DNA of 64,000 nucleotides, taken from Candidatus Omnitrophota bacterium (GTDB lineage: Bacteria; Omnitrophota; Gorgyraeia; Zapsychrales; Zapsychraceae). Made by a program: the position numbers and the translations under genes. The stretch lies in the NCBI GenBank assembly GCA_035292445.1, contig DATDQB010000002.1, positions 14,714 to 78,713 on the forward strand. Reading direction: 5' to 3'. The notes below the pieces were generated by a model, which had not been told where the DNA came from, ran no database searches, and saw nothing but the letters and a program-made list of their open reading frames with translations. Of the stretch, positions 1-64,000 are shown in pieces; positions within the stretch are counted from its first letter, which is position 1, and the number at the start of each line of letters is the position of its first letter.

Positions 1-64
1 CATTGATAATTCTTATATTAATAATCTTATTAATAAAACCTTCATCCCTAGCTAAAAGCCTTGA

Positions 65-106
65 TGACCCTTCGATGGCCCGCTTTAGGCGGGCCTCTCA
101 GGGTCA
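65..106 (+). repeat. intergenic hairpin repeat, module I (copy C)
   Basis: TGACCC-TTCGAT-GGCCCGC-tttag-GCGGGCC-TCTCA-GGGTCA; same 42-nt architecture, outer stem covaries (TGACAC/GTGTCA to TGACCC/GGGTCA). Confidence 0.65.
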
Positions 107-184
107 ATCCTGCACGTTCGCTGCGCTCAGTGTTCTTCGAACAGTCCTGAGCGAAGCGAAGGAAGCGAAGTCGAAGGATTGACT
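107..184 (+). repeat. intergenic repeat module III (GTTCG...TCGAAC...CCTGAGCGAAGCG...GTCGAAGG), copy 1
   Basis: long hairpin TTCGCTGCGCTCAG-tgttcttcgaacagtc-CTGAGCGAAGCGAA; tail similar to 10838-10920. Confidence 0.5.
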
Positions 185-213
185 ATTCAAACCATTTGTG
201 ATAGTTTACCTCA

Positions 214-903
214 ATGATTCGCAATAATTTGGCTCAAATCCGGGAGCAGATCTGCGATATTTGTCAAAGAGTCGGCCGTAACCCGGATGAGGTAACGCTG
301 GTCGGCGTTACCAAGTATGCCGATAGCGCTTTGGTGCAACAGGCGGTTGAGGCGGGTTTAAAACATATCGGTGAGAACAAGGTCCAGGATGCCAGATTGA
401 AATTTGCGCGCCTTCAAGAAGTTGGTCTTAAAGTGACCAAGCATATGATTGGGCATCTGCAGACCAACAAGGCCAAGGATGCCGTTGCCATATTTGACAT
501 GATCCAGTCGGTGGACAGCTTGAAGCTCGCCGCCGAGGTCCAAAGACAAGCGCAAAATGCCAATAAGACCATGGATGTTCTCATCCAGGTCAATACTTCG
601 GGTGAGCAGCAAAAGTTCGGCATCCGTCCCGATGAGGCGGCTGCGCTGATCCAACAGATGCAGGATATGACGTGTTTAAGGGTCAAGGGGCTCATGACGA
701 TCGCGCCGTTGACACAGGATCAGAACATGATCCGCCGTTCTTTCAGGGATCTAAAGATATTAAAGGATGCGATCGTTAAGCAATTGCCGCAAAGCGAACG
801 CGTTGACATGAGATATTTATCGATGGGCATGAGCGATGATTTCGCCATCGCCTTGGAAGAAGGCTCGAACATGATAAGGATTGGAAGAGCGATATTTAAG
901 TAG
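214..903 (+). CDS. yggS: PLP homeostasis protein, YggS/PROSC family (alanine racemase N-terminal fold)
   Basis: 229 aa ORF; N-terminal L..V...I..A......R.P..V.LVGVTKY and HIGENKVQDA match the YggS family pattern. Confidence 0.8.
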   Translation: MIRNNLAQIREQICDICQRVGRNPDEVTLVGVTKYADSALVQQAVEAGLKHIGENKVQDARLKFARLQEVGLKVTKHMIGHLQTNKAKDAVAIFDMIQSVDSLKLAAEVQRQAQNANKTMDVLIQVNTSGEQQKFGIRPDEAAALIQQMQDMTCLRVKGLMTIAPLTQDQNMIRRSFRDLKILKDAIVKQLPQSERVDMRYLSMGMSDDFAIALEEGSNMIRIGRAIFK

Positions 904-953
904 TAAGCAGTAAGCGGTAAGCAGTAAGTAGGGAACGGTCTCCCGACCGTTCC
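904..953 (+). repeat. (GTAAGCR)x4 microrepeat followed by perfect 9-bp hairpin
   Basis: TAAGCAG TAAGCGG TAAGCAG TAAGTAG then GGAACGGTC-tccc-GACCGTTCC, just upstream of the proC RBS. Confidence 0.6.
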
Positions 954-969
954 ATACAAGGAGCAAATT

Positions 970-1758
970 ATGAAAACAAGAATCGGCATCATCGGCGGCG
1001 GGAATATGGGTTCCGCCATCATCAGCGGCATCCGAAAGAAGTATGCACTCCGTGTTTGCGAAAAAGATGCGAAGCGCCGCGCGTTTCTAAAGGATAAATT
1101 CCGTTTGTCCGCACAGGACTTGAAAACGGTTGTTGAGAGCTCAAATGTTTTAATTCTCGCCGTCAAGCCGCAGGATTTTGACGCTATTCTTGGCGAAACC
1201 AAAAGATATATCAGCAAGCGGCATCTGGTCATTTCCATCGCCGCGGGCATTACCACCCGCTATATCGAAAAACGTTTGGGTAAAGGCGTTCGCGTGATGC
1301 GCACCATGCCGAATCTGCCTGCGCAGGTCGGTATGGGAATGACGGGAATTTGCAAAGGTAAAAATGCCACTCGCCAAGACGCGCAAGTAACAGAGAAATT
1401 ATTCCAACGTATCGGCTTCACCATTCATACGGATGAAAAATTCATGGACGCCGTGACAGCCGTTTCCGGAAGCGGGCCGGCGTATGTTTTTTATTTTGTC
1501 GAATCTTTTGTTAAAGCGGCGCAGCGTTTGGGATTTTCCCAAAAAGTGGCAACGGGTTTGATCATGCAAACGCTGCGCGGCAGTTTGAACCTTCTTGTGG
1601 CATCCAACGATGACGCGGCAACGCTACGCCAAAAAGTCACTTCCAAAAAAGGGACAACGGAAGCGGCGTTGAAAGTTTTTCAAAAGAAAGATTACCAAGT
1701 AATTTTTAGCGACGCTTTAAAAGCGGCGCGCAAGAGGGCCAAGGAGCTCTCGAAATAA
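970..1758 (+). CDS. proC: pyrroline-5-carboxylate reductase
   Basis: 262 aa; N-terminal Rossmann motif IGIIGGGNMGSAI; AAG GAG RBS upstream; family-typical length. Confidence 0.85.
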   Translation: MKTRIGIIGGGNMGSAIISGIRKKYALRVCEKDAKRRAFLKDKFRLSAQDLKTVVESSNVLILAVKPQDFDAILGETKRYISKRHLVISIAAGITTRYIEKRLGKGVRVMRTMPNLPAQVGMGMTGICKGKNATRQDAQVTEKLFQRIGFTIHTDEKFMDAVTAVSGSGPAYVFYFVESFVKAAQRLGFSQKVATGLIMQTLRGSLNLLVASNDDAATLRQKVTSKKGTTEAALKVFQKKDYQVIFSDALKAARKRAKELSK

Positions 1759-2621
1759 TGGCCAAGATAGGTATTATCGGCGGAAGCGGTTTATATCAGC
1801 TTGAAGGGCTTGAGAACGTTGAGGAGCTGGTCTTCATGGACACGCCCTTTGGTCCGCCGTCAGACCATTTTATGTCGGGCAAGCTCGAAGGCGTTGATGT
1901 TGTGTTCCTGTCCCGCCACGGCCGCGGGCATCGTCATTCCCCGAGCACGATCAATTATCGCGCCAATATTTATGAAATGAAACGTTTGGGGGTTGAGGCC
2001 ATATTTTCCGTTTCCGCCTGCGGCAGCCTCAAGGAGGATCTTAAGCCGATGGATTTTGTCGTGCCGGATCAATTTGTCGATCGAACGAACCATGCCCGCC
2101 AGTCCAGTTTTTTTACCGACGGCATCGTGGCGCACGTGGCTTTTGCCGAGCCGGTCTCACCGGAGCTGACGAAGATCTTGATCGAAAGCTGCAAAACGAT
2201 CGGCGTACCCGTGCATGAAAAAGGGACGTACGTGAACATGGAAGGCCCCCAATTCTCGACCAAGGCCGAATCGAATTTGTACCGCAGCTGGGGCATGGAC
2301 ATTATCGGCATGACGAACATGACGGAAGCCAAATTGGCGCGTGAGGCCGAGATCGCCTACGCGACACTGGCTGCCGTCACCGATTATGATTGCTGGTACG
2401 AAGGCCACGAGTCCGTAACGGTGGAGGTGATCATCGCGAATCTGATGAAAAATATCGACAACGCCAAGAAGGTCTTGAGAGTGGCTATCCCTAAAGCCGG
2501 GCGGTTGAGTTCATTCAGCGCGCAGGGCGCTCTCAAGCACGCCATTATGACCGACCCCAAATTGATCCCCGAGCAAACCAAAAGTAATTTAAGGCCCATC
2601 ATCGGAAAATATATACGTTAA
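1758..2621 (+). CDS. mtnP: S-methyl-5'-thioadenosine phosphorylase / purine nucleoside phosphorylase family
   Basis: 287 aa; N-terminal KIGIIGGSGLY glycine loop typical of MTAP; start overlaps proC stop (ATGA). Confidence 0.75.
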   Translation: MAKIGIIGGSGLYQLEGLENVEELVFMDTPFGPPSDHFMSGKLEGVDVVFLSRHGRGHRHSPSTINYRANIYEMKRLGVEAIFSVSACGSLKEDLKPMDFVVPDQFVDRTNHARQSSFFTDGIVAHVAFAEPVSPELTKILIESCKTIGVPVHEKGTYVNMEGPQFSTKAESNLYRSWGMDIIGMTNMTEAKLAREAEIAYATLAAVTDYDCWYEGHESVTVEVIIANLMKNIDNAKKVLRVAIPKAGRLSSFSAQGALKHAIMTDPKLIPEQTKSNLRPIIGKYIR

Positions 2622-2623
2622 AG

Positions 2624-5446
2624 ATGAAAGACGAAGCCTCCCAACAAGTCGATTTTCGAAAGACGCTTAATTTGCCGCAGACCGAGTTTGCGATGAAGGC
2701 GGGGCTCGCCCAGAAAGAGCCGCTCTATCTGGCGAAATGGGAAAAAGAAGGCCTTTACCAGAGGATCTGCCAGCAGCTTGCGGGCAAACCGAAATTCATT
2801 CTCCACGATGGGCCGCCGTACGCCAACGGCAACATCCACATCGGCCACGCCCTCAATAAAACGCTTAAGGACCTGATCGTCAAATCCAAAGCCATGCAGG
2901 GCTTTGACAGCCATTACCTTCCCGGCTGGGATTGCCACGGGCTTCCGATCGAGCACGCATTGTTGAAAGAAATGAAAAAAAGAAAAAGTGACGTTGATTG
3001 CGTGGACTTTCGCAAAAAAGCGCATGACTACGCGATGAAATACGTGGGTATCCAGCGCGATGAGTTCAAACGGCTGGGTATTTTCGGCGAATGGGAAAAA
3101 CCGTATCTGACGCTTAATACTGAATACGAATATTGGATCCTGAAATCATTATCGGAATTGTTCAAGAAAGGCTATGTGTATCGCGGGCTCAAGCCCGTCA
3201 ACTGGTGTTTCAGCTGCGAGACGGCTCTCGCCGAAGCGGAGGTCGAGTACGAAGACCATACGTCCCAATCGATGTACGTGAAATTTAAGGTCGAAAATAA
3301 AGAAACCAAACCTTTATATTTGTTGATCTGGACGACAACGCCCTGGACGCTTATGGCGAACGTTGCGGTCGCCGTTCATCCTAATTTTAAATATGTTGTT
3401 GTGGATACCGGCAAAGAAGTCCTCATTATGGAAAAATCTTTGAGCGCTGCTGTCTTGGCCAAAGTCGGCGTTCAATCATCGAAAATCCTCAGAGAAGTTG
3501 AAGGCGGCCAGCTGACAACGCTTACTTACGAACACCCTTTTGGCCTAAGAAAGAATTGCCGTGTTGTGACGGCCGATTATGTCACCAAAGAAGACGGCAC
3601 AGGCTTGGTCCATACCGCGCCTGGCCACGGGCAGGAAGATTTCGAAACGGGATTGAAATATAAACTTGATGTCGTGATGCCGGTCAATGACAAAGGCGTT
3701 TATACGAGCGAAGCGGGCCCTTACGCCGGCGAACATGTGTTCAAGGCCAATGATAAAATTATCGAGGAACTCAAACAAAAGGGGGCACTTTTCCATAAAG
3801 AACCTCTCCAACACACTTACCCGCATTGCTGGAGATGCAAGAACCCGATCATTTTTCGCGCGACACGGCAGTGGTTCATGAAGATCGACCACGACGGGTT
3901 AAGGCAGAAACTCCTTAAGGCCATTCAAAAGGACGTAAAGTGGGTGCCACCGGCGGGTGAGGAGCGGATCACCGCGATGGTGGCGACACGTCCCGATTGG
4001 TGTTTGTCCCGTCAGCGGTTTTGGGGCGTGCCGATTCCGGCCATTAGATCAAAAAAAGAAGGCAGTGAACCCCAGTTGTACCCTGAGGTCATCGATCATT
4101 TTGCCGAGATCGTCCGCAGGGAAGGGACAAATGCCTGGTTCGAGAAAGATATCAAGCAATTGCTTCCCAAAGGTTTCAAAGATCCCAAGACCGGTGAGGC
4201 CGAATTTGAGAAGACATTTGATATTTTGGATGTGTGGTTCGATTCCGGCGTCAGCCACCAGGCGGTCGTTAAAGGAATTTTAAAAGAAAAACTGCCCATC
4301 GACCTTTACCTGGAAGGAAGCGACCAGCACCGCGGCTGGTTCCAGTCTTCCTTAATACCGGCGGTGGCGATCGAAGGCAAGCCGCCTTTCAAAGAAGTGT
4401 TGACGCATGGCTTTGTCGTTGACGGGGCGGGCCGCAAGATGTCGAAGTCGTTAGGGAACGTCGTTTCTCCGCAGGATGTGATCAAAGAAAGCGGGGCCGA
4501 TATCCTGCGTCTTTGGGTAACAGCCAGTTCTTATAATGAAGACATCCGCATTTCCAAAGAAGTGTTGGAGCGCCTCGTTGATGCTTATCGTAAGATTCGA
4601 AACACAATCCGCTACCTATTAAGCAACCTCTATGACTTCGATCCCGACAAAGAAATGCTTGATTACAAGGACCTTAAGCCGCTGGATAAGTGGGCGCTGC
4701 ACCAACTGGCCAAAGTCATGGAAGAAAGCTATAAGAATTTTAATGAATATGAGTTTGCCAAGATCTACAAGAGCGTTTATACTTTCTGTAATGAGGAGCT
4801 GTCGAACTTTTATCTTGACATTTTAAAGGACAGGCTTTATATTTCTGCTGCCCAATCACGGGAAAGAAAGTCCGCGCAAAACGCTCTTTACCACATTTTG
4901 AATTACAGCGTTCGTTTGCTGGCGCCGGTCCTCGTTTTCACATGCGAAGAGATCTTTGAGCACATGCCCAAGGATAAAGAGCTTAAGAAATACGGTAGCG
5001 TGCATTTGTTACAGTGGCTTAAGGTCCCCGGGGTTTGGAAAGACGAAGAGATCAGTAAACGTTTTGAATTGCTGCTGCGCTTGAGGCCGCATGTGATGAA
5101 AGCATTGGAAGACAAACGCCGCGAAGGCACCATCGGCAGCTCATTGGAAGCCAAGGTCATCTTTAAAACGGCCAGTGAACGCGATTATACGTATTTGACG
5201 AGCTTCGGCGAGGAATTGGCCGACATGTTCGTCGTATCGCAAGCCCATATTGAGAAGGCGAAGGATATCGCGGGGGGCATTGATAACGAGTTCTTGAAGA
5301 CCCAGATTTCGGTCGTTAAGGCGGACGGCAAAAAATGCGCCCGTTCATGGAAATACAGCTTGGATGTTGGCAGTGATCCACAGTTCCCGGCACTGTCGTT
5401 AAAATCAGCAAAGATAGTAAAGGAGATGTTGCATGCCAGTTCATAA
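2624..5446 (+). CDS. ileS: isoleucyl-tRNA synthetase
   Basis: 940 aa; class I HIGH motif (PYANGNIHIGHALN) and KMSKS (KMSKSLGN); length and CP1 editing region typical of IleRS. Confidence 0.95.
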   Translation: MKDEASQQVDFRKTLNLPQTEFAMKAGLAQKEPLYLAKWEKEGLYQRICQQLAGKPKFILHDGPPYANGNIHIGHALNKTLKDLIVKSKAMQGFDSHYLPGWDCHGLPIEHALLKEMKKRKSDVDCVDFRKKAHDYAMKYVGIQRDEFKRLGIFGEWEKPYLTLNTEYEYWILKSLSELFKKGYVYRGLKPVNWCFSCETALAEAEVEYEDHTSQSMYVKFKVENKETKPLYLLIWTTTPWTLMANVAVAVHPNFKYVVVDTGKEVLIMEKSLSAAVLAKVGVQSSKILREVEGGQLTTLTYEHPFGLRKNCRVVTADYVTKEDGTGLVHTAPGHGQEDFETGLKYKLDVVMPVNDKGVYTSEAGPYAGEHVFKANDKIIEELKQKGALFHKEPLQHTYPHCWRCKNPIIFRATRQWFMKIDHDGLRQKLLKAIQKDVKWVPPAGEERITAMVATRPDWCLSRQRFWGVPIPAIRSKKEGSEPQLYPEVIDHFAEIVRREGTNAWFEKDIKQLLPKGFKDPKTGEAEFEKTFDILDVWFDSGVSHQAVVKGILKEKLPIDLYLEGSDQHRGWFQSSLIPAVAIEGKPPFKEVLTHGFVVDGAGRKMSKSLGNVVSPQDVIKESGADILRLWVTASSYNEDIRISKEVLERLVDAYRKIRNTIRYLLSNLYDFDPDKEMLDYKDLKPLDKWALHQLAKVMEESYKNFNEYEFAKIYKSVYTFCNEELSNFYLDILKDRLYISAAQSRERKSAQNALYHILNYSVRLLAPVLVFTCEEIFEHMPKDKELKKYGSVHLLQWLKVPGVWKDEEISKRFELLLRLRPHVMKALEDKRREGTIGSSLEAKVIFKTASERDYTYLTSFGEELADMFVVSQAHIEKAKDIAGGIDNEFLKTQISVVKADGKKCARSWKYSLDVGSDPQFPALSLKSAKIVKEMLHASS

Positions 5447-5873
5447 ATCAGCTAAATTAGCCAAATTAATCAAATCAGCCAAACCGGCAAAGAAGTTGGA
5501 TAAAAAAAAGTTAGAGCAGTATAAGAAGCTTCTCCTTCAGTTGCGGGAAGACATCCTCAAAGACATCAAGAACATGTCCAGCGAAACCAATTCCGGGGAC
5601 AATGATTCCAAAGATGTTTCCGGCCATGTCATGCACATGGCGGATGTCGCCACCGACATGTACGACAAAGAATTCAATCTGGGCCTGGCCTCAAAAGAGC
5701 GTGAAATATTGCAGAAGATCGAAGATGCTTTAAGGCGCGTTGAGGACGGCTCTTACGGATTTTGCCTGGCTACGGGCAAGCCCATCTCCAAAGCCCGCCT
5801 CAAAGCCATACCCTACGCCGAATATTGCTTGGAGTACCAGGAACAGCTCGAGAAAAAGGGCAAATATAGGTAG
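5433..5873 (+). CDS. DksA/TraR-family regulator, degenerate zinc finger (2 of 4 Cys)
   Basis: 146 aa; C-terminal region aligns to DksA pattern D..D.....EF.L.L..RE...L.KIE.AL.RVEDGSYG.C...G..I...RL.A.P.A..C; sits at the conserved ileS-lspA junction where DksA-like genes are often found. Confidence 0.65.
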   Translation: MPVHKSAKLAKLIKSAKPAKKLDKKKLEQYKKLLLQLREDILKDIKNMSSETNSGDNDSKDVSGHVMHMADVATDMYDKEFNLGLASKEREILQKIEDALRRVEDGSYGFCLATGKPISKARLKAIPYAEYCLEYQEQLEKKGKYR

Positions 5874-5896
5874 CTTTTTCCGAAACGGATGCACCC

Positions 5897-6379
5897 ATGA
5901 GAGATCAATTGAGATCTCAAAGTGATATTTTCCTTTCCCTGGTCATTACTTTTACAACCGTCCTTGTCGATCGTGCCACCAAAATATTTTTCTCCGGCAT
6001 TTTAGATCACGGCGAATCCATTCCAATCATCCAAAATGTTTTTCATTTAACCCTCGTTCACAATACGGGCATCGCCTTCGGGCTCTTTAAAGACTACGGC
6101 ATTGTTTTTATCGTCATTCCCGTCATTGCCATTTTCCTTCTTATTTTCAACATCTATTATTACCGCCATAATAATGAATTTTTAGACCGCATCTACATTG
6201 TCGCGTTTTCCCTTATTTTAGGCGGGGCGATCGGGAATCTGATCGACCGCATCCGCTTCGGCTATGTCGTCGACTTTCTGGATTTTCGTATCTGGCCGGT
6301 GTTCAACGTCGCCGACAGCGCCATCACCATCGGTGCCGTCATCATCGCCGTTAAATGTTTTCAGCTGTCCCACAAGTAA
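5897..6379 (+). CDS. lspA: lipoprotein signal peptidase (signal peptidase II)
   Basis: 160 aa, four hydrophobic segments, conserved FNVAD/NxxD motifs (VFNVADSAITIG). Confidence 0.85.
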   Translation: MRDQLRSQSDIFLSLVITFTTVLVDRATKIFFSGILDHGESIPIIQNVFHLTLVHNTGIAFGLFKDYGIVFIVIPVIAIFLLIFNIYYYRHNNEFLDRIYIVAFSLILGGAIGNLIDRIRFGYVVDFLDFRIWPVFNVADSAITIGAVIIAVKCFQLSHK

Positions 6380-6388
6380 CTTTTCCCT

Positions 6389-7294
6389 ATGAGCCAAAAC
6401 GAACTCGTTGTTGACCAGGAACACCACGGCATGCGCTTGGATGTTTTTTTGACGAAAATGTTGGATAACGTGCCTTCGCGCACCTTTGTCAAAAGACTGA
6501 TCGATGAGGGGTTTGTCCTGGTTGATGACAAGGAAGTCAAGGCGCACCAGAAAATCTTGAATGGCCAGAAAGTTTATGTCGATTTTCCGGAAGATTTCTT
6601 GAAACCCATCGATGCCGAGCCGGAAAATATCCCTTTGGACATATGTTATGAAGACGAGCAGCTGCTGATCATCAACAAGCCTGTCGGCATGCTTGTTCAC
6701 CCAGCGCCTTCCATTGCCCATGGCACGCTGGTCAATGCGCTGTTGTATCATTGTCAAAATCTTTCCGATGTGAATTCAAAGTTCCGCCCCGGCATTGTCC
6801 ATCGGCTGGACCAGGATACCTCGGGATTGATGGTCGTTGCGAAAGATAATAAGACCCACGAACTTTTGGCCAGGCAATTTGCCGAACATACGATCAAGAA
6901 ACGCTATGTGGCCCTGGTGGAGGGTTCCATTGAATTCGAGGAAGGGTTGATCGATGAGCCCATCGGGCGTAACCCGGTCCATCGCGAGAAAAAGAAAGTC
7001 GACTATTCGGATTTCGGCAAAGATTCCGTGACCTTTTATAAAGTAATCAAACGCGTCCCGAAAGTCACGTATGTGGCGTTACTTCCCAAGACGGGACGAA
7101 CCCATCAGTTGCGCGTCCATCTGGCCCACATCGGCCATCCGATCCTCGGAGATGAAAAATACGGGCGTAAGGCGACCTTTTCGCGTTTGGCCTTGCACGC
7201 CCAGTCACTCGGCTTTATCCATCCTCACAGCGGCCTTTATGTCGAATTTTCCTCCATCGCGCCGCGGGAATTTTTAGACAAGGTTTCTTTGTAA
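6389..7294 (+). CDS. rluD: RluA-family 23S rRNA pseudouridine synthase (RluD-like)
   Basis: 301 aa; N-terminal S4 domain, catalytic HRLDQDTSGLMVVAK motif. Confidence 0.85.
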   Translation: MSQNELVVDQEHHGMRLDVFLTKMLDNVPSRTFVKRLIDEGFVLVDDKEVKAHQKILNGQKVYVDFPEDFLKPIDAEPENIPLDICYEDEQLLIINKPVGMLVHPAPSIAHGTLVNALLYHCQNLSDVNSKFRPGIVHRLDQDTSGLMVVAKDNKTHELLARQFAEHTIKKRYVALVEGSIEFEEGLIDEPIGRNPVHREKKKVDYSDFGKDSVTFYKVIKRVPKVTYVALLPKTGRTHQLRVHLAHIGHPILGDEKYGRKATFSRLALHAQSLGFIHPHSGLYVEFSSIAPREFLDKVSL

Positions 7295-7302
7295 ATAACC
7301 CC

Positions 7303-7330
7303 TTTACATAGAAATACTTTTATTTATAAT
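7303..7330 (+). promoter_or_regulatory. sigma70-like promoter TTTACA-N16-TATAAT
   Basis: AT-rich gap between rluD and the coiled-coil gene. Confidence 0.45.
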
Positions 7331-7368
7331 ACTAAAAGATTACTTAGAAAACAGGCACCGTCTCTCTT

Positions 7369-8223
7369 ATGAACAATTCTGGTAAAGTCATAACCATATT
7401 CGTTGTCATCATCGCGATCCTGTTGATTTCCCTGACGGCCATCTCGCTTTTTTTCTTTAAGCAGGAACGGGAAAGGCGGCAATCGATGGAAGACGCGCTG
7501 GGCGAAAACCGCGCGCAGGTCGCCTCATTGCAAACGCAGTTGGATGAGGCCAAGAAGCAGAAATTTTTGTTTGAGGAAAAAAGCAAGGAAATGGACGAGC
7601 GGATCAACAGTTTGTTGGATGATCTGGAGCTGGAGCAGGGCTTGAAAGAAGAGATGAAGAAAGAACAGACGGCCCTTAATGAGAAGTTGGATAAAGAGAT
7701 CAAGGCGAAAGAAAAACTGAAAGAGGATCTGAACAAACAGATCGCTGATGCGACCGTGAAGATCAAGGAACTGGAGGATAAGCTGCGCTCGGAGGTCGAA
7801 ACGGCCAGTCAGCTGAAAGAGCGCAACCGCTTGCTGGAAAAAGAAAATATGCAGCTGTCCGAAGGCATGGGGATAACCAATTATGTGCCGGCGGCTGCTT
7901 TGACGGATAATGAAGCCAACAAAGAAATGAGCTTGGATGAGATTGTCGTTAAGACCGACGCGGAAAACCAGGCCGTTTCCGTTCCCACGAAAGTCCCCGA
8001 AGGGCGGATCATCAGCGTTGACGATGAGACCGAGTTCGTCATCGTCGATCTTGGTAAAAAACACGGCGTGACGCTGGGGCGCATCATGAGCATCTATCGG
8101 GGCGATAAATACCTGGGTGATATCAAGATCACCCGCGTCCAGCCGGAGATGTCCGCGGCGGATCTGATCTTGCCATTGACCGGAAAATTGGTCCGGAAGA
8201 ACGATCAAGTCATCGCTAAATGA
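7369..8223 (+). CDS. hypothetical membrane-anchored coiled-coil protein with C-terminal beta-rich domain
   Basis: 284 aa; N-terminal TM helix (VITIFVVIIAILLISLTAISLFFF), long E/K/L-rich heptad region, C-terminal ~90 aa globular segment; preceded by TTTACA-N16-TATAAT. Confidence 0.5.
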   Translation: MNNSGKVITIFVVIIAILLISLTAISLFFFKQERERRQSMEDALGENRAQVASLQTQLDEAKKQKFLFEEKSKEMDERINSLLDDLELEQGLKEEMKKEQTALNEKLDKEIKAKEKLKEDLNKQIADATVKIKELEDKLRSEVETASQLKERNRLLEKENMQLSEGMGITNYVPAAALTDNEANKEMSLDEIVVKTDAENQAVSVPTKVPEGRIISVDDETEFVIVDLGKKHGVTLGRIMSIYRGDKYLGDIKITRVQPEMSAADLILPLTGKLVRKNDQVIAK

Positions 8224-9503
8224 ATTTAACCGTTTATCCCTCCAAAAAGCTGAAGGGAAGCGTTTCTCTTCCCGGTTCCAAATCTTATTCCATCCGTGCC
8301 TTTATCATAGCGGCCTGCGGCGGGCGCTCGCGTATCCTGTGCCCTTCCGACGGCGATGATGTGCTGGTTTCGATGCGGGTCGCGAAATCGTTAGGCGCTG
8401 ATGTTCGTCGAAGGAAAGCGGACACATTTATTGTTCAGGCCCGAAAGCATCCGATGCGCCTTAAAAAAATTCATGTCCAGGAATCGGGTACGCTGTTGCG
8501 TTTTATTTTGCCGTTGGCTTCTTTGTATGCCAAGCGTTCCATGATCACGGGCGAAGGGACGCTGCGCGGCCGGCCTAATAAATTTTTGACGCAAACGCTG
8601 CGGCATATGGGTGTCCATATTAGTGGAAAAGGAAAAGAAGAAAGCATTCCAATTAAAATAACGGGCGGATCTTTACGGGGTGGACGGGTTTCGATTGACG
8701 GCAGTTTGAGTTCTCAATTTATTTCAGCGCTTCTTATTACTTGCCCGCAGCTTAAAGAGGATTCGATCCTTATGATCAAAGGAAAAATGGTCTCGTTAGA
8801 TTATATCACGATGACCCTTTTAGTCTTGCGCCGTGCCGGGGTACGCATTGAAAGAAGGGGGACCCGTAGCTATATTATTAAAGGAAGGCAGAAGTTCCGC
8901 GGGCTTAAGACATTTGAGGTCCCCTCTGATCTTGGATTGGCCGCTTTTCCAATGGCGGCAGCAGCATTGCATTCCTCAGACATTGTTTTAAAAGGGCATT
9001 TTAAAAAGGACTTGATCCAGGCCGATGCCCAGATCTTGACGTTCTTAAGAAAGATGGGCGTTCGTTTTACGAAAACGGCTAATGCCATTGGGCTTAAAGG
9101 CCCCTTTGCTTTAAGGGGCGGGGTTTTTTCCCTTAAAGACTGTCCTGATTTGGTCCCGATCATGGCGGTCCTGGCCCTATTTGCCAAAGGGACAACGCGT
9201 TTGAGAGATGTCGCTCACGCCCGCTCCAAAGAATCGAACCGGATCAGTGATCTAAGAAGGGAGTTATTAAAGGTAGGGGCGGATGTGAGAGAAAAGAAGG
9301 ATGAGCTGATCATAAAGCCAAAGCCGGTTTACAGGCCTAACCGCCTGCTGGATCCGCACCAAGATCACCGTTTGGCCATGGCTTTTTGTGTTTTAGGGAC
9401 CAAACTCGGTGTGCGCATTAAAGATATAGAGTGTACCAGCAAATCCTATCCAGGCTTTGTCAAAGACCTGAAAAGCCTGGGTGCCTGCCTGTATAAATCT
9501 TAA
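8220..9503 (+). CDS. aroA: 3-phosphoshikimate 1-carboxyvinyltransferase (EPSP synthase)
   Basis: 427 aa; matches AroA signatures LPGSKSxSxRA, SSQFISALLI, RxKESNR, DHRLAMAF, CTSKSYPGF (versus E. coli AroA LPGSKSVSNRA / SSQFLTALLM / KETDR / DHRMAMCF / CTAKTFPDYF); not MurA. Confidence 0.8.
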   Translation: MNLTVYPSKKLKGSVSLPGSKSYSIRAFIIAACGGRSRILCPSDGDDVLVSMRVAKSLGADVRRRKADTFIVQARKHPMRLKKIHVQESGTLLRFILPLASLYAKRSMITGEGTLRGRPNKFLTQTLRHMGVHISGKGKEESIPIKITGGSLRGGRVSIDGSLSSQFISALLITCPQLKEDSILMIKGKMVSLDYITMTLLVLRRAGVRIERRGTRSYIIKGRQKFRGLKTFEVPSDLGLAAFPMAAAALHSSDIVLKGHFKKDLIQADAQILTFLRKMGVRFTKTANAIGLKGPFALRGGVFSLKDCPDLVPIMAVLALFAKGTTRLRDVAHARSKESNRISDLRRELLKVGADVREKKDELIIKPKPVYRPNRLLDPHQDHRLAMAFCVLGTKLGVRIKDIECTSKSYPGFVKDLKSLGACLYKS

Positions 9504-9542
9504 TATACTTATTATTATCCTCAAGGGGCCGTAAAAATTAAA

Positions 9543-9584
9543 TTGACACATTCGGGCCCCGCTTGGCGGGGCTCTCAGTGTCAA
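9543..9584 (+). repeat. intergenic hairpin repeat, module I (copy A)
   Basis: TTGACAC-aTTCGG-GCCCCGC-ttg-GCGGGGC-TCTCA-GTGTCAA; other copies at 65-106 and 26992-27035 keep the fold by compensatory changes. Confidence 0.7.
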
Positions 9585-9590
9585 CACTGA

Positions 9591-9657
9591 GTATACCTTA
9601 TTGTTTCAAATATTTATTTTTTGAGTTATAAATTAGGGGTATACGAATGTGTTGACA
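9591..9657 (+). repeat. intergenic repeat module II (GTATACC...GGGGTATACGAATGTGTTGACA), copy A
   Basis: inverted GTATACC/GGTATAC arms around a variable loop, ending in a TTGACA -35 box; homolog at 27041-27110. Confidence 0.6.
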
Positions 9658-9680
9658 GTCTTTGGCTTTTCAGATATTAT
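9652..9680 (+). promoter_or_regulatory. sigma70-like promoter TTGACA-N17-TATTAT for mreB, with the -35 box supplied by the intergenic repeat
   Basis: TTGACA 9652-9657, TATTAT 9675-9680. Confidence 0.55.
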
Positions 9681-9762
9681 GGAGCCTACATCTTCGGGGT
9701 TTTAAGCAACGCGCAGCCACAAATTGATATCTAACCGTGTTCTTATCTTAAAGGAACCATTC

Positions 9763-10836
9763 ATGTTACAGAAAGTCTTCAAACTCCTCAAAAAAGCCTT
9801 CAACTATATTCTCGGTTTATTTTCCAATGATATCGGCATCGATTTAGGGACGGCCACGACCCTCGTTTATGTCAAGGGCGAGGGGGTTGTTTTGTGTGAA
9901 CCTTCGGTCGTGGCGATAGAGAAGGATACCAACCGCGTGATCGCGGTCGGAGAGGAAGCTAAAAAGATGTTAGGCCGCACGCCGGGCAATATTGTGGCCA
10001 TTCGTCCCATGAAAGACGGGGTCATTTCAGATTTTGAAGTTACTGAGGCGATGCTCAAATATTTTATCAAGAAGGTCCATAAGAGAAAAACCTTGCTCAG
10101 CCCTTCCATGGTGATCGCAATCCCTTCCGGTATTACGGCCGTGGAAAAACGGGCGGTAAGGGATTCCGCCGAACGAGCGGGGGCACGCCATGTGGATTTG
10201 ATTGAAGAGCCCAAGGCGGCCGCTGTCGGCGTAGGTTTACCGGTTGAAGAAGCCGCTGGCAATATGATCATTGATGTGGGCGGCGGGACAACGGAGTTTG
10301 CGGTCATATCGTTGGGCGGGTTAGTATACTCCAAATCGATCCGTATCGCCGGCGATGAAATGGACATGGCTGTTGTCGAATATCTGCGAAAAACATACAA
10401 CCTGATGATCGGTGAACGCACCTCTGAAGAGATAAAGATCCGCATTGGTTCCGCTTATCCGCTGGAAGAAGAGCTCAACATGGACGTGCGCGGCCGCGAT
10501 CTGATTTCCGGCTTGCCCAAAACGATTTCCGTCACCTCCGTTGAGATACGCGAGGCGCTTCAGGATCCCGTGCAGGCCATCGTGGATGCCTCAAAATCCA
10601 CCTTGGAGCAGACCCCGCCGGAGTTGGCCGCGGATCTGATCGACCGGGGGATCGTCATGTGCGGCGGCGGCTCTTTGTTAAGAGGCCTTGATAAACGGAT
10701 CGCCGAGGAAACCGGGTTGCCTGTTCATATTGCTGATGATCCCTTAACGGCGGTCGTGTTGGGGACGGGCCAAATGCTCAATATGCCTGCCCGCCTGCGC
10801 CGGAGGATCATCGTTCCTTCGAAACTTGATTTTTAA
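9763..10836 (+). CDS. mreB: rod-shape determining actin homolog MreB
   Basis: 357 aa from ATG 9763 (ORF track begins upstream at 9724); [11 protein letters not shown] phosphate-1 motif; RBS AAAGGAAC; sigma70-like promoter 9652-9680. Confidence 0.9.
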
Positions 10837-10837
10837 T

Positions 10838-10920
10838 GGTTCGACGCGCTTCGCTTGCTCACCACTAGTCGAACCACCCTGAGCGAGCGTCAGCGAGTCG
10901 AAGGGTCAGTGACAATTATC
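10838..10920 (+). repeat. intergenic repeat module III, copy 2 (between mreB and mreC)
   Basis: GGTTCGAC...GTCGAACC inverted repeat, then CCCTGAGCGAGCGTCAGCGAGTCGAAGGGTCAGTGAC. Confidence 0.5.
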
Positions 10921-10956
10921 TGATGCAAATCGAATTCCGTCTAGAACGTCTCCCCC

Positions 10957-11757
10957 GTGTTTAGAAACCGTCGAAAGAACATCGTTTATGTTTTAATCCT
11001 TCTCGTTCCTTTTCTTATCTTCGTCGGCCGCTCCAAAGCCCTTATCTCTTTAAAATTCCATTTTGTCAATGCCTTCGCCGGGCCCATTGCGATCCTTTCC
11101 CTTCCTTTGAAAGAAATCAAAAAAATGCTTTTTTATCACCGTATTTATGATGAGTATGTGCGCCTGCGTTCGGCAAATAATGTCCTGAAAGTGCGGCTGA
11201 TGGGCATGGAGGAGCTGATACACGAAAATGTGCGGCTGGAGAAGCTGCTTGATTTTAAAAGGCAATTGATCCACTCATCGGTGGCGGCGCGGGTCATCGG
11301 GCGCAACCCTTCCAATTGGAACGCGGTGATGATCATTGACAAGGGGGCGCAGGACGGCATCAAATTGGGTATGCCGGTCGTGAGCGATCTGGGGGTCGTG
11401 GGCAAGGTCACCGAGGTCAGCCCTGACTCATCGAAAGTCATTCTTCTTACAGATCCGCAGTTCAGCGTGGCGGCGCTGGTCCAGGGCCCGCGGGAAGGGG
11501 GTTTGGTGACAGGGACGCTGCAGGGGGTTTTAAGGATGCGTTATATCGATGAGGACGCGCGGATACAAATAGGAGATAAAGTGATTACCTCCAAATGGAG
11601 CACCTCATTCCCCGAGGGGCTTTTGATCGGGGAGATCATTCGTTTGGAGAATAATCCGCGTTCGCCGAACATCCAGTGCCTGATCCGGCCGGCGGTTTCG
11701 CTCTCGCAGGTAGAAGAGGTCCTGGTCATTTTAACGGAAAATGAAATCAAGGAATAA
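10957..11757 (+). CDS. mreC: rod-shape protein MreC
   Basis: 266 aa, GTG start, N-terminal TM helix, coiled coil then beta domains; directly follows mreB. Confidence 0.75.
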   Translation: MFRNRRKNIVYVLILLVPFLIFVGRSKALISLKFHFVNAFAGPIAILSLPLKEIKKMLFYHRIYDEYVRLRSANNVLKVRLMGMEELIHENVRLEKLLDFKRQLIHSSVAARVIGRNPSNWNAVMIIDKGAQDGIKLGMPVVSDLGVVGKVTEVSPDSSKVILLTDPQFSVAALVQGPREGGLVTGTLQGVLRMRYIDEDARIQIGDKVITSKWSTSFPEGLLIGEIIRLENNPRSPNIQCLIRPAVSLSQVEEVLVILTENEIKE

Positions 11758-11763
11758 TGTTCC

Positions 11764-12249
11764 ATGAAGCGCTTGATCGTTATCACCCTGTTGGTCTTCG
11801 TTTTTTTTCTTCTGGAATTCTTTATTTTTAATCTCATCGGCGGGTGGTTAACGCCGAGTCTGCTGATCCTCCTTATCATTTTCTTTAACCTTTATCTGGG
11901 GATCCGCTACGGTTTATACACGGCCATTCTGGCGGGCGTTCTCAAGGACAGCTTCAGCTCGACATTCTTTGGGTTGAATATCGTCACTTTTATCGTGTGC
12001 GCGTACTTGACGACTGTCCTGAGAAAGTACATTTATTACCGCGGCTCACGGTTGTCGCGGCTGCTCCTTGTGTTTCTCATTTGTTTGGTCGATTTTATCT
12101 GCCGTCTGGTCCTTCACGCCATATTAGGCTCTTTGGATGCGGCGGGGGCTTTTAAATTCGTCCTTTTCTCGGGGGTCGTGACCACACTCCTTGCAACCAC
12201 GTATACGTTCCAGCAGCTCAAACGATGCGTCTCAAAATTATTCGTTTAG
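11764..12249 (+). CDS. mreD: rod-shape protein MreD
   Basis: 161 aa polytopic membrane protein immediately after mreC. Confidence 0.65.
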   Translation: MKRLIVITLLVFVFFLLEFFIFNLIGGWLTPSLLILLIIFFNLYLGIRYGLYTAILAGVLKDSFSSTFFGLNIVTFIVCAYLTTVLRKYIYYRGSRLSRLLLVFLICLVDFICRLVLHAILGSLDAAGAFKFVLFSGVVTTLLATTYTFQQLKRCVSKLFV

Positions 12250-13937
12250 TCATCATCGCTTTATTCATTGTCCTTGTCCTCGAGCTTTTTTATGTCCAGG
12301 TCATCCGGGGGCAGCATTATTATAACCTGAGCTTGAACAACCGCATCCGCATTGTCCCGCTCGAAGGCTGGCGCGGGCGCATCAAGGACCGTCATGAGAA
12401 GGTATTGGCCGATAGCAGGATCTCTTACAATATCCTTGTCAGCCCGCAGGATATCGTCAATATCCAGGAGCTGTTCCAATTTCTAAGCCAGGTGCTGGGG
12501 GTGGACCAGCCGACACTTATCGATGCCTACCGCCGTAAAAAATTTACGCCGTTCGCGCCGGTTGCGGTGGCTGAAAACGTTGACCGGCAAAAGGCCATAA
12601 AAATCGAGGAAAATAAATTTCGTTTTCCTAGCCTTATGATCCAGGAAAGCTTCAAGCGGTTCTATCCTTTGGAGCGAAGCGGGGCGCACGTTATCGGTTA
12701 TGTCGGCAAGTTGTCGCAAGAGCGGATGAAATCGTTTAAGGAATACGGGTATTCGCCACCGAGCATGGTCGGTTATTCGGGGGTCGAAGAATATTACGAT
12801 GACGTCCTCAAGGGCGGCAGCGGCGGTATCCAAATTGAGGTCAATAACCGCGGCCAGCAGGTGAGGTTGCTGAGCATCAAGGAGCCTACCAAGGGAGAGG
12901 ACATTACCTTAACCATTGATGGAGAGATCCAACGGATCGCCCAGGAGCTGATCGAAGGGCGGGTGGGGACGATCGTTGTCATGGACATGGCCAATGGCGA
13001 GGTCCTGGGGCTTGTCAGCTCCCCGGCCTTTGACCCGAATTATTTTGTGGATCATAAATTCAGTGAGGAATTGAAAGCGATCCTGCGCCATCCGCTTTCG
13101 CCTTTACTGAATCGGGCGATCAAGGGGCAATATCCGCCGGGCTCGGTCTTTAAAGTGATCATGGCTTTGGGCGGGTTGGACAGCAAGAAGATCACGCAAT
13201 ATACGACGTTCAACTGTCCTGGATATTTCCAATATGGCGGTAAGACCTTCGGCGATACCTGCCGGTACGGCGAGCAGAATCTTATCGAAGCCATTGCTCA
13301 TTCGTGCAATGTTTATTTTTATCATGTAGGGTTGCTGATAGGGGCCGATTTGATCCATAAAAATGCCCGCCTGCTCACCTTGGGAGACCTGACGGGAATT
13401 GACCTGCCTTATGAAGAAAAGGGTTTTATCCCCCATCGTCGGGTTTATTTGGCGGCCAGAAAAAGTTGGTACGCAGGTAACACGATCAATATGTCCATCG
13501 GGCAAGGGGATATCCTGACAACGCCGCTTCAGTTGGTTAAGATGATGGCGACCGTCGCTAACGAAGGCAAGGAAGTCCAGCCTCATGTGATCAAAAGAAT
13601 CGGTGAGAGTACCGTCAGCAGATATGATTTTATACGTGAGGTGAAATTGGACAGCAAAATTTTTGATATCGTCAAGAAGGGGCTACGGGCCGCGGTCACA
13701 GACCAGAACGGGACGGCGCGCGATTTGAATATGAACGAAATCTTTGTGGCTGGAAAAACAGGGACCGCCCAAAGCGCCCCGAACAAAGATCATCATGCCT
13801 GGTTCGTCGGGTACGCCCAGGGGGAATCGAAAAATATCGCTTTTTGCGTCTTTCTGGAATACGGCGGTTCCAGCCATAACGCGACGGCCCTGGCCAAGCA
13901 GTTGCTTAAGCTGATGCATGAGGAAAGTTTGTTGTGA
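12225..13937 (+). CDS. mrdA: penicillin-binding protein 2 (elongasome transpeptidase)
   Basis: 570 aa; N-terminal TM, transpeptidase motifs SVFK (SxxK), SCN (SxN), KTGTA (KTG); overlaps mreD and rodA. Confidence 0.85.
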   Translation: MRLKIIRLVIIALFIVLVLELFYVQVIRGQHYYNLSLNNRIRIVPLEGWRGRIKDRHEKVLADSRISYNILVSPQDIVNIQELFQFLSQVLGVDQPTLIDAYRRKKFTPFAPVAVAENVDRQKAIKIEENKFRFPSLMIQESFKRFYPLERSGAHVIGYVGKLSQERMKSFKEYGYSPPSMVGYSGVEEYYDDVLKGGSGGIQIEVNNRGQQVRLLSIKEPTKGEDITLTIDGEIQRIAQELIEGRVGTIVVMDMANGEVLGLVSSPAFDPNYFVDHKFSEELKAILRHPLSPLLNRAIKGQYPPGSVFKVIMALGGLDSKKITQYTTFNCPGYFQYGGKTFGDTCRYGEQNLIEAIAHSCNVYFYHVGLLIGADLIHKNARLLTLGDLTGIDLPYEEKGFIPHRRVYLAARKSWYAGNTINMSIGQGDILTTPLQLVKMMATVANEGKEVQPHVIKRIGESTVSRYDFIREVKLDSKIFDIVKKGLRAAVTDQNGTARDLNMNEIFVAGKTGTAQSAPNKDHHAWFVGYAQGESKNIAFCVFLEYGGSSHNATALAKQLLKLMHEESLL

Positions 13938-15040
13938 AAAAGGATCTAGACCGTAAAATTTGGACTTATACCGTTTGTATTATTGCCGTGGGGCTGGTGG
14001 CCCTTTACAGCGCTTCCTATGAAAACGTCCGCGTGCCGCACAGCATTTTTTATGATCAACTGATTTTCTCTTTGTTTGGTTTGGGGATCATGTATTTCAT
14101 CGGCAAACTGGATTACCGTAAATTCTACGACGCGGCCTATATTTTTTATATCATTAATATTATCTTGCTTGTTCTGGTGCTGGTCAGTGGTCGGCATGCC
14201 TTGGGCGCCAGGCGCTGGCTTGAGATAGGTGGTTTAAGCTTTCAGCCGTCGGAATTTGCAAAATTAGCTGTCATTTTGATGCTGGGGCGTTATTTCAGCG
14301 ACAGGCATCCGACCCTTTCGTTCGATTTCATGACAAAGGCCCAGGCATTTTTTTTGAACCTCTTTATGCCCTTCACCATGACGGCCATCTTAATGTTTTT
14401 TATCTTCAAGCAGCCGGATCTGGGCACGGCGTTTCTTCTTTTCGGGATGTTTTTGGTCATGCTTTTTGCCAGCGGCATCGAGTACCGGTATTTTTTTGGT
14501 TTCCTGGCCTTTTGCCTTGCGTTGGTTCCCTTTGGCTGGCATGTCCTTGAGCCTTATCAAAAGGATCGGTTGCTTGTTTTCTTGAATCCCAACATTGACC
14601 CTTTGGGCGCGGGTTATACGATCATTCAATCGAAGATTGCCATCGGTTCGGGGCAGATTTTCGGCAAAGGTTGGTTGTCGGGCACACAAAACCAGCTGAA
14701 TTTTCTTCCTGAGCGCCATACGGATTTTATTTTTTCGGTTTTGGGAGAAGAGTGGGGGTTGTTGGGCACGGTATTGCTGGTGTATCTTTATTTTCGGTTG
14801 ATTCAAAATATCCTCAAGATTGCCGAGCAGGTGAAGGACCGCTTCGGCACGCTGGTTGTGGTTGGCATCGTTGCCATTTTGACGCTCCAGGTCATTATTA
14901 ATATTGGGATGGTGATCGGCCTTTTCCCTGTTGTCGGTTTGACACTTCCCTTTGTCAGTTACGGGCGTTCGTCGTTTCTGGTTTTCATTATCATGATGGG
15001 GTTTTTGCTTAATTTAAGCAAGCGGCGGACGATTTTTTAA
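13934..15040 (+). CDS. rodA: SEDS glycosyltransferase RodA
   Basis: 368 aa, GTG start overlapping mrdA stop; about 10 TM segments; FtsW/RodA family C-terminal signature (GLLPVVGLTLPFVSYGRSS). Confidence 0.85.
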   Translation: MKKDLDRKIWTYTVCIIAVGLVALYSASYENVRVPHSIFYDQLIFSLFGLGIMYFIGKLDYRKFYDAAYIFYIINIILLVLVLVSGRHALGARRWLEIGGLSFQPSEFAKLAVILMLGRYFSDRHPTLSFDFMTKAQAFFLNLFMPFTMTAILMFFIFKQPDLGTAFLLFGMFLVMLFASGIEYRYFFGFLAFCLALVPFGWHVLEPYQKDRLLVFLNPNIDPLGAGYTIIQSKIAIGSGQIFGKGWLSGTQNQLNFLPERHTDFIFSVLGEEWGLLGTVLLVYLYFRLIQNILKIAEQVKDRFGTLVVVGIVAILTLQVIINIGMVIGLFPVVGLTLPFVSYGRSSFLVFIIMMGFLLNLSKRRTIF

Positions 15041-15074
15041 AGAAATTTAGTATTATAACTAATATAATTACTAT

Positions 15075-15103
15075 TTGAGTCCTTCTGCTAGCTATAGTAA
15101 AAT
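15075..15103 (+). promoter_or_regulatory. possible promoter TTGAGT-N17-TAAAAT ahead of the pilus ATPase operon
   Basis: AT-rich 100-nt gap after rodA. Confidence 0.3.
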
Positions 15104-15142
15104 TATATCTATTATTAACTGGCTAAAAAGCGGTTCTCTATC

Positions 15143-15595
15143 ATGAAACAGTTTAAAAAGACGACTAACAAGCAGTTGGGCGAGCTTCTTATTGAGCGCG
15201 GTTTTATCAACCATGAGCAGCTTCATATCGCCATTGAACAGCAAAAGAAACACGGCGGCCTCTTGGGGGAAATCTTGGTAGATTTAAAATTCGCAACCGA
15301 GAAAGATATTGCCCAGGCCTTGACCGCCCAGTACGGATTTCCGTACCTGCCCTTATCCAATTATGAAATCGATCAAGAAGTCATTGAGTCCATCCCTGAA
15401 AATATCTGCCGGAAATTTTGTTTAATTCCCATCGACCGCATCGGCAAAAGTTTGACCCTGGCGATGGCCAACCCTTTGAATATTCAGGCCGCCGAAGACG
15501 TTGAGCTCATTACCGGCTGCAGCGTTCAGGTGTTTGTCAGCACCTCCACCGAAGTTAAACAGACGATCGACAAGTATTACAAAAAGTCTTCCTAA
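15143..15595 (+). CDS. standalone MshEN (c-di-GMP-binding) + T2SSE_N domain protein, no ATPase domain
   Basis: 150 aa; two tandem 24-residue MshEN-type motifs QLGELLIERGFINHEQLHIAIEQQ and LLGEILVDLKFATEKDIAQALTAQ (pattern [RK]LGxxLxxxGxIxxxQLxxALxxQ); then GspE-N1-like LIPIDRIGKSLTLAMANPLN...ITG...V....I..YY. Confidence 0.7.
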   Translation: MKQFKKTTNKQLGELLIERGFINHEQLHIAIEQQKKHGGLLGEILVDLKFATEKDIAQALTAQYGFPYLPLSNYEIDQEVIESIPENICRKFCLIPIDRIGKSLTLAMANPLNIQAAEDVELITGCSVQVFVSTSTEVKQTIDKYYKKSS

Positions 15596-17349
15596 TGGCG
15601 TCTTTAAAGGAACGAATAAAACAAATCCTCCTTCGCGACAAGCTCATTGAGCCGGCCCAGCTTAATAAAGCCCTGGAAGAGCAGAAGGAAAGCGGCGAAG
15701 AACTCAGTAAAATCCTTGTTAATTTGAAACTCATCGAAGAGGACACGTTAAGTCAAATCCTCAGCGAAAGTTTAGGCCTACCGCAGATTGATATTGCCCG
15801 CCTTCAGATCGACCCAAGCGTCGTTAAACTTATCCCTAAAGAATTGGCAGAGAAATATAAGCTTATCGCAGTTTCCTTGATGGGAGAAAACCTTTCTCTC
15901 GCCATGGCCGATCCACTGAACATTTTTGCCATTGATAATGTGAAGGCCTTGACGGGCTATACCATTAATCCCATTATCGGCAGGGCCAAAGATATTGCGA
16001 CGGCGATCCAGAAATATTATTACGAGGCTCAGGAGGAAGTCGAGGAAACATCCGCCAAATTCGATGAGATTATCAAAGATATTCAGTTGGAAGAGAAAAT
16101 GGAATTGGTCAAAGAGGTTGACGCGGATGTCGGAGGGCTTTCCATTGAGGAATTAACGCAAGAAGCGCCTATTATCCGTCTGTGTGACACGATCATTCAG
16201 CAGGCTGTCGTGGCCAAAGCCAGCGACATTTTTATTGAACCCATGGATAAAACGGTGCGCGTGCGCTACCGCATTGACGGCGTCATCCAGGAGATCGATC
16301 GTATGGCGAAGGTGATTCATCTGCCGTTGGTTTCGCGCATCAAAGTCATATCGACTTTGGACATATCCGAACACCGCCTGCCCCAGGACGGGCGGTTTAA
16401 AACGATCATTTCCGGGAATCGCGAAGTCGATTTCCGTGTCAACGTCCTTCCAACGGCGATGGGGGAAAAGGTTGTTTTGAGAGTTTTGGATAAAGACACC
16501 TCCGTTTTAAATATTGAGAGGCTGGGCTTTGATGCAGACTCGCTCAAGCGCTTGGAGGAATGTTATAAAAAGCCCCATGGAATGATCTTGGCTTGCGGGC
16601 CGACGGGATCGGGAAAGACAACGACGTTGTACTCCATTTTAAAATCGTTGGACTCACCAAAGAAGAATATCGTTACGGTGGAAGACCCCGTAGAATACCA
16701 AATGAAAGGGATTAATCAGGTCAATGTTAAAGCTGCTACGGGGCTGACCTTTGCCACCAGCTTGCGTTCTATTCTGCGCCAGGACCCGGATATTATCATG
16801 ATTGGGGAGGTCAGAGATTCCGAAACATTGGATATTGCCGTTAAAGCGGCTTTGACGGGGCATTTGGTCCTAAGCTCATTGCATACGACGACTGCTGCCG
16901 GTTCCATTGTCCGTATGGAAAACATGGGGATCGCTCCTTTTTTGATCTGTTCCAGCGTTTTGGTCATCATCGCCCAAAGGCTCATACGAAAGGTTTGTCC
17001 TCATTGCAAGGAGTCCTATTCTTTGTCCGCTATGGTGTCGGAGAAAGTCGGGTTAACGAGATTATATCCGAGCAAAGCCAAGTTTGAGTTGTTTCGCGGC
17101 GTGGGTTGCAAGAAATGTTTCAAGATGGGCTATGCGGGGCGGGTGGTGATCGCGGAGGTGTTGATTTTTTCTCCCAAACTTAAAGAGATCATCCTTAACC
17201 GGGCCGGAGAAATCAAACTTAAAGAAGCGGCCCGCCGGGAAGGGATGAAAACCATGCGGGAAGACGGGCTGATGAAGGCGGTGGAAGGCATCACCACTCT
17301 CGAAGAAGTCTTGCGCGTTACAGCACCGGATGAAGCGCTTAAGAAATAA
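15595..17349 (+). CDS. pilB: type IV pilus/T2SS assembly ATPase, PilB/GspE/MshE family (paralog 1)
   Basis: 584 aa; N-terminal T2SSE_N domain with degenerate MshEN motifs; Walker A GPTGSGKTTT; tetracysteine CPHC...CKKC; start overlaps upstream stop (TAATG). Confidence 0.85.
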   Translation: MASLKERIKQILLRDKLIEPAQLNKALEEQKESGEELSKILVNLKLIEEDTLSQILSESLGLPQIDIARLQIDPSVVKLIPKELAEKYKLIAVSLMGENLSLAMADPLNIFAIDNVKALTGYTINPIIGRAKDIATAIQKYYYEAQEEVEETSAKFDEIIKDIQLEEKMELVKEVDADVGGLSIEELTQEAPIIRLCDTIIQQAVVAKASDIFIEPMDKTVRVRYRIDGVIQEIDRMAKVIHLPLVSRIKVISTLDISEHRLPQDGRFKTIISGNREVDFRVNVLPTAMGEKVVLRVLDKDTSVLNIERLGFDADSLKRLEECYKKPHGMILACGPTGSGKTTTLYSILKSLDSPKKNIVTVEDPVEYQMKGINQVNVKAATGLTFATSLRSILRQDPDIIMIGEVRDSETLDIAVKAALTGHLVLSSLHTTTAAGSIVRMENMGIAPFLICSSVLVIIAQRLIRKVCPHCKESYSLSAMVSEKVGLTRLYPSKAKFELFRGVGCKKCFKMGYAGRVVIAEVLIFSPKLKEIILNRAGEIKLKEAARREGMKTMREDGLMKAVEGITTLEEVLRVTAPDEALKK

Positions 17350-17354
17350 TCGTT

Positions 17355-19064
17355 ATGGCCAGCACGCTCAAAGATAAAATCTTAAAGACATTGATCGAGA
17401 CCCAAGGGCTCAAAAAGCACGATATTGATGCGGCCATTGATCTGCAAAAAAGAAAAGGCATCAGCCTCGATAAGGCGCTCATGGAAAAGGGCCTTATCAA
17501 GGAAAAAGATTATTTGATCCTTCTGGTCCGCGAGCTTAATATCCCGTTTATTAATTTAAGCAAGTACAATATTGACCCCGCCCTGAAAGAAATCTTCCCG
17601 GAAAGAATCGCGCGCCAGTACAAAGTCATTCCCCTTTCGGCGTTGACCGACACTTTGACGGTCGCCATGAGCGACCCGTTGAACATTTTTATCATTGATG
17701 ACTTGAAGAGTATCACGGGCAAACAGATCGATGTGGTCATCAGCACCAATTCGGAAGTCGAGAAGGCGCTGGATAATTATTACGGTAAGGAATCGACGGA
17801 GTCGGTAACGGATATCAGCAAAGATATCCATGTGGAAGATTTTGAGATCGTGACGGAAGAGGTGGCCCGGCAGGATGTCGATACGGTGGTGGATGAAAGC
17901 GAAAAGGCGCCGATCATCCGGATGGTGAATTTGATCATTCAGGATGCGCTGCGCAAAAAAGCCTCCGACATCCATATGGAGCCGATGGAAGACGGGGTGC
18001 GGGTGCGTTTTCGTATCGACGGGATTTTGAGGGATGTTTTAACGGTTCCTAAGGCTAACCAGAATGCGGTGACTGTCCGCATCAAGATCATGTCGCGTTT
18101 GGACATCACCGTCAACCAGGTGCCGCAGGATGGGCGTTTTAAGTTGAAGTTGGGAAATAAAGAAGTCGATTTTCGTGTCTCCATCCTGCCGACCAGCCAT
18201 GGGCAGAAAATCGTCATGCGGGTTTTGGACAAGGTCAATTTGACCGTCGGCCTTGACGGGCTGGGCTTCAATCCCAAGGCGCTTGAGATCATGAAAGAAG
18301 GCATCAAAAAGCCGTTCGGCATGATCATTGTCACAGGCCCGACAGGAAGCGGGAAATCAACGACCCTTTATTCCATCGTCAATGCTTTGAATTCGGTCGA
18401 TAAGAATATCATCACTATAGAGGATCCGGTTGAATATCTGATCGAAGGGTTGACGCAGATCCAGGCCCGCCCGGAGATCGGCCTTACTTTTGCCGAGGGG
18501 CTAAGGGCCGTTTTGCGCCAAAGCCCCGACATCGTGATGGTCGGCGAGATCCGCGATAACGAAACCGCCGATATCGCCATTAAAGCGTCGTTAACGGGGC
18601 AGCTGGTTTTATCGACGCTTCACACCAACGATGCCTCCGGCGCTCTGACCAGGTTGGTTGATATGGACGTAGAGCCGTTTTTGGTGGCCTCCAGCATTGT
18701 CTTGGTGACCGCCCAACGGCTTTGCCGAAAGATTTGTCCGAGATGTAAAAAGGAAGAAGATGTCCCCAAGAAGGTTCTGGACCAGATGGAGTACAAATTG
18801 AAAGCGGGGACGAAATTTTATCACGGTAAAGGTTGCCCCGTGTGCAATGATACTGGATACCAAGGCCGCATTGCCGTTACCGAAATACTCGAAATCAACG
18901 ATACGGTGCGGGAAATGCTTTTGGGAGGGAAAACATCCGATGATATTAAGGAATACGCCCGTAAGGAACTCCAAATGGCAACGCTTTGGGAAGACGCGAT
19001 GAATAAATGCCTTAACGGTATCACCAGTTTGGAAGAGGTTTTACGCGTTACCAGTGAAGATTAA
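17355..19064 (+). CDS. type IV pilus/T2SS assembly ATPase, PilB/GspE/MshE family (paralog 2)
   Basis: 569 aa; N-terminal T2SSE_N; Walker A GPTGSGKSTT; tetracysteine CPRC...CPVC; too long and N-domain-bearing to be PilT. Confidence 0.85.
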   Translation: MASTLKDKILKTLIETQGLKKHDIDAAIDLQKRKGISLDKALMEKGLIKEKDYLILLVRELNIPFINLSKYNIDPALKEIFPERIARQYKVIPLSALTDTLTVAMSDPLNIFIIDDLKSITGKQIDVVISTNSEVEKALDNYYGKESTESVTDISKDIHVEDFEIVTEEVARQDVDTVVDESEKAPIIRMVNLIIQDALRKKASDIHMEPMEDGVRVRFRIDGILRDVLTVPKANQNAVTVRIKIMSRLDITVNQVPQDGRFKLKLGNKEVDFRVSILPTSHGQKIVMRVLDKVNLTVGLDGLGFNPKALEIMKEGIKKPFGMIIVTGPTGSGKSTTLYSIVNALNSVDKNIITIEDPVEYLIEGLTQIQARPEIGLTFAEGLRAVLRQSPDIVMVGEIRDNETADIAIKASLTGQLVLSTLHTNDASGALTRLVDMDVEPFLVASSIVLVTAQRLCRKICPRCKKEEDVPKKVLDQMEYKLKAGTKFYHGKGCPVCNDTGYQGRIAVTEILEINDTVREMLLGGKTSDDIKEYARKELQMATLWEDAMNKCLNGITSLEEVLRVTSED

Positions 19065-19142
19065 ATGGTTTTTGTATTTTCAATTATTGTTTTAATGGTA
19101 AAATGATTGTAAACTTTAACTGGAAAGGTTTTTAAAAATACG

Positions 19143-19598
19143 TTGATGATTCAAATAGAGGGCCAAGCGCCGCAGCGACATCTTTTGGGGGAGATATTGA
19201 TTCAACGCCGGCTCATCACCCCGGGGCAATTGCAAAGGGCGCTGGAGGTTCAGAAGAACGAGAAACGGTATTTGGGCGAAATCCTGATCGATCTGGGGAT
19301 CGTGGAGGAGCGGGATATTCTGGTCGCTTTAGTCGTCCAATGCAATCTTCCCTATATAGCAGTCCACAACTACTCCATTGATCAAAATGTCATCAGTCTT
19401 ATCCCGGTCGAGATGGCCAGGCGATATCATGTGATGCCCTTGGACCGCGTCGGTGACATCTTAAGCGTCGTTATGGCCGATCCATTGAATGAAGAAATCA
19501 AAACAGAGCTCATTAAAGCGACCCAGTGCCAGATCGCGCCTTTTATCGCGACCAAAGCAGAAATAGAAGAAGCCATCAGCCGATGGTATAAAAGCTAA
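19143..19598 (+). CDS. standalone MshEN (c-di-GMP-binding) + T2SSE_N domain protein, no ATPase domain
   Basis: 151 aa; near-canonical tandem MshEN motifs LLGEILIQRRLITPGQLQRALEVQ and YLGEILIDLGIVEERDILVALVVQ; then T2SSE_N-like ...DILSVVMADPLNEE. Confidence 0.7.
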   Translation: MMIQIEGQAPQRHLLGEILIQRRLITPGQLQRALEVQKNEKRYLGEILIDLGIVEERDILVALVVQCNLPYIAVHNYSIDQNVISLIPVEMARRYHVMPLDRVGDILSVVMADPLNEEIKTELIKATQCQIAPFIATKAEIEEAISRWYKS

Positions 19599-19604
19599 AC
19601 AACC

Positions 19605-20810
19605 ATGCCAACATTTAAATATACAGCCAAAAATAAAGACTCCCGCACCGTCGCCGGAAAGATTGTCGCCGAAAACCAGCAGGCGGTTATCGAAGAACTG
19701 CGAAAGCGCAATTTAGTCATTCTCAATCTTAATGAAACCAAAGAAGTCACGGCCAAGAAAACCGCTTTCCAGAGCAAAAAAGTCAAAGGGGAAGAGATTG
19801 TCATCTTTTCCCGCCAATTGGCCACGATGGTCGAAGCCGGCATCCCTATCCTGCAAGGGGTTAACGCGTTGAAAGACCAGGTCAATCATCCTGCCTTCAA
19901 GAAAGTTCTGGGGCAGGTGGAAAGCGATATTCAGCACGGCAGCAGCCTTTCAGTCGCGTTTTCCAAACACCCCCAGGTTTTTAGCACGTTGTTTGTCAAT
20001 ATGGTCAAAGTCGGGGAAACCGGAGGCGTTTTGTCCCAAATCTTGGACCGGATCGCCACGTATTTGGAGAAAACGCTTCGTTTGCAAAGAAAAGTCAAGG
20101 CGGCCCTTATTTATCCGGCGGTCGTTGTTTCCATGGCGATCATTATTACGGTTTTTCTTCTTGTTAAGGTTGTTCCGACCTTCTCCGGGATTTATGAATC
20201 GTTCAATGCGGATTTGCCGGCGATGACGGTAGTGCTGATTACCATAAGTAAAATTCTACGGCAGAATATTCTTTGGCTCGCGGGTGCGTTGATCATAGCG
20301 GGGTTTTTTTTAAGGCGGTGGTATAAAACAGATAAAGGAGCGCTTGTCATTGACCGAATTTTTTTAAGGTTGCCTATTTTCGGGGAACTTTTAAGGAAAG
20401 TCGCCATCAGCCGGTTCAGCCGCACGCTGGCCACGCTGGTGCAAAGCGGCGTTCCCATTCTTGAATCGTTGGATATTGTCGAGAAAACCATTGGCAACAA
20501 AGTCCTTGAACTTGTTGTCCGGGATGTCAAGAGCACGGTCCGGGAAGGAGAAAGCATCGCCACTCCTTTGGAGAAAAGCAACGTTTTCCCGCCCATGGTC
20601 ACGCGCATGATCGCGGTGGGTGAGAAAACCGGCCAAATGGAGAAAATGCTTTTAAAAATCTCCGAATTTTATGATGACCAAGTGGATGCGGCCGTTGAGG
20701 GTTTGACCAGTGTTATCGAGCCTTTGATCATCGGGTTCTTAGGGATTGTCATCGGATTCATCGTGGTTGCGTTATTCTTGCCTATCATCAATATCACGCG
20801 TTTAATATAA
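19605..20810 (+). CDS. pilC: type IV pilus platform protein PilC/GspF family
   Basis: 401 aa; two repeated GspF domains each followed by TM segments; begins MPTFKYTAKN... typical of PilC. Confidence 0.85.
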   Translation: MPTFKYTAKNKDSRTVAGKIVAENQQAVIEELRKRNLVILNLNETKEVTAKKTAFQSKKVKGEEIVIFSRQLATMVEAGIPILQGVNALKDQVNHPAFKKVLGQVESDIQHGSSLSVAFSKHPQVFSTLFVNMVKVGETGGVLSQILDRIATYLEKTLRLQRKVKAALIYPAVVVSMAIIITVFLLVKVVPTFSGIYESFNADLPAMTVVLITISKILRQNILWLAGALIIAGFFLRRWYKTDKGALVIDRIFLRLPIFGELLRKVAISRFSRTLATLVQSGVPILESLDIVEKTIGNKVLELVVRDVKSTVREGESIATPLEKSNVFPPMVTRMIAVGEKTGQMEKMLLKISEFYDDQVDAAVEGLTSVIEPLIIGFLGIVIGFIVVALFLPIINITRLI

Positions 20811-20819
20811 TTTTCGTTT

Positions 20820-21818
20820 ATGAGCAAATCTCTTCATAATACGTTTTGGTTGAAAGGATGCGTCCTTCTTTGTTTTATGCTTTGTCCTGCCTTAAAGGTC
20901 GAAGCGCAAGTGCACAGCCGAAACTCACCCGTTCTATCCTTGGAATACAGCTTAAAGAGTCTATACGACAGCGCCAATGAAGTGGCGAAGAAAAACGAAT
21001 GGCTTCGCCAGGAAATCGACCGGATGAGCCAGGAAGTTACGTTTATAACGGAAGAAATGCGCTCTTTGGAAACCAACCAAACCAAGGGTATGGTTGGCCA
21101 AGCGCTGGGGGATGAGGGTTTGATGAAAGATATTCCCTGGGAAGAGAAACGCATCCAGATGATGTATGAGGATTTTATTGAATTGGATGAGGAGGAAAAG
21201 TATTTAAAGGATCGTTTTGAAGGGAAAAAAAATGACCAACAAGAGATCGAAGAGGCTGTTTATAAGCTGGAAAAAGAAGTTGCCCAGCTGGCCAATCAAA
21301 GGTTACAGGCCGAAGAGGCGCTGGGCCGTCGGGGTGACGCTGGGGAATTTGACCGGTTAAAGGACGCTTATGCCCGAGCGGCCAGGCATCTTAAGATCAC
21401 GAGAGATAAATATCAACGGTTAGAAAATCAGCACGGCCAGCCGCTGAAGGTTTTTAGCAAGATAAAGGACAGGAATATTGAGCTTAAGGGGCGGCAGGCT
21501 TTTTTGAGCAAGCAGATCCATTTGATTAACGAGCGGCAAATAAGCTTGGGGGAGGAAATCGACAACATCAAAGCAACAGATAAGGAGAGATTAAGCCTCC
21601 TTCAAAAGGACGTTGGGGATTTATCCAGGCAAAGAGAAGATTTATTAAGGGTCTTAAAACGGGCGAATGTCAAATTGGGCAAAGATTTCAGCATACCGGA
21701 TTATGATGCCCAGATCGGCCAGGTTAAGGGAAATATTGAAACGATCAAAGAGGAAAACCGCCTCCTTAAAGAAGAGCTGATTTCTTTGGAAAGCAAGATG
21801 TTGGAAGCCCCCCAGTAG
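20820..21818 (+). CDS. hypothetical secreted coiled-coil protein embedded in pilus locus
   Basis: 332 aa; N-terminal signal peptide (CVLLCFMLCPALKVEA|Q); remainder E/K/L/Q-rich predicted coiled coil. Confidence 0.5.
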   Translation: MSKSLHNTFWLKGCVLLCFMLCPALKVEAQVHSRNSPVLSLEYSLKSLYDSANEVAKKNEWLRQEIDRMSQEVTFITEEMRSLETNQTKGMVGQALGDEGLMKDIPWEEKRIQMMYEDFIELDEEEKYLKDRFEGKKNDQQEIEEAVYKLEKEVAQLANQRLQAEEALGRRGDAGEFDRLKDAYARAARHLKITRDKYQRLENQHGQPLKVFSKIKDRNIELKGRQAFLSKQIHLINERQISLGEEIDNIKATDKERLSLLQKDVGDLSRQREDLLRVLKRANVKLGKDFSIPDYDAQIGQVKGNIETIKEENRLLKEELISLESKMLEAPQ

Positions 21819-21849
21819 CTTTTTTGGCCCCTGGCCGCTTGGGGCCGGG

Positions 21850-21879
21850 TTGACAAGGGGCAGGGGGCCGTGGTATACT
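21850..21879 (+). promoter_or_regulatory. sigma70-like promoter TTGACA-N18-TATACT driving the riboswitch RNA
   Basis: TTGACA at 21850-21855, TATACT at 21874-21879; the -35 box sits in a partial copy of the intergenic repeat. Confidence 0.5.
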
Positions 21880-21904
21880 TAGGTTGAAACTTTGACAAGA
21901 AGGA

Positions 21905-22012
21905 TTTATCTGTGAAACAGGGTAAACCATTCGTAAGGATGGGGCACAAAGCTATCCCGACGTCCCCTAAAAGTAGTTTAAGGAAGTCGGGACCCCGACC
22001 GAGTGAAACGAG
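21905..22012 (+). ncRNA. candidate c-di-GMP-I (GEMM) riboswitch aptamer
   Basis: ACAGGGUAAACC-AUUCGUAAGGAUGG-GGCACAAAGC closely parallels V. cholerae Vc2 ACAGGGCAAACC-AUUCGAAAGAGUGG-GACGCAAAGCC; GNRA-capped hairpin CCAUUC-GUAA-GGAUGG; second helix UCCCGAC/GUCGGGA; no credible ORF; lies upstream of a type IV pilin, a known GEMM context. Confidence 0.6.
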
Positions 22013-22068
22013 CGTCGGGGGAGGGCCCAAGCGGGTTAGGCCGCGGGTAGCCAGTTGCCACATAAGGT

Positions 22069-22089
22069 TAAGCTTAAAAAGCTTTTTTT
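22069..22089 (+). terminator. short intrinsic terminator (AAGCTT palindrome hairpin + T7), candidate expression platform of the riboswitch
   Basis: AAGCTT aaa AAGCTT followed by TTTTTTT. Confidence 0.45.
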
Positions 22090-22124
22090 AACCTATTCCT
22101 TACATTCGGAATAGGTTTTTTTGT
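22090..22124 (+). terminator. strong intrinsic terminator
   Basis: AACCTATTCC ttacattc GGAATAGGTT 10-bp stem followed by TTTTTTTGTTTT. Confidence 0.7.
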
Positions 22125-22176
22125 TTTGGAAGATCTTTGAAATTGCAGGCCTCTTTGAAGAAATCTTGAATCGAAA

Positions 22177-22206
22177 TTGACAAGATTAGGAGGTGAATGG
22201 TAGAGT
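22177..22206 (+). promoter_or_regulatory. candidate sigma70 promoter for the pilin gene (TTGACA-N18-TAGAGT)
   Basis: perfect -35, acceptable -10; about 148 nt 5' UTR to ATG 22354. Confidence 0.4.
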
Positions 22207-22353
22207 AAAATCACTTTAATTGTGCACGGGTCAATAGGTTATCATCGTTCGGCGGGATTAAGAATAACACGTTATTATTCATTCTTTACATACTCCTTGC
22301 TGGATGAAAGAAAGCCTGGCGGCCCAAAACCAGTAACAGTAAGGAGAAATAAG

Positions 22354-22749
22354 ATGAAAAGGCTAAAAAATCAAGGTTTTACGCTCGTTGAAATCATGAT
22401 CGTTGTCGCGATCATCGCTCTGTTGGCGGCTATTGCCATCCCCAACTTGTTAAGAGCGAAAATCTCCGCTAACGACGCGTTAGCGCAGAGCACGCTACGT
22501 ACCCTTTCTACGGCATCTGAGACGTTTGCTACCTCAAACAACGGTACGTATCCGGGTGACATCACATCGTTGACAGGCGCCACACCACCGTATATAAATG
22601 AACCATTTTGTACTCAAACTATTTCCGGGTTCGTATATGGTTGTACGATGGCTGCGGGTAGTTATTCGTTTGCCGCTGTCCCCGTTAACGTGGGTGTATC
22701 TGGTACGACAACGTTTACCATGACAACCGGCGGTATTTTAACTCCGTAA
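22354..22749 (+). CDS. pilA: type IVa major pilin (prepilin with N-terminal methylation motif)
   Basis: 131 aa from ATG 22354 with AAGGAG RBS; leader MKRLKNQG|FTLVEIMIVVAIIALLAAIAIP with G-1, F+1, E+5; C-terminal Cys pair; followed by strong terminator. Confidence 0.9.
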   Translation: MKRLKNQGFTLVEIMIVVAIIALLAAIAIPNLLRAKISANDALAQSTLRTLSTASETFATSNNGTYPGDITSLTGATPPYINEPFCTQTISGFVYGCTMAAGSYSFAAVPVNVGVSGTTTFTMTTGGILTP

Positions 22750-22776
22750 ATGTCATTGAGTTGAGCATCATCAGGA

Positions 22777-22803
22777 GGGGGGCTTATAAAGCCCCCCTTT
22801 TTT
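22777..22803 (+). terminator. intrinsic terminator after pilin
   Basis: GGGGGGCTT-ata-AAGCCCCCC followed by TTTTTT. Confidence 0.75.
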
Positions 22804-23063
22804 ATTGATAAAAAGAACTGTTTAAATGTTTCACGGCCAGCTTCGTTGCTTACGAAAGGGTCCCTATGAGAGAACGGTTATTCTTTATATTCATAAAAGT
22901 TTCTTCAGAGGGCTCCTCTTTACTCCTCCTGCCGCAACCGCACTGTTTTCGTTTCAAAGATGGAACAAATGGCCATTTCTATTTTTTTATGAAATACTGC
23001 TTGATGAGAAGGGCATCCTCCAATACTATATATAGAAAGAATAAATATATTTATATTACTTAT

Positions 23064-24119
23064 ATGAAAAGACTTCTCGAACGTTATTTCAATTTTATCA
23101 AAGGTTTTATCCCTTCCGAGCCACAGACCACTTCTATAGGATTAGAGATAACCCAAAATGAGTGTAAGATGGTGGAGGTCAAGAAAAGCAGCAACGGCTT
23201 TCAAGTTGTTCGTTGGGCCATTGAATCGCTTGATGAAAACAAGCCCGTCAATACGATTAAAGCCATTCTCCCATCAGATTTAACACAAGCTTCGGTGCAT
23301 ACAGCCGTTAACGGCAAGGGGACGCTCATTCGTTATATTGAAATGCCCCGGATGACCGTTGATGAATTAAGGAATTCTTTTGCGCTGGAATCCGATAAAT
23401 ATTTCCCTTTTGCCCAGGATCAAATTTATACCGATTGCTATATTTTGGACCCTACGGGCAAAACAAAACAAATGGATGTCATGGCCGCGGCCTCGACCAA
23501 AGACCTTATTGATAATCGTTTAAAATTGATGAATGAAGCCGGGGTCCAGACCGATTTTATCGGCATTAATTCGGTGGCGTTGGCGAATGTGATCAACGCA
23601 TTGGGATATGAACTGCAGGATGCCAAGCCCGAGATGACCTATGTCCTTGTCGATATCGGCGAGTCTGTAAGCAACGTGACGATTATGATTAACAAGTTTC
23701 CACGGTTTTCCCGGGATATTTTTATCGGCGGCAGGGATTTTATCAAACGAATTTCCAATGCGTTCGGCAAAAGCAGTAAAGAGGCGCGGGCTTTGTGCGC
23801 AGAGCCTTCGGAAAAAGCGAAGGAGATTATCAGCGCGTGCGAGTCGATTTTTTTGAATATGACTCAGGAATTAAGGCTCTCCTTCGATTATTTTTCTACG
23901 GAAAGAAATAAAGAAGTGGATAAAATCTATTTAACCGGCGATTATGCGCTGCTGCCGGGCATTAAACAGGCCTTAGAGGAGCATCTTGAGCTTAAAGTCG
24001 AATTATGGAACCCGTTTAACCAGTTAACATATGTGCCAGATATATCCAAGGAAGATATTCAGAAAAACGCCCACAGGCTGACGGTCGCCTTGGGATTATC
24101 TTTGTATAATTATGATTGA
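23064..24119 (+). CDS. pilM: type IV pilus assembly protein PilM (actin-like ATPase fold)
   Basis: 351 aa from ATG 23064 (ORF track extends upstream into an AT-rich region with no plausible coding signal); IGLEITQNECKMVEV N-terminus typical of PilM; followed by pilN. Confidence 0.8.
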   Translation: MKRLLERYFNFIKGFIPSEPQTTSIGLEITQNECKMVEVKKSSNGFQVVRWAIESLDENKPVNTIKAILPSDLTQASVHTAVNGKGTLIRYIEMPRMTVDELRNSFALESDKYFPFAQDQIYTDCYILDPTGKTKQMDVMAAASTKDLIDNRLKLMNEAGVQTDFIGINSVALANVINALGYELQDAKPEMTYVLVDIGESVSNVTIMINKFPRFSRDIFIGGRDFIKRISNAFGKSSKEARALCAEPSEKAKEIISACESIFLNMTQELRLSFDYFSTERNKEVDKIYLTGDYALLPGIKQALEEHLELKVELWNPFNQLTYVPDISKEDIQKNAHRLTVALGLSLYNYD

Positions 24120-24708
24120 AATTAATTTAGTTCCACAACATTTACGTAAGCGTAAACGGAAATTGTTAGGGCAACTGAAAATCCCTCTGGAGATCGTTAT
24201 CGGTTGCGCCGGGGGATTGGTCATGTTTTTGATTTTGGCTCACGTGGGGTTATTGATGGTGAATGTTTTTAGGCTTAATTATCATAAGGGTCTGAAAAAA
24301 CAATGGGACGTGATTTTGCCGGCCAAGGAGAATGTCGATAAGGTGCTTCAGGAAATGCGCGAGCTGCAGGCCAAGCATAAAGCTATCGAAAAGATCACCA
24401 CCGATGACCGGATCTCTTGGTCTCAAAAGATGAACATACTAAGTGACGGTATTGTCAGGGGCGTTTGGTTGACGCGGGTGCGCCTCAAAGAAGGGGTCTT
24501 TTTTATCGAAGGAAGCGCCATTTCAAAACAAAATGACGAGATGATCAATGTTCACAGCTTCACTTCGAATTTGAAGAACGAAAAGAGCTTCTTGGAAAAA
24601 TTCAGCGATTTGGAGCTGGGCTCTATTCAGCGGCGCAATATCGGTAAGACGGAGATAGCCGATTTTCTTATAACCGCTGAGCTAGTTAAGGAAACCGATG
24701 GCGAATAA
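24112..24708 (+). CDS. pilN: type IV pilus assembly protein PilN
   Basis: 198 aa; N-terminal IEINLVPQHLRKRK then a single TM, classic PilN start (INLLP-like). Confidence 0.8.
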   Translation: MIEINLVPQHLRKRKRKLLGQLKIPLEIVIGCAGGLVMFLILAHVGLLMVNVFRLNYHKGLKKQWDVILPAKENVDKVLQEMRELQAKHKAIEKITTDDRISWSQKMNILSDGIVRGVWLTRVRLKEGVFFIEGSAISKQNDEMINVHSFTSNLKNEKSFLEKFSDLELGSIQRRNIGKTEIADFLITAELVKETDGE

Positions 24709-25306
24709 ATATTCTGATCAATTGAATAAATATTTTGTTAAATTGCAAGACATGGACCAAAAGAATTGGTATTATATATTGGCTGGTCTTCTGGTTTTGG
24801 TCTTTGTGTTGGATTATTTTACTTTGATGAAACCGCAGCTGGGTGCTTTGTCTAAGATCAGTCCGGAAATTAAGATTTTGTCGGATAATTTAAAACGGAC
24901 AAAGACGGACATTGCGCGGATCACTGAGTATAAGGATCAGATTCAAAAGCTTAAAGAGGGCTTTGATGCCTTAAGGTTGCGGGTACGGACCAAACAGGAA
25001 GTTCCGCTTGTTTTAGAAAAGATTTCCCGTATCGCCAATAAGAATCGAGTGAAGATAGATCAAATTATGCCTAATCCTCTGCAGCAAAAAATCCTTTTAG
25101 AGGGCAATGACAAGACATATTTTGATCTACCTATTATCATAGAGGCCAGAAGCGGTTATCATGATTTTGGTCGGTTTATTAACGAATTGGAGAATGGCGA
25201 TATTTTTCTCAAGGTTGATGGGTTTACGATCGCTGCGATGCCAGGGTCCCAATTAAACGCCATACAGCTGACGCTAAAGACGATTGTTGTTGAAGAGAAC
25301 AAATAA
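24698..25306 (+). CDS. pilO: type IV pilus assembly protein PilO
   Basis: 202 aa; single N-terminal TM, coiled coil then periplasmic domain; position between pilN and pilP. Confidence 0.7.
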   Translation: MANKYSDQLNKYFVKLQDMDQKNWYYILAGLLVLVFVLDYFTLMKPQLGALSKISPEIKILSDNLKRTKTDIARITEYKDQIQKLKEGFDALRLRVRTKQEVPLVLEKISRIANKNRVKIDQIMPNPLQQKILLEGNDKTYFDLPIIIEARSGYHDFGRFINELENGDIFLKVDGFTIAAMPGSQLNAIQLTLKTIVVEENK

Positions 25307-25316
25307 AAGGTTTGGC

Positions 25317-25661
25317 ATGCGTCTTATATGGTTTGTCATCTTGAGTTTATTGGCTATCCCTGCTATTGCGCAGGAGGCGCGTTTTATGTATGATGATCAC
25401 GGTAAACGGGATCCATTTTTGCCTTTGGTGGGCGAGGGCGGCAACATCATCAGCTATGAAACCGATTTTACGGTTTCCGATCTGGTTCTAGAAGGGATCA
25501 TGGCCGGTTCGGAAGGGGCTCATATCGCCATCATCAACGGCAGGGTCGTCAAGGCAGGAGATCAGTTGGGCAATTTTTTCATCCAGGATGTGCAGCCGGA
25601 GTCGGTTATTATTAAAAAAGACAACCTAAAATTCGAACTAAAATTGGAAAAGGAGGATTAA
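25317..25661 (+). CDS. pilP: type IV pilus assembly lipoprotein PilP-like
   Basis: start taken at ATG 25317 giving signal peptide MRLIWFVILSLLAIPAIA (ORF track starts at 25284 overlapping pilO); conserved KRDPFLPL motif typical of PilP. Confidence 0.65.
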   Translation: MRLIWFVILSLLAIPAIAQEARFMYDDHGKRDPFLPLVGEGGNIISYETDFTVSDLVLEGIMAGSEGAHIAIINGRVVKAGDQLGNFFIQDVQPESVIIKKDNLKFELKLEKED

Positions 25662-25662
25662 C

Positions 25663-26982
25663 ATGTTTAAAAGAGTAATGGCTAGTGTAACCGCGTTGAT
25701 CTTTGTGGCGACGATGAGTTTTGCCCAAACGCCAACGCCGCAGGCCGCGACGGGAGAAGAAAATATCTCCATGAGCGCGGAAGGGTATGTAAGTTTGGAT
25801 TTCCGGGAAGCCGATATTCGAAACGTTTTTAAGATTCTTTCCTTTAAAAGCGGGGTGAATATCGTGGCCGGACCGGAGGTCACGGGAACGGTATCCATTC
25901 AGCTTAATAACGTCCCCTGGAAACAGGCCTTGGATGTTATCTTACAGACATACGGGTATGCCTATGAGCAAAGAGGCAACATCATTATCGTTACAACCGT
26001 GGAAAATCTCAAGAAACGACGGGAAGACGCCATGGTTTTGGCGGAACAGGAACCGGTGGAAACAAGGACGTATACGCTTAATTTCGGTAAGGCATCAGAA
26101 ATAATTGCTTCCTTAGAGAAAATGAAATCCGATCGAGGGAGCATCGATTTTGATGAACGCACGAACACCTTAATTATTACCGATTCAACCTCGAAATTGG
26201 ACTTGATGGCCACCGTTGTTGAAACGCTCGATTCTACGACGCCTCAGGTTCTTATTGAGGCAAAGATCGTGGAAACTCAGTTTAATGATGAGGAAAACCT
26301 GGGGATCGATTGGATCGTCCAGGCCTCCGCTCGAGGGGCGCTGCGCCCAACGACGTATCCGTTCACCAATCACTCAAGCAATAAATATCTGGTTGATGAT
26401 TTCGTGGAGCCGGAAGATGAAGATTTTACTTTCGGTACGCTCGATTTCAACCAGTTCCAGGTCGTTTTGGAAATGTTGAAAACAAGAAGCAACACGGAGA
26501 TCCTATCGAGTCCGCGTATTGTAACAGTGGACAACCAGACGGCATCCATTACCGTTGGCAGCCAATATCCCATTCCCACTTACACGTATAATGAGGAGCA
26601 AGCCCGTCTTCAAGTGTCCGGCTGGGAATACATGGATATCGGTATTATTTTTGATGTGACGCCGCATGTCAATGATGCCGGATTTGTCACAATTGACGTA
26701 CAGCCGAAGATTACGGCGATCTTGGATTTTGTCACGGTTGAGAATACGTCATTACCCCGTTTGAGTAATGAATCCGCCAAAACAAGCGTCATGGTTAAAG
26801 ACGGGGATACGTTGGTCATCGGCGGTTTGGTCAAAACACAGACCACGGAAACAAAGAAACGCACGCCGTTTCTCGGGGAGATTCCTATCCTCGGTTATGT
26901 GTTTCGTAAATCCGAAATGACCAATGAGAAGACCGATTTGATTATTTTCATTACGCCTCATATCATTACGCCTGAGATGTAA
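25663..26982 (+). CDS. pilQ: type IV pilus secretin PilQ (compact, no AMIN domains)
   Basis: 439 aa; signal peptide; C-terminal secretin signature GGLVKTQTTETKKRTPFLGEIPILGYVFRKSEMTNEKTDLIIFITPHII. Confidence 0.85.
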   Translation: MFKRVMASVTALIFVATMSFAQTPTPQAATGEENISMSAEGYVSLDFREADIRNVFKILSFKSGVNIVAGPEVTGTVSIQLNNVPWKQALDVILQTYGYAYEQRGNIIIVTTVENLKKRREDAMVLAEQEPVETRTYTLNFGKASEIIASLEKMKSDRGSIDFDERTNTLIITDSTSKLDLMATVVETLDSTTPQVLIEAKIVETQFNDEENLGIDWIVQASARGALRPTTYPFTNHSSNKYLVDDFVEPEDEDFTFGTLDFNQFQVVLEMLKTRSNTEILSSPRIVTVDNQTASITVGSQYPIPTYTYNEEQARLQVSGWEYMDIGIIFDVTPHVNDAGFVTIDVQPKITAILDFVTVENTSLPRLSNESAKTSVMVKDGDTLVIGGLVKTQTTETKKRTPFLGEIPILGYVFRKSEMTNEKTDLIIFITPHIITPEM

Positions 26983-26991
26983 TATTGTTGT

Positions 26992-27035
26992 TTGACACGT
27001 TCGGCCCCGCCAACGGGCGGGGCCCTCAGTGTCAA
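26992..27035 (+). repeat. intergenic hairpin repeat, module I (copy B)
   Basis: TTGACAC-gTTCGG-CCCCGCC-aacg-GGCGGGG-CCCTCA-GTGTCAA. Confidence 0.7.
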
Positions 27036-27040
27036 CCCTG

Positions 27041-27110
27041 AGGATACCCTGCGGTCAAAACGTTGAGAATAAGTTTCGATAAGTGTTTGGGGTATACGAA
27101 TGGGTTGACA
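27041..27110 (+). repeat. intergenic repeat module II, copy B
   Basis: GGATACCC...GGGGTATACGAATGGGTTGACA. Confidence 0.6.
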
Positions 27111-27174
27111 AGAGGCATCGGGGACTTCAAGGGGAGTCCGTGTAAACCTTTTTAAGAAAGGCTTTGGTGGTGTA

Positions 27175-28503
27175 TTGTCAAAAGAAATCCTTATTCAGAC
27201 CCAGAAAGGTGAACGGCAGGTTGCGATTATTGAGAATGGGCGCGTGGATGATTTTCATATTGAAGTTGACCGTTACCAGTCACTTTTAGGGAATATTTAC
27301 AAAGGGAGGGTGGAATCGATTCTGCCCTCCATTAACGCGGCATTTGTCAATATAGGGCAAGAACGAAACGGCTTCTTGTATTTGACCGATGCGGTAGAGC
27401 CTCCTCCTGTCATCGATGGCGAAGAAAATCAGCCTCAAGGTATTTTAGGCCGCATTTTTCGCGGTAAACAGAAAAATCCCGAAGGGCAACGTCCCCCACA
27501 TCCTCCCAAAAAAGATAGAAACGAGATTCCCTTTAAGGTCGGTCAAGAAATTCTCGTCCAAGTCGTGAAAGACCCTTTTGGAGAGAAGGGGGCCCGCCTG
27601 ACAACGCACATCTCTTTGCCCGGACGGTTTGTCGTTTATATGCCTTTCGACAAGCAAATGGGCGTCTCCAAAAAGATTGAGAACACCGAAGAGCGCCAAC
27701 GGCTTCGGGAGATCATCAAAGGTTTTACCTTTGTGAGGACAGGGGGCTTCATCATCCGCACGGCGTCTTTAAAGCAGCAGAAGCATGACCTTATCCGCGA
27801 CGCCAAATTCCTTTATAAGATCTGGACGAAGATCCACAAAAAGGCCGAAGAAGAAAAAGCCCCGGCCTTGATCTATGAGGAGGGGGATTTGACGTGGGTT
27901 ATTGTCCGGGATTATTTGACGGAAAAAATTGATAGCGTCATTATTGACAATGAAAGCGACCTTCAGCGGATCCGGCGTATTGTTCAGACCTTGATCGGGC
28001 GTTCGATGGTTAACCGGATCCAGCTTTATACGGGTAAGCAGCTTTTATTTGAGGCCAAAAATGTCGATAAAGAACTGTTGACCATTTATGACACGCACGT
28101 TCATGTAAAATCCGGCGCCTATATTGTCATCGAGCAGACGGAAGGCTTAACGGTCGTGGACGTCAACAGCGGCCGGTTTAAGGTCAAAGCCTCTCCCGGC
28201 GATGCCGCCTTTATGGTCAATATGGAAGTGATCCCTGAGATTGCCCGCCAGTTGCGCCTGAGGGACCTGGGGGGGATTATCGTTATTGATTTTATTGATA
28301 TGACCAGGGAGGAACATAAACGAAGGCTATTGGAAGCGCTTAACCGGGCCCTCACCAAAGACCCCGCCAAAACAGAAGTTTTTAAAATCTCTCCTTTAGG
28401 GCTTGTGGAAATGACCCGGGCCAGAACAGGGAAAACGATCGAATCCATTTCCTTTGGGGAATGCCCGTATTGTGACGGCCGCGGCCGGGTTCGCCTCGTC
28501 TAA
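27175..28503 (+). CDS. rng: RNase E/G family ribonuclease (Rng-like)
   Basis: 442 aa, TTG start; N-terminal S1 domain, RNase E/G catalytic core; C-terminal Zn-link CPYCDGRG. Confidence 0.8.
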   Translation: MSKEILIQTQKGERQVAIIENGRVDDFHIEVDRYQSLLGNIYKGRVESILPSINAAFVNIGQERNGFLYLTDAVEPPPVIDGEENQPQGILGRIFRGKQKNPEGQRPPHPPKKDRNEIPFKVGQEILVQVVKDPFGEKGARLTTHISLPGRFVVYMPFDKQMGVSKKIENTEERQRLREIIKGFTFVRTGGFIIRTASLKQQKHDLIRDAKFLYKIWTKIHKKAEEEKAPALIYEEGDLTWVIVRDYLTEKIDSVIIDNESDLQRIRRIVQTLIGRSMVNRIQLYTGKQLLFEAKNVDKELLTIYDTHVHVKSGAYIVIEQTEGLTVVDVNSGRFKVKASPGDAAFMVNMEVIPEIARQLRLRDLGGIIVIDFIDMTREEHKRRLLEALNRALTKDPAKTEVFKISPLGLVEMTRARTGKTIESISFGECPYCDGRGRVRLV

Positions 28504-28636
28504 CACCGCCCATAAAAATTCATTGTAAATTTCGCGATTTTGAATACAATGATAAGACAATAAATTATTAATATTAATATAAAAGTACCTCCCATGCTAG
28601 GAAGGTATTTTCATGATGGAGAAGGAGGATTAAGGT

Positions 28637-28948
28637 ATGTATGCTGTTATTGAGATAAGCTCTTCTCAATTTAAAGTCGCCGAAGGGGACATGATTGAGG
28701 CCGACCGCATTGATGAAAAGGAAGGCAAAAATATTAAGCTCGAGAAAGTACTTCTTTTTGCCAAAGGCAGTGATATCCGCGTTGGCCAGCCTTATTTAAA
28801 AGACGTAAAGGTGGAGGCATCCGTTGTTAAACACCATGAGGATAGTAAAGTGATTGCTTTCAAGTTCCGGCGCAGAAAGCATTTCGCCAATAAAAAAGGG
28901 CAGCGTCATCAACGCACCACCTTAAGCATCACTAAAATTATCGTCTAG
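28637..28948 (+). CDS. rplU: 50S ribosomal protein L21
   Basis: 103 aa; MYAVIEISSSQFKV... canonical L21 start. Confidence 0.9.
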   Translation: MYAVIEISSSQFKVAEGDMIEADRIDEKEGKNIKLEKVLLFAKGSDIRVGQPYLKDVKVEASVVKHHEDSKVIAFKFRRRKHFANKKGQRHQRTTLSITKIIV

Positions 28949-28964
28949 GTAAGGTTGCTATAGT

Positions 28965-29945
28965 ATGATCTTTGTTGATGAGGCCAAAATATTCGTCAAG
29001 GCCGGGGACGGGGGCAAGGGGTGCGAAAGTTTTTATAGGGATAAGTACACCCGCTACCCTCGAGCCGACGGCGGCGATGGCGGGCGGGGCGGCGATGTAA
29101 GCTTGGTGGCCAGCAAAAGCGTCCATACGCTTTTGGATTTCAAATATCAACAGCATTTTAAAGCATCCAAAGGCGGTAACGGCAGCAGCAAAGGAAAAAC
29201 GGGGAGGGAAGGTCAGGATTGTATCATCCGCGTCCCGCTAGGAACCATGATCAGGGATGCCCAGACCGATCTTTTAATGAAGGACTTGGTTGAGGACGGC
29301 CAGCAGGTGGTGGTGGCCAAAGGCGGCAAAGGCGGTATCGGCAACAAGCATAAGAGAATACCGGCCCCACCGGAGGCAGGCGAAGAGCGATGGCTTCATT
29401 TGGAGCTGAAGCTTATTGCCGATGTTGGTATCATCGGGTTTCCCAACGCGGGTAAATCGACCCTCATTTCCAGCATTTCCAAGGTTAGATCAAAAATCGC
29501 CAATTATCCTTTTACTACCAAGCAACCGATCCTAGGCATTGTTTTCGGGGAGGACAGCCATTTCATTGTTGCTGATTTGCCCGGTATCATCGAGGGGGCT
29601 CATCAAGGGAAGGGCTTGGGAGACCGGTTTCTTAAACACGCCGAGCGCACCAAAGTTTTAGTTCATTTGATTGATATGGCCGGTTCTGAGGGCCGCGATC
29701 CGTTGGATGATTATGAAAAGGTCAATCACGAAATTGAGCAATACAGCGGGCCACTGATCATCAAACACAAAATTGTCGTTGCCAACAAAATGGATTTACC
29801 GCAGGCGCAGGAGCATCTTAAGCGCTTTAAAAAGAAATACGGTCGGGACATCTTAGCGATTTCGTCTTTACAAAAAGAAGGGTTGGATCAGCTCATCAAG
29901 CGGATCCAGGATATTTTATGTACCGAAAATTCCCCCGCGAAATAA
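28965..29945 (+). CDS. obg: GTPase Obg (short form, no C-terminal TGS/OCT domain)
   Basis: 326 aa; N-terminal Gly-rich Obg fold (FVDEAKIFVKAGDGGKGC...GGDGGRGG), G1 GFPNAGKST, G3 DLPG, G4 NKMD. Confidence 0.9.
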   Translation: MIFVDEAKIFVKAGDGGKGCESFYRDKYTRYPRADGGDGGRGGDVSLVASKSVHTLLDFKYQQHFKASKGGNGSSKGKTGREGQDCIIRVPLGTMIRDAQTDLLMKDLVEDGQQVVVAKGGKGGIGNKHKRIPAPPEAGEERWLHLELKLIADVGIIGFPNAGKSTLISSISKVRSKIANYPFTTKQPILGIVFGEDSHFIVADLPGIIEGAHQGKGLGDRFLKHAERTKVLVHLIDMAGSEGRDPLDDYEKVNHEIEQYSGPLIIKHKIVVANKMDLPQAQEHLKRFKKKYGRDILAISSLQKEGLDQLIKRIQDILCTENSPAK

Positions 29946-31009
29946 AACGCGTTGTCATCAAGGTCGGCTCCAGCGTGATCGCCACTTATAAAATGAAGCC
30001 GAAGATAACGCATTTGCGTTCTTTGGTCGCTCAGATCTGCGCCGCCCAAAAAAACGGAATGGAAGTGATCTTGGTCAGCTCCGGCGCCATTGTTCTGGGG
30101 ATGGGAGAGCTCAAGCAAAAAACGCGTTCCTTGGACCTGGCGCAGCTTCAGGCGACCGCTGCCGTCGGACAAACGGTTTTGATGAACACGTATAACGCAT
30201 TATTCAAAAAACATAAAGGCTGCTGTGCGCAGGTGCTCTTGACGTGGGATGATTTTAACGACCGCAGCCGGTTCAATAACGCCTCCAATGCGTTTGCGGC
30301 GATGCTGGATATGGGCATCGTTCCTGTGGTGAATGAAAACGATACGATATCAACGGAAGAGATTAAATTCGGCGACAATGACCGTTTATCGGCGATGCTG
30401 GCGAGCATGATGAAGGCGGATCTGCTGGTGATCTTGTCGGATGTGGAGGGGTTATACGACCTTAAAAACGGTGAGAAGAAAGTTTTTGAAGAGATCAAGG
30501 AGATCACCCAGGATATTCAGGAAATAGCCGGTGGGACGGCCAAGAAGCAGATCTCCAAAGGCGGCATGACGGCCAAACTGGAAGCAATCAAGATCGCGAC
30601 CAAAGCCAACACGCCTTGCATTATTGCCCACGGCGAAACGGAGAACGTATTAGAGAGGATATTAAAGGGCGAACGCATTGGCACGCTCTTTATCGAGCGG
30701 GAGGAAAAATTTTTGGCCAGGAAGCATTGGATTTCTTTCGGTGCCAAGCCTAAGGGGATTTTAATCGTCGATGACGGGGCAAAGGTGGCTTTATTAAAGG
30801 GGGGCAAAAGCCTGTTGCTGCCTGGCATCGTTTCCTGGAGCGGCCATTTTCAAAAGCATGATATCGTTATTGTCCAGGACAATGAAAAGCAAGAAATCGC
30901 GCGGGGCATCACAAATTATTCCACCGCCGATTTAGAGAATGTTCAGGATAAAAAGGGAAAGCCTGAAGTCATTCATGTGGATAACATGGTTTTTTCCGAA
31001 CGTTTTTAA
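29918..31009 (+). CDS. proB: glutamate 5-kinase with C-terminal PUA domain
   Basis: 363 aa; amino-acid kinase fold (IKVGSSVI, VVNENDT) and PUA domain; overlaps obg 3' end by 28 nt. Confidence 0.9.
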   Translation: MYRKFPREIKRVVIKVGSSVIATYKMKPKITHLRSLVAQICAAQKNGMEVILVSSGAIVLGMGELKQKTRSLDLAQLQATAAVGQTVLMNTYNALFKKHKGCCAQVLLTWDDFNDRSRFNNASNAFAAMLDMGIVPVVNENDTISTEEIKFGDNDRLSAMLASMMKADLLVILSDVEGLYDLKNGEKKVFEEIKEITQDIQEIAGGTAKKQISKGGMTAKLEAIKIATKANTPCIIAHGETENVLERILKGERIGTLFIEREEKFLARKHWISFGAKPKGILIVDDGAKVALLKGGKSLLLPGIVSWSGHFQKHDIVIVQDNEKQEIARGITNYSTADLENVQDKKGKPEVIHVDNMVFSERF

Positions 31010-31017
31010 AGGCAAAT

Positions 31018-32283
31018 ATGAGCACGAAATTATCTCAACAAATTGAAACGCTTGCCAAGAAAGCAAAGTTGGCTTCACGGGAGATGTCTTTGCTTTCGAC
31101 GGCTGTCAAAGACAAAGCCCTTAAGGATATGGCCAAAGCCCTTGTGAACAACCAAGCTTTTCTCATGAGGGAAAATAAGAGAGACCTGCAATACGCCAAA
31201 ACCAATCGCTTAAGTAGCGCCCTTATTGACCGTTTAACGCTTAATGAAAAGCGCATCAAAGCGATGGCCGATAGCCTTTTGGAGATGGTCAAGATCAAAG
31301 ACCCTGTCGGAGAAGTGATCAAAACGACCAAACGCCCGAACGGGCTTGTGATCAAGAAAGTGCGCACGCCCATCGGTGTCATCGGGATCATTTTTGAGTC
31401 ACGACCTAACGTCACCAGCGATTGCATCGGGTTGTGCCTGAAATCCGGCAATGCCGCCTTTCTCAAAGGTGGCAAAGAGGCGTGCTATTCCAACAAGGCC
31501 GTTTATGATTGTGTTATCAAAGCGCTTAAATCCGGCCCCATACCGTTGGATGCCATTCAGCTTCTTTCTTCGACGGACCGCGAAGCCCTTCATATTTTTC
31601 TCAAAATGGATCGCTATGTTGATCTGATCATTCCGCGCGGCGGGGAAGGGTTGATCCGTTTCGTGGCGGAGCATACCCGTATTCCCGTCATCAAGCATTA
31701 TAAAGGCGTTTGCCACACGTATGTCAGTAGTAAAGCCGATATCGGCATGGCCCGGCGCATTTGCATCAATGCCAAGGTGCAGCGGCCGGGGGTTTGCAAC
31801 GCCATGGAAACGATGCTGGTCCATAAAGATATCGCCAAGAAATTCCTTCCCGTGATGATCGAAGATCTTAAACAATGCGGCGTCGAAATCCGGGCGGATG
31901 ACAAAACGCGCGCCATCGTTAAAGACGGCATCAAAAAGGCAAGTGAGAAAGATTGGTATGAGGAATATCTGGACCTCATTTTGTCGGTGAGAGTGGTGGA
32001 TAATACCAAGCAGGCGATCGACCATATCAACACCTACGGCTCCGCGCATTCGGACGCGATCGTTACCAATGACAAGAAAGAGGCCGCTCAGTTCCTGAAG
32101 GCCGTTGATTCCTCGAGCGTGTTTGTCAACACCTCAACGCGTTTTGCCGACGGGTACGAATACGGCTTCGGGGCGGAAGTGGGCATCAGCACCGACAAGC
32201 TTCACGCGCGCGGGCCCATGGCATTGGAAGAGTTAACTACCTATAAATATATCGTTGAAGGCAAAGGGCAGATTCGAGAGTGA
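31018..32283 (+). CDS. proA: gamma-glutamyl phosphate reductase
   Basis: 421 aa; aldehyde dehydrogenase-family fold with catalytic Cys (VCNAMETMLVH); directly after proB. Confidence 0.9.
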   Translation: MSTKLSQQIETLAKKAKLASREMSLLSTAVKDKALKDMAKALVNNQAFLMRENKRDLQYAKTNRLSSALIDRLTLNEKRIKAMADSLLEMVKIKDPVGEVIKTTKRPNGLVIKKVRTPIGVIGIIFESRPNVTSDCIGLCLKSGNAAFLKGGKEACYSNKAVYDCVIKALKSGPIPLDAIQLLSSTDREALHIFLKMDRYVDLIIPRGGEGLIRFVAEHTRIPVIKHYKGVCHTYVSSKADIGMARRICINAKVQRPGVCNAMETMLVHKDIAKKFLPVMIEDLKQCGVEIRADDKTRAIVKDGIKKASEKDWYEEYLDLILSVRVVDNTKQAIDHINTYGSAHSDAIVTNDKKEAAQFLKAVDSSSVFVNTSTRFADGYEYGFGAEVGISTDKLHARGPMALEELTTYKYIVEGKGQIRE

Positions 32284-32855
32284 AACGCATAGGCATTCTC
32301 GGTGGTACGTTTAATCCGGTCCATATCGGCCATTTGGCCGTCGCCCAGATCGTGTGCGACGCGCTTAAATTGGACAAGGTCCTTTTTATCCCTTCATTTT
32401 ACCCTCCCCACAAAAGCCGTGAGCATGTTTTATCCGTCCGGCATCGCGCTGCCATGGTACAGCTGGCCATCAAGGATAATCCGAAGTTTAAATTGAACGA
32501 TTTTGAAATCAAGCACCCGCGAAAATCCTACAGCATTCATACGTTGCAATACCTTCATAAGTTCTACCCGGCCGGGACAAAATTCTATTTTATTGTCGGA
32601 AGCGATATGTTGCCCGGTTTAAAGAATTGGCGGCGTATTGATGAGTTGAGCAAGCTAACACAATTTATCGTGGTCAGCCGCAAAGGTTTTAAGCCGGTTA
32701 AAACAGGGTTCAAAGTAAGGACCATACCAACGTTGGATCTGGGCATCTCTTCCAGTTACTTAAGAAGGTGTTTGAAGGAGAAGAAAACGGTAAAATATTT
32801 ATTGCCTGAAGGCGTATTAGCGTATATAAAGAAACATAAACTGTATTTGCGTTAG
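32280..32855 (+). CDS. nadD: nicotinate-nucleotide adenylyltransferase
   Basis: 191 aa; GILGGTFNPVHIGH (H/T-x-GH nucleotidyltransferase motif); overlaps proA stop. Confidence 0.85.
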   Translation: MKRIGILGGTFNPVHIGHLAVAQIVCDALKLDKVLFIPSFYPPHKSREHVLSVRHRAAMVQLAIKDNPKFKLNDFEIKHPRKSYSIHTLQYLHKFYPAGTKFYFIVGSDMLPGLKNWRRIDELSKLTQFIVVSRKGFKPVKTGFKVRTIPTLDLGISSSYLRRCLKEKKTVKYLLPEGVLAYIKKHKLYLR

Positions 32856-32874
32856 GGAATCGAAAGGACAAGCG

Positions 32875-34296
32875 ATGGAAAATTTAAAACAGGAGATAAA
32901 ATTCGGCACCGATGGATGGCGGGGCGTTATTTCGGATAATTTTACGTTCAAGAATGTCCGCCTCGTGGCGCAGGCCATCAGTGAATGGATCAAGGATGAT
33001 TTCAAAAGCGCGGGTGCGCCCAACCTGAGAGTCGCCCTCGGTTACGATGCCCGTTTTCTTTCCAAAGAATACGCCGAGATCGTCAGCAGTGTCTTGGCGG
33101 CCAATAATATAAAGGTATATTTATCGGATGAGATGATCCCAACCCCGGCCTTAAGTTACGGTGTTGTGGACATTAAAGGCGTTTGCGGGGTCATGATAAC
33201 CGCCAGCCACAACCCGGCCAAATTCAACGGCATTAAAATCAAAACAAGCCAGGGCGGCGGCGCTGGCAAAGATATCACCGATAAAGTGGAAGGCTTTCTT
33301 GGGAAAACATCCGTTCAGTCAGTTGATTTATTGGATGCCATCGAACGAAAAATGATTATGATGCATGATTTTAAGAAAGTGTATTTAAAATTCATGAAAA
33401 GTTATATCGATTTGGCAAAGATCAAAAAGGCCCGGTTCAAGGTGATTCAGGATGTGATGCATGGAAGCGGTGGCCGGATACTGGAGGAAGTGCTCAAAGG
33501 CAGCCAGCTTAAAGTTACGTTAATGCGCGCTGAAGTGAATCCTTCTTTCGGCGGGGTAAAGCCGGAACCGATCGCCGAATATTTGCCAGAAATTTTATCC
33601 CGCGTAAAAAAAGAAAAATATGATTTAGGCCTTGTTCTCGACGGCGATGCGGACCGCATCGGGGCGGTGGCTCCGGGCGGTGAATTCATAAGCCCGCAAC
33701 GGATCTTGGGGCTTATCATCCTTCATTTGGTCCGTAACAAGAAAAGGACCGGCGGGATCGTCAAAACGACCTGCGGCACGACCATGCTGGATCACATCGC
33801 CAAAAAGTTGAGGTGCAAGCTTTATGAAACGCCGGTCGGCTTTAAGTACATTTCCGATCTGATGGTCAAAGAAAAAATAGTTGCTGGTGGCGAAGAAGCG
33901 GGCGGGATCGGGGTTCAGGATTATATTCCCGAACGTGATGGAACATTAGCAGGGTTACTGTTATTGGAGATGATGGTGTATCAAAAGAAGAACATTAAAC
34001 AGCTTTTGAACGAGATGGAAAAGGAGTTCGGCCGTTATTATTATGAGCGGGCCGATCTGGACTTGCGCGGGCGCACTTTTGATGCAAAAAAGATCAAGAG
34101 TTTACCCTCCTTATTAGGGAAGAGAGTCGTTGAGGTCAAGGATTACGATGGCATTAAGCTCATTTGCGAAGACGAAAGCTGGCTCATGCTGCGTCCCTCC
34201 GGCACGGAACCTCTGGTTCGCGCCTATTCAGAAGCAAAATCCCTCCAGAAAGCCAAACAACTGCTTAAAATCGGCGAAGACCTCCTTAAGTCCTGA
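32875..34296 (+). CDS. alpha-D-phosphohexomutase family (phosphoglucomutase/phosphomannomutase)
   Basis: 473 aa; active-site Ser loop TASHNPAKFNG, metal loop DGDADR, sugar loop GGEEAGG. Confidence 0.8.
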   Translation: MENLKQEIKFGTDGWRGVISDNFTFKNVRLVAQAISEWIKDDFKSAGAPNLRVALGYDARFLSKEYAEIVSSVLAANNIKVYLSDEMIPTPALSYGVVDIKGVCGVMITASHNPAKFNGIKIKTSQGGGAGKDITDKVEGFLGKTSVQSVDLLDAIERKMIMMHDFKKVYLKFMKSYIDLAKIKKARFKVIQDVMHGSGGRILEEVLKGSQLKVTLMRAEVNPSFGGVKPEPIAEYLPEILSRVKKEKYDLGLVLDGDADRIGAVAPGGEFISPQRILGLIILHLVRNKKRTGGIVKTTCGTTMLDHIAKKLRCKLYETPVGFKYISDLMVKEKIVAGGEEAGGIGVQDYIPERDGTLAGLLLLEMMVYQKKNIKQLLNEMEKEFGRYYYERADLDLRGRTFDAKKIKSLPSLLGKRVVEVKDYDGIKLICEDESWLMLRPSGTEPLVRAYSEAKSLQKAKQLLKIGEDLLKS

Positions 34297-34889
34297 TGAG
34301 AATCATTTATTATATTTCTATCTTTTTTTTATACCTTCTCGACCGGGTGTATTCCCGGGTAACTGTTTATGGCAAAGAACATATGCCCAAAGGGGCTTTT
34401 ATCATGGCCAGCAACCATATCAGCAATTTCGATCCGTTTCTATTAGGGCTGACCTCTATCCGTTTTTACGGTTTCATGGCCAAGGAGGATCTTTTCAAGA
34501 ATAAGCTGATGTCATTCTTTTTTTATCAGGTCGGGGCTTTCCCCGTCAAGAGAGATACGGTGGACTTTTATGCTGTCAGAGAAGCGTTGCGCCGGCTAAA
34601 ATCGGGGCAGCCGTTAATAATGTTTCCTGAAGGAACGCGCGGTGTGAGCGGTCGTGTCAAGAAAATCAATCCAGGCATAGGTTTGCTTGTCCAGAAATCG
34701 AAAGTCCCTGTCCTGCCGGCCTATATCAAAGGCTCCGATAAGGCCCTGCCCCACAATGCCAAATGGTTCAAGCGCTACCCGGTCACTATTGTCATTGGTG
34801 AGCCCATCACGTTTCGTGACGATATGACCCATACCGAGATTGCGCTGGCGATTATGGATAAGGTGCAATCCCTGGCGGATGTCGTTTAA
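34296..34889 (+). CDS. plsC: 1-acyl-sn-glycerol-3-phosphate acyltransferase
   Basis: 197 aa; NHISNFD (HxxxxD) and FPEGTR motifs. Confidence 0.85.
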   Translation: MRIIYYISIFFLYLLDRVYSRVTVYGKEHMPKGAFIMASNHISNFDPFLLGLTSIRFYGFMAKEDLFKNKLMSFFFYQVGAFPVKRDTVDFYAVREALRRLKSGQPLIMFPEGTRGVSGRVKKINPGIGLLVQKSKVPVLPAYIKGSDKALPHNAKWFKRYPVTIVIGEPITFRDDMTHTEIALAIMDKVQSLADVV

Positions 34890-34899
34890 AATATTTTAT

Positions 34900-34927
34900 T
34901 TGACAAATACGATAAATTTGCGATAAT
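34900..34927 (+). promoter_or_regulatory. candidate sigma70 promoter for rpsA (TTGACA-N16-GATAAT)
   Basis: seen at 34900-34905 / 34922-34927, about 90 nt upstream of rpsA ATG. Confidence 0.45.
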
Positions 34928-35014
34928 GGGGTACTTTTTAGAGGTGTCTAACTCTAACTATTTGAGCTAGTTACTTCTTAAAAGAATCGTTCTAAAAAGA
35001 AGAGGTATTTATTC

Positions 35015-36562
35015 ATGAGTGACAATAAACAGGCTGTTATGGAAAATTTGTATAACGAAAGCTTTCGCAAGCTTAGTGAAGGCGATATCGTTAAAGGAAG
35101 GATCGTTGCTTTTAACGAAAAAGAAGCCGTCGTGGACATTGGTTTTAAGTCCGAAGGCTTTGTTTCTATCGAAGAATTTCGTAATATCGAAGCGTTGGGG
35201 ATCAACAGCGAAATTGACGTCTTGATTGAGTCTATTGAAGATGATGAAGGACGGCTGGTGCTTTCCCGTCAGAAAGCCGAACGCCTAAGAGGCTGGATGC
35301 GCCTTGGCGATACTTTAAATGAAGGCGATATGGTTGATGGACGCATCCTAAAGCAAGTTAAGGGTGGATTTATTGTTGATGTGGAGGGTGTGGAGGCATT
35401 CTTGCCGATGTCCCTTTCAGCGTTTAAAGGCGTATCGAATGATGAGATCATGACCAAAAAATATAAGTTTCAGATCGCCAAACTCAATAAAGCCCGCCGC
35501 AATCTCATTTTATCCCGTCGAGAAGTTGTTCAAAAGGAAAAAGAAGAAATCCGTGAGCGTGTCTGGAATCAATTGGAAAAAGGGCAAAGACGTACCGGAG
35601 TGGTCAAAGGCATAACCGACTTCGGTGCCTTCATTGATTTGGGAGGGGTGGATGGGCTTCTTCATATAACCGATATGAGCTGGACGCGGATCAACCATCC
35701 TTCGGAAATTGTTTCGTTGGGAGATAAGGTCGAAGTCCTGATCTTGGATTATGACAAAGATAACGCCAAAGTCTCGCTGGGGTTAAAGCAAATTTCCGAC
35801 AATCCCTGGGTGGATATTTATCAAAAGTATCCTCCGGGAACGAAGGCCAAGGGCAAAATCGTTAACGTGATGCCTTATGGGGTCTTTATTGAGATCGAAA
35901 AAGGCATAGAAGGTTTATTGCACTCCTCCGAGATCACCTGGCAGAAAAAGCTCGTCAATCCTCAAGAGATGTTTAAAGTCGGTGATGTGGTGGAAGTTCA
36001 AATCATCAACGTTGACAAGGATTCCAAGCGCATTTCTCTTAGCATGAAGCAATTGGAAGATAACCCTTGGCTTCATGCCAACGAGCAATATCAAGCCGGC
36101 TCCAAAGTGAAGGGCAAGGTCAGAGGGTTCACTGATTACGGTGCTTTCATTGAATTGGAATCCGGCCTGGAAGGGATGATCCATATCTCTGATATGTCCT
36201 GGACGAAGAAAATCAATCATCCGCAAGATGTCTTAGAGAAGGGCCAAACGGTTGAAGTGGTTGTTCTGGCGGTCGATCCTGAGAATCGCAAGATTAACCT
36301 GGGCTTGAAACAGCTATCCGAGAATCCGTGGCCGAACATTGCACAGACATATCCAGTCGATAAGGAAGTCAGTGCCGAAGTCGTCCTTAATTCCAATTTC
36401 GGCGTTTTTGTCAAGCTAGATGATGAGGTTGAGGCGCTTGTTTATTCCTCTGAAATAGAAAAAGAAAAAGCGCAGGCCTTAAAGCCAGGCGATCAATTGA
36501 AGGTCAAGATCATCAAAGTTGACGTCGAGCAAATGAAAATCGGCGTCAGTGCCAAAGTCTAA
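35015..36562 (+). CDS. rpsA: 30S ribosomal protein S1
   Basis: 515 aa with six S1 repeats (repeated G..V.G.V..I..FGAFV / IH.SE motifs). Confidence 0.9.
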   Translation: MSDNKQAVMENLYNESFRKLSEGDIVKGRIVAFNEKEAVVDIGFKSEGFVSIEEFRNIEALGINSEIDVLIESIEDDEGRLVLSRQKAERLRGWMRLGDTLNEGDMVDGRILKQVKGGFIVDVEGVEAFLPMSLSAFKGVSNDEIMTKKYKFQIAKLNKARRNLILSRREVVQKEKEEIRERVWNQLEKGQRRTGVVKGITDFGAFIDLGGVDGLLHITDMSWTRINHPSEIVSLGDKVEVLILDYDKDNAKVSLGLKQISDNPWVDIYQKYPPGTKAKGKIVNVMPYGVFIEIEKGIEGLLHSSEITWQKKLVNPQEMFKVGDVVEVQIINVDKDSKRISLSMKQLEDNPWLHANEQYQAGSKVKGKVRGFTDYGAFIELESGLEGMIHISDMSWTKKINHPQDVLEKGQTVEVVVLAVDPENRKINLGLKQLSENPWPNIAQTYPVDKEVSAEVVLNSNFGVFVKLDDEVEALVYSSEIEKEKAQALKPGDQLKVKIIKVDVEQMKIGVSAKV

Positions 36563-36592
36563 CCGCATATCCGTTTAATCTCCGCTAGATAA

Positions 36593-36636
36593 GGCGCCTT
36601 CCTCCATGTTTGCAAAGGAAGGCGCCGCGTTTTCTT
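36593..36636 (+). terminator. terminator/attenuator-like hairpin between rpsA and tyrS
   Basis: GGCGCCTTCC-14 nt-GGAAGGCGCC then GCGTTTTCTT; overlaps the TTG start proposed by the ORF track. Confidence 0.4.
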
Positions 36637-37797
36637 ATGAATATAGATGAAACCATCCAGAAAATATCCCGCGGCAGCGAAGAAATCATCAATATCGAAG
36701 GCCTGAAAAAGAAATTGAAAGAGGCAAGGCCCTTACGGGTCAAGGCCGGCTTTGATCCCACCGCTCCCGATATCCATTTGGGGCATGTCGTTTTATTGCG
36801 TAAGCTGCGTCAATTTCAGGAGTTAGGGCATACCGTCTATTTTTTGATAGGCGATTTCACCGCTCAAATCGGTGATCCAACGGGAAAAGACCAATTAAGG
36901 CCGAAACTGGATCAAAAACGTATCCGCCAAAACGCTAAAACATACCAAGAGCAAGTTTTTAAAATCCTGAATCCTAAAAAGACAAAAGTTGTTTTTAATA
37001 GTAAGTGGTTGAATAAGTTGACTAGCCAAGAAGTGTTGGAATTAACACAATATTCTAGCGTGGCACAAATGTTGGCCCGGGCGGATTTTAAAAAAAGAAT
37101 GGAAGATAACAAAGGAATCAGCATTCTTGAATTTATTTATCCCCTTTTGCAAGGATACGATTCCATTCATTTAAAAGCGGATATTGAATTTGGCGGTACT
37201 GATCAGAAGTTTAATCTTTTAATGGGCAGGCAAATGCAGGAGACCGTCGGGCAGGAACCGCAAGTTATCATCATGACGCCGCTTCTTGAAGGTACCGACG
37301 GAGTTGTGAAAATGAGCAAATCCACGGGTAATTATATCGGCATTACGGAATCACCGGATGAGATCTTTGGGAAAGTGATGTCCATCAACGATGAATTGAT
37401 GCTTAAGTACGCGCAATATTTAACCGATCTGGACCTCAGTAAACTTAAAGCGATGCATCCCAAAGAGGCGAAAATGAAACTCGCTGAAGATATTGTTGGC
37501 TTGCTCTACGATTCAAAGAAGGCGCAGGAAGCACGGCTTCATTTTGAGAAAACATTTAGTCAAGGCCTTACACCGGAAAACGTTGAAATATTTCCTATAA
37601 CCGCATCATTGTCATCGTTGGATGTCATGCTTAAGGCCGGACTGGTCGAATCCAAAAACGAGGCGCGTCGGCTGCTCAAGCAGGGGGCGGTTAGTCTGGA
37701 TGGCAAGAAAATTACGGATGAAAATCAACCGCTAAAATCGGGTGTTTTAAGGGTTGGAAAAAGGCGTTTTTTGAAGGTTGAAATCACCGGCCCATAA
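36637..37797 (+). CDS. tyrS: tyrosyl-tRNA synthetase
   Basis: 386 aa from ATG 36637 (ORF track starts at TTG 36610 inside the hairpin); HIGH-type PDIHLGHVV and KMSKSTGN motifs; C-terminal S4-like domain. Confidence 0.85.
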
Positions 37798-37844
37798 TTT
37801 CCCTAAGTGCTTGATAATGTAGGAAATTAAGCCTTAAAAAAAAC

Positions 37845-37872
37845 TTGACAAATATATAGAATTCGGTATACT
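37845..37872 (+). promoter_or_regulatory. sigma70-like promoter TTGACA-N16-TATACT upstream of the tRNA-Thr/rpmG/tRNA-Trp/secE cluster
   Basis: perfect -35 at 37845-37850, -10 at 37867-37872. Confidence 0.5.
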
Positions 37873-38072
37873 TGGTAGCATTGTGTTTAGGGAATTTGAC
37901 CTAACTGCCCTGATTTCAACTCTTTTGGACTTTCAATGAGTTAGAGGGAATAAGAGTTTTAGTTTTTTTGGAAGGCCGCGAAGTATTAGCTCACCTCATT
38001 TTCTCGACGGAAAATAAAGGAGATAATACGGTTAGGTCTTTTTTTAACCTTTTTCAGGTTTGTTAAGTTGCC

Positions 38073-38145
38073 GCCCCTGTAGCTCAGTTGGTAGAGCACG
38101 TCCTTGGTAAGGACGAGGCCATCGGTTCAATACCGATCGGGGGCT
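38073..38145 (+). tRNA. tRNA-Thr (anticodon GGT)
   Basis: cloverleaf folded by hand: acceptor GCCCCTG/CGGGGGC, D-arm GCTC/GAGC, anticodon stem CGTCC/GGACG with loop TTGGTAA, T-arm ATCGG-TTCAATA-CCGAT, discriminator T; no encoded CCA. Confidence 0.85.
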
Positions 38146-38181
38146 TGAATTGGGAAATTAATAATAATCTTTATATTGAGC

Positions 38182-38349
38182 TGAGTACGCAATGGCAAAA
38201 AAAGGCGCGCGAGAAGTCATCCATTTACAATGCACTGAGTCCGGTCATATTAATTATACGACGGTCAAGAATAAAAAGACGCACCCTGAACGTTTGGAAA
38301 TTAAGAAGTACAATCTGTTTTTGAGAAAACATACCCTGCATCGTGAAGT
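38182..38349 (+). CDS. rpmG: 50S ribosomal protein L33
   Basis: 55 aa [55 protein letters not shown]; below the ORF-track length cutoff; canonical position before tRNA-Trp/secE. Confidence 0.85.
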
Positions 38350-38431
38350 GAAAAAATAGTTTTCGATCTTTGAATGGCCTTGTTCTTGAAATTTAAACGC
38401 GTGAAAGGGTGATTCGAACTTAACGATTGAT

Positions 38432-38504
38432 AGGCCTGTAGCTCTAATGGTAGAGCAGCGGCCTCCAAAGCCGTGTGTTGTGGGTTCGAGTCCTACCAGG
38501 CCTG
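38432..38504 (+). tRNA. tRNA-Trp (anticodon CCA)
   Basis: acceptor AGGCCTG/CAGGCCT, anticodon loop CTCCAAA, T-loop TTCGAGT; canonical position upstream of secE-nusG. Confidence 0.85.
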
Positions 38505-38517
38505 TTATAATTTGAAC

Positions 38518-38703
38518 ATGATAGTAAAGGTACAAAAATTTATCGGAGAAGTCACAGTGGAGCTCAAGAAGGTTTCTTGGACAACGCGCCAAGAGCTTGT
38601 TGATGCGACCTGGATTGTGGTCGTGAGTACATTGATCTTAGGGGTGTATATCGGCATGTTTGATTTCGTTCTTTCAAAATTTCTCGGCATGATCATAAGG
38701 TGA
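38518..38703 (+). CDS. secE: preprotein translocase subunit SecE
   Basis: 61 aa from ATG 38518; single C-terminal TM (WIVVVSTLILGVYIGMFDFVLSKFLGMI); position before nusG. Confidence 0.8.
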   Translation: MIVKVQKFIGEVTVELKKVSWTTRQELVDATWIVVVSTLILGVYIGMFDFVLSKFLGMIIR

Positions 38704-38707
38704 CGTT

Positions 38708-39241
38708 ATGACAGACATGAAGTGGTATGTTATCCATACCCAAACTGGATCAGAAGAAAAAGCTAAGGCCGGCCTGGAGAGTCGAATGAAAAATGCGGCT
38801 TTGAGCAAGTACATTGGAGAGATTGTGGTCCCTACCGAGCAGGTATCGGAGATCAGAAGCGGCAAAAAGCGTATCTCTTCACGCAAATTTTTTCCCGGCT
38901 ACATCCTTGTGAAGATGGAGATGAACAAGGAAAGCTGGTATTTGGTAAAAACGACCCCTGGCATCACGGGGTTTATCGGTCCCGGGCGAAAACCGACGGC
39001 GATCTCCGATGCGGAAGTTAAATCCATTTTGCGCCGGACGGAAGATACGGAATTAAAGCCGACGCCAAAAACCACCTTTGACATCGGCGAATCGATACGC
39101 ATCGCCGAAGGGCCTTTTGCGAATTTTAACGGTGCGGTCATGGAAGTTCATCCTGAGCGGGGAAAATTGAAGGTGAGCGTTTCCATTTTTGGGCGCTCGA
39201 CATTGGTTGAGCTGGAAAACTGGCAGGTAGAAAAAATTTAG
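38708..39241 (+). CDS. nusG: transcription termination/antitermination factor NusG
   Basis: 177 aa; NGN domain ([16 protein letters not shown]) and C-terminal KOW motif. Confidence 0.9.
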
Positions 39242-39249
39242 AGGGCATT

Positions 39250-39675
39250 ATGGCAAAAGAGGTTGTCGCACAAATTAAACTTTATGTTCCAGCGGGGCAA
39301 GCTAATCCGGCGCCACCGGTCGGGCCGGCTTTGGGGCAGCATGGTGTGAACATCATGGGTTTCTGTAAGCAGTTTAACGAAAGAACCAAGGGAAGAGAAG
39401 GGCTGATCCTTCCGGCGGTCATTACGGTCTACAAAGACAAGACATTTGATTTTATTATTAAATCGGCGCCGAGTACGGTTTTGATCAAGAAGGCGGCGAA
39501 TCTGGCCAAGGCCTCGGGTACGGCGGGCAAAGAAAAGATCGCCACGATCACCAAAGAACAAGTGAAAGAGATCGCCAAACAGAAAATGGAAGATTTGAAT
39601 ACCCAGGATCTTAATCAAGCGATGAAGATCATCGAAGGGACGGCCAGAAGCATGGGCATTGAGGTGGCGGGATAA
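39250..39675 (+). CDS. rplK: 50S ribosomal protein L11
   Basis: 141 aa; [40 protein letters not shown] canonical. Confidence 0.95.
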
Positions 39676-40355
39676 TGAAGAGAGTCAGCAAACGCATGAA
39701 ACAAGTCGTGCAGGGTATTGATCCCGTGAAAGCCTATTCACTCAAAGATGCCGTTGGGTGTTTGGAAAAGGTACCTAAAGTGAAGTTTGACGAAACAGTC
39801 GAGCTTCATTTTCATTTATCCGTTGACCCGAAGGCATCGGATCAGGCGGTACGGGGGACGGTTGTCCTGCCGCATGGGCTCGGGAAAGCCGTCAGGGTCG
39901 CTGCTTTTTGTAAAGGCGAACTTGAGAAGAAAGCCAAAGAGGCTGGCGCGGATCATGTTGGAGCGGAAGATTTAATTAGTAAAGTCGCTAGCGGGTTTCT
40001 GGATTTTGATGTGGTCGTTGCCTCGCCTGATATGATGAAGGATTTAAGCAAGCTAGGTAAGATCCTTGGCCCCCGCGGCTTGATGCCGACGCCCAAAGCC
40101 GGGACAGTGACGGTAGATGTGGAAAAGGCGATTAAAGAAGTGAAAGCGGGAAAAGTCGAGTTCAAATCGGACAAGCAAGGCGGTATTCATATAGGCATCG
40201 GTAAGCGCTCTTTCTCCGCAGAGAAAATCATTGAAAACGCTCAGCAGATTATTGATGCTATCAATCATGCCAAACCGGCTTCCGTTAAAGGTAATCTAAT
40301 CAAAAATTTATCGATCTCAACCAGCATGGGGCCTGGGGTTAAGGTGTCGGCATGA
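39675..40355 (+). CDS. rplA: 50S ribosomal protein L1
   Basis: 226 aa; canonical L1; start overlaps rplK stop. Confidence 0.95.
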   Translation: MKRVSKRMKQVVQGIDPVKAYSLKDAVGCLEKVPKVKFDETVELHFHLSVDPKASDQAVRGTVVLPHGLGKAVRVAAFCKGELEKKAKEAGADHVGAEDLISKVASGFLDFDVVVASPDMMKDLSKLGKILGPRGLMPTPKAGTVTVDVEKAIKEVKAGKVEFKSDKQGGIHIGIGKRSFSAEKIIENAQQIIDAINHAKPASVKGNLIKNLSISTSMGPGVKVSA

Positions 40356-40885
40356 AGCGAGTAGGTCAGATATATAGAGAAGCACTGATCAAAACGGTCC
40401 GCGATCGTATTAACGCGAATAAAAGTATTTTTGTTTTAAGCTACACCAAGCTTAGTTCCCCCCGCGTCAGTGAATTGAGAAAAGATCTGAAAAAAGCAGG
40501 CGCCAATGTTTTTGTTTCCAGAAACTCGTTGGCCCGCATTGCCTTAAAGGAATTAAAACAAGAGCCGTTGGCCGAGCGTCTTAGTGGTCAAACGGCTTTT
40601 GTATGGTCGGATGCCGATGCCGCTGCCATTTCAAAGATTTTGGTCAAGTTCGCCAAGGAATGCAAGACATTCGCGGTCCAGGGCGGATTGCTGGAAGGGA
40701 ATCTTCTGGATCAAGCCCAAGTCCAAAGATTTTCTGAACTGCCTTCACGAGAGGTATTATTGGCCCAACTATTGGGAACCATTCAAGCGCCGCTGACCCG
40801 TTTAGCCGGCGTGTTAAATGCGAAATCACGCGAAATATTATCAATTTTGAAACAATTGAGTGAACAAAAGGGAGGGAATCAATAA
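40352..40885 (+). CDS. rplJ: 50S ribosomal protein L10
   Basis: 177 aa; gene order L1-L10-L7/L12. Confidence 0.9.
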
Positions 40886-41313
40886 TGTCAGAAACAGCCA
40901 CAGAAAAAAAAGAGAAAGTTGAACTTTCTTCCAAGCTGGAACAGGTTGCAAAAACCATAGAAGGTTTAACAGCCCTTGAGCTAGCTGAGCTGGTTAAGGG
41001 GTTGGAAGATCGTCTGGGGATCACGGCGGCTGCACCCATGGCTATGGGTGTCGCTATGCCCGGCGCGGCAGGTGGCGCCCCGGCAGCGGCGGTCGAGCAA
41101 AAGGAAACGTTCGATGTTGTCCTAGCGAACGCCGGAGCGAATAAGATCGCCGTCATTAAAGAGGTTCGTGCGGCAACGAACTTAGGCCTCAAAGAAGCCA
41201 AGGACCTCGTTGAATCCGCCCCGAAGACGATCAAAGAGGCAGCAGCAAAAGAAGAAGCCGAAGAGTTAAAGAAGAAATTGGAAGCGGCCGGCGCCAAGGT
41301 TGAATTGAAGTAA
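40885..41313 (+). CDS. rplL: 50S ribosomal protein L7/L12
   Basis: 142 aa; Ala-rich hinge, C-terminal [20 protein letters not shown]. Confidence 0.95.
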
Positions 41314-41368
41314 TTCAGCTCTGTTTTTCTTTTGTTTAACCTTTTTGAACCTTTAACCAAGAGGCATT

Positions 41369-44300
41369 ATGGAAAAAATAAACATTAAAAGTTTTCGAAA
41401 ATTCGAAGACAATTTTGATGTTCCTCATCTATTGGATATCCAATGCAAGGCCTATGAGGAGTTTTTGCAGCGTGATGTTGCTTCAGATAAACGCAAAGAC
41501 CAGGGACTTGAAGAGGTTTTCCGGGAAGTTTTCCCGCTCGAAAGTTACGATGGACAAATCAAGCTTGAGTACATGAATTATACGTTGGGTAAAGAAAAAT
41601 ACTCAGCGGTCGAATGCAAACGCCGAGGGATGAATTACGCCGCGGCGCTTAAGGTCAAGCTGCGATTGATTACGCCCGTTGACATCAAAGAGCAGGAAGT
41701 TTATTTCGGGGATTTTCCATTCATGACGGACACGGGAACGTTTATCGTCAACGGCGATGAGCGCGTCGTTGTTTCCCAGATTCAGCGTCCGCCAGGCGTT
41801 TCTTTTGAAGAAGAATTGCATCCAACGGGTAAAAGCATTTATCACGGACGTATTATTCCATCGCGCGGGGCTTGGTTTGAAATCAAATACGATTTAAACG
41901 GTATCCTTTTAGCCTATGTGGATCGGCGACGCAACTTCCCAGCAACACAGATCCTTCGCATCATGGGGCTGTCCACGGAAGATGACATTAAAAAGGTTTT
42001 GGGCAATGATTTTGAGAAAGTTAAGCCGACATTAGAAAAGGACCACACAAAAAATAAAGAAGAAGCTTTATTAGATTTTTATAAGAAAATGCGACCCACG
42101 GAACCGGCAACAGTAGAAGTGGCGGATTCGCTTTTCTTTCGATTGTTCTTTGATCCGAAACGCTATGATCTAAGCAAGGTCGGCCGGCACATTATTAACC
42201 GGAAGCTGAAGATGGGGGAGACCCTGGATAACAGGGTTTTAACCATCAACACGGTTGTTGAGGTCATACGTTACCTTCTTCGATTAAGAGAAGGTGTTGG
42301 GGAAACCGATGACATCGACCATTTGGGTAACCGCCGTATCAAAACGGTCGGGGAGCTGGTCCAGAATCAGGTGCGGATCGGTTTAGCCCGGTTGGAGCGC
42401 TCTATTAAGGAACGGTTGGTCGTTATGACGAGTTTTGAGAATCTTACGGCTCATCATTTGATCAATTCAAGGCTTTTCTCCAACCAGATCCAGGATTTCT
42501 TTGCGCGCAGCCAATTGTCCCAGTTTATGGACCAGGTCAACCCGTTGTCGGAGTTAACGCATAAAAGGCGCGTGAGCGCGCTGGGTCCGGGTGGATTATC
42601 CAGGGAACGTGCCGGTTTTGAAGTGCGGGACGTCCATCATACCCACTACGGCCGCGTGTGCCCGATCGAAACGCCTGAAGGTCCCAATATCGGGCTTATC
42701 GCTTCTTTGACAAATTGTGCGCAGGTCAATGACCTTGGCTTTATCGAAGCCCCCTATCGTAAGGCCGTAGATGGAAAGGTGACCAAAAAAATAGAATTTT
42801 TGACGGCCGACCGCGATCAGTTGGAATTTATCGCACAGGCTAACGCAAAGATAGATAAAGATGGATTTTTTACCGAGAAAACCGTTTTGTGCCGTAATAA
42901 AACCGATTTTCCCCGGGTCAAGCCGAAGGATGTTACTTATATGGACGTGACACCGCTTCAGATCGTGTCCGTCGCGGCGGCATTGATACCGTTTTTGGAG
43001 CACGACGACGCCAACCGGGCCTTGATGGGATCCAACATGCAGCGCCAGGCGGTTCCGTTGATGATTCCCGAGGTGCCGTATGTAGGTACAGGTATTGAAG
43101 AAAAATGTGCACGGGACTCCGGCGTTGTCATTATTGCCGAGGAAGAAGGCAAGGTCAATAAAGTAGACGCGCGGGAAATCGTTGTCGGCAAGACAATTTA
43201 TCCTTTAAAGAATTATCAACGAACGAACGCCAATACGTGCATTCAACAGAGCCCCTTGGTCAATGTCGGCGATCATGTCAAAGAAGGACAAATTATTGCC
43301 GATGGCATCGGGACCAGAAATGGGCGCATGGCGTTAGGCCGTAATGTGTTGGTGGCCTTTATGCCCTGGCGCGGATACAACTTTGAGGACGCCATTTTGG
43401 TGAATGAACGCATTGCCCGCGAAGACGTTTTTACATCTATACATATAGAGAAGTTTGAATGCGAATGCCGGGAAACACGTTTGGGCAACGAGGAAATAAC
43501 CCGCGACATCCCCAATGTCGGTGAGGATGCGTTGATTAATTTGGATGAAAACGGGGTTATCCGCCTTGGGGCCGAGGTCAAAGCGGGCGACATTTTGGTC
43601 GGTAAAGTAACGCCGAAAAGCGAGAAAGAACTTTCGCCGGAAGAGCGTTTATTGCGCGCCATCTTCGGAGAAAAAGCCGCTGATATCCGTGACACCTCGA
43701 TGACGCTGCCTCCGGGTATCGAAGGCGTTATTGTCAATATTGAAGTCTTTCAGCGAACGGAACGCGGCCGGAAGACGAAAGAAGATAAAAAGAAAGAGCA
43801 GGAAGCGATCGTCAAGATCAAAGCCTATTATAGCCAAGAGATCCTTTTTGCCGAAGAAGAGCGTGACAAAAAATTGATGAAGACCTTGGGTGTCGGTAAA
43901 GTGCAGGTGAGCAAGATTAAGATGCACGATTTTGAAGAGGATTCCGAAGAGCGCGAGATGATACGTTTCTATAATGATAAAGTGGCCGAGCTTACGGAAG
44001 AAGAAGCCCATGAAATCGAGCGTGTTAAGCGCGGCGATGAATTGCCGGCCGGTGTTTTAAAGCGCGTCATCGTTTATGTCGCCACCAAAAGAAAGCTCCA
44101 AGAGGGCGACAAGATGGCCGGCCGCCACGGAAATAAAGGTATCGTTTCCCGTATCGTTCCGGAAGAAGATATGCCGTTTTTGGAAAACGGAGCGCCGGTT
44201 GACATTGTTTTAAATCCTTTAGGGGTGCCTTCCCGTATGAACGTCGGGCAGCTGCTGGAAACGCACTTGGGCTGGGCGGCGCGCGCGTTAGGCTTTTATG

Positions 44301-44857
44301 CCGAAACGCCGGTTTTCAATGGTGCAACCGAGGAAGATATCCGGACAGCTTTGCGTGAAGCCAAGTTGCCTGAAGAGGGGAAAACGACCGTGTACGACGG
44401 ATTTACAGGGATACCCTTCGATCAAAAAGTCACCGTTGGTGTTATTTACATGATGAAGTTAAATCATCTCGTGGATGAGAAGATCCATGCGCGCTCCATC
44501 GGGCCTTATTCTCTGGTTACGCAGCAACCGTTGGGCGGTAAGGCTCATTTCGGCGGTCAGCGCTTCGGTGAAATGGAAGTTTGGGCCCTTGAAGCCTACG
44601 GAGCCGCCTACACGTTACAGGAAATGTTGACGGTTAAAAGTGACGATGTGATCGGGCGTTCCCGTATGTATGAAGCTATTGTTAAAGGTCAGCAGCGATT
44701 GACGCCGGGGACACCGGAATCTTTCAACGTTTTGATCAAGGAGTTACAGGGCTTATGCTTGGATATCAAAATGGTGAGGGCCGGCGATAATGGTCAAGGT
44801 AAGCCTCAGGGTAAACTTGAGAAAAAAGAGCATAAGGAAGAAAGTAAAAAAGAGTAA
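41369..44857 (+). CDS. rpoB: DNA-directed RNA polymerase subunit beta
   Basis: 1162 aa; rifampicin-region and NADFDGD-proximal conserved blocks ([39 protein letters not shown]). Confidence 0.97.
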
Positions 44858-44862
44858 AGACT

Positions 44863-47800
44863 ATGGCACAAATCGACCTTAAAAACAAAGATCACGTCAC
44901 GATTCAAATTGCTTCTCCCGAGACCATTCGTTCCTGGTCACACGGCGTTGTAAGAAAAGCTGAGACGTTAAATTATCGAACGCTAAAACCGGAAAAAGAT
45001 GGTTTGTTTTGCGAACGCATCTTCGGGCCGGTCAGAGACTGGGAGTGCGCCTGCGGTAAATATAAGGGAATTAAGTTTAAAGGCATGACGTGTGACCGCT
45101 GCGGGGTCACGGTCACCCGTTCTTCGGTGCGCCGCGAACGCATGGGCCATATCGAGTTGGCCTGTCCGGTCACGCATATCTGGTTTTACAAAGCCGTCCC
45201 CAGCCGTTTAGCCGCCCTCCTGCAAGTTGGCCTTCGCGATCTTGAAAAAATTATTTATTATGAAGAATACATTGTTATCGATCCCGGGAATACTCCCTTA
45301 AAACTAAGACAACTTTTGAATGAAGACGAATATCAAGAAGCTGTCGTCAAACACGGCGGCGCTTTTAAAGCCAAGATCGGTGCGGAAGCGGTCAAAGATC
45401 TTCTGAAAAACCTTGATCTCAATATTCTTTGTAAAAAACTCAGAAAAGATTTGGAAAGCGCCAGCCCGACCGGTACCAATGCTAAAAAGATCGCCAAGAC
45501 CTTAAAGATCGTTGAAGATTTCAAGGCTTCGCCGAACATGGCGGAGTGGATGATATTGGATGTTTTACCCGTTATCCCGCCCGATCTACGACCGCTCGTT
45601 CCTTTGGAAGGCGGCCGTTTTGCCACCTCAGACCTCAATGACCTTTACCGACGCGTCATCAACCGAAATAACCGTTTAAAGAAACTGATCGATCTTAATG
45701 CGCCCGAGATTATTTGCCGCAACGAAAAGCGTATGCTTCAGGAAGCGGTGGACGCTCTCTTGGATAACGGCCGTCATGGCCGGCCGGTTTTGGGTTCCGG
45801 CAATCGTCCGCTCAAATCGCTTTCCGATATGCTTAAGGGCAAGCAAGGTCGTTTTCGTATGAACCTTTTAGGTAAACGCGTGGATTATTCCGGCCGCTCT
45901 GTTATCGTTGTGGGGCCTACGTTAAAATTATACCAATGCGGTTTGCCCAAGAAGATGGCGCTTGAACTTTTCGAACCGTTCATCATCCGTAAATTGCGTG
46001 AAAAAGGTTATGTGCATACGATCAAAGGCGCCAAAAGAATGGTCGAGCGCGCTAAGATCGAGGTATGGGACATACTCGATGAGGTCATCAAAGACCATCC
46101 CATTATGCTTAACCGTGCGCCGACGCTTCACCGATTAAGCATTCAGGCGTTTTATCCTATCCTGGTTGAAGGTAAGGCGATCAAGTTGCACCCGTTGGTT
46201 TGCGCCGCTTTTAACGCAGACTTTGACGGGGATCAGATGGCGGTTCACGTGCCTTTATCATTGGAAGCGCAGATCGAATGCCGTTTGGAATTGCTGGCTA
46301 TTAATAATTTATTCTCGCCTGCCGATGGCCGACCGATTGTTACTCCTTCCCAAGACGTAGTTCTTGGGCTTTATTATTTAAGCAAAGAAGACCCGAAGAT
46401 TGCCGAAGATAGTACGGTTTTTGCCACTTCGAAAGAGGCGATGATTGCTTTTAATGATGGGTTATTGCCTTTACATAAAAGAATTAAGCTCAGACTTGAC
46501 GGTTCGGTGTGGGGAGAGGAAAAGCCCTCTTTAGTGATTCCGCAGGAAGATGCTTTAAAAGAAGGAAAATTAACTAAGAAAGAAAAGAAGGAAGGGAAGG
46601 AAGAGGACCAACAAAAGCCTGCGGTTATCGAAACAACCGTTGGGCGGGTCTTTTTCAACGATATTTTGCCAAAAGATTTTGGTTATGTGAATGAGCTGCT
46701 GGATAAAAAGAAGATCGGCGCCGTTGTTTCCGATTGCTATAAACGGTTCGGGCAGGCTAAAACGATCAAGCTGTTGGATGATTTAAAAGATCTTGGCTTC
46801 ACCCAGGCGACGTTGGCAGGCATTTCGATAAGTATCAACGATTTGACTATCCCTGAAGAGAAAAAGGTTATCCTCGAAAATTCCCATCAGGAAGTAGCTA
46901 AAGTCGACGACCAATACCGTAAAGGTATCATTACCGGCCGCGAACGCTACAACAAGATTATTGACGTCTGGACGCATACGACAGAAAAAATGTCGGATTT
47001 GGTCTTCAAGAAAATGGATCCGTTCAATCCGGTCTTTATTATGGCCGATTCCGGGGCGCGCGGCTCGCGACTTCAGATCAGGCAGTTATCCGGTATGCGC
47101 GGACTGATGGCAAAACCTTCCGGAGAAATCATTGAAAGCCCTATTACGGCCAGCTTCCGGGAAGGGTTGACGGTATTGGAATATTTTATTTCAACCCACG
47201 GTGCGCGTAAGGGGTTGGCTGATACGGCGCTAAAGACAGCTGATGCCGGGTATTTGACCCGCCGCCTTGTTGACGTGGCGCAAGAGATCGTTATCACCGA
47301 GATCGATTGCGGCACAATGAACGGCATCACGGTTGCAGCGATCGTCGAAGGGGATGAGCTTGTTGTCAGTTTAAAAGAGCGTATTATCGGGCGAGTGGCC
47401 TTGGATAGTATCGTGGATGTTGTAACGGACCAAAAAGTTGTCGAGGCTGGGGAATTGATCACGGAAGAAAAGGCTGAATTCATCGAGCATTTAGGTATTG
47501 AAAAGGTTCGTATCCGCAGCGTTTTGACCTGCGAAGCTGAGCGTGGTGCTTGTGCGAAATGTTATGGGCGCAACTTGGCTACACAACGGTTGGTGGAAAT
47601 CGGGGAGGCCGTTGGTATCATTGCCGCGCAAAGTATCGGTGAGCCCGGAACGCAGCTGACCATGAGGACCTTCCACATTGGCGGTACGGCATCAAGATCG
47701 GTCGAGCAATCATTCTACCGTGCCAAAAATACGGGTACGGTCAAATATCACCAATTGCGTGTTGTCGCTAAGGGAAAAGAATTTGTCGTTCTTAACCGCA

Positions 47801-48999
47801 ATGGCTCTATCAGCATCAATAATGAGTTTGGCCGGGAATTCGAACGTTATCAATTGCCGCAAGGTGCGATCATTAAAGTACCTGACGGAGAAAAGGTCGC
47901 TAAAGAGACTATCTTTGTGAACTGGGATCCTTATACAATCCCGATCATTACGGAAGTTAAAGGAAGTGCTAATTCAGAAGATCTTATTCCGGATGTTACG
48001 GTTCAAGAGGAGAAAAATCCGGTAACAGGGGTCACTGAGCGCGTGGTTGTCGAACACAAACAAGAATACCATCCGCAGATCATCATTACGGATGAAAAAG
48101 AAGAGATCGTTGGTATTTATTCCATTCCGACTGGAGCCCACATCCTTGTTAAAGACAATCAGCAGGTCAATGCGGGTGATCTGATCGCTAAGATCCCGCG
48201 TGGCACGGGTAAGACGCGCGATATCACAGGCGGATTGCCGCGGGTGGCGGAGCTGTTCGAAGCGCGTAAACCCAAAGACCCGGCTGTTATCAGCGAGATC
48301 GATGGGGTCGTTGAGTTTAGCGAGGATAAACGCGGGCGGCGCACGATCATCGTCAAGAGCCCTACGGGCATGAAAGTCGAATATACGATCCCGCACGGAA
48401 AACACCCCAATGTCTATAAAGGCGACCGTGTTTTTGCCGGTCAGCAATTGACGGACGGACCCGTAGTTCCTCACGACATCTTACGCGTTTGCGGGGACAA
48501 GGTTTTACAGGAATATTTATTGAATGAAGTCCAAGAGGTCTACCGTTTACAAGGCGTGCGCATTAATGACAAACATATTGAGCTGATCATCTCTCAAATG
48601 CTCAAAAAGGTCAAGATTGAAGATTCCGGTGACACCCATTTCCTTGTTGGCGAACAGATCAATCGCGCGATATTCAAGAAAGCCAACGAAGACGTCATGA
48701 AGAAAAAAGGAAAACCGGCCCAGGCAACGCCTTTGTTGTTGGGGATCACGAAGGTTTCCTTAACAACGGAGAGTTTTATTTCATCAGCGAGCTTTCAAGA
48801 AACGACTCGAGTGTTGACAGAGGCGGCTGCCTCTGGTAAAATCGACCTTCTTTCGGGGCTGAAAGAAAATGTTATTGTAGGACATTTGATCCCCGCAGGG
48901 ACCGGGTTAAAACAATACGATAATGTGGAAATAATTAAATATGCCGACGATACAGCAACTGATAAGAAAGAGCCGCTCCCGCAAGACGAAGAAGAGTAA
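44863..48999 (+). CDS. rpoC: DNA-directed RNA polymerase subunit beta'
   Basis: 1378 aa; zinc-binding CxxC...CxxC, catalytic NADFDGDQM; 3' end overlaps rpsL by 59 nt. Confidence 0.97.
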
Positions 49000-49318
49000 A
49001 TCACCCGCGCTGACAAACTGCCCGTTTCGTCGGGGGGTTTGTTTGCAGGTGAAGACCATGACGCCGAAGAAACCCAACTCGGCGCTTCGTAAGATTGCGA
49101 GAGTCCGTCTATCGAACAAATACGAAGTGACTTCGTATATTCCCGGGGAAGGCCATAATTTGCAGGAACACTCGATTGTATTGGTTCGGGGTGGTCGTGT
49201 GAAAGATTTGCCGGGCGTGCGGTATCATATCGTGCGCGGGACATTGGACACGGCGGGCGTATCTAAACGTAAGAAATCACGCTCTAAATACGGAGCTAAA
49301 AGGGATACAGGAAAATAA
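48941..49318 (+). CDS. rpsL: 30S ribosomal protein S12
   Basis: 125 aa; [10 protein letters not shown]...[13 protein letters not shown]...[10 protein letters not shown] canonical. Confidence 0.95.
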
Positions 49319-49788
49319 TGCGTAGACGAAAAGCGGAAAAAAGAGAAGCTGCAGCAGATCCTAAATATAACAGCCGTTTGGTGGCTAAATTTATTAACTG
49401 TTTGATGTTTCAAGGCAAAAAGCAGGTGGCTGAAGGAATCGTTTACCGGGCCTTTACTATATTAGAGAAGAAAATACCGGAAGAGAACGCTCTTAAGATT
49501 TTTAACAAGGCCATTGATAATATTCGCCCAAGACTGGAAGTTAAAGCCAGGCGTGTTGGCGGGGCCACCTATCAGGTCCCGATCGAGGTCCCGGCCGCTC
49601 GTGGAAATTCCATCGCGATCCGATGGGTCCGTGATTTTGCCCGCAAGAAAAAGGGCCGGCCCATGCAGAATAAATTGGCGGATGAACTTTTGGCGGCCTA
49701 TAAGGGTGAAGGCGCAGCGGTAAAAAAGAGGGACGATACGCATAAGATGGCGGAATCCAATAAAGCGTTCGCCCATTTAAGGTGGTAA
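49318..49788 (+). CDS. rpsG: 30S ribosomal protein S7
   Basis: 156 aa canonical S7. Confidence 0.95.
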   Translation: MRRRKAEKREAAADPKYNSRLVAKFINCLMFQGKKQVAEGIVYRAFTILEKKIPEENALKIFNKAIDNIRPRLEVKARRVGGATYQVPIEVPAARGNSIAIRWVRDFARKKKGRPMQNKLADELLAAYKGEGAAVKKRDDTHKMAESNKAFAHLRW

Positions 49789-49791
49789 GAA

Positions 49792-51900
49792 ATGGCTAAA
49801 GGACAAGACATCCCATTAAAAGATTACAGGAATTTCGGTATCATCGCCCATATCGATGCCGGCAAGACGACGACGACCGAGCGGATTCTGTATTACACCG
49901 GTGAGATCCACAAAATGGGAAATATCGATGACGGCAACACGACGATGGACTGGATGCCTCAGGAGCAAGAGCGCGGCATTACCATTACGGCGGCGAACAC
50001 CACTTGTTTTTGGAAAGGCAAGAAGCTTAATATCATCGATACGCCCGGGCACGTGGATTTTACCATTGAAGTTGAGCGATCATTGAAAGTTTTGGACGGG
50101 GCGGTCGTTGTTTTGTGCGGCACCTCAGGCGTTCAGCCGCAAACGGAGACCGTTTGGCGTCAAGCGGAGCGATACCATGTTCCCCGCCTTGTCTTTATTA
50201 ATAAGTTGGATCGTTTGGGAGCCAGTTTTGAAAGGGTTTTGAGTCATATCGAAGATCGCTTGGGAGTCAAACCAGCGCCATTACAACTTCCGGATGGGAC
50301 GGAAGATAAATTTAAAGGTCTTTTTGATCTCATTGAGCAGAAATATCATGTTTATACGACTGACGACGGTACGGGCATCGAAGAACGTGAGATTCCACCC
50401 GAGTGGAAAGAGAAAGTAGCGAAAGCCCGTAATGTCATGATCGAAAGATTGGCTGATGCCGACGATATTATTGCCGAGAAGTTTCTGGAAGAACAAGAGA
50501 TCACGGTGGCGGATATTAAAGCAGGTATCCGGCGCGCCGTTTTGGCCAGCAAATTTCTGCCTGTTTTGACGGGGACCTCTTTAAGAAATAAAGGGGTACA
50601 GTTACTTTTGGATGCCATTGCCGAATATCTGCCGTCTCCTTTGGATGTGCCCCCGGTTAAAGGAAAAGTGCCGAGAAGCGAAGAGTTAACAACGCGCCCC
50701 CCTGATCCGAATGCGCCGTTTTCCGCTCTTGTTTTTAAGGTGGCAACGGATCCATATGTTGGCAAGTTGTTTTATACGCGTATTTATTCAGGGACTATTA
50801 AGCAAGGGGAAACAGTTTATAATTCATCCGATGATAAAAAAGAGCGCCTTTCTAAAATTGTTTTGATGCATGCCAATAAACAAGAAATCATTGATAAAGC
50901 ATCCGCCGGAGAGATTGTTGCGGTGGTCGGTCTTAAGGAAACAAAATCAGGTCAGACTCTTTGCGCTTACGATCAGCCGATTCTTATTGAAAGTATGCGC
51001 ATACCGGAGCCGGTTGTATCGATGTCGCTTGAGCCGAAGTCGAAGGCAGATTCTGATAAATTAGGCTTAACGATTCGAAAATTTTTGGATGAAGACCCCT
51101 CACTTCGGGTTTTTTATGACCAGGAAACGGGCCAAACGATCATCTCAGGGATGGGGGAATTGCATTTGGAAATCGTTATTGACCGTATGAAACGAGAATT
51201 TAATCTGGACGCAAACGTTGGCCGGCCGGAGGTAGCCTATAAAGAAACCATCACGCAGCCCGTTAAGGATGTGGAAGGAAAATTCATTTCACAGACCGGG
51301 GGCCGGGGTCAATACGGCCATGTGGTGATTAATGTTGAGCCGGCTGAAAAAAGAGGGGCGGGGATTGAGTTTATCAATAAGATAAAAGGCGGGGCCATTC
51401 CAAGGGAATTCTTCAACCCGATCGAAAAAGGGGTCCGTGAGGGCGCCTTGAACGGCGTTTTAGCCGGTTACCCATCCACTGATTTTAAAGTAACGCTTTT
51501 TGACGGCTCTTTTCACGAAGTTGATTCGAGCGAAATGGCGTTCCAATTAGCCGCCAGGGCAGCACTTAAAGAAGCCTTGCGTCGGGGAAAACCTGTTCTG
51601 CTGGAGCCCATTATGGATGTGGAAATAGTTTGTCCTGAGGAATTCATGGGGTCTGTCATGGGCGATATTAATACAAGACGGGCAAAGATCGTTCATATGG
51701 GGAATCAGGGGATCCTTAAAACCACCCGCTGTGAGGTCCCGTTGGCGGAAATGTTCAATTACGCCAATGCGGTTCGCTCTCTTTCACAAGGCCGCGCATC
51801 ATTCACGATGGAGCCGGCATTTTACGATATTGTTCCTCAATATGTCGCCGATAAAGTTATAGGCGAGCGGGAACAAACGTTAGGTAATAAAAGACGTTAA
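49792..51900 (+). CDS. fusA: elongation factor G
   Basis: 702 aa; G1 [17 protein letters not shown]. Confidence 0.95.
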
Positions 51901-51946
51901 GGATTGAAACTATTAAATTTGAATAGAAAAAAAACGGAGGAATAAA

Positions 51947-53140
<1,194 letters not shown>

Positions 53141-53145
53141 GCGAA

Positions 53146-53181
53146 CATGAAATCCTCTGGAAATCTCCAAAGGATTTCATG
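53146..53181 (+). promoter_or_regulatory. stem-loop between tuf and rpsJ (possible attenuator or processing site)
   Basis: CATGAAATCCT-13 nt-AGGATTTCATG, no U-tract; overlaps the upstream ATG (53179) that the ORF track uses for rpsJ. Confidence 0.35.
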
Positions 53182-53196
53182 GCGCAGGATAAACAT

Positions 53197-53499
53197 ATGC
53201 AGAAAATACGCATCAAACTAAAAGCATTCGATCATCGGTTGATCGACCAGTCCGCTCAGGAAATCGTCGATACGGCTATCCGCACGGGGGCGAAAGTCTC
53301 CGGCCCGGTACCGCTGCCGACGAAGAAAGAGCTGTATACGGTCTTACGTTCACCGGTGATTGATAAAAAATCCCGCGAGCAATTCAGTTTGGCGACACAT
53401 AAACGGCTTATCGATTTGGTGGACCCGACCGCTAAGACCGTGGAAGCGCTGCGCAAACTCAATCTGCCGGCGGGAGTCGATGTTGAAATCAAGCAATAA
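53197..53499 (+). CDS. rpsJ: 30S ribosomal protein S10
   Basis: 100 aa from ATG 53197 ([19 protein letters not shown] canonical S10 start); ORF track starts 6 codons earlier inside the hairpin. Confidence 0.9.
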
Positions 53500-53508
53500 G
53501 GTGCAAAG

Positions 53509-54228
53509 ATGATTCGAGGTTTGTTGGGAAAAAAACTGGGCATGACTCAAATTTTCGACAAGGATGGAAATGTCATTCCTGTAACGCTTGTCGAGGCGGG
53601 CCCCTGCACTGTTTTGGAGCTTAAGGATAATCCACTGAAGGTTAAAGTGGGGTTTGATAAAATTAAAGAATCCCGTACAAATAAACCCCGGTTAGGTTAT
53701 TTTAAGAAATTAAACGTAAGCCCCATGCGCATTATTAAAGAATTTTCGTCGACGGATAATAAGAATTATCAAGTTGGAGGGGAAATTAAGGTTGAAGTGT
53801 TCCGCCCCGGAGATTATGTTGATGTGGCCGGCACTTCGATCGGAAAAGGATTCCAAGGCGGTATGAAACGCCATGGGTGGCACGGTGGCGGAAGCTCGCA
53901 TGGTTCCATGCACCATCGTCGCGTTGGCTCCATCAGTTCAAGTACGACCCCGGGCCGAGTTATTAAAGGTAGGACCATGCCTGGGCATATGGGGAGCGAA
54001 ACGGTAACGGCGCAAAGTTTGAGGGTGATACTTGTTGATAGCGAAAAAAATCTTTTGGCCGTTAAAGGAGCTGTCCCGGGCTGTAAAAATAGTTTTGTCA
54101 CGATTAATTTGTCAGTGAAGAAGAAATTCAAAGCATTGGACGAGAAAAAGGCCGTTATACAGCATAAGGTCAATCCGATGAAGCAAAGCAAGGCCAAAGC
54201 CGGCGGAAAAGGCGCTGCTAAGAAATAA
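53509..54228 (+). CDS. rplC: 50S ribosomal protein L3
   Basis: 239 aa canonical L3 with Lys/Ala-rich C-terminal tail. Confidence 0.95.
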
Positions 54229-54229
54229 T

Positions 54230-54853
54230 ATGGCTAAACTAGCGATATTTAATAGAGAAGGCAAAGAAAAAGGCTCGATAGAGATCCCGGATGAGATCTT
54301 CACGGCTCCGGTCAATACGGATGTCATTCATCAGGCGATGGTCGCGTATCAGGCCTGCCAACGCCAGGGAACCGCCGACTGCAAAACCCGTAAAGATGTT
54401 TCTGGTGGTGGGATCAAGCCTTGGCGTCAAAAAGGAACGGGCCGGGCCCGACACGGCTCGATACGCTCCCCGCTTTGGCGCGGAGGCGGCGTGACATTCG
54501 GCCCAATACCGAGAGATTTTAGTTTCACTGTTCCCAAACGCGTGAAGTGGGCGGCGCTGCGGGAGAGCCTGAACGCGAAGTTTCAAGCCAATAACTGGAT
54601 GTGCGTCGATGATATTAAAGAGCCTTTAACCAAAACAAAAGAATTTGCTTCTATTTTAAATGCCTTAAAATTGAAAGGCAGCGTATTGGCCTTATTGGAT
54701 GGTTGTGATACCAGCATTGAACGCGTTTCCAGAAACGTCGGTTCTTTTCGCTTAGTGCGCGCCCAAGATGTCAACGCCTACGACATTTTATGTTCTAAAA
54801 ACGTCTTGGCCAGTAAGACAGCCGTTGGGCATTTATTGGAGAGGATTAAATAA
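54230..54853 (+). CDS. rplD: 50S ribosomal protein L4
   Basis: 207 aa. Confidence 0.95.
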   Translation: MAKLAIFNREGKEKGSIEIPDEIFTAPVNTDVIHQAMVAYQACQRQGTADCKTRKDVSGGGIKPWRQKGTGRARHGSIRSPLWRGGGVTFGPIPRDFSFTVPKRVKWAALRESLNAKFQANNWMCVDDIKEPLTKTKEFASILNALKLKGSVLALLDGCDTSIERVSRNVGSFRLVRAQDVNAYDILCSKNVLASKTAVGHLLERIK

Positions 54854-55131
54854 TGAAGACCGCTTACGATGTGATCAAAACTTTGGTACGGACGGAAAAA
54901 GGAACTCGGCTTGAGCCGCAGCGAAAGTATTTGTTTCAAGTCGCCTCAGGCACCAACAAGATTGAAATAAAGAGAGCTATTGAAGAGCTTTACAAAGTCA
55001 AAGTCCAAGATGTCAATACATCAATCGTCCGTGGAAAATTAAAGACCGTTCGGCGGGAGATCGGAAAGACGGCCGATTGGAAAAAGGCCGTTGTGACCTT
55101 AAAAGAAGGCCAGAAGATAGAGGTAACATAA
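54853..55131 (+). CDS. rplW: 50S ribosomal protein L23
   Basis: 92 aa. Confidence 0.9.
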
Positions 55132-55132
55132 C

Positions 55133-55978
55133 GTGGGCATAAGGAAATTTAAACCGACAACAAGCTCTTTACGATTCACGGCCATATCGGATTTTGCCGA
55201 GCTCACCAAGCACAAACCGGAGAAGTCACTGCTTCGTCCCTTAAAGAGTTCCGGCGGGCGTAACAGCTATGGGCGCATTACCGTTCGTCATCGCGGCGGC
55301 GGGCATAAGCGCATGTACCGCATCATCGATTTCAAGCGCGATCGTTTTGACGTGGAAGCGCAAGTCATCGCTATTGAATATGACCCTAATCGAACGGCGC
55401 GGATCGCCTTGCTCCAATATCCTGACGGCCAAAAGACATATATCCTGGCCCCGTTGGAATTGAATGTCGGCGATAAGATTGTCAGCACGAAGGATCAGGA
55501 TGTTGAAATTAAGCCCGGAAATTGTATGCCGCTTAGTAAAATTCCTTTGGGAACGGCCGTTCATAATATTGAAATGAAGCCGGGTAAGGGCGGTCAGATT
55601 TGCCGTTCAGCCGGTACGGCGGCGCAGATCATGGCCAAAGAAGGGGAGTATGCGTTTATCCGTATGCCTTCCAGCGAAGTAAGAAAAATTCAGATTGTCT
55701 GCCGGGCCACCATCGGCCAGATCGGCAATGTTGAACATGAATCGCGCTCTTTGGGCAAGGCAGGACGTTTCCGATGGAAAGGACGACGTAGCGGCACGCG
55801 GGGCGTTGTCATGAATCCGGTGGATCACCCTCATGGCGGCGGTGAAGGTAAAGCCCCCCAAGGTAATCCTCATCCGGTGACGCCATGGGGTAAGCCGACC
55901 AAAGGATATAAGACGCGCAATAAACAGAAATATTCCAACAGGTTCATTATTGACCGGCGAAAGAAAGGTGTACGCTAA
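55133..55978 (+). CDS. rplB: 50S ribosomal protein L2
   Basis: 281 aa, GTG start; [15 protein letters not shown] canonical. Confidence 0.95.
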
Positions 55979-56265
55979 TGCCACGATCGCTTAAAAAGGG
56001 AGCTTATGTTGAGCCTTCTTTAACAAAACAATTGGAGCGGTCTCTTAAGTCCAACAGGAGAGAGCCGATTAAAACTTGGTCGCGGCGTTCCACCGTTACA
56101 CCCGAGTTTGTCGGATATACGGTTGCCGTACATGACGGACGCAAACACGTTCCTATTTTTATTACGGAAAACATGGTGGGGTATAAATTCGGTGAATTCG
56201 CCCCGACGCGGACATTTAAGAAGCACGGTGGTGTAAAAGCCAAGAAATCTGCGGAGTTGACATAA
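55978..56265 (+). CDS. rpsS: 30S ribosomal protein S19
   Basis: 95 aa; [15 protein letters not shown] canonical. Confidence 0.95.
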
Positions 56266-56269
56266 AGCC

Positions 56270-56605
56270 ATGATTGCCAAAGCCAAAGCCAAATTTGTGA
56301 GAGGTACCCCTACCAAGGTCAGACAAGTCATTGATCTGATCCGGGGAAAGAATATACCGGCTTCCCAGGCGATCCTGACGCATGTGAACAAAGGATCGAC
56401 CAAATGGATTCGAAAGGTTTTGGACTCGGCCGTTGCCAACGCGAAGCAAAAAGGGCTGATGGAAGACCAGCTGTATATTTCCAAGATCACCGCCGATCAG
56501 GGGCCTATGATGAAACGATGGCGAGCGGCTGCCTTCGGGCGGGCGACGCCTCTTTTAAAAAGAACGACGCATTTAACCATTGAACTGGATTTAATTACAA
56601 AGTAA
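56270..56605 (+). CDS. rplV: 50S ribosomal protein L22
   Basis: 111 aa. Confidence 0.9.
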   Translation: MIAKAKAKFVRGTPTKVRQVIDLIRGKNIPASQAILTHVNKGSTKWIRKVLDSAVANAKQKGLMEDQLYISKITADQGPMMKRWRAAAFGRATPLLKRTTHLTIELDLITK

Positions 56606-56617
56606 GGAGCAATTCAA

Positions 56618-57310
56618 GTGGGACAAAAGGTAAGCCCAGAATTATTAAGACTCGGATTTATCAAGAATTGGCGCAGCGTTTGGTACGCGGATAAAGCTCA
56701 GTTCGCCAAGAATGTTATTGAGGATCAGAAAATTCGTTTGTTTATTAAGAAGAAATATGTTCAAGCGGCCGTATCAAAGGTGGAAATCGAGCGGCTGGCC
56801 GAAAAAATCAAGATCATTATTCATACGGCGCGTCCGGGGGTTATTATTGGCCGGCGCGGGGCGGATATTGACAAGTTGCGGGCTGAATTAGGGCAATTCT
56901 CTGATAAAGAGATTTCCATTGATCCGCGCGAAGTAAAAAACCCCGCCGCCGATGCCCAGTTGATTGCCCAGAATATCGCGTTTCAAATGGAGAAACGGGT
57001 CGCTTTTCGAAGGGCGATGAAGAGGGCTATGGATAACGCCTTATCGGCCGGGGTCCTAGGGATCAAAATCAGGTGTTCAGGGCGTCTTAACGGTGCTGAA
57101 ATGGCTCGGGCGGAAAGTTATAAATTGGGAAAACTTCCTTTGCAGACATTGCGTGCGCAAATTGATTATGGTTTCGCCGAATCGCTCACCACGTACGGGT
57201 TATTGGGCGTTAAGGTTTGGGTCAATAAGGGCGAGGTTATTAAGGAAAAAAAGAGGCAGAATATGATCAGCCCCACGGAGAAATCAAAAGGGATAGCAGG
57301 AGAAAAATAA
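56618..57310 (+). CDS. rpsC: 30S ribosomal protein S3
   Basis: 230 aa, GTG start; MGQKVSPELLRLG canonical. Confidence 0.95.
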   Translation: MGQKVSPELLRLGFIKNWRSVWYADKAQFAKNVIEDQKIRLFIKKKYVQAAVSKVEIERLAEKIKIIIHTARPGVIIGRRGADIDKLRAELGQFSDKEISIDPREVKNPAADAQLIAQNIAFQMEKRVAFRRAMKRAMDNALSAGVLGIKIRCSGRLNGAEMARAESYKLGKLPLQTLRAQIDYGFAESLTTYGLLGVKVWVNKGEVIKEKKRQNMISPTEKSKGIAGEK

Positions 57311-57311
57311 G

Positions 57312-57731
57312 ATGCTCACCATGCCGCGAAAAGTTAAGTACCGTAAGTCCCAAAAAGGGAAGACCCGTGGCATCGCTACCCGGGGGGATAGAATTCATTA
57401 CGGCGATTATGCGCTGAAATCTTTGGAGAACGGTATTGTTCGTGGTAACCATATGGAGGCCTGCCGCGTTGTGGTGGCCCGTAAGATGAAGGGTGCAGGG
57501 AAATTATGGGTGAATATGTTCCCCTGGAAACCTGTCACCAAGAAACCGGCGGAAACACGTATGGGAAAAGGAAAAGGCGAGCTGGATCACTGGGTGTGCC
57601 CGATCAGACGGGGTAAGGTTTTGTTTGAGTTGAGCGGCGTGCCGGAGAGTTTCGCCAAGGAAGTCTTGCGTTTGGTGGCGTTTAAATTACCGGTACGGAC
57701 AAAATTTATCACACGGGCCGGAGGGCTTTAA
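57312..57731 (+). CDS. rplP: 50S ribosomal protein L16
   Basis: 139 aa. Confidence 0.95.
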   Translation: MLTMPRKVKYRKSQKGKTRGIATRGDRIHYGDYALKSLENGIVRGNHMEACRVVVARKMKGAGKLWVNMFPWKPVTKKPAETRMGKGKGELDHWVCPIRRGKVLFELSGVPESFAKEVLRLVAFKLPVRTKFITRAGGL

Positions 57732-57735
57732 TTCC

Positions 57736-57954
57736 ATGAAATTAAAAGAATTACGAGAGCTTAGTTTAGAAGAATTAGCCCAGAAAGAAAAAGATTTTAA
57801 GAAGGAATTGTTTGACCTTAATTATCAGCGGAAGATGGGGCGCGTTGAGAAACCGTCCCGTTTTCATGTGCTTAGACGCGGCGTCGCCCGCATATTGACG
57901 ATTTTAAAAGAAAGAGAAATGGAAGATGAGCGAAGAAACGCAAATAAAAAATAA
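57736..57954 (+). CDS. rpmC: 50S ribosomal protein L29
   Basis: 72 aa. Confidence 0.85.
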   Translation: MKLKELRELSLEELAQKEKDFKKELFDLNYQRKMGRVEKPSRFHVLRRGVARILTILKEREMEDERRNANKK

Positions 57955-58219
57955 GCAGGGCAGACGACGTTTTTTGGACGGCGTTGTTTTAAGCGATAAA
58001 ATGAATAAGACCCGTGTTGTGCAGGTGCGCTGGCGGACGAAGCATGCGCAGTATCTAAAAGTCATTTTAAAGACCAATAAATATAAAGCCCACGATGAAA
58101 AGAATGAATCGAAGACAGGGGATTTTGTCCGGATGATGGAGACAAGGCCCTTATCCAAAGATAAACGCTGGGTGATCAAAGAAATTTTAAAGAAAGCAGC
58201 GGAGATCGTCGCCAAATGA
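57926..58219 (+). CDS. rpsQ: 30S ribosomal protein S17
   Basis: 97 aa; [16 protein letters not shown] canonical; overlaps rpmC by 29 nt. Confidence 0.9.
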
Positions 58220-58584
58220 TATTCTTAAAGACCGTCATGGATGTGGCCGACAATACGGGGGCGCGTAAAGCCTCGATGATCGGCGTTCTAAACAGCAAAG
58301 GGCGGCGCTGCGCTCATGTGGGGGATGTTGTCCGCGTTAATATTAAAGAATCATCGCCTGATGCGGCTGTTAAAAAAGGTGAAAAAGCCAAAGGCATCGT
58401 GGTGCGGACCAAGGCTCCCATTCGTCGTTCAGACGGAACTTATATCCGATTCGACACAAACGCCATTGTTATTATTGATGAAGCCGGCAATCCCAGGGGA
58501 ACCCGTGTATTTGGGCCCGTGGCCCGTGAATTAAGAAATATGGAATATATGAAAATCGTTTCCTTAGCGCCTGAGGTCGTCTAA
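58216..58584 (+). CDS. rplN: 50S ribosomal protein L14
   Basis: 122 aa; [17 protein letters not shown] canonical. Confidence 0.95.
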
Positions 58585-58895
58585 TGTACCGCATAAGAAA
58601 AGATGATTTGGTTTATGTGGTTGTCGGCAAAGATAAGGGGAAAACAGGCAAAGTGCTGCACGTTTATCCCAAACTGCAACGGGCGCTTGTCGAGAGCATT
58701 AACGTTGTCAAAAAAGCGATGCGCCGCACCCAGGACAATCAAAAAGGTGGTTTTGTCGAGATAGAGATGCCGATTCATATTTCGAATTTAATGTTGGCTG
58801 ATAAGAAAACGAACAAACCGGTCCGTCTTGGCGCCAAGTTCGATAAGAGCGGCTCAAAAGAGCGTATCAGCCGGAAATCGGGTGAGGTTATTTAA
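58584..58895 (+). CDS. rplX: 50S ribosomal protein L24
   Basis: 103 aa, KOW motif. Confidence 0.9.
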   Translation: MYRIRKDDLVYVVVGKDKGKTGKVLHVYPKLQRALVESINVVKKAMRRTQDNQKGGFVEIEMPIHISNLMLADKKTNKPVRLGAKFDKSGSKERISRKSGEVI

Positions 58896-58896
58896 G

Positions 58897-59448
58897 ATGA
58901 CGAAAGAACCGCGTTTGCATAAATTATATAAAGAAGGCGTTATCCCAAAGATGCAGGAGAAATTCGGCATCAAGAACAAGATGGCGGTGCCGCGGATACA
59001 GAAAATTGTCATCAGCATGGGCGTCGGTAAAGCCATCGGGGATGCAAAAATTCTCGATAGTGCCGTGCACGATCTGACGACCATTACGGGGCAGAGGCCT
59101 GTTGTAACACGAGCAAAATTGGCGATTTCCAATTTTAAGCTGAGAGAAAACGCCCCCATTGGCTGTAAAGTCACGCTGCGCCGGACAAGGATGTACGAAT
59201 TCCTGGATCGGTTTGTCAGCGTCGCTTTACCGCGTATCCGGGATTTTAACGGCGTTTCCAGGAAATCTTTCGACAACGAAGGCAATTTCAACTTAGGCCT
59301 CGATGAACAATCAATCTTCCCCGAAATTGACACGGGAAGGATCCAGCATGTCCAAGGGATGAACATCACATTTGTATTCAATAAAGCCCCCAAAGAACAA
59401 ACAATGGAAGTTTTATATTTATTAGGGATGCCGTTTAGGAAAAATTAA
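58897..59448 (+). CDS. rplE: 50S ribosomal protein L5
   Basis: 183 aa from ATG 58897 (MTKEPRLHKLYKEG canonical; ORF track starts 23 codons upstream inside rplX). Confidence 0.9.
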   Translation: MTKEPRLHKLYKEGVIPKMQEKFGIKNKMAVPRIQKIVISMGVGKAIGDAKILDSAVHDLTTITGQRPVVTRAKLAISNFKLRENAPIGCKVTLRRTRMYEFLDRFVSVALPRIRDFNGVSRKSFDNEGNFNLGLDEQSIFPEIDTGRIQHVQGMNITFVFNKAPKEQTMEVLYLLGMPFRKN

Positions 59449-59461
59449 AGGATAAGTTTAC

Positions 59462-59647
59462 ATGGCAAAAAAGGGATTAATTAATAAATCAAAGAAGCCA
59501 GCTAAGTTTTCAACCAGGCAACATAATCGCTGCAAGTTGTGCGGCCGCCCGAGAGGATACTTAAGAAGGTTTAATATGTGCCGCATATGCTTTCGGGAAT
59601 TGGCCTGGCGCGGGGAAATCCCGGGTGTGCGAAAGGCCAGCTGGTAA
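59462..59647 (+). CDS. rpsN: 30S ribosomal protein S14, zinc-binding type Z
   Basis: 61 aa with CKLCGR...CRIC. Confidence 0.9.
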
Positions 59648-59672
59648 CATACTTAATTTAAGGGAATAAACT

Positions 59673-60068
59673 ATGTCATTAAATGATCCGATCAGTAATT
59701 TGTTAACGACTGTCCGAAACGGCCTTCAGGCGCGCCAGGAAACGGTCGATATTCCGGCCTCAAAACTCAATGGGCGCATTTTGGAGATCTTCAAAAGAGA
59801 CGGATACATTGAAGATTTCCGGTCCATGCAGACCACCGCCCAAGGCTCCTTTAAGGTCTATTTGAAATACGAAAGGAAAAAGCCGGTCATTATCGGTTTA
59901 AAAAGGATTTCGAAGCCGGGGCTGCGTGTTTACGCCAGGTCCGATAGAGTTCCCCGTGTTTTAAACGGTCTTGGCACGGCTGTTCTGTCGACCTCCAAAG
60001 GAGTGCTGACGGACCGGGAAGCCCGTAAGCAGAAAATCGGCGGGGAAATATTGTGTTATATTTGGTAA
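59673..60068 (+). CDS. rpsH: 30S ribosomal protein S8
   Basis: 131 aa. Confidence 0.95.
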   Translation: MSLNDPISNLLTTVRNGLQARQETVDIPASKLNGRILEIFKRDGYIEDFRSMQTTAQGSFKVYLKYERKKPVIIGLKRISKPGLRVYARSDRVPRVLNGLGTAVLSTSKGVLTDREARKQKIGGEILCYIW

Positions 60069-60087
60069 GTATTAAGGAGAATTTATC

Positions 60088-60627
60088 ATGTCACGTCTTG
60101 CAAAAGTTCCAGTGGTGATTCCCGATAAGGTCAAGGTGACCGTTGTACCGGGAAATATTCATTTGGAAGGGCCGAAGGGGAAGTTAGACCTTAAGGTCCC
60201 CCAAGGGGTAACCGTGGAACAGAAAGAAAATAAATTGCTTGTGAACAGGACTTCCGATCAAAAACAGGCCCGTGCCAGCCAAGGTTCTGTTCGGGCTCAT
60301 TTGGCCAACTTTGTGGAAGGTTTAGTGAACGGGCATAAGAAGGAATTGGAGATCCAAGGCATAGGTTTTCGTGCCAGCTTACAGGGGAAAAAGGTTTTGT
60401 TTAATTTAGGGTTAAGCCATCCGGTCGAGTTTGAAATCCCGGCCGATGTTGATGTTAAGATTCCCACGCAGACTTCCATTATTGTCGAGGGAACCAACAA
60501 TATGCGCGTAGGCTTGATCGCCGCGCAGATCAAGGCTTTAAAGCCTGTAGAGCCTTATAAAGGGAAAGGGATTCGTTACGTGGGCGAAGTTGTCCGGCGT
60601 AAACAAGGTAAATCCGTAACGAAATAA
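60088..60627 (+). CDS. rplF: 50S ribosomal protein L6
   Basis: 179 aa. Confidence 0.95.
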   Translation: MSRLAKVPVVIPDKVKVTVVPGNIHLEGPKGKLDLKVPQGVTVEQKENKLLVNRTSDQKQARASQGSVRAHLANFVEGLVNGHKKELEIQGIGFRASLQGKKVLFNLGLSHPVEFEIPADVDVKIPTQTSIIVEGTNNMRVGLIAAQIKALKPVEPYKGKGIRYVGEVVRRKQGKSVTK

Positions 60628-60632
60628 AAGTT

Positions 60633-60995
60633 ATGTTAGCGCAAAGAGAGTTAAGCAGAACATATCGTCATCAACGTATCCGAAAAAAGATTTTCGGCAC
60701 CTCCGATAGGCCGCGGTTGTGCATTCATCGCAGCTTAAAGAATCTTTCGGCCCAGGTGATCGATGATACCCAGCATAAAGTCCTTTTTGGGATGTCGACT
60801 TTGTCCAAAGAATTGAAGGGGAAGCTCAAGACGGCCGGCAATGTGCAGGCAGCGACTCAATTCGGGCAGTTTTTTGCCCAGAAAGCCCATGCCAAAGGAA
60901 TCAAAAAGGTTTGTTTTGACCGGGGCGGATATGTTTATCACGGGCGCGTCAAGGCATTTGCCGATGCGGCCCGTCAGAATGGATTGGAGTTTTAA
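60633..60995 (+). CDS. rplR: 50S ribosomal protein L18
   Basis: 120 aa. Confidence 0.9.
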
Positions 60996-60997
60996 AT

Positions 60998-61690
60998 ATG
61001 GTAATGGAAGATAAAGAGCAGTCAGGGCCAAAAGAAAAGTTAGGCGAAACACCCGAGGCTGATATTTCTTCACCGGAGAAGAGACTGGATCGGTCGAAAG
61101 AGAAAAAGGCACGGCCGCAAGAGGAAGATCTGCTTAAAAAACCAGGCAAGGGGATCCACCGTCAGAAAAAGAAAACACCGGAGGAAGAGGAAGAAGCCGC
61201 CCTTGAAGCCAAGAAGGCCGAGTCAGAATTTATCGAAAAAGTCATCTCCATTAATCGCATCACTAAGGTCACCAAAGGCGGCAAAAAGCTATCGTTCAGC
61301 GCCTTAGTCGTTGTGGGCGATACCAGGGGCAATGTCGGTTATAGTTTATCCAAAGCGGCCGAGGTTTCGATTGCCATCAAGAAAGCCATGGGGGTTGCGA
61401 AGAAAAGCATGGTCAATATTCCTTTAAAGGGAAGTACGATCCCTCATGAAGTGATCGGCCGTTGCGGCGGGGCCAGCGTTTTATTGAAGCCGGCCTCCGA
61501 GGGTACAGGCGTTATAGCAGCCGGTCCTGTGCGGGCCGTTTGTGATGGGGCGGGGATCCGTAATATCCTGACCAAATGCCACCGTTCCAATAATCCGATC
61601 AATGTCGTTAAAGCAACGATGGACGGCTTGCTCCGATTAAAACGGGTTAATGTGATCGTTCCAATACCAGAGGTTACGCATGCAAGTTAA
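60998..61690 (+). CDS. rpsE: 30S ribosomal protein S5 with about 65-aa N-terminal K/E-rich extension
   Basis: 230 aa; canonical S5 core begins near [18 protein letters not shown]; preceding low-complexity charged extension. Confidence 0.9.
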
Positions 61691-62156
61691 TGATATCAAA
61701 GCCCCTTACGGGGTGCGCAGAAGAAGAAAAATTGTCGGCCGGGGCCGCGGTTCAGGCCATGGGAAGACTTCCTGCCGGGGGCATAAAGGGCAGAAAGCCC
61801 ATTCACCGGGCCCGAAGATCATGCTGGAAGGCGGACAGGTGCCGCTTATTCGCCGCATACCCAAAGTGGGATTCAACAGCCATCGTCCCTATCTTTGCCA
61901 AGTGGTCAATGTCGAACTTTTAAATTGTTTTACCAAAGATTCAACAGTCAATATCGTTACGTTAAAAGAAAAGGGCCTGATCAAAAGCCTTAATAAACCG
62001 ATCAAGATTTTGGGCGACGGTGAATTGAAAAAGTCGCTTTTGGTTCAAGTTGAAAATATTTCTAAAACAGCTCAGGAAAAGATCAAAAAGGCCGGCGGTA
62101 AAATCGAAGCGCCGATACGCAAGGCAGACGAAGAAGCACGTGTAGCTGGTAAGTAA
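61680..62156 (+). CDS. rplO: 50S ribosomal protein L15
   Basis: 158 aa; follows rpsE directly, no rpmD between. Confidence 0.9.
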
Positions 62157-62165
62157 AAAAACCCC

Positions 62166-63512
62166 ATGCTTTCATCATTCGCCAATTGTTTTAAGATCCC
62201 TGAGTTAAAGCAGAAGATCCTTTTTACACTCGGGATCATTGCGGCTTACCGCGTGGGTTGTTATATCCCGACACCGGGGGTTAACGGTGCGGTATTGGCT
62301 GAGTTCTTTCAAAGAATCAACACAACGACGGGGGGAAGCATATTCGGGATCATGAATATGTTTTCCGGTGGGGCGCTGGAGAAATTGACGGTATTCTCCT
62401 TAGGCATTATGCCGTACATCTCAAGCTCCATCATCATGCAGTTATTGACGGCGGTCATTCCGGCTTTGGAAAGATTGGCCAAAGAAGGCCAGGCCGGTTA
62501 CCGTAAGATCAACCAGTACACCCGTTACGGGACGCTGGGGTTAGCTTTAGTTCAATCGTTTTTTATCGCTCTTTGGCTTGAAAGTCCGGCATCGTTCCAG
62601 GGGTTGCAAGTTGTTAATAGCCCCGGCTGGGGGTTTCGGCTGGTAACGGTCGTGACGCTTTCCTGCGGGACGTTATTGCTGATGTGGCTGGGGGAGCAGA
62701 TCCAGGAAAGAGGGATCGGTAACGGCATATCGCTCATCATCACCGCCGGTATCATATCCGCCGCTCCGACGGCGTTGCAGACGCTCGTCCTATTGATGTC
62801 GCCACAGTCGGGAGGGACCGTCCAGCTTCAGCCGTTGACCTTACTGATCATGATCTTGTTTTTGGCGGGCGTTATCATTTCGATCACGCTGATTACCCAG
62901 GCCCAGCGGCGTATTCCCGTGCAGTATGCCCGGCGTATCGTGGGCCGAAAGGTCTACGGAGGTCAAAACACGTATATTCCGCTCAAAGTCGATACCTCCG
63001 GGGTTATCGCCATTATTTTTGCGCAGTCGATCATTTTGTTTCCGGCGACGTTGGCAAGCTTTATTCCTAACGAAAGCGTTCAGTCTTTGGCCGGTTATAT
63101 TCAGCGGGGCGGCTTTCTTTATTATTTTATTTACGGGTTGTTGGTTGTGTTCTTTTGTTACTTTTATACGGCGATTGTTTTCAACCCAATTGATGTCGCT
63201 GAAAACCTGAAAAAGCACGGCGGATTTATCCCCGGGGTGCGTCCAGGCAACCAGACAGCCGATTATCTTGATTTTGTCATGACGCGCGTGACGTTGGCGG
63301 GGGCACTTTTTATCTGTGCGATTGCTGTTATGCCGGATGCCATTATGGCTTCTTTTAAAGTGCCTTATTTGGTGGCTTCATTTTTTGGCGGGACAGGGAT
63401 TCTTATTATCGTCGGTGTCATGCTGGATACCATGAAACAGATTGAATCGCATTTGGTTATGCGCCATTATGACGGGTTTATGCGCACGGGGCGGTTGAAG
63501 GGGCGGCGATGA
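62166..63512 (+). CDS. secY: preprotein translocase subunit SecY
   Basis: 448 aa, 10 TM segments, canonical position after L15. Confidence 0.95.
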   Translation: MLSSFANCFKIPELKQKILFTLGIIAAYRVGCYIPTPGVNGAVLAEFFQRINTTTGGSIFGIMNMFSGGALEKLTVFSLGIMPYISSSIIMQLLTAVIPALERLAKEGQAGYRKINQYTRYGTLGLALVQSFFIALWLESPASFQGLQVVNSPGWGFRLVTVVTLSCGTLLLMWLGEQIQERGIGNGISLIITAGIISAAPTALQTLVLLMSPQSGGTVQLQPLTLLIMILFLAGVIISITLITQAQRRIPVQYARRIVGRKVYGGQNTYIPLKVDTSGVIAIIFAQSIILFPATLASFIPNESVQSLAGYIQRGGFLYYFIYGLLVVFFCYFYTAIVFNPIDVAENLKKHGGFIPGVRPGNQTADYLDFVMTRVTLAGALFICAIAVMPDAIMASFKVPYLVASFFGGTGILIIVGVMLDTMKQIESHLVMRHYDGFMRTGRLKGRR

Positions 63513-64000
63513 GGTTAGTGCTTATGGGCCCGCCGGGCGCCGGCAAAGGGACCCTGGCGGATTTATTGAAAAGTTCTCTGAAAATTCCTCATATCTCAAC
63601 CGGCGATATCTTGCGGGAAGAGATGAAGAAAGACACGGCGTTGGGACGCAAGGCCAAAGAATTTATTGAGTCCGGCGGATTGGTCCCCGATGAAATCGTC
63701 ACTAAGCTGGTGGACAACCGCCTTTCAAAAGACGCATCTTTGAAAAAAGGGTTTATGCTGGATGGTTTCCCCCGGACGCGCCAGCAAGCCGAGGATCTGG
63801 ACAAGATTTTGGAAAGGCTCCAGCAGCCACTCGATTGCGCGCTTTATTTGGAATCAACGCTGCCAGTTATCATCAAACGCCTGACGGGGCGAAGGATTTG
63901 CAAGTCGTGCGGGGCGGTATTTCACATTAAAAACCGTCCGCCTAAGAAAGAAGGCATTTGTGACCGCTGCAACGGGCAGCTCCATCAACGGGCAGATGAT
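63509..64000 (+). CDS. adk: adenylate kinase (3'-truncated by window end), zinc-lid type
   Basis: start ATGA overlaps secY stop; P-loop GPPGAGKGT; lid CKSCG...CDRC; runs to window edge so absent from the ORF track. Confidence 0.9.
   Translation, partial: MRLVLMGPPGAGKGTLADLLKSSLKIPHISTGDILREEMKKDTALGRKAKEFIESGGLVPDEIVTKLVDNRLSKDASLKKGFMLDGFPRTRQQAEDLDKILERLQQPLDCALYLESTLPVIIKRLTGRRICKSCGAVFHIKNRPPKKEGICDRCNGQLHQRADD

Follow-up and report, generated by a model that had tools for sequence, protein, structure and literature searches.

The three hairpins that had been predicted at positions 65-106, 9543-9584 and 26992-27035 of a 64,000-nt stretch of a Candidatus Omnitrophota genome (hereafter, the window) belong to a structured DNA repeat and not to an RNA leader, so that the observation behind the original prediction is both confirmed and extended here. 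Each hairpin is one part of a composite of two units with covarying stems; the composite occurs across phyla, it is inserted at a TTGAC that is present in duplicate after insertion, and its right end regenerates the -35 box of the promoter that was hit. The interpretation favored here, to which we assign a probability of roughly 0.6, is that the hairpins are parts of a mobile DNA element that is non-autonomous. Such an element would probably be recognized through its hairpins on single-stranded DNA and would choose its target in a guide-like manner. A published description of this element family was not found in the literature or in Rfam 15.

Composite architecture and covariation

All three hairpins are on the + strand of the window; in each, the outer stem is separated from a GC-rich inner stem by an asymmetric internal loop, with TTCG(R) on its 5' side and (Y)CTCA on its 3' side. 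They fold well, with energies of -26.6 to -31 kcal/mol (z -4.2 to -5.8 versus dinucleotide shuffles), and the complementary strand folds as well as the + strand. The reported change of the outer stem from TGACAC/GTGTCA to TGACCC/GGGTCA was verified, as were the compensated changes by which the inner stems differ. The hairpins are real but incomplete: each makes up no more than the left unit of a composite of approximately 115-120 nt (64-183, 9543-9656 and 26992-27109), in which the bases 3' of each hairpin, GTCAAYNCTGAG, open a second unit of opposite polarity, and in which GGGGTATACGAATGNGTTGACA, previously listed as a separate second motif, forms the closing arm of unit 2, the right-hand unit. 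The features in the window are as follows:

64-183, + strand: composite copy 1, upstream of yggS
64-68, + strand: left target copy of copy 1, degenerate (ATGAC)
65-106, + strand: unit 1 hairpin of copy 1, TGACCC / TTCGA / GGCCCGC-loop-GCGGGCC / TCTCA / GGGTCA (-29.8 kcal/mol, z -5.5)
103-107, + strand: central GTCAA of copy 1
103-183, + strand: unit 2 of copy 1, outer stem GTCAATCC/GGATTGAC, with nested small units in its interior
112-135, + strand: degenerate framework unit nested inside unit 2 of copy 1, CACGTTCG..CTCAGTG
147-175: degenerate reverse-complement-type unit nested inside unit 2 of copy 1, TCCTGAG..TCGAAGGA (nested region 112-175)
179-183, + strand: right TTGAC of copy 1
179-207, + strand: yggS promoter, -35 TTGACT (179-184, the right end of the element), 17-nt spacer, -10 TAGTTT (202-207)
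214, + strand: ATG of yggS
9543-9656, + strand: composite copy 2, between aroA and mreB
9543-9547, 9580-9584 and 9652-9656, + strand: left TTGAC, central GTCAA and right TTGAC of copy 2
9543-9584, + strand: unit 1 hairpin of copy 2, TTGACAC / A TTCG / GGCCCCGC-TTG-GCGGGGC / TCTCA / GTGTCAA (-26.6 kcal/mol, z -5.8)
9579-9657, + strand: unit 2 of copy 2, TGTCAACAC / TGAG / TATACC..38 nt..GGTATA / CGAAT / GTGTTGACA
9652-9680, + strand: mreB promoter, -35 TTGACA (9652-9657, the right end of the element), 17-nt spacer, -10 TATTAT (9675-9680)
10839-10912: probable degenerate relative (tentative) in the mreB-mreC spacer, GGTTCGAC..GTCGAACC, then ACCC TGAG CGAGCGTCAGCGAG TCGAA GGGT
26992-27109, + strand: composite copy 3, between a pilQ-like secretin gene and rng
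26992-26996, 26992-27035 and 27031-27035, + strand: left TTGAC, unit 1 and central GTCAA of copy 3
27030-27110 and 27105-27109, + strand: unit 2 and right TTGAC of copy 3

Unit 2 of copy 2 is closed by a perfect 9-bp outer stem, and its GTCAA is common to units 1 and 2. Copies 2 and 3 start 40 and 10 nt past the stop codons of aroA and of the pilQ-like secretin gene, respectively. The mreB promoter of the window scores an 11/12 match, and no convincing -10 box was recognized downstream of copy 3. The putative degenerate relative at 10839-10912 is a weak covariance-model match (E = 1.6), and the mreB-mreC spacer that contains it measures 120 nt in the window versus 34-82 nt in three relatives. 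A search of the whole window against Rfam at the gathering score returned two tRNAs only and left the elements unmatched; at permissive E-value thresholds, the elements gave only chance-level microRNA or small-RNA hairpin matches. All long ORFs of the window are on the + strand, and the best homologues of its AroA are Omnitrophota proteins with at most 66% identity.

A search pattern built to fit all three copies (TGAC N2-3 TTCG N14-30 CTCAG N GTCAA Y N CTG; 21 specified bases) matched three times in the window versus 0.00 expected. Among 185,579 species-representative genomes (596 Gb) it matched 75 loci versus approximately 5 expected by chance (our own estimate), rather than only the three recent duplicates that the original prediction had named as the outcome speaking against it. 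By record name, the matches belong to Candidatus Omnitrophota, Nitrospira and other Nitrospirota, Planctomycetales, Solibacteraceae, Gammaproteobacteria, Syntrophaceae, Desulfobacteraceae and other Deltaproteobacteria-type lineages, and to members of the candidate phyla radiation (CPR; Komeili-, Wildermuth-, Adler- and Curtissbacteria and Parcubacteria). One additional match, of the Omnitrophota subtype, is on a 2-kb contig binned as Woesearchaeota and may be mis-binned. The pattern had no match in 5,426 E. coli genomes, and a plasmid collection gave nothing beyond short matches of the minimal unit to Sphingomonad megaplasmids. A phage vector was considered and rejected, as the same pattern had 0 matches in the 2.9 million viral contigs of IMG/VR; a looser pattern gave 36 chance viral matches, none of which has the hairpin.

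Across the family, the element has the layout X - s1 - TTCG (tip 1) CTCA - s1' - X' - s2 - TGAG (tip 2) CGAA - s2' - X, where X stands for TTGAC in >90% of copies and X' for the complementary GTCAA. The central X' belongs to both units, which are hairpins of opposite polarity, and the loop of unit 2 (TGAG/CGAA) is the reverse complement of the loop of unit 1. Unit 2 reads GTCAA-YNC / TGAG / tip 2 (a few to approximately 130 nt) / (T)CGAA / GNR-TTGAC. In 52 of 78 copies, GTCAAYNC has its exact reverse complement within 200 nt (approximately 0.3% expected by chance for each), and the closing arm is found in 70 of the 78 when one mismatch is allowed; these 70 copies include 62 with TGAG and 64 with CGAA, neither of which was imposed by the search pattern. 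The one outer-stem position that the pattern leaves free pairs in 73 of 78 copies (CG 32, AT 16, GC 12, TA 11), and the approximately five matches that do not pair equal the number of chance matches expected. Tip 1 is distinct in sequence in 66 of 70 copies and tip 2 in all of them, roughly half of the tips are significantly hairpin-like by themselves, and the inner stem is missing altogether in some copies, for example in Komeilibacteria. Units also nest within one another's tips, as in window copy 1 and at loci L085, L111 and L046. Copies within one genome have the framework in common and not the whole sequence.

Which of two possible folds is maintained was evident from a gap-free framework alignment of 63 copies, for which bulge-free, fixed-length frameworks were used; MAFFT applied to untrimmed frameworks misplaced an optional bulge. 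The two-hairpin model pairs 98.3% of cells, and covariation is seen at its variable pairs 6-25, 31-50 and 32-49, each of which has 1 of 62 cells unpaired and all pair types present. A cloverleaf or REPIN-like fold, with TTCGA paired to TCGAA and CTCAG to CTGAG, was rejected, with 92.8% of cells paired and with 18/62 and 29/62 cells unpaired at variable positions. Selection has thus acted on the two-hairpin fold, and the claim of selection on structure holds: stems covary, loop bases are fixed, and the family extends far beyond three copies. The outer stems share the central GTCAA, and on one strand both cannot form fully. A covariance model of the framework scored known copies at only 9.7-21 bits because both tips carry long variable inserts, and explicit pattern and stem searches were thus used. 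A generic unit detector, requiring at least 5 perfect outer pairs around TTCG...CTCA, found 81 + 68 = 149 units in 569 kb of loci versus 0 + 1 in 360 kb of viral control sequence.

Empty sites and the -35 box

The evidence that decides the nature of the repeat comes from empty sites. In the genus Nitrospira, nine species-level genomes have the element at the same orthologous divergent promoter, TTGACT-N18-TACGAT, which lies 5' of a WD40-repeat gene; at this locus the framework is conserved while the surrounding spacer has diverged. A further 80 Nitrospira loci were collected via the neighboring gene, and the promoter, which is conserved, could be anchored in 75. The canonical composite is present at 11 loci; among the anchored loci, 7 have a decayed variant, the end of which still reads ...GTCGAAGAG-TTGAC, approximately 9 have an unrelated palindromic insert farther upstream, and approximately 48 of the 75 are short, clean empty sites. 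Both alleles occur in one sublineage with an identical -35 to -10 region and identical downstream sequence. There, the empty alleles (L137, L138, L143, L150 and L151) read ...GGAGCCGGC-TTGAC-TTGGCCGCGAGG... and the filled alleles (L136, L142 and L158) read ...GGAGCCGGC-TTGAC-GCTTCGAC...GTCGAAGGG-TTGAC-TTGGCCGCGAGG..., with TTGG following the single TTGAC of the former and the right-hand TTGAC of the latter. In L136 and L158 the left TTGAC has drifted to TTGGC while the right TTGAC is intact, and L163 retains unit 2 alone. What was inserted is a discrete element, and the TTGAC at which it went in was there beforehand: there is one TTGAC when the site is empty and one at each end of the insert when it is filled. 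The repeat is therefore a non-autonomous insertion element rather than a 5' leader RNA. In principle, the empty sites could reflect precise deletion rather than insertion, but their phylogenetic spread argues against this.

Empty sites are also found at the loci of the window, for each of its three copies in three related Omnitrophota. The gene order yggS...aroA-mreB-mreC is kept in three Omnitrophota relatives (L197, L198 and L199), in whose syntenic DNA (3 x 21 kb) no element units were found. The mreB spacers of all three are homologous to that of the window, and the promoters compare as follows:

mreB, L197: -35 TTGACA, spacer CTGCATTTCTTTTCATA, -10 TAATAT, element absent
mreB, L198: -35 TTGACA, spacer GTTTTATGCTTTTCATA, -10 TATCAT, element absent
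mreB, L199: -35 TTGACA, spacer GCAGAAACCTTTTTAGT, -10 TAATAT, element absent
mreB, window: -35 TTGACA, spacer GTCTTTGGCTTTTCAGA, -10 TATTAT, element abuts the -35 box
yggS, L197: TTGACG, N17, TAGTTT, element absent
yggS, L198: TTGACT, N17, TACTTT, element absent
yggS, window: TTGACT, N17, TAGTTT, element abuts the -35 box

The pilQ-rng spacer measures 119, 55 and 163 nt without the element in three relatives versus 192 nt with it in the window. All three window copies are therefore lineage-specific insertions at TTGAC, and for two of the three (yggS and mreB) this target is demonstrably the -35 box.

The same holds more generally, in that the TTGAC that is hit usually serves as the -35 box of a promoter of the sigma-70 type. 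Directly 3' of the right-hand TTGAC, 52 of 70 copies have A or T, and 16-18 nt past this TTGAC a TATAAT match of at least 4/6 occurs in 44 of 69 copies versus 24% of control sites, and a match of at least 5/6 in 18 of 69 copies versus 53 of 619 control sites, the controls being the 619 other TTGAC[AT] sites within the same loci. As the right TTGAC keeps the proper distance of 16-18 nt to the -10 box, the promoter survives the insertion; the left TTGAC is free to decay, as seen in the ATGAC of window copy 1 and the TTGGC of L136 and L158. As judged with a crude ORF-based gene caller, the TTGAC end of copies in tandem contexts points toward the downstream gene in 26 cases and away from it in 7, and of the other copies, 21 have divergent and 7 have convergent neighboring genes; tandem copies often start a few nt after the upstream stop codon. 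From the -10 spacing and the gene contexts, therefore, the element lies directly upstream of promoters and supplies their -35 hexamer, and, being 5' of the -35 box, it is absent from the downstream mRNA leader. Of the earlier placement in 5' leader/promoter regions of yggS, mreB and rng, the promoter regions stand and the leaders do not, and the position in promoter regions results from insertion at the TTGAC of the -35 box and not from a function in leaders. The downstream genes are unrelated housekeeping genes (rplU, rpsQ, truA, dnaB, typA, fabF, lexA, pgk, birA, infC, smc, rsmH, ribBA and others) with no functional theme, and a regulon or operator was rejected on this ground. Across elements, folding energy is equal on both strands, and G-U pairs are modestly commoner on the + strand (216/2414 versus 148/2285; 40 elements versus 19). 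One element lies in frame inside a DinB gene (L062), where approximately 14 extra residues are suggested by an alignment to solved DinB structures that is not clean.

Target complementarity, putative mechanism and competing explanations

A strict scan of 948 kb recovered 56 composites, in all of which the center is complementary to both flanks. The shared 5-mer is TTGAC/GTCAA in 52 of them and TTACG, CGAC, CTGAG or CTGCG in the other four, and in these, too, the center complements both flanks (4/4). A looser scan for copies with a non-complementary center found none, and no insertions in reversed orientation were seen. Since one flank pre-exists, the simplest reading is that the center determines, or must pair with, the target. 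The R''/R' pairing of integron attC sites follows a comparable logic. For IS608, base pairing of a guide with the cleavage/target site is documented (PMC3201880) and target choice has been retargeted by experiment (PMC5934647).

If the hairpins are part of a mobile element, a trans-acting enzyme may recognize their folded form via the fixed internal-loop bases and the stem geometry, which would explain the covarying stems, the free tips and the occurrence of one framework across phyla. The central X' would then select or pair with the target X on single-stranded DNA, as do the guides of IS200/IS605 elements and the R''/R' of attC sites. The consequence for the host is expected to be near neutral: whatever lay 5' of the -35 box would be shifted approximately 60-190 nt away, and strong hairpins would come to lie between the upstream gene and the promoter. 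Among 139 neighboring ORFs (Pfam; 8-21 kb fragments), no recurrent transposase or recombinase family was detected, in a summary in which rare families would be invisible, and no autonomous copy was seen. In the window, all three copies are on the G-rich strand, a pattern that is confounded by gene orientation; across loci, orientation relative to local GC skew is 33:25, which is not significant in what is a weak test. It is possible, although we put it forward tentatively and hold it to be doubtful, that the element is a minimal transposon that moves as single-stranded DNA and is naturally reprogrammable, with the central 5-mer as its DNA guide (the -35 core TTGAC being the default target) and the TTCG/CTCA loops as a handle for a widespread HUH, tyrosine-recombinase-type or universal host enzyme. 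Were this so, one framework would colonize promoters across phyla, including those of small-genome CPR bacteria, and leave them intact.

A mobile element of a more conventional kind would be a MITE moved as double-stranded DNA by a DDE transposase, with CC(N)TTCGAC...GTCGAA(N)GG as its terminal inverted repeats, a 5-bp duplication that happens to be TTGAC, and hairpins that are a by-product of palindromy. The ends of the insert are indeed inverted repeats of each other (TTCGRC / GYCGAA), a 5-bp direct repeat that is single in empty sites flanks the insert, and no strand bias relative to GC skew is evident. A staggered-cut duplication, however, leaves the complementarity between center and flanks unexplained, including that of the four copies with other 5-mers, and does not account for the lack of reversed insertions; further, conservation confined to the loop bases, with covarying stems and free tips, points to recognition of a structure rather than to binding of double-stranded inverted repeats, and we consider such a MITE unlikely. 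Quite improbable, in our judgment, is a DNA module selected by the host upstream of promoters, either a supercoil-sensitive cruciform that sequesters the -35 box or a hairpin insulator or terminator, for which mobility would serve only spread. The same promoters work without the element in most relatives, the downstream genes lack a theme, copy 3 has no recognizable -10 box, and the organism has ordinary terminators elsewhere (for example, 22773-22807). An intrinsic terminator was rejected separately, as no T-run follows the hairpins (CTCAGNGTCAAYNCTGAG follows unit 1), a terminator scan does not list them, and divergent contexts occur. What speaks for a host module is that unit 2 includes the -35 box in its outer stem, with the left TTGAC as a competitor for the same GTCAA, that tandem copies often begin just after the upstream stop codon, and that the framework is under apparent purifying selection at one Nitrospira promoter in nine species while flanking intergenic DNA diverges. 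Retention at one promoter in at least nine Nitrospira species-level genomes could reflect a host function rather than mere persistence; given the many functional empty promoters, a selfish, near-neutral element is nonetheless a better default than a host-level role.

The suggestion of a structured RNA motif is not supported. Read as a + strand RNA, whether a cis-regulatory leader, a 3'-end stabilizer or terminator, or a small RNA, the element would account for covarying stems, for the modest + strand excess of G-U pairs given above and for the several copies just past stop codons. Yet it is upstream of the -35 box and thus outside the downstream mRNA, 21 copies are between divergent genes, every element contains both unit polarities and folds with equal energy on either strand, Rfam yields no family match at either gathering or E-value thresholds, and presence and absence alternate at orthologous loci with identical genes and promoters. 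An RNA is, in view of these observations, hardly credible.

If the favored interpretation as a mobile DNA element is correct, these repeats form one family of very small mobile elements that crosses phyla, has a target defined by sequence, the -35 core, and preserves the promoter that it hits; this combination of target and promoter preservation was not found described in the literature. The family raises the questions of how selfish DNA can persist in compact genomes without cost, of how upstream promoter elements are displaced or insulated, and of whether the target choice of a 5-nt DNA guide can be reprogrammed, as shown for IS608. There is also a consequence for annotation, as the elements make intergenic regions longer and can provide stop codons through the TGA of TTGAC; they are presumably the source of many spurious 'hypothetical protein' annotations of metagenome-assembled genomes.

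Relation to known repeats and mobile elements

The proposal of a REP/BIME-like DNA element comes close to the truth. Like REP, BIME and REPIN sequences, the repeats are short, extragenic, imperfect palindromes that occur repeatedly (PMC3116915, PMC3337134); like them, they form inverted unit pairs and mosaic or nested clusters (here, window 64-183), are non-autonomous, persist for long at given loci and are probably handled as folded single strands. Features that define REPs and REPINs are nevertheless lacking: there is no GTAG/GTGG head, the invariant bases being TTGAC, TTCG, CTCAG, GTCAA, TGAG and CGAA, and the two units do not pair into one long hairpin. In addition, copies in the same genome share only the framework and are not near-identical, and there is a defined target, TTGAC, with a flanking 5-mer complementary to the center. 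REPIN-RAYT systems, in which REPINs are moved by RAYT enzymes (REP-associated tyrosine transposases), are described in one preprint as mostly vertically inherited within lineages (bioRxiv 10.1101/2022.05.22.493013). In contrast, the framework reported here spans many phyla.

Among MITEs (miniature inverted-repeat transposable elements), the promoter-bearing Correia elements of Neisseria are comparable in length (approximately 100-150 nt), are hairpin-forming and intergenic, and have ends that can supply promoter hexamers. Correia elements have 26-bp terminal inverted repeats, duplicate TA and are confined to one genus. The present element differs in that it duplicates or regenerates TTGAC, has free tips and crosses phyla, and the likeness of its same-genome copies in framework only sets it apart from recently amplified MITEs in general.

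Elements of the IS200/IS605 type, which move by single-strand 'peel and paste' transposition catalyzed by the Y1 transposase TnpA, likewise use hairpins with unpaired bases as recognition structures (PMC3201880, PMC5027513, PMC5934647). Further possible likenesses are insertion beside a specific tetra- or pentanucleotide that flanks the left end, with a similar sequence at the right end, and a short internal sequence complementary to the cleavage/target site. The target of ISDra2, TTGAT, is one base off TTGAC. A single TTGAC when empty and two when filled fit an IS200/IS605-type insertion and a 5-bp target-site duplication equally. The central GTCAA is located on the 5' side of unit 2 and is complementary to the right TTGAC, while the geometry at the left end differs from that of IS608; here, one central 5-mer complements both ends and merely extends the hairpin stems. 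Moreover, IS200/IS605 elements have both ends read from a single strand, whereas in the present element the loops TTCG/CTCA and TGAG/CGAA run in opposite polarity along one strand; neither tnpA nor tnpB was seen near the elements, and no significant strand bias was detected.

Integron attC sites differ in that no cassette ORF, array or adjacent integrase accompanies the present copies, which are solitary in housekeeping promoter regions. The attC box consensus is RYYYAAC / GTTRRRY, with which GTCAAC / GTTGAC agree only at AAC/GTT. As in attC sites, however, structure rather than sequence is conserved, an outer stem, an unpaired internal spacer and an inner stem lead to a variable terminal structure of widely varying length, and after insertion the core stands on both sides with its inverse inside (X...X'...X).

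Composites at coding sequences and promoters

In several of the loci from other genomes that were compared with the window (L060, L071, L076, L084, L098, and L105), the upstream open reading frame, as called by a crude ORF finder, terminates exactly at the TGA within the left TTGAC of the double-hairpin element, so that the stop codon of the upstream gene may be supplied by either the target or the element itself. A composite also occurs within a coding sequence of an Omnitrophota MAG:

L062 4458-4539, reverse orientation: composite inside the DinB (DNA polymerase IV) ORF of MAG LacPavin_0419_WC90

This ORF remains unbroken, with the composite in frame and the peptide reading ...ALLSVDPERSRRVNE..., and an alignment with solved DinB structures, which was not clean, suggested about 14 extra residues at the composite site. 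A further composite lies 5' of the neighbouring lexA-like gene.

The Nitrospira WD40-gene promoter region, where the element is present in some genomes and absent from others, is a recurrent landing site for small elements. A second palindromic insert, GGATGCTCAAAAAGGCCGTCCAGCAAGGCCGC...GCGGCCTTTTTCAGCATCC, unrelated to the double-hairpin element, is located directly 5' of the same WD40-gene -35 box in a different Nitrospira sublineage:

About 150-250 nt 5' of the WD40-gene start: palindromic insert of about 140 nt (L170, L171, L177, L179, L181, L195, and L196)

Spread of the basic unit

Single units and degenerate copies were found at the following positions:

L054 5376-5400 and L082 6950-6974: minimal single units adjoining tRNA genes, Komeilibacteria
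L116 1427-1521: degenerate minimal-unit copies in an unannotated intergenic stretch of Novosphingobium resinovorum plasmid pSA1

The Komeilibacteria copies represent the smallest form of the unit, without the inner hairpin; one consists of a stem and a 13-14 nt loop, TTCGACAAGCTCA, and the loop of the other is TTCGATTTCACTCA. One lies 3' of a tRNA end and the other 5' of a tRNA. The pSA1 copies, from an alphaproteobacterium that has been cultured, read GGC TTCGACAAGCTCA GCC TGAGC... and CACCC TGAGCTTGTCGAA GGGT. The TTGAC-type composite may have a far narrower distribution than the basic unit. A 2-kb contig binned as Candidatus Woesearchaeota (L088) also harbours the element in its Omnitrophota subtype, marked by the inner stem GCGACCCCG and by TATACC...GGTATA within unit 2; this is probably a mis-binned bacterial contig and not an archaeal occurrence.

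Other structured spacers in the window

The spacer 3' of yggS (904-969) carries a short tandem TAAGCAGTAAGCGGTAAGCAGTAAG followed by a hairpin, GGGAACGGTC-TCCC-GACCGTTCC, after which a T-run is absent. A longer spacer contains a candidate regulatory RNA:

21912-22063, inside the 403-nt spacer 21819-22221: sub-threshold match to RF03167, the c-di-GMP-I-GGC riboswitch aptamer

At 28.7 bits the match falls short of the gathering score, which is 59; its E-value, computed for a 461-nt stretch, is 8e-5. It lies 3' of a strong promoter-like TTGACA...TATACT and 5' of an ORF (22222-22749). The match may represent a divergent riboswitch of the c-di-GMP-I (GEMM-I) class with a long insert.

Follow-up and report, generated by a model that had tools for sequence, protein, structure and literature searches.

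Control of type IV pilus extension by c-di-GMP is exerted through MshE and other PilB-type ATPases with MshEN domains. In Vibrio cholerae MshE, represented with c-di-GMP by PDB entry 5HTL, binding is lost in the G11L variant and is 72-fold weaker in G40I. Thermus thermophilus PilF carries three GSPII/MshEN domains, of which GSPII-B, having K and L in the first motif positions, binds at 6 nM. Its K167L variant binds at 2 nM, and the consensus has been extended to (R/K/L)LG. Several MshEN domains per PilB-type ATPase also occur in the Clostridial (MshEN)2-T2SSE proteins. A small protein of Pseudomonas aeruginosa, PA3740, combines MshEN_N with a diverged N1 and is an experimentally tested stand-alone c-di-GMP binder that affects swarming.

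Here, we analysed a 64-kb stretch of DNA (the window) from a Candidatus Omnitrophota bacterium, in which the c-di-GMP sensor domain that is normally part of the motor appears to be encoded as separate small proteins beside two ATPases without a sensor site. The features of the locus are as follows.

15041..15142, + strand: AT-rich intergenic region upstream of S1, after rodA; probable operon promoter region (sequence inspection)
15143..15595, + strand: S1, 150-aa protein made up of one complete, free-standing MshEN domain; putative c-di-GMP receptor and conserved part of the core
15595..17349, + strand: A1, PilB/GspE-family ATPase, 584 aa; degenerate MshEN N-domain; full catalytic motif set
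17355..19064, + strand: A2, PilB/GspE-family ATPase paralogous to A1, 569 aa; MshEN N-domain degenerate; His box without its first His
19143..19598, + strand: S2, further free-standing MshEN domain; 151 aa if counted from the TTG
19605..20810, + strand: PilC, platform protein of 401 aa (T2SSF, PF00482, matched in two stretches, E 2.8e-67)
20820..21818, + strand: coiled-coil protein with hydrophobic N-terminus, after PilC here and in many relatives (no Pfam family above threshold)
22222..22749, + strand: type IV pilin/pseudopilin (PF07963 N_methyl, ORF residues 49-73)
22866..24119, + strand: PilM, actin-like platform ATPase-fold protein (PF11104 PilM_2, E 4.3e-45)

S1, A1, A2, S2 and PilC are real co-directional genes of a type IVa pilus cluster. 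All five reading frames lie on the + strand where the initial annotation had placed its two tandem full-length ATPases with small flanking ORFs. The S2 start is probably ATG 19146 (150 aa) rather than TTG 19143. Two weak sigma-70-like sites (15075-15103 and 15115-15144; 9/12 matches) lie in the gap between rodA and S1. Further downstream, the true start of the pilin is probably near 22354 (MKRLKNQG|FTLVEIM), a terminator-like hairpin follows the pilin gene at 22773-22801, and the PilM ORF call is over-extended at its 5' end, with the PilM_2 match beginning at residue 92. Weak homologues of the coiled-coil protein (21-26% identity) occupy the same position in 10 loci; a 515-aa protein with only a faint leucine-zipper Pfam match (CENP-F_leu_zip) also follows PilC at this position.

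Both small proteins are complete stand-alone MshEN domains and not ATPase fragments, as judged by Pfam, NCBIfam and AF2 models. The profile search that had been suggested for them returned PF05157 MshEN for S1 (E 2.4e-20) and S2 (E 4.8e-21) and no ATPase domain, as the initial annotation had described. With 65.4 and 58.2 bits, respectively, both exceed the 38-bit cut-off of NF053729, the NCBIfam model of the c-di-GMP motif. Their AF2 models (pLDDT 85.8 for S1 and 86.2 for S2) have 5HTL as top PDB match, with TM scores of 0.80/0.85 and 0.77/0.82; the PilB(N)-PilZ complex 7LKO and GspE-N1:GspL (2BH1/4PHT) are among the further fold matches.

A1 and A2 each combine an MshEN domain with PF00437 T2SSE (E 1.5e-138 and 3.1e-133), and their ATPase domains are 48% identical. 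A1 reaches 638 bits against TIGR02538, under the cut-off of 675.65; the best NCBIfam matches of PilC are PilC models, likewise below cut-off (417 and 397 bits). Walker A and the tetracysteine, noted at the outset for both ATPases, are confirmed in both and conserved across their orthologues (47 of A1, 45 of A2). The A1 orthologues also conserve the Asp box, Walker B and both His-box His. Among the A2 orthologues, 43/45 have TG[Q/E]L as His box and none has the first His, while the gamma-phosphate His is kept in 45/45.

We compared the c-di-GMP motif residues across 53 S1, 17 S2, 47 A1 and 45 A2 orthologues. Gly3 and Gly32 are invariant in S1 (53/53) and S2, Leu2 is found in 52/53 S1 and 17/17 S2 orthologues, and Gln53 is near-invariant across both; in S2, LG and Q of both motifs are kept in 17/17. 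In A1, by contrast, Gly3 is replaced by K/T/Q and Gly32 by S/V, and in A2 Gly3 becomes L/I, Gly32 D/K and Gln53 E. The glycines are replaced in all except 1-2 of the ATPase orthologues and Gln53 in all A1 and 42/45 A2, while the hydrophobic core positions are kept. Since the A1 and A2 N-domains retain this core, the Gly and Gln residues are not needed for the fold, and their invariance in S1 and S2 thus points to a ligand, although they could instead be conserved for a protein-protein interface. These alignments support a phylum-wide partition of the motifs, predicted to be competent in S1/S2 and degenerate in A1/A2.

The motifs had been described as degenerate in the ATPases and near-canonical in the small proteins, and both descriptions need qualification. 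The window A1 lacks both ligand-contacting Gly at residue level, but its N-domain still passes NF053729 with 47.1 bits (A2 scores only 19.2, under the cut-off of 38). S1 and S2 are indeed near-canonical, but neither has Arg at the first position of either motif (Q11 and L40 in S1; L14 and Y43 in S2). The missing Arg is not disqualifying, because PilF GSPII-B binds with K and L there. The first residue of S1 motif II is L in 51/53 orthologues; that of motif I is Q or P, neither of which the experimentally extended consensus includes. At the turn Gly position of motif II the window S1 has Lys, and only 25/53 orthologues have Gly.

The neighbourhood search in related genomes recovered S1-A1-A2-PilC in order in 40/54 loci with no order violations, and the gene arrangement is therefore beyond chance. 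An S1 orthologue is carried by 53 genome loci, and PilC always follows A2, S2 or an HD-GYP gene. Judged by this synteny, the arrangement is conserved across the phylum Omnitrophota. S1 is, by median identity to the window, the best-conserved protein of the cluster (76% vs 68-73% for A1, A2 and PilC in close relatives; 55% vs 46-49% in distant ones). The mirror symmetry proposed initially does not hold as the architecture: S2 is missing from all but 16 of the 40 complete loci, and gene order identifies S1-A1-A2-PilC as the conserved unit. In an NJ tree S2 is sister to S1, and both clades are separate from those of the A1 and A2 N-domains. By these comparisons S2 is a lineage-specific, faster-evolving sister paralogue of S1, which is why the symmetry is not a conserved feature. 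Extra MshEN copies come and go at varying positions (L058, P0127).

The S1 stop codon overlaps the A1 start by 1 nt (TAATG). Three clusters among thousands carry rare fusions of S1 to A1 through a long, flexible linker (P0131, P0272 and P0273); P0273 is named Omnitrophota, and the fusion in P0131 is followed by A2 and PilC. Because of these natural fusions and the S1/A1 translational coupling, we favour docking of S1 with A1 over competition. S2 lies after A2, not before it, and the S1:A1 logic is therefore not simply transferable to S2:A2.

In several relatives, enzymes of c-di-GMP metabolism join the module. An HD-GYP phosphodiesterase lies between A2 and PilC, in the slot of S2, in L032 and L059, and a HAMP-GAF-GGDEF gene heads the operon in L033 and in one ENA contig with the S1-A1-A2-S2-PilC layout of the window. 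Of the ~60 loci inspected, only 4 have such enzymes within the module or immediately next to it, and in a fifth, L044, a GGDEF gene lies ~8 kb upstream. A regex search of the window found no GGDEF, EAL or HD-GYP genes, and the window contains no c-di-GMP riboswitch. By tblastn, the 64 kb hold no T2SSE-family ATPase besides A1 and A2, PilT included. The absence of PilT noted initially thus stands for the window but not for deeper-branching relatives, where a bona fide PilT lies directly upstream of S1. The position of the rodA-S1 gap is taken in relatives by a GGDEF cyclase and/or PilT.

We consider it somewhat more probable than its opposite that S1, and here also S2, are trans-encoded c-di-GMP-sensing N-modules of a twin PilB-type motor. 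In this model, A1 and A2 would keep an MshEN-fold N-domain for docking, both having lost the ligand-contacting glycines, and S1 would keep an arginine-independent binding motif of a type linked to high affinity. Co-translated with A1, S1 would most likely associate with the N-terminal region of A1, so that the two rebuild an (MshEN)2-ATPase design from two polypeptides. GGDEF and HD-GYP enzymes, in-operon in some relatives, would make and degrade the c-di-GMP that loads S1/S2. The loaded proteins may then determine whether the A1/A2 motor engages the PilC/PilM platform or is active on it, and thereby control pilus extension. Ligand binding, the S1-A1 contact and the direction of regulation are all inferred from comparative evidence.

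Alternatively, S1 and S2 might work independently of c-di-GMP as structural or adaptor subunits, supplying additional N1/MshEN domains that connect the ATPases with PilM or PilC or build an N-terminal ring, with the motifs as protein interface. MshEN and N1 are known protein-interaction modules, as the fold matches 7LKO and 2BH1/4PHT illustrate, S1 lacks the canonical Arg, and Q/P at position 1 of motif I is not a validated residue. In addition, the authors of the PilF work themselves raise the possibility that c-di-GMP is a structural cofactor and not a regulator. We nevertheless find this reading unlikely, given the ATPase N-domains that fold without Gly/Gln, the GGDEF and HD-GYP genes inserted into the module in several lineages, and NF053729 scores well over cut-off. 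It is also conceivable, but distinctly improbable, that the small proteins are decoys or competitive inhibitors of A1/A2 at the PilM/PilC platform, tuned by c-di-GMP and exerting negative control of extension. Like the ATPase N-domains, to which they are 32-35% identical, they have the full MshEN fold and could thus bind the same partners. S2 directly precedes PilC (6-bp gap), and the coming and going of extra copies is as expected of modulators. However, universal presence and the best conservation in the cluster would be unusual for an accessory inhibitor, and the natural fusion of S1 to A1 through a long, flexible linker suggests cooperation more than competition.

There is only a slim chance that the sensed nucleotide is not c-di-GMP but 3'3'-cGAMP or another cyclic dinucleotide. 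VcMshEN has a weak affinity for cGAMP (Kd 330 uM) and the first motif positions deviate from canon, but both half-sites retain the glycines whose backbone-amide contacts select guanine O6/N7, and the neighbouring GGDEF and HD-GYP enzymes are c-di-GMP specific. We give practically no credence to the idea that the small ORFs are left over from ATPase genes that decayed or were frameshifted, or that they arose in assembly. S1 and S2 do resemble the N-terminal quarter of PilB (TIGR02538 positions 2-139), but A1 and A2 are full length with their own N-domains, the 1-nt overlap with A1 and the gap to PilC leave no room for a decayed ATPase body, and the two clades stand apart from the ATPase N-domains. 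Conservation refutes such an origin: the best 120 of ~3,967 homologues are intact (148-162 aa, 74-100% identity), and the S1 orthologue recurs in 53 loci.

How, then, does the locus relate to known systems? In domain family and fold (TM ~0.8 to 5HTL), S1 and S2 resemble V. cholerae MshE, M. xanthus PilB and C. perfringens PilB2, and they share the 53-residue two-motif layout with its 5-residue spacer. There, however, the sensor is in cis, whereas S1/S2 lack both motif-initial Arg and the Omnitrophota ATPases have lost the site. PA3740 is likewise small and stand-alone, but its N1 is highly diverged while the S1/S2 subdomains are canonical PF05157, a comparison made by description only. S1/S2 are also embedded in, and co-conserved with, a motor operon; an operon pairing of PA3740 with pilB is not described in the literature searched. 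In the FimX-PilZ-PilB systems of Xanthomonas and Pseudomonas, a separate c-di-GMP sensor similarly relays in trans to the PilB N-terminal domain, but does so with a degenerate EAL sensor and a PilZ adaptor, whereas here the presumed sensor and the N-domain of the ATPase itself are paralogues. Acinetobacter baylyi also uses two PilB-family ATPases, PilB and TfpB, in one type IVa machine. Neither A1 nor A2 is TfpB, because they reach 467 and 454 bits with the TfpB model, whose cut-off is 850, and tandem genes or accompanying free MshEN proteins are not described there in the literature searched.

The literature searched likewise contained no description of split MshEN sensors beside twin pilus ATPases, in line with the initial view of an undescribed architecture; its components, however, have precedents in stand-alone PA3740 and in the (MshEN)n-T2SSE proteins. 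As in PilF, which binds with two of its three domains, only some MshEN domains would be c-di-GMP competent, and the motif is of the Arg-independent type with a hydrophobic first position seen in GSPII-B. The minor Omnitrophota lineage with fused S1 and A1 resembles the Clostridial (MshEN)2-T2SSE proteins. Unlike in PilF and the Clostridial ATPases, the MshEN predicted to be competent is here a separate polypeptide, S1, with the in-cis domain degenerate, two tandem ATPase paralogues share one PilC, and S2, another free MshEN, is present after A2 in this lineage. Taken together, the locus is best read as the known (MshEN)n-PilB architecture in split form rather than as a new kind of system.

The pilus motor operon comprises five co-directional genes (15143-20810), and the domain content initially annotated for them is borne out by Pfam. 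S1 and S2 are small free-standing MshEN proteins, A1 and A2 tandem ATPases of the PilB/GspE family, and PilC the platform protein. The operon and its surroundings are laid out as follows.

9724-15040: mreB, mreC, mreD, PBP2 and rodA (elongasome operon mreBCD-mrdA-rodA), directly upstream of S1
15143-15595, + strand: S1, 150 aa; Pfam MshEN (PF05157) only
15595-17349, + strand: A1, 584 aa; Pfam MshEN and T2SSE
17355-19064, + strand: A2, 569 aa; Pfam MshEN and T2SSE
19143-19598, + strand: S2, 151 aa from a TTG, probably 150 aa from the ATG at 19146; Pfam MshEN only
19605-20810, + strand: PilC, 401 aa; Pfam T2SSF
20820-21818: coiled-coil protein downstream of PilC, 332 aa, hydrophobic N-terminus, without Pfam family
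22222-22749: pilin with N-methylation motif; ORF call too long at the 5' end, prepilin leader MKRLKNQG/FTLVEIM starting near 22354
22866-24119: PilM; ORF call too long at the 5' end, Pfam match from residue 92, orthologues of 323-392 aa
24112-26982: ORFs resembling PilN, PilO, PilP and PilQ by position and sequence only; the PilN-like ORF has no Pfam match
25663-26982: PilQ candidate, by position
27175-37797: housekeeping genes downstream of the PilQ candidate, nine ORFs scanned
38073-38145 and 38432-38504: two tRNA genes, the only Rfam matches in the window at gathering thresholds

The stop codon of S1 overlaps the start of A1 by 1 nt in a different frame (TAATG), A1 and A2 are 5 bp apart, and no terminator-like site was found on the + strand from S1 to 22090. 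A protein identical to S1 is already on record from a Candidatus Omnitrophota MAG. Weak homologues of the coiled-coil protein (21-26% identity) follow PilC in 10 loci, and in an ENA contig its position is occupied by a 515-aa protein whose sole Pfam match is a faint one to a leucine zipper. Rfam at gathering thresholds revealed no RNA element in the window besides the two tRNAs; in particular, no c-di-GMP riboswitch was found. A "symbiotic" F-type ATPase has been reported beside many Omnitrophota pilus clusters; it is absent among the nine ORFs scanned at 27175-37797, all of which are housekeeping genes (RNase E/G, Obg, glutamate 5-kinase-like, aldehyde dehydrogenase, cytidylyltransferase-like, phosphoglucomutase, acyltransferase, ribosomal protein S1 and TyrRS).

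We recovered 54 related genome loci (numbered with the prefix L), nearly all labelled as Omnitrophota or as mis-binned "Planctomycetales" MAGs. S1 lies beside A1, A2 and PilC, in the order S1-A1-A2-PilC, in 40 of them with zero order violations, and the remaining loci are truncated at contig ends. Only 16 of the 40 complete loci have S2. In the others the gap between A2 and PilC is only 1-195 bp, so that S2 is truly absent there. The conserved unit is thus S1-A1-A2-PilC, and the mirror symmetry initially taken as the defining feature of the module is a lineage-specific elaboration. Conservation was measured as median identity to the window for each gene in close and distant relatives; these per-gene ranks were used in place of dN/dS, as synonymous sites are expected to be saturated at such divergence.

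Median identity to the window in close and distant relatives
S1: close 76%, distant 55%
PilC: close 73%, distant 46%
RodA: close 70%, distant 45%
A2: close 69%, distant 49%
A1: close 68%, distant 47%
S2: close 53%, distant not applicable (one locus, 58%)

The highest median identity is that of S1, which is thus under stronger constraint than any other protein of the cluster. Among the motor proteins constraint is weakest on S2, and PilM is lower still at 50%. The adjacency of rodA to the pilus motor is kept in about 30 Omnitrophota loci (L001-L027, L059, L060), in some of which the gap between rodA and S1 holds an inserted GGDEF, GAF or PilT gene. The pilus motor module is evolutionarily plastic: one contig carries an additional free MshEN upstream of S1 (L058, 98-1034), one protein has an additional MshEN_N bundle fused to an S1-like domain (P0127, 215 aa), and in L056/L057 (5489-5962) a single-domain response regulator lies immediately upstream of S1. 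Several module-bearing contigs (L024, L049, L003/L009/L014 and others) are labelled Lysobacterales, Methanosarcinales or "uncultured Planctomycetales/Planctomycetia", which are probably binning or taxonomy-assignment errors.

The small ORFs match the MshEN profiles, as had been proposed. All four MshEN domains of the operon score above the PF05157 gathering threshold of 23.1 bits (S1 72.8, S2 75.0, A1 73.2 and A2 82.7 bits) and share 32-41% mutual identity. Against NF053729, the NCBIfam model of the MshEN c-di-GMP-binding motif with a curated cut-off of 38 bits, S1 (65.4 bits) and S2 (58.2 bits) both pass, A1 passes by score only (47.1 bits) and A2 fails (19.2 bits). About 3,967 homologues of S1 were found, and the top 120 are all 148-162 aa long and 74-100% identical. 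AlphaFold2 models of S1 and S2 (pLDDT 85.8 and 86.2) both have the N-terminal four-helix bundle and the alpha/beta N1-like subdomain that characterise the MshEN receptor fold. The closest PDB structure for both is Vibrio cholerae MshE with c-di-GMP (5HTL; TM 0.77-0.85, rmsd 2.1-2.6 Å), followed by the GSPII domains of Thermus PilF.

Might the small ORFs be debris of an ATPase gene? A frameshift or pseudogene origin, in which they would be fragments of a single ATPase, is ruled against by their conservation and gene boundaries. That S2 is a truncated copy of A1 or A2 was likewise rejected. In a neighbour-joining tree of 166 domains, S1 and S2 form two monophyletic sister groups that stand apart from the N-terminal MshEN domains of the ATPases (A1N and A2N). 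Since S2 groups with S1, it appears to be a paralogue of S1 rather than a truncated ATPase, a placement that is indicative rather than firm given the short internal branches of the tree. We regard it as close to certain that S1 and S2 are true stand-alone MshEN proteins, maintained by selection as part of the pilus motor operon.

The receptor consensus (Wang 2016; Neissner 2024) consists of two 24-residue motifs, (R/K/L)LGxx(L/V/I)(L/V/I)xxG(L/V/I)(L/V/I)xxxxLxxxLxxQ, joined by a 5-residue spacer. We mapped this 53-residue motif onto alignments of 53 S1, 17 S2, 47 A1 and 45 A2 orthologues. In S1 orthologues, Gly3 and Gly32 are invariant (53/53), Leu2 and Gln53 are each kept in 52/53 and Gln24 in 46/53, and almost all have hydrophobic residues at the Leu-triangle positions. 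All 17 S2 orthologues keep LG and Gln in both motifs. A1 and A2 fail the consensus at Gly3 and Gly32: A1 orthologues have T/K/Q and S/V at these positions and G/Y at Gln53, and A2 orthologues have L/I, D/K and E, respectively. The hydrophobic core positions are largely retained in both. The ATPase motifs are degenerate, as initially described, with these glycines replaced, but A1 still passes the motif model by score. A1N and A2N keep the fold without these Gly and Gln residues, so that the invariance of the residues in S1 and S2 points to constraint by a ligand. In V. cholerae MshE, the G11L mutation abolishes c-di-GMP binding and G40I lowers it 72-fold.

The description of the S1 and S2 motifs as near-canonical holds for Leu2, Gly3 and Gln24, but the motif-initial Arg is missing from S1 (Q/P, L) and S2 (L, Y/F), and in the window each protein has one turn Gly replaced. 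S1 of the window has the spacer KKHGG and keeps L2, G3, L6, L17, a hydrophobic residue at 21 and Q24 in both halves; its first position conforms to the consensus in motif II (L) but not in motif I (Q), and the turn Gly of motif II is replaced by K. In S2 of the window, position 1 is L in motif I and Y in motif II, and the turn Gly of motif I is replaced by R. By analogy with PilF, the missing Arg would not be disqualifying for c-di-GMP binding, because PilF GSPII-B, which has K and L at the first motif positions, binds c-di-GMP at 6 nM, and its K167L variant binds at 2 nM. In the extended form of the consensus the motif opens with (R/K/L)LG, and it has been suggested that very high affinity can be predicted from a hydrophobic residue at the first position. 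Two deviations from the consensus are unvalidated, namely Q/P at the start of motif I in S1 and, in S1 of the window, Lys at the turn of motif II.

Both ATPases are full length, and the hallmarks of the PilB/GspE clade, namely Walker A, Asp box, atypical Walker B with catalytic Glu and the tetracysteine Zn motif, are found together with the arginine-finger region in all 47 A1 and 45 A2 orthologues. The His box, a further hallmark, differs between the two. Its first His is conserved in A1 (47/47); in A2 (His box at about residues 414-426) it is Q/E in 43/45 orthologues and never His. The equivalent of GmPilB H420 is retained in A2 (45/45). In Geobacter PilB, H413, the first His-box His, packs against T411 at the subunit interface, and H420 contacts the gamma-phosphate. 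With the H420 but not the H413 equivalent, A2 is probably active and may differ in inter-subunit coupling. TIGR02538 (type IVa PilB equivalog, cut-off 675.65) is the best model for both proteins at sub-cut-off scores (A1 638.2, A2 619.4 bits), and TIGR02533 (GspE, cut-off 630.25) is also below its cut-off (568.8 and 596.7 bits). By these profiles, A1 and A2 are PilB/GspE-clade ATPases, not certified equivalogs.

Assignment of A1 and A2 to PilT/PilU, proteins of about 350 aa without MshEN or Zn motif, was rejected (TIGR01420, 180.2 and 191.5 bits against a cut-off of 319.1), as was assignment to TfpB (NF053534, 466.7 and 454.3 bits against 850). A tblastn search of the 64 kb window found no third T2SSE-family ATPase, PilT included. 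The reported lack of PilT is thus true of the window but not of all relatives: a certified PilT (TIGR01420, 486 bits) lies directly upstream of S1 in L033, among the deep-branching loci, and PilT-like genes are upstream of S1 in L026, L028, L030 and L060.

A search of a representative protein library (entries with the prefix P) returned proteins in which S1 and A1 are fused. The N-terminus of P0131 (765 aa) is 47% identical to S1 and is followed by a Gly/Ser/Asn/Lys-rich linker, beyond which the protein is 48% identical to full-length A1 compared with 40% to A2; its locus reads [S1-A1 fusion][A2-like][PilC]. Two further S1-A1 fusions, P0272 and P0273, one of them named Omnitrophota, have 574-aa Omnitrophota A1 proteins as nearest unfused relatives. 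These fusions provide a Rosetta-stone argument for a physical partnership of S1 and A1. Of the two modes initially envisaged, in which the small proteins dock onto the ATPases or compete for their platform partners, they would favour docking. The same library search showed that stand-alone MshEN proteins are abundant as a class in metagenomes. It also returned long proteins of 1,000-1,325 aa with 4-7 MshEN-like repeats (P0121, P0124, P0132 and P0158 among them) and MshEN domains fused to unrelated C-terminal regions (P0163, 454 aa; P0164, 723 aa).

Enzymes of c-di-GMP turnover occur within the module in relatives. An HD-GYP phosphodiesterase fills the slot of S2 between A2 and PilC in L032 (as REC-HD-GYP) and L059, and L033 has a HAMP-GAF-GGDEF cyclase at the head of the operon (cyclase-PilT-S1-A1-A2-PilC). 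The ENA contig, RodA-[GGDEF]-S1-A1(584)-A2(568)-S2-PilC-(515-aa protein)-pilin, mirrors the window apart from its HAMP-GAF-GGDEF cyclase. A regex scan, which diverged domains could escape, found no GGDEF, EAL or HD-GYP domain in the window itself.

The initial interpretation of a split c-di-GMP sensor is thus strengthened by the phylum-wide partition of the motif, the fusions and the embedded cyclase and phosphodiesterase genes, but not in its mirror-symmetric form. That S1, and here also S2, supply the predicted c-di-GMP sensing in trans to a twin-ATPase pilus motor is, in our judgement, slightly favoured over its negation. A more elaborate proposal, which we consider improbable, is that S1 is an obligatory c-di-GMP-loaded subunit joining the non-equivalent PilB paralogues into a composite, messenger-switched motor on a single PilC. 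Here, A1 with its full His box and A2 with its subunit-coupling His changed to Gln/Glu throughout the phylum might assemble into a complex that is heteromeric or alternates between A1 and A2. Where PilT is missing from the locus, as in this lineage, the second messenger would then switch this machine between extension and another mode, for instance priming or retraction.

Omnitrophota are uncultured and mostly ultra-small, and their type IVa pili are believed to serve in attachment to hosts or prey. The module would be their main pilus motor. Under sensing in trans, it offers a clean natural experiment, in which the predicted c-di-GMP receptor domain of PilB is detached from the enzyme, kept more strongly constrained than the rest of the cluster, re-fused now and then, and in some cases joined by its own cyclase or phosphodiesterase. 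Owing to this separation, small soluble proteins can be used to test two questions directly: what the MshEN/N1 domain does for PilB catalysis and platform docking, and why certain pilus systems require two extension-type ATPases. A further prediction from the module is that metagenomes contain a large class of stand-alone MshEN receptors.

In line with the initial annotation, we found no prior description in the searchable literature of a stand-alone MshEN beside PilB or of tandem PilB in Omnitrophota. This includes two Omnitrophota genomics papers, which report near-universal type IVa pili and do not mention tandem PilB, MshEN or c-di-GMP. A 2024 review of PilB, in which the role of N1 is described as poorly understood, covers cis regulation by MshEN and the PilB/TfpB pair. 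The catalogue of Wang et al. lists MshEN-T2SSE, (MshEN)2-4-T2SSE and fusions of MshEN with other domains, among them REC, HD-GYP and glycosyltransferase; their table has no entry for a free canonical MshEN that accompanies PilB genes. They also report that the stand-alone protein PA3740 binds c-di-GMP. Going by its description only, PA3740-like proteins combine MshEN_N with a highly diverged N1 and no ATPase, whereas S1 and S2 have canonical PF05157 C-subdomains. In the PilF-like (MshEN)n-T2SSE family, two or more MshEN domains covalently precede the ATPase, while S1 and A1 of the window are separate genes; the fused form is found in the relatives P0131, P0272 and P0273. Because S1 and A1 are separate here and fused in relatives, the window module would work like the (MshEN)n-T2SSE family without being a member of it. 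Taken together, we place the module as a split, twin-ATPase version of the known (MshEN)n-PilB design.

Follow-up and report, generated by a model that had tools for sequence, protein, structure and literature searches.

In MshE of Vibrio cholerae, which is tied to a type IV pilus system, the MshEN domain forms the start of the ATPase chain and folds into two subdomains (5HTL; Wang et al. 2016, PMC5013675). The canonical motif of this domain is RLGxx(L/V/I)(L/V/I)xxG(L/V/I)(L/V/I)xxxxLxxxLxxQ, and two such motifs of 24 residues are joined by a spacer of 5 residues (24+5+24; PMC5013675). The Leu-Gly pair at positions 2-3 makes backbone contacts to phosphate and guanine, and the guanine specificity stems from the backbone amides of this Gly and of the next residue (PMC5013675). 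The c-di-GMP-induced thermal stabilisation of the wild type is lost in the mutants G11L and G40I (PMC5013675 and its supplement), and changing the middle, or turn, Gly to Leu or Ile makes binding considerably lower in MshE (PMC5013675, Fig. 3 legend). The protein described here, MshEN-1 of a Candidatus Omnitrophota bacterium, shares with MshE the two-subdomain fold, the 24+5+24 layout, the LG pairs, hydrophobic triads and terminal Gln of both halves, and the link to a type IV pilus system. However, it is a separate polypeptide of 150 aa, and it has Q11, L40 and K49, whereas each MshE motif opens with Arg and has Gly at its turn.

[quoted passage not shown] A hydrophobic first residue has been proposed to predict very high affinity, and the combination of Q190E with Q218E abolishes binding (PMC11731258). 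Ala in place of a motif Gly weakens binding 10-30 fold, the exchange of Leu for Ile, as seen at positions 17 and 21 here, is tolerated at a cost of only 2.4-fold, and Ser, a small residue, abolishes the binding of an engineered GSPII-A construct when it stands at the matching start of motif II (PMC12002112). Even a fully restored consensus does not make GSPII-A bind c-di-GMP, the reason being an extended helix 1 and tight contacts between the subdomains (PMC12002112). Because a domain with the full consensus can thus stay a non-binder, binding is not provable from a sequence alone. PilF GSPII-B and MshEN-1 are alike in being extra GSPII domains that precede an ATPase with a non-binding GSPII domain of its own. 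[quoted passage not shown] In contrast to PilF, the extra domain is a separate gene in the window (the whole stretch of 64,000 nucleotides that was analysed) and in 54 genomes; motif I begins with Q, H or P in the MshEN-1 family and with K in PilF; and the Omnitrophota loci encode two paralogous ATPases and, in many cases, a further free MshEN protein.

PA3740 of Pseudomonas aeruginosa (MshEN followed by a diverged T2SSE_N1; PMC5013675 Supplementary Table 4) is, like MshEN-1, a non-ATPase with an MshEN motif, and both c-di-GMP binding and an effect on swarming have been reported for it (PMC5013675 supplement). It is a precedent for MshEN receptors without ATPase fusion, compared with MshEN-1 here by description only. 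Its N1 part is described as highly diverged, whereas MshEN-1 has a canonical N1 part and is fixed in a pil operon. In the FimX-PilZ-PilB system of Xanthomonas and Pseudomonas (7LKO; PMC8389850, PMC11656802) a separate c-di-GMP sensor acts on PilB, much as is proposed for MshEN-1; the PilB N1D is itself no binder of the messenger and is bound by the adaptor. The sensor there, the degenerate EAL domain of FimX plus a PilZ adaptor, is unrelated to MshEN both in fold and in sequence. Neither this protein family nor its arrangement is described in the papers retrieved on stand-alone MshEN proteins and on Omnitrophota with c-di-GMP or pili, and none of the titles on MshEN since 2022 that were searched concerns a stand-alone MshEN protein. 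A 'stand-alone' match from Paenibacillus was unrelated.

The Omnitrophota are an uncultured, ultra-small and probably predatory or parasitic phylum. Nearly all of them have type IVa pili, on which their attachment to host cells is believed to depend (PMC10066038). PilB, diguanylate cyclases and second messengers are not mentioned in that study. MshEN-1 is the first gene of a type IVa pilus operon in an Omnitrophota bacterium, and the region around it is organized as follows.

15075..15144, + strand: AT-rich rodA-MshEN1 intergenic region with two weak sigma-70-like matches, 15075-15103 and 15115-15144 (9/12 consensus positions each, by consensus only)
15143..15595, + strand: MshEN-1, stand-alone MshEN/GSPII-domain protein, 150 aa (ORF, profile, model, homologues)
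15593..15597, + strand: TAATG stop/start overlap of MshEN-1 and PilB-A (sequence)
15595..17349, + strand: PilB-A, PilB/GspE-type ATPase of 584 aa that carries an MshEN domain at its N-terminus (profiles, translation)
17355..19064, + strand: PilB-B, 569-aa second PilB/GspE-type ATPase with degenerate MshEN motifs (profiles, residues)
19143..19598, + strand: MshEN-2, second stand-alone MshEN protein of about 150 aa, likely start ATG 19146 (ORF, profiles)
19605..20810, + strand: platform protein PilC (T2SSF; profile)
20820..21818, + strand: 332-aa charged, heptad-like protein without a Pfam family (ORF, Pfam)
22090-22117, + strand: terminator-like site, the gene of the 332-aa protein being the last before it (site scan)
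22177-22206, + strand: promoter-like site ahead of the type IV pilin (site scan)
22354..22749, + strand: type IV pilin (N_methyl motif; profile)
22866-24119, + strand: PilM (scan of the window ORFs)
24112-24708, + strand: PilN (same scan)
24698-25306, + strand: PilO (same scan)
25284-25661, + strand: small protein between PilO and PilQ (ORF)
25663-26982, + strand: secretin PilQ (scan of the window ORFs)

No terminator-like site was found on the + strand from the rodA-MshEN1 intergenic region to 22090. The PilB-A translation contains the Walker A sequence GPTGSGKT, a Walker B region and the Cys motif. MshEN-2 keeps LG and Q in both motifs and scores 58.2 bits against the NCBIfam model c-di-GMP_motif. 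The 332-aa protein is poorly conserved (18-20% identity to its positional counterparts) and, read by eye, is a putative coiled coil. The listed ORF of the pilin starts from GTG 22222, and the leader MKRLKNQGFTLVE starts from ATG 22354. Upstream of MshEN-1 are the mreBCD-mrdA-rodA genes. This adjacency is limited to the close clade, the upstream position being occupied in distant loci by a PilT-like ATPase, a REC protein or unrelated genes, and the link is therefore not treated as functional.

The first-pass annotation had taken the ORF at 15143-15595 for a stand-alone MshEN-domain protein that ends in a GspE-N1/T2SSE_N fold, and had proposed a profile search and a structure prediction as checks. 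Both parts of this reading have held: the ORF is there, the peptides quoted for the motifs are in place, and profiles and model agree. The Pfam family PF05157 (MshEN) matches residues 64-148 (E 2.4e-20, 72.8 bits vs a cut-off of 23.1) over model positions 1-86 of 90, so that this is a canonical N1 subdomain. The NCBIfam family NF053729 (c-di-GMP_motif) matches residues 11-63 (E 3e-18, 65.4 bits vs a cut-off of 38). Both matches are far above chance, so that a missing profile match, named in the first-pass annotation as fatal to its reading, does not apply. Solved MshEN/GSPII domains, namely MshE, PilF GSPII-A/B/C and the N-termini of Geobacter PilB, align along the whole protein. The AF2 model (pLDDT 91.7) consists of a bundle of four helices (residues 12-18, 24-37, 41-47 and 53-64) followed by an alpha/beta unit of the T2SSE_N1 type, which is the two-subdomain MshEN fold. 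It superposes best on the two chains of MshE with c-di-GMP, 5HTL_B and 5HTL_A (Foldseek; TM 0.80/0.86, rmsd 2.2 A); PilF GSPII-B structures with bound c-di-GMP come next, and the GspE/GspL structures 2BH1 and 4PHT are among the weaker matches. The mean frequency of the top residue in the family is 0.73 in the C-subdomain and 0.70 in the N-subdomain, and Cys is conserved at residues 89, 93 and 126 of the former.

A Pfam profile search gave no PF00437 match in MshEN-1. The match to TIGR02538 (type_IV_pilB) is partial: residues 12-149 cover only positions 2-139 of 564, with 84.9 bits vs a cut-off of 675.65. The protein is thus not an assembly ATPase of the MshE/PilB type, having no T2SSE domain and no Walker A/B after the MshEN domain. 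For the same reason, 'type IV pilus assembly protein PilB', the name that JGI gives to homologues, is a misnomer. Homologues in databases are named either 'hypothetical protein' or, wrongly, 'PilB'; P0001, which is identical to MshEN-1, is annotated 'hypothetical protein VI749_00925' (Candidatus Omnitrophota MAG).

The gene of MshEN-1 is divided as follows.

15173..15244, + strand: motif I, residues 11-34, QLGELLIERGFINHEQLHIAIEQQ; L12-G13, G20, L27, I31 and Q34 present, Q in place of R at the first position (sequence)
15245..15259, + strand: spacer KKHGG, residues 35-39 (sequence; length as in PMC5013675)
15260..15331, + strand: motif II, residues 40-63, LLGEILVDLKFATEKDIAQALTAQ; L41-G42, I56, L60 and Q63 present, L at the first position, K49 in place of the turn Gly (sequence, PilF alignment)
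15332..15586, + strand: C-terminal T2SSE_N1-type subdomain, residues 64-148 (Pfam MshEN match, secondary structure of the model)

The two motifs and the spacer add up to the 53 residues of the known layout (sequence; alignment to PilF residues 166-227). The motifs had been called canonical at first. This stands for both LG pairs, for positions 17 and 21, which are hydrophobic throughout (Ile for Leu at I31 and I56), for the Gln at position 24 of both motifs and for the 5-residue spacer. It does not stand for the first positions, where Arg is absent (Q11, L40), nor for the turn at position 10, where motif I has G20 and motif II has K49. The deviations recur in relatives. Among 120 close homologues position 11 is Q66/H50 with Arg once, position 40 is L117/M3, and position 49 is K88/N22/R7 and never Gly. 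In 54 orthologues from across the phylum motif I begins with Q22/P20/H6/K2/T2/L2 and motif II with L52/M1/F1, Arg occurring in neither, and the turn of motif II is G25/K18/N10. The contact positions are nearly invariant in the same set: Gly at position 3 is found in 54/54 orthologues in motif I and motif II alike, Gln at position 24 in 47/54 (motif I) and 53/54 (motif II), and Leu at position 2 of motif I in 53/54. On these alignments the Arg-less first positions, Gln/Pro/His and then Leu, are family traits. Motif II, as aligned, fits the extended consensus (R/K/L)LG... of PMC11731258, and no published consensus, by the same comparison, accommodates the Q/H/P that opens motif I or the K at the motif II turn.

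The orthologues were taken from 54 species-level loci in independently assembled genomes, nearly all labelled Omnitrophota. MshEN-1 is a separate ORF in 54/54 of them. All of the roughly 47 loci whose flanks are long enough have the order MshEN1 > PilB-A > PilB-B > (MshEN2) > PilC, and the synteny of MshEN1-PilB-A-PilB-B-PilC persists down to about 50% identity. A second stand-alone MshEN gene is present in 17/54 loci scanned. The orthologues in the loci L001 and L003 are 75-79% identical to MshEN-1; identity is lower in the ATPases (69-70%) and in PilC (73-74%).

The MshEN domains of the two ATPases have taken a different course. The motifs of PilB-A begin with RIK.. and ELS.. and end with a terminal S, and thus have no contact residues. 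The domain scores 47 bits against c-di-GMP_motif, above the cut-off of 38, so that calling it degenerate rests on residue-level reasoning. PilB-B (KIL.., SLD.., terminal E) scores 19.2 bits vs the same cut-off. Gly at position 3 is found in 0/48 PilB-A sequences in motif I and 1/48 in motif II, and in 0/46 and 1/46, respectively, of the PilB-B sequences. The terminal Gln of motif II is present in 0/48 PilB-A sequences, and this residue is Glu in 41/46 PilB-B sequences. Throughout the phylum, the contact Gly and Gln have, as judged by these counts, been lost from the ATPase domains and kept by the stand-alone proteins.

The first domain is covalently attached in a single locus, L004. Its protein P0131 is a 765-aa fusion, collinear with MshEN-1 plus PilB-A, in which residues 4-150 are 47% identical to MshEN-1 and residues 192-758 are 48% identical to PilB-A vs 40% to PilB-B; a PilB-B-like gene and then PilC follow downstream. 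P0131 has the exact (MshEN)2-T2SSE architecture of the multi-GSPII ATPases, in which an extra MshEN domain is fused upstream of MshEN-T2SSE (PMC5013675 Supplementary Table 4). MshEN-1 does not have it, being separate in 54 genomes.

The window ORFs that were scanned include no GGDEF, EAL, HD-GYP or PilZ gene. In 777 kb of related loci, a regex scan picked out a single GGDEF protein, in L037, which Pfam confirmed. It is a HAMP-GAF-GGDEF protein encoded directly upstream of PilT-like, MshEN1, PilB-A, PilB-B and PilC genes. Judged by this gene, c-di-GMP synthesis exists in the phylum and adjoins an operon of this type.

MshEN-1 is probably a detached signal sensor of the pilus motor, as far as its residues can tell. 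More specifically, we favor with moderate confidence the reading that it is a detached MshEN/GSPII domain and a trans-acting c-di-GMP sensor for a pilus extension motor with two ATPases. It would work in trans with this motor, most directly with PilB-A. The four-helix subdomain would bind one c-di-GMP via the tandem Arg-less motifs (xLG...Q, spacer, LLG...Q), and the C-terminal N1-type subdomain would dock onto the motor or the platform. The signal would thereby reach PilB-A and PilB-B, whose own MshEN domains are without contact residues. In evolution, MshEN-1 would derive from a (MshEN)2-ATPase whose first domain split off. Gly 3 and Gln 24 are kept in MshEN-1 and lost in ATPase domains of the same fold, the pattern predicted by selection for ligand binding. 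Binding of c-di-GMP by MshEN-1 and its association with PilB-A or the platform are predicted, and pilus extension might be either activated or inhibited. Against the sensor reading speak the Q/H/P at the start of motif I, which lies outside the published (R/K/L) consensus, K49 in place of the motif II turn Gly, the non-binding GSPII-A with its restored consensus, the above-cut-off score of PilB-A, the absence of c-di-GMP genes from the window ORFs scanned, and the origin of the P0131-type fusion from one locus only.

Some of the same residues would suit an adaptor or chaperone that is independent of a ligand. MshEN-1 would then stabilise or localise PilB-A/PilB-B without c-di-GMP, the motif residues serving the fold only, in analogy to PilZ with the X. 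citri PilB N1D. Neither motif has an Arg, K49 replaces the turn Gly, GSPII domains bearing the consensus can be non-binders (PMC12002112), c-di-GMP enzymes are missing from the window ORFs scanned, and conservation of the whole surface points to protein partners. However, the near-invariant Gly 3 and Gln 24 contact the ligand by backbone or side chain and are unneeded for a helix bundle, they are freely lost in the paralogous ATPase domains of the same fold, and L037 has a GGDEF gene right beside the operon. We consider such an adaptor possible and rather unlikely.

Less likely still is a decoy or brake, in which MshEN-1 mimics the ATPase N1D and competes for docking to PilM or the platform, as a c-di-GMP-controlled or constitutive inhibitor of extension. 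Its C-subdomain has the T2SSE_N1 fold, through which GspE binds GspL in 2BH1 and 4PHT, and is as conserved as the motif subdomain. The PilB N1D has been inferred to contact PilM or the stator (review PMC11656802), and the amount of a separate polypeptide relative to the ATPase could in principle vary. Yet P0131 tethers the same domain permanently to PilB-A, which is hard to square with a pure competitor, and co-production in about equal amounts is suggested by its place at the head of the operon and by the frequent overlap with PilB-A.

It is quite improbable that MshEN-1 senses another nucleotide, such as 3'3'-cGAMP, with its specificity retuned by Gln/His/Pro and Leu as first residues. MshEN binds cGAMP more weakly (PMC5013675), and the base-stacking first-position residues do differ systematically from Arg. 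However, both half-sites look guanine-type, because the Gly and next-residue backbone positions to which guanine specificity is due (PMC5013675) are retained in both motifs, and PilF GSPII-B, with K and L first, binds c-di-GMP (PMC11731258).

The end of the protein and the start of the next gene at its stop, both read in the first-pass annotation, agree with the sequence: the last base of TAA 15593-15595 is the first base of the PilB-A ATG 15595-15597. Fused (MshEN)2-T2SSE proteins are known (P0131, P0134, P0170) and the two frames abut with a 1-base overlap, but a sequencing or assembly error at the stop, which that annotation had named as fatal to its reading, or a recent pseudogenising split of a (MshEN)2-ATPase, is refuted for practical purposes, since the best 120 homologues are all 148-162 aa, the C-terminal end ...KYY(K/S)xx is conserved, 54 genomes assembled independently of each other keep the ORF separate at intergenic distances that vary, MshEN-1 and PilB-A are in different reading frames, and the substitution rates (dN 0.14-0.17, dS saturated) are those of a gene that, on this estimate, is under strong purifying selection.

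Translational coupling to the ATPase gene had also been raised. The overlap is present here and also in L001, L003, L006, L012, L014, L015, L018, L020, L022 and L057, but it amounts to roughly 1/4 to 1/3 of the orthologous loci, the others having gaps of 3-150 nt. Because the overlap is kept in a minority of loci, co-operonic expression is the safe claim; obligatory coupling as a conserved trait is unsupported. The absence of a Shine-Dalgarno sequence before PilB-A is uninformative, since such sequences are weak across the whole window.

The MshEN domain itself was already known, and its stand-alone form in a two-ATPase pilus operon is a variant of it. We suggest only tentatively, and with more doubt than belief, that the Omnitrophota have a four-part extension motor, composed of two catalytically competent PilB proteins without messenger binding and one or two free, Arg-less and possibly nanomolar MshEN subunits acting in trans. 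If so, the host-attachment pilus of these host-dependent bacteria would be controlled via a separable sensor whose amount can vary independently of the ATPases, a motor architecture not described before for any type IV pilus. With its 150 aa, MshEN-1 is a concrete and testable candidate regulator of Omnitrophota pili. The family also offers a natural experiment on the MshEN motif (Gln/His/Pro at the first position, Lys/Asn at the turn), a contrast within one operon between paralogous domains with and without the contact residues, and an example of fission and fusion of a receptor-domain gene.

Asp108 of MshE is a contact of the C-subdomain to guanine. Its candidate equivalent in MshEN-1, as a guess only, is N110, a position with the residue counts N50/D4.

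MshEN-1 is a protein of 150 residues (N-terminal MKQFKK, C-terminal KYYKKSS), identical to a public entry from a Candidatus Omnitrophota MAG (P0001, 'hypothetical protein VI749_00925'). The two motif peptides quoted in the first-pass annotation lie at residues 11-34 (motif I) and 40-63 (motif II), and the stop/start overlap reported there is present as well: the last base of the stop codon TAA at 15593-15595 is also the first base of the start codon ATG of the 584-residue ORF of the ATPase PilB-A (15595..17349). MshEN-1 and two other features of its operon are located as follows.

15143..15595, forward strand: MshEN-1; codons of C89 and C93 at 15407-15421 and of C126 at 15518-15520
19143..19598, forward strand: MshEN-2, a second stand-alone MshEN protein, 41% identical to MshEN-1, with LG and Q kept in both motifs
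20820-21818, forward strand: 332-residue protein after PilC, without a Pfam family, charged and heptad-like, 18-20% identical to its positional counterparts

The Pfam MshEN family PF05157 matches residues 64-148 (72.8 bits, cut-off 23.1), and the NCBIfam profile NF053729 'c-di-GMP_motif, MshE-related' matches residues 11-63 (65.4 bits, cut-off 38). A phmmer search of PDB sequences gave full-length matches to the Thermus PilF GSPII domains, Geobacter PilB N-termini and V. cholerae MshE (5HTL, E 6e-16, residues 9-145). The AF2 model, calculated from 45 family sequences with a mean pLDDT of 91.7, has four helices and, after them, an alpha/beta unit. Its top Foldseek match is 5HTL, MshE with c-di-GMP (TM 0.80/0.86, rmsd 2.2 A), followed by PilF GSPII-A, c-di-GMP-bound structures of PilF GSPII-B and the N1D of X. 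citri PilB as seen in its complex with PilZ. MshEN-1 has no ATPase domain and is a whole stand-alone MshEN domain, as had been proposed.

The C-terminal subdomain contains conserved cysteines, C126 (53 of 54 orthologues), C93 (47/54) and C89 (39/54), which may possibly form a redox or metal site. C126 is common to MshEN-1 and MshEN-2 and is absent from the PilB N-domains.

Homologues number 3967 database proteins, the best 120 of which are all 148-162 residues long and 74-88% identical. Scanning one genome for each GTDB species gave 54 related loci (33-80% identity), in every one of which the MshEN domain is a separate ORF of ~145-185 residues, except L056 and L058, two of the weakest matches, which are ordinary PilB N-termini. 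The separation from the ATPase therefore stands. The TAATG-type overlap with PilB-A occurs in about one quarter to one third of the loci; elsewhere the gap is 3-150 nt. The order MshEN1, PilB-A, PilB-B (the second ATPase paralogue), PilC is kept in all ~47 loci whose flank is long enough, to as low as ~50% identity. The conservation of MshEN-1 equals or exceeds that of its neighbors: identity to the L001 and L003 orthologues is 79% and 75%, compared to 70% for PilB-A, 69% for PilB-B and 73-74% for PilC. Calculated with nine orthologues, dN is 0.14-0.39, with 0.14-0.17 for the nearest of them, and dS is saturated. The majority of the 54 loci are labelled Omnitrophota, about 12 'uncultured Planctomycetales/Planctomycetia' and a few other taxa. 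Operon-bearing contigs with such labels, or 'Lysobacterales' or 'Methanosarcinales archaeon', include L007, L013, L018, L025, L028 and L053; mis-binning or outdated taxonomy is the probable cause.

The motifs were mapped onto VcMshE numbering (PMC5013675).

Residues of VcMshE and their equivalents in MshEN-1
Motif I: R9, Q11; L10, L12; G11, G13; G18, G20; L25, L27; L29, I31; Q32, Q34
Spacer: five residues, KKHGG
Motif II: R38, L40; L39, L41; G40, G42; G47, K49; L54, I56; L58, L60; Q61, Q63

The motifs had been described as canonical, which is too strong, because both arginines (Q11, L40) and one turn glycine (K49) are missing. Among 120 close homologues, position 11 is Q in 66 and H in 50, position 40 is L in 117 and M in 3, and position 49 is K in 88, N in 22 and R in 7; phylum-wide, 25 of 54 orthologues have Gly at position 49. 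Judged from these alignments, Arg-less first motif positions are a trait of the family. The missing arginines are less of a problem because PilF GSPII-B, in which K167 and L196 replace them, binds c-di-GMP with a KD of 6 nM, and restoring Arg weakens binding (PMC11731258). The same paper extends the consensus to (R/K/L)LG... and proposes that a hydrophobic first residue predicts very high affinity (PMC11731258). At positions 17 and 21, replacement of Leu by Ile has a cost of only 2.4-fold (PMC12002112). In an engineered GSPII-A construct, a small first residue (Ser) in motif II eliminated binding, and full-length GSPII-A did not regain binding when its consensus was made perfect again (PMC12002112). 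In MshE, binding was considerably weaker when the middle (turn) Gly was mutated to Leu or Ile (PMC5013675). Overall, MshEN-1 is likely to bind c-di-GMP.

The MshEN domains of the two ATPases have a different residue pattern.

Contact residues at motif positions 3 and 24 (motif I, motif II)
MshEN-1, n=54: Gly3 54/54, 54/54; Gln24 47/54, 53/54
MshEN-2, n=17: Gly3 17/17, 17/17; Gln24 16/17, 17/17
PilB-A, n=48: Gly3 0/48, 1/48; Gln24 33/48, 0/48
PilB-B, n=46: Gly3 0/46, 1/46; Gln24 27/46, 2/46 (Glu 41/46)

In MshE, G11L and G40I eliminate the c-di-GMP-induced thermal stabilization (PMC5013675); Gly to Ala costs 10-30 fold in binding (PMC12002112), and Q190E with Q218E abolishes binding in PilF (PMC11731258). 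By this comparison, PilB-A and PilB-B have lost the residues at which mutation eliminates binding by MshE and PilF, although the NCBIfam c-di-GMP_motif profile still gives PilB-A 47 bits. Walker A, the Walker B region and the Cys motif can be read in the translations of both ATPases. Since the four domain classes have a common fold at a mutual identity of only 32-41% and the contact residues are kept selectively in the free proteins, the pattern points to ligand binding rather than folding. MshEN-1 might alternatively be a receptor for another dinucleotide. A ligand-free adaptor is a further alternative, but the retention of contact residues in the free proteins and their loss in the ATPases argue against it.

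One relative carries the two parts in a single chain. P0131 (765 residues, L004) begins with a domain that shares 47% identity with MshEN-1 and continues with a ~40-residue linker and a region (residues 192-758) that is 48% identical to PilB-A versus 40% to PilB-B; a PilB-B-like gene and PilC follow. The MshEN-1 and PilB-A gene pair is therefore collinear with one (MshEN)2-T2SSE protein of a relative, an architecture known from Clostridia, while Thermus PilF has three copies (PMC5013675 Supplementary Table 4). A pure decoy, competing for a PilM or platform docking site, is disfavored by this fusion. The best supported interpretation is that MshEN-1 is the detached first MshEN/GSPII domain of a tandem-PilB extension motor, which it would serve in trans, carrying the predicted c-di-GMP site that both ATPases lack. 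It is proposed to work like the extra GSPII domains of PilF, and resembles in logic the FimX-PilZ-PilB system, in which a PilB that does not bind the messenger receives its input from a separate sensor (PMC11656802).

By itself, the domain architecture is not new, because MshEN is known outside ATPases (PA3740, NfrB, and REC, CheA and HD-GYP fusions; PMC5013675) and an exhaustive representative search found many single-domain proteins of 145-180 residues. The literature searched contained no account of a phylum-wide operon with a free MshEN and two degenerate-motif PilB paralogues, of a fission/fusion link between PilB-A and the free domain, or of the Q/H/P-LG ... L-LG motif variant.

No GGDEF, EAL or PilZ gene is present among the window ORFs scanned. 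One GGDEF protein, with an intact motif, was found in 777 kb of related loci, directly 5' of a PilT-like gene, MshEN1, PilB-A, PilB-B and PilC.

L037 4476-5894: HAMP-GAF-GGDEF diguanylate-cyclase-type protein, Omnitrophota MAG BS750m-G22
L030 5921-6988, L032 63-1124, L034 5853-6977, L037 5917-6981: PilT-like ATPase (~355 residues, T2SSE without MshEN)

The sequence of this GGDEF protein shows that predicted c-di-GMP-making capacity exists in the phylum and beside the operon in L037. The PilT-like gene lies directly 5' of MshEN1 in this deeper-branching subset, and the window's pilus cluster has no PilT gene. In L059 a REC protein is encoded 5' of the MshEN gene.

The genes of the window, all on the forward strand, run mreB, mreC, mreD, PBP2, rodA, MshEN-1, PilB-A, PilB-B, MshEN-2, PilC, a poorly conserved protein, pilin, PilM, PilN, PilO, a small protein and the secretin PilQ. 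MshEN-2 lies between PilB-B and PilC in 17 of 54 loci, has an aromatic first residue (Y/F) in motif II and is less conserved (53% identity to its L003 orthologue). No forward-strand terminator-like site occurs from 15143 to 22090. Just 5' of the pilin are a terminator-like hairpin (22090-22117) and the region's best promoter-like sites (21850-21879, 11/12; 22177-22206, 10/12), which suggests that the pilin is a separate transcription unit. The listed pilin ORF (22222-22749, forward strand) opens with GTG 22222, but the probable start is ATG 22354, the first codon of the prepilin leader MKRLKNQGFTLVE.... Upstream, a 284-residue ORF without a Pfam family (7369-8223, forward strand) lies between pseudouridine synthase and murA-like genes, and L001 and L003 have a similarly placed unannotated gene.

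L060 (110-1037) has two tandem free MshEN genes (149 and 153 residues), directly followed by a gene of at least 550 residues that reaches the contig end and has no Pfam annotation on record; if this gene is PilB, the locus would be a further variant of the split arrangement. P0163 (454 residues), labelled 'chromosomal replication initiator protein DnaA' by JGI, carries MshEN at its N-terminus (50% identity to MshEN-1 across residues 5-148) together with a Bac_DnaA ATPase domain, a hint that c-di-GMP may act on a DnaA-like protein. P0164 (723 residues) combines, in this order, MshEN (49% identical to MshEN-1), PilZ and DUF7305/adhesive-like domains, and has two unlike c-di-GMP receptor folds within one protein.

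Follow-up and report, generated by a model that had tools for sequence, protein, structure and literature searches.

MshEN is among the two most widespread protein receptors of c-di-GMP and has been investigated in fusion with its output. In the usual arrangement, MshEN is fused to the N terminus of a PilB/MshE ATPase, where it binds c-di-GMP and turns pilus assembly on. In Xanthomonas citri, the N-domain of PilB has a degenerate MshEN-like fold that senses no c-di-GMP, and the signal arrives via separate proteins. Omnitrophota form an uncultivated phylum of very small cells in which pili are thought to be important. The MshEN domain was defined by two 24-residue motifs in tandem with a linker of 5 residues between them, with contact residues set by the complex of MshE with c-di-GMP, in which the backbone amides of the glycine at position 3 of each motif (MshE G11 and G40) bind guanine O6/N7 (PMC5013675). 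Replacement G11L abolished binding, G40I weakened it 72-fold, and c-di-GMP binding of Q32A and Q61A was 9- to 12-fold weaker (PMC5013675, supplementary table 1). The GSPII-B domain of Thermus thermophilus PilF naturally carries Lys (K167) and Leu (L196) at position 1 of its motifs and binds with a KD of 6 nM, lowered to 2 nM in the K167L variant; Arg at either position 1 gave lower affinity, and the motif start was widened to (R/K/L)LG (PMC11731258).

Other MshEN architectures have been listed as well. Pseudomonas aeruginosa PA3740, composed of MshEN and a highly diverged T2SSE_N1, has a KD of about 30 nM and is linked to swarming motility, Myxococcus xanthus FrgA has the architecture MshEN - unknown - HEAT, and (MshEN)2-T2SSE occurs in Clostridia (PMC5013675). 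The plain single-MshEN architecture is absent from supplementary table 4 of that study. Our literature search returned no description or test of a stand-alone MshEN (the "stand-alone" matches concern other domains) and nothing relevant on the Omnitrophota pilus cluster.

Here, we analyzed a 64-kb stretch of Omnitrophota DNA (the window) in which two small MshEN proteins, s1 and s2, accompany two PilB-like ATPases (Table 1). The s2 gene lies between ATPase 2 and pilC, as claimed by the sequence-only reading, 78 nt after the former and with the pilC start 6 nt past its own stop codon. Upstream of s1 are mreD, PBP2, and rodA; pilC is followed by genes for a coiled-coil protein and a pilin and by pilMNOPQ. 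The close gene spacing and the absence of any terminator-like site on the + strand from s1 to the end of the gene after pilC fit an operon. The window holds four MshEN ORFs only and two T2SSE ATPases only, the search for MshEN/T2SSE genes over the 64 kb giving no PilT. The Walker A, Asp box, Walker B, His box, and tetracysteine motifs, read from the translations, are intact in ATPases 1 and 2, and thus both look catalytically competent. Neither a convincing candidate for a GGDEF, EAL, or HD-GYP gene (motif search) nor a c-di-GMP riboswitch (Rfam scan, returning two tRNAs only) was found in the 64-kb window.

The s2 ORF extends on the + strand from TTG 19143 to TAA 19596-19598, and residues are numbered here from this TTG. 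ATG 19146 is the more likely start, giving a product that matches a 150-aa database protein with 100% identity (P0001, i.e., VI749_00940 of a Ca. Omnitrophota MAG, annotated as a "hypothetical protein"). The s2 gene shares its reading frame with ATPase 2, but the two are parted by three in-frame stop codons, which rules out a readthrough or fusion product. The protein indeed stands alone, as had been claimed: besides these stops, it gives no match to the T2SSE ATPase, and its listed relatives carry PF05157 only.

Table 1. Positions, in the window, of the small MshEN genes, of their neighbors, and of the parts of s2
Feature	Position	Strand	Description
s1, small MshEN protein 1	15143..15595	+	150 aa; stop overlaps ATPase 1 start by 1 nt
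PilB-like ATPase 1	15595..17349	+	584 aa; PF00437 462 bits plus PF05157
PilB-like ATPase 2	17355..19064	+	569 aa; PF00437 444 bits
s2, small MshEN protein 2	19146..19598	+	ORF, 150 aa plus stop; alternative TTG start 19143
Putative c-di-GMP motif I of s2	19182..19253	+	residues 14-37, LLGEILIQRRLITPGQLQRALEVQ; gapless versus MshE 9-32; Gly16 = MshE G11
KNEKR spacer of s2	19254..19268	+	5 residues between motifs I and II, read from sequence
Putative c-di-GMP motif II of s2	19269..19340	+	residues 43-66, YLGEILIDLGIVEERDILVALVVQ; versus MshE 38-61; Gly45 = G40, Gln66 = Q61
MshEN C-subdomain of s2, T2SSE_N1-like alpha/beta	19344..19592	+	residues 68-150; PF05157 stretch; Asp113 = MshE D108
pilC, platform protein with two T2SSF domains	19605..20810	+	PF00482 225 bits, 2 stretches

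The assignment of s2 to MshEN is borne out by profile, sequence, and fold searches, which agree with each other; none gives an unrelated family, the outcome that the sequence-only reading had named as speaking against it. PF05157 (MshEN) is the single Pfam match (75 bits, E=4.8e-21, cut-off 23.1, residues 68-150), and the NCBIfam c-di-GMP motif model NF053729 ("cyclic di-GMP-binding domain, MshE-related") matches residues 15-64 with 58.2 bits (E=5e-16, cut-off 38 bits). In a sequence search of the PDB, the closest entries were the GSPII domains of Thermus PilF, Geobacter PilB, and Vibrio cholerae MshE (5HTL, E=3.6e-17). E-values of this order lie well outside what chance would give. The AlphaFold2 model built with 32 homologues (mean pLDDT 89.4) predicts an N-subdomain of four helices and, after it, an alpha/beta C-subdomain with a short helix at residues 80-83 and then three strands flanked by three main helices. 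In the PDB, Foldseek matches this model best to c-di-GMP-bound MshE (5HTL; TM 0.83/0.89, rmsd 1.8 A, 138 columns), with PilF GSPII-B and GSPII-A, the Xanthomonas PilB N-domain, and XpsE-N as runners-up. Altogether, these sequence and model comparisons indicate that s2 consists solely of one complete MshEN domain. The T2SSE_N-like segment that had been described as following the protein is present, but it is residues 68-150 of s2 itself and not a following element. Pfam gives no match to the T2SSE ATPase domain PF00437, the protein ending at residue 150-151, and no PilZ, EAL, or GGDEF domain. Thus, as judged from the lack of PF00437, the name "type IV pilus assembly protein PilB" given by JGI to several s2 orthologues is a misnomer.

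Both motif strings quoted by the earlier reading are found in s2 (Table 1), and s2 has the two 24-residue motifs and the 5-residue spacer that define MshEN, with MshE 9-61 aligning gaplessly at an offset of 5. Out of the 15 MshE contact residues, 10 are identical in s2 (MshE/s2: L10/L15, G11/G16, L25/L30, L29/L34, Q32/Q37, L39/L44, G40/G45, L58/L63, Q61/Q66, and D108/D113), three are conservative replacements (D12/E17, D41/E46, and L54/I59), and two are changed (R9/L14 and R38/Y43). The position-3 glycines are in place (Gly16 and Gly45), as are the leucine clusters (positions 2, 17, and 21) and Gln24 of both motifs, with L54 to Ile59 as the sole change among them; all four residues hit in the MshE mutants cited above (G11, G40, Q32, and Q61) are retained. 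The description of the motifs as near-consensus is accurate for most positions, but not for the arginine of the strict consensus at position 1, which is missing from both motifs, nor for the turn glycine at position 10 of motif I, which is Arg in s2 and mostly Lys, Asn, or Gly among orthologues. That these motifs are the closest matches in the window depends on the measure: s2 ranks highest by the count of consensus residues over 22 motif positions (18/22, against 16/22 for s1, 15/22 for ATPase 1, and 10/22 for ATPase 2), but not by the NF053729 HMM, which scores s1 at 65.4 bits, above s2, with the N-domain of ATPase 1 (47.1 bits) still over the cut-off and that of ATPase 2 (19.2 bits) below it.

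The loss of both arginines finds a counterpart in the GSPII-B domain of PilF (8PDK; K167L variant, 8PE0), which is likewise MshEN-type with a residue other than Arg at position 1 of both motifs, Lys and Leu where s2 has Leu14 and Tyr43, and which aligns with the s2 model at a TM of about 0.73-0.79 (Foldseek). Since this high-affinity domain also lacks both arginines, their absence from s2 is, by analogy, not disqualifying for its membership of MshEN. GSPII-B nevertheless differs in belonging to a tandem of three domains that are fused to the ATPase, whereas s2 is free and has an aromatic residue at position 1 of motif II. While Leu14 fits the widened (R/K/L)LG start, Tyr43 falls outside it and outside the variants tested; among s2 orthologues, this position is Phe or Tyr in 78%. 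Compared with V. cholerae MshE (5HTL), s2 shares the family, the fold, the 24-residue motifs, the 5-residue spacer, and the setting in a type IV pilus cluster, but it is not fused to an ATPase, has Leu/Tyr in place of the position-1 arginines, and has neighbors whose fused MshEN domains are degenerate.

This degeneracy was followed in a motif census of s2 (n=78), s1 (n=55), and the N-domains of ATPase 1 (n=56) and ATPase 2 (n=61), all aligned to one profile. The position-3 glycine is found in 100% of s2 proteins in both motifs and in 96% (motif I, the shortfall being due to alignment gaps) and 100% (motif II) of s1 proteins; Gln24 of motif II is at 100% in both groups, and Gln24 of motif I is at 98% in s2. 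In contrast, the ATPase 1 N-domains have this glycine in 0% of motifs I (Lys or Gln instead) and 5% of motifs II (Ser instead), and Gln24 of motif II in 0% (Gly, Ala, or Ser). Those of ATPase 2 have it in 0% of either motif (Ile, Leu, or Val in motif I; Asp, Val, or Glu in motif II), and Gln24 of motif II in 1%, Glu occupying this place in 95%. The window follows the same pattern, with Lys and Ser at position 3 of motifs I and II and Ser at position 24 of motif II in ATPase 1, and with Leu and Asp at position 3 and Glu for Gln24 of motif II in ATPase 2, whose domain is strongly degenerate. All four groups retain the hydrophobic core positions of motif II, and three retain those of motif I; the exception is ATPase 2, whose motif I aligns poorly, with about half of its sequences gapped there. 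As the core positions are kept and the contact residues Gly3 and motif II Gln24 are gone, the ATPase N-domains are, on this alignment evidence, still MshEN-folded but stripped of precisely these ligand-contact residues, and by analogy with the MshE mutants G11L and G40I, we infer that ATPases 1 and 2 no longer bind c-di-GMP. The sensing residues being lost in both motors and kept in the two free copies, the c-di-GMP signal is probably read by a separate subunit and not by the motors.

The arrangement extends far beyond the window. A search of a 5.8-billion-protein collection gave 318 relatives of s2, among which the 120 listed are 136-175 aa long, carry PF05157 only, and, where their source is named, come from Omnitrophota. 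A scan of one genome per GTDB species found 77 loci with s2, which by their titles are almost all Omnitrophota/Omnitrophica, with many "uncultured Planctomycetales" or similar and one Ca. Elulimicrobium; s1 was found in 55 related loci. With ORFs of the 77 loci labeled by the window proteins, the order rodA, s1, ATPase 1, ATPase 2, s2, pilC, then pilin and pilMNOPQ recurs wherever the contig is long enough. The median gaps are -1 nt from s1 to ATPase 1 (overlapping genes), 5.5 nt from ATPase 1 to ATPase 2, 75 nt from ATPase 2 to s2 (more than 500 nt in seven loci), and 11 nt from s2 to pilC (10 nt or less in 36/75 loci). An alignment of 32 s2 sequences has 17 invariant and 29 nearly invariant columns. 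Moreover, a profile search of 1.84 billion cluster representatives returned 35,556 proteins with E<=1e-3, of which 526 reached E<=1e-30, and the best 150 of that search mix single-domain proteins of ~150 aa with proteins of 2-7 MshEN repeats, with or without an ATPase. Given these short single-domain matches, stand-alone MshEN proteins are not rare in sequence space.

The two small proteins had been described as paralogous yet diverged, and this agrees with their 41% identity over 136 residues in the window (E=5e-39); s2 is 34-35% identical to the ATPase N-domains there. Mean identities are 37.5% between s1 and s2, 27-31% between small proteins and ATPase N-domains, and 32-34% between the N-domains of the two ATPases. 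In NJ trees, each of the four groups is a clade with 92-97% bootstrap (s2, 92%), while the deeper groupings are weakly supported (48% for the two ATPase N-domains together; 38% for s1 and s2 together with one s1-like outlier). An origin of s2 by fission from ATPase 2, or of s1 from ATPase 1, was considered and gained no support, the groupings of s2 with the ATPase 2 N-domain and of s1 with the ATPase 1 N-domain both having 0% bootstrap. Thus, four separate clades and the 0% fission groupings place the duplication, on tree evidence, before the sampled Omnitrophota radiation, and neither small protein is a recent fragment of its neighbor. Of the duplication/fission history that the earlier reading had proposed to reconstruct from these four domains, the ancient duplication is thereby supported but fission from the adjacent ATPase is not. 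The preference of that reading for an old duplication over an assembly error is likewise supported, since dozens of Omnitrophota genomes, each assembled independently, have the small genes at matching places, and since each small protein forms a clade of its own (92-94% bootstrap). By analogy with the (MshEN)2-T2SSE architecture of Clostridia, one idea is that s1 and ATPase 1, whose genes overlap by 1 nt, might form a split version of it.

A connection to c-di-GMP synthesis comes from six species (L013, L016, L041, L051, L056, and L065) in which genes of the diguanylate cyclase type are inserted between ATPase 2 and s2. In L013, L016, L041, and L051, there are two such genes, a REC-GGDEF gene first and a large GGDEF-STAND-HEAT gene second, whereas in L056 and L065 the large gene stands alone and ends 2 nt before s2. 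The REC-GGDEF gene (298 aa, PF00990 at 142-149 bits) encodes a diguanylate cyclase of the response-regulator type, with an intact GGEEF and an RxxD I-site. The large gene (~1400 aa) encodes a GGDEF domain at the N terminus (AGDEF, RxxD present), then an AAA_16/STAND NTPase, and HEAT repeats at the C terminus; its ORF stops 1-2 nt short of the s2 ORF in L041 and L051, 13 nt short in L013, and some 200 nt short in L016. The link that these genes suggest between s2 and c-di-GMP synthesis is guilt by association, but it is specific in that they are inserted directly before s2. In another locus (L021), a 723-aa HEAT protein is encoded between ATPase 2 and s2.

We propose a model in which s2 would act in trans, as a subunit of the type IVa pilus machine of Omnitrophota that serves as its c-di-GMP receptor. 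We regard this as the likeliest reading and as reasonably probable on the evidence of domain identity, predicted fold, motif register, conservation, synteny, the loss of motif residues from the ATPases, and, in some lineages, the neighboring GGDEF genes; the binding of c-di-GMP by s2, its affinity, its partner, and the direction of regulation are what we infer. The four-helix bundle of the N-subdomain would take up one c-di-GMP molecule, held by the backbone amides of Gly16/Glu17 and Gly45/Glu46 and by Gln37 and Gln66, contacted by the Leu15/Ile59/Leu63 and Leu44/Leu30/Leu34 clusters, with Leu14 and Tyr43 stacking on the guanines where the consensus has arginines. Liganded s2 would then dock via its T2SSE_N1-like C-subdomain on ATPase 2, PilC, or PilM and gate pilus assembly.

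The same fold could serve without any nucleotide, s2 being a structural adaptor whose C-subdomain tethers the ATPases to PilM/PilC, much as the N1 domain of GspE binds GspL, and whose motif residues only hold the bundle together. The C-subdomain does match EpsE/GspE N1, although weakly (2BH1, 4PHT; TMt about 0.7 over 65 residues, E about 0.2), s2 is closely spaced with pilC, and many motif positions are core hydrophobics that stabilize the bundle (PMC5013675). However, we hold this reading to be unlikely. Both ATPase N-domains keep core positions 6, 7, and 12 and positions 17/21 of motif II (ATPase 1 keeps 17/21 in motif I as well, where ATPase 2 is largely gapped or degenerate), yet they have lost Gly3 and Gln24 of motif II; these residues are thus dispensable for the fold, but they are 96-100% conserved in s1 and s2, and an adaptor would also leave the GGDEF insertions beside s2 unexplained.

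Alternatively, c-di-GMP could make s2 an inhibitor or decoy that competes with ATPase 1 or 2 for docking on the platform, so that the messenger picks one motor or none. The shared fold and 34-35% identity of s2 with the ATPase N-domains, the two PilB paralogues with intact catalytic motifs flanked by two sensor paralogues, and the lack of a PilT in the window would suit such competition, but the MshEN domains known so far, those of MshE and PilB2, activate pilus assembly rather than inhibit it (PMC5013675, PMC9765702), and we consider the competition improbable. It differs from the trans-acting receptor in the sign and target of regulation only. That s2 is a functionless leftover of a disrupted pilB, or an assembly or frameshift artefact, might be suggested by its sharing the frame of ATPase 2 and by the JGI name PilB of several orthologues; it is hardly credible and is refuted by the comparative data, as a gene of ~150 codons with its own start occupies the same position in 77 independently assembled genomes, three in-frame stops part it from ATPase 2 in the window, and the family has the invariant and nearly invariant columns described above and a clade of its own at 92% against 0% for s2 with the ATPase 2 N-domain.

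The trans-acting receptor proposed here would find its closest functional analogue in the PilB-PilZ-FimX system of X. citri (7LKM, 7LKN, 7LKO), whose PilB N-domain aligns with s2 at a TM of about 0.69-0.72. The receptor in X. citri is the EAL protein FimX, bridged by PilZ, whereas the candidate receptor here is an MshEN paralogue; since s2 has no PilZ or EAL match, it is not a member of that system and the resemblance is functional only. PA3740 resembles s2 in being an MshEN protein without a T2SSE ATPase in its listed architecture, but it has the extra highly diverged domain, is listed for beta- and gamma-proteobacteria, and is described with no pilus-operon context or degenerate ATPases (PMC5013675). 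FrgA joins MshEN to HEAT, and some Omnitrophota encode a HEAT-ending protein directly upstream of s2; FrgA is, however, a fusion with a different architecture outside a pilB cluster, and the link is one of domain association only.

Beyond s2 itself, it is possible, although doubtful, that Omnitrophota have split c-di-GMP sensing off the motors, s1 (translationally coupled to ATPase 1) and s2 (to pilC) acting as messenger-dependent clutches that choose which PilB paralogue engages the platform. If true, one machine would switch between modes, e.g., attachment or host contact versus motility or uptake, with the signal made locally, in some lineages, by diguanylate cyclases encoded in the operon. 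Our analysis also allows annotations to be corrected, for the database match of s2 left as hypothetical as well as for the orthologues mislabeled PilB. A free MshEN domain beside two ATPases with degenerate copies, found phylum-wide, would represent a natural "split" switch. Because a free MshEN has to work by contacting another protein, and such a contact can be mapped, the split domain would offer a clean system for studying signal transmission, and it may provide the first concrete handle on second-messenger control of the pili of Omnitrophota.

In six Omnitrophota species, the interval between ATPase 2 (A2, the second of two PilB-like ATPases) and the orthologue of s2, one of the two small stand-alone MshEN proteins of the window, holds a REC-GGDEF response regulator with GGEEF and RxxD motifs and/or a protein of ~1400 aa. 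The latter has the architecture GGDEF(AGDEF)-AAA_16/STAND-HEAT, an unusual one in that a cyclase-type domain is joined to a STAND NTPase. HEAT repeats form the C-termini of the ~1400-aa proteins encoded immediately 5' of s2, and FrgA of Myxococcus combines MshEN and HEAT repeats in one fusion (PMC5013675, supplementary table 4). By Rosetta-stone logic, this fusion and the HEAT genes adjoining s2 hint that HEAT repeats may be a partner of MshEN.

Coordinates of the features discussed, within the window or within each related locus (L)
Feature	Position	Remark
Inserted gene(s), ATPase 2 to s2	L016:2698-7742	
Inserted gene(s), ATPase 2 to s2	L041:2810-7969	
Inserted gene(s), ATPase 2 to s2	L051:2776-7971	
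Inserted gene(s), ATPase 2 to s2	L013:1135-6140	
Inserted gene(s), ATPase 2 to s2	L056:3835-7968	
Inserted gene(s), ATPase 2 to s2	L065:3808-7968	
HEAT-repeat protein gene	L021:1942-4113	immediately 5' of s2
mreD, PBP2, rodA, then start of pilus cluster	window 11764-15595	all same strand
Tandem PilB-type ATPases	window 15595-19064	
s2 Cys67	window 19341-19343	directly after motif II, in QCNLPY
s2 Cys129	window 19527-19529	in T-x-C-x-IAPF
332-aa protein gene	window 20820-21818	between pilC and pilin gene
Adjoining s1 and s2 orthologues	L076:7511-8450	ORFs overlapping

The cell-elongation genes mreD, PBP2 and rodA lie directly 5' of the pilus cluster on the same strand in ~50 species (among loci L001-L077), with a median gap of 128 nt between rodA and s1, the first small MshEN gene; this linkage of elongasome and pilus genes is both unusual and conserved. 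The tandem PilB-type pair is likewise kept in nearly all related loci, the two ATPases being similar at E=5e-148 and with the Walker A and B motifs, the Asp and His boxes and the tetracysteine motif intact in each, and no PilT-type retraction ATPase was found across the 64-kb window. The sole exception to the synteny is L076, where the s1 and s2 orthologues adjoin, with neither ATPase nor pilC between or 3' of them, and a 358-aa ORF comes next. Further along the window cluster, the 332-aa protein, Glu/Lys-rich with a hydrophobic N-terminus, looks like a coiled-coil; it matched no Pfam family above threshold, and phmmer matches were confined to four related loci (L011, L024, L025 and L033). Within s2 itself, Cys67 and Cys129 are nearly invariant among orthologues, and s1 also carries the counterpart of Cys129; were the two residues to lie near each other in the fold, they might form a redox or metal site.

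The full s1-A1-A2-s2-pilC module is present in L072 (DYOU01000025.1), whose record is titled Candidatus Elulimicrobium, placed by NCBI in the Patescibacteria group, and many other loci with the module are titled 'uncultured Planctomycetales'. Either these records are mislabelled Omnitrophota bins, or the module is distributed beyond Omnitrophota.

Among the proteins recovered by the profile search of cluster representatives, several of 1260-1345 aa (P0123, P0125, P0127, P0135 and others) hold 6 or 7 MshEN repeats, exceeding the 4 copies per protein that the architecture table published in 2016 gives as its highest count (PMC5013675). Another, P0229 (454 aa), joins an s1-like MshEN domain, its LG motifs intact, to a partner which, judged by its sequence alone (GSSGIGKTHLL...), resembles a DnaA/Hda-type AAA+ domain. 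If this domain call is true, P0229 would tie c-di-GMP to replication control.
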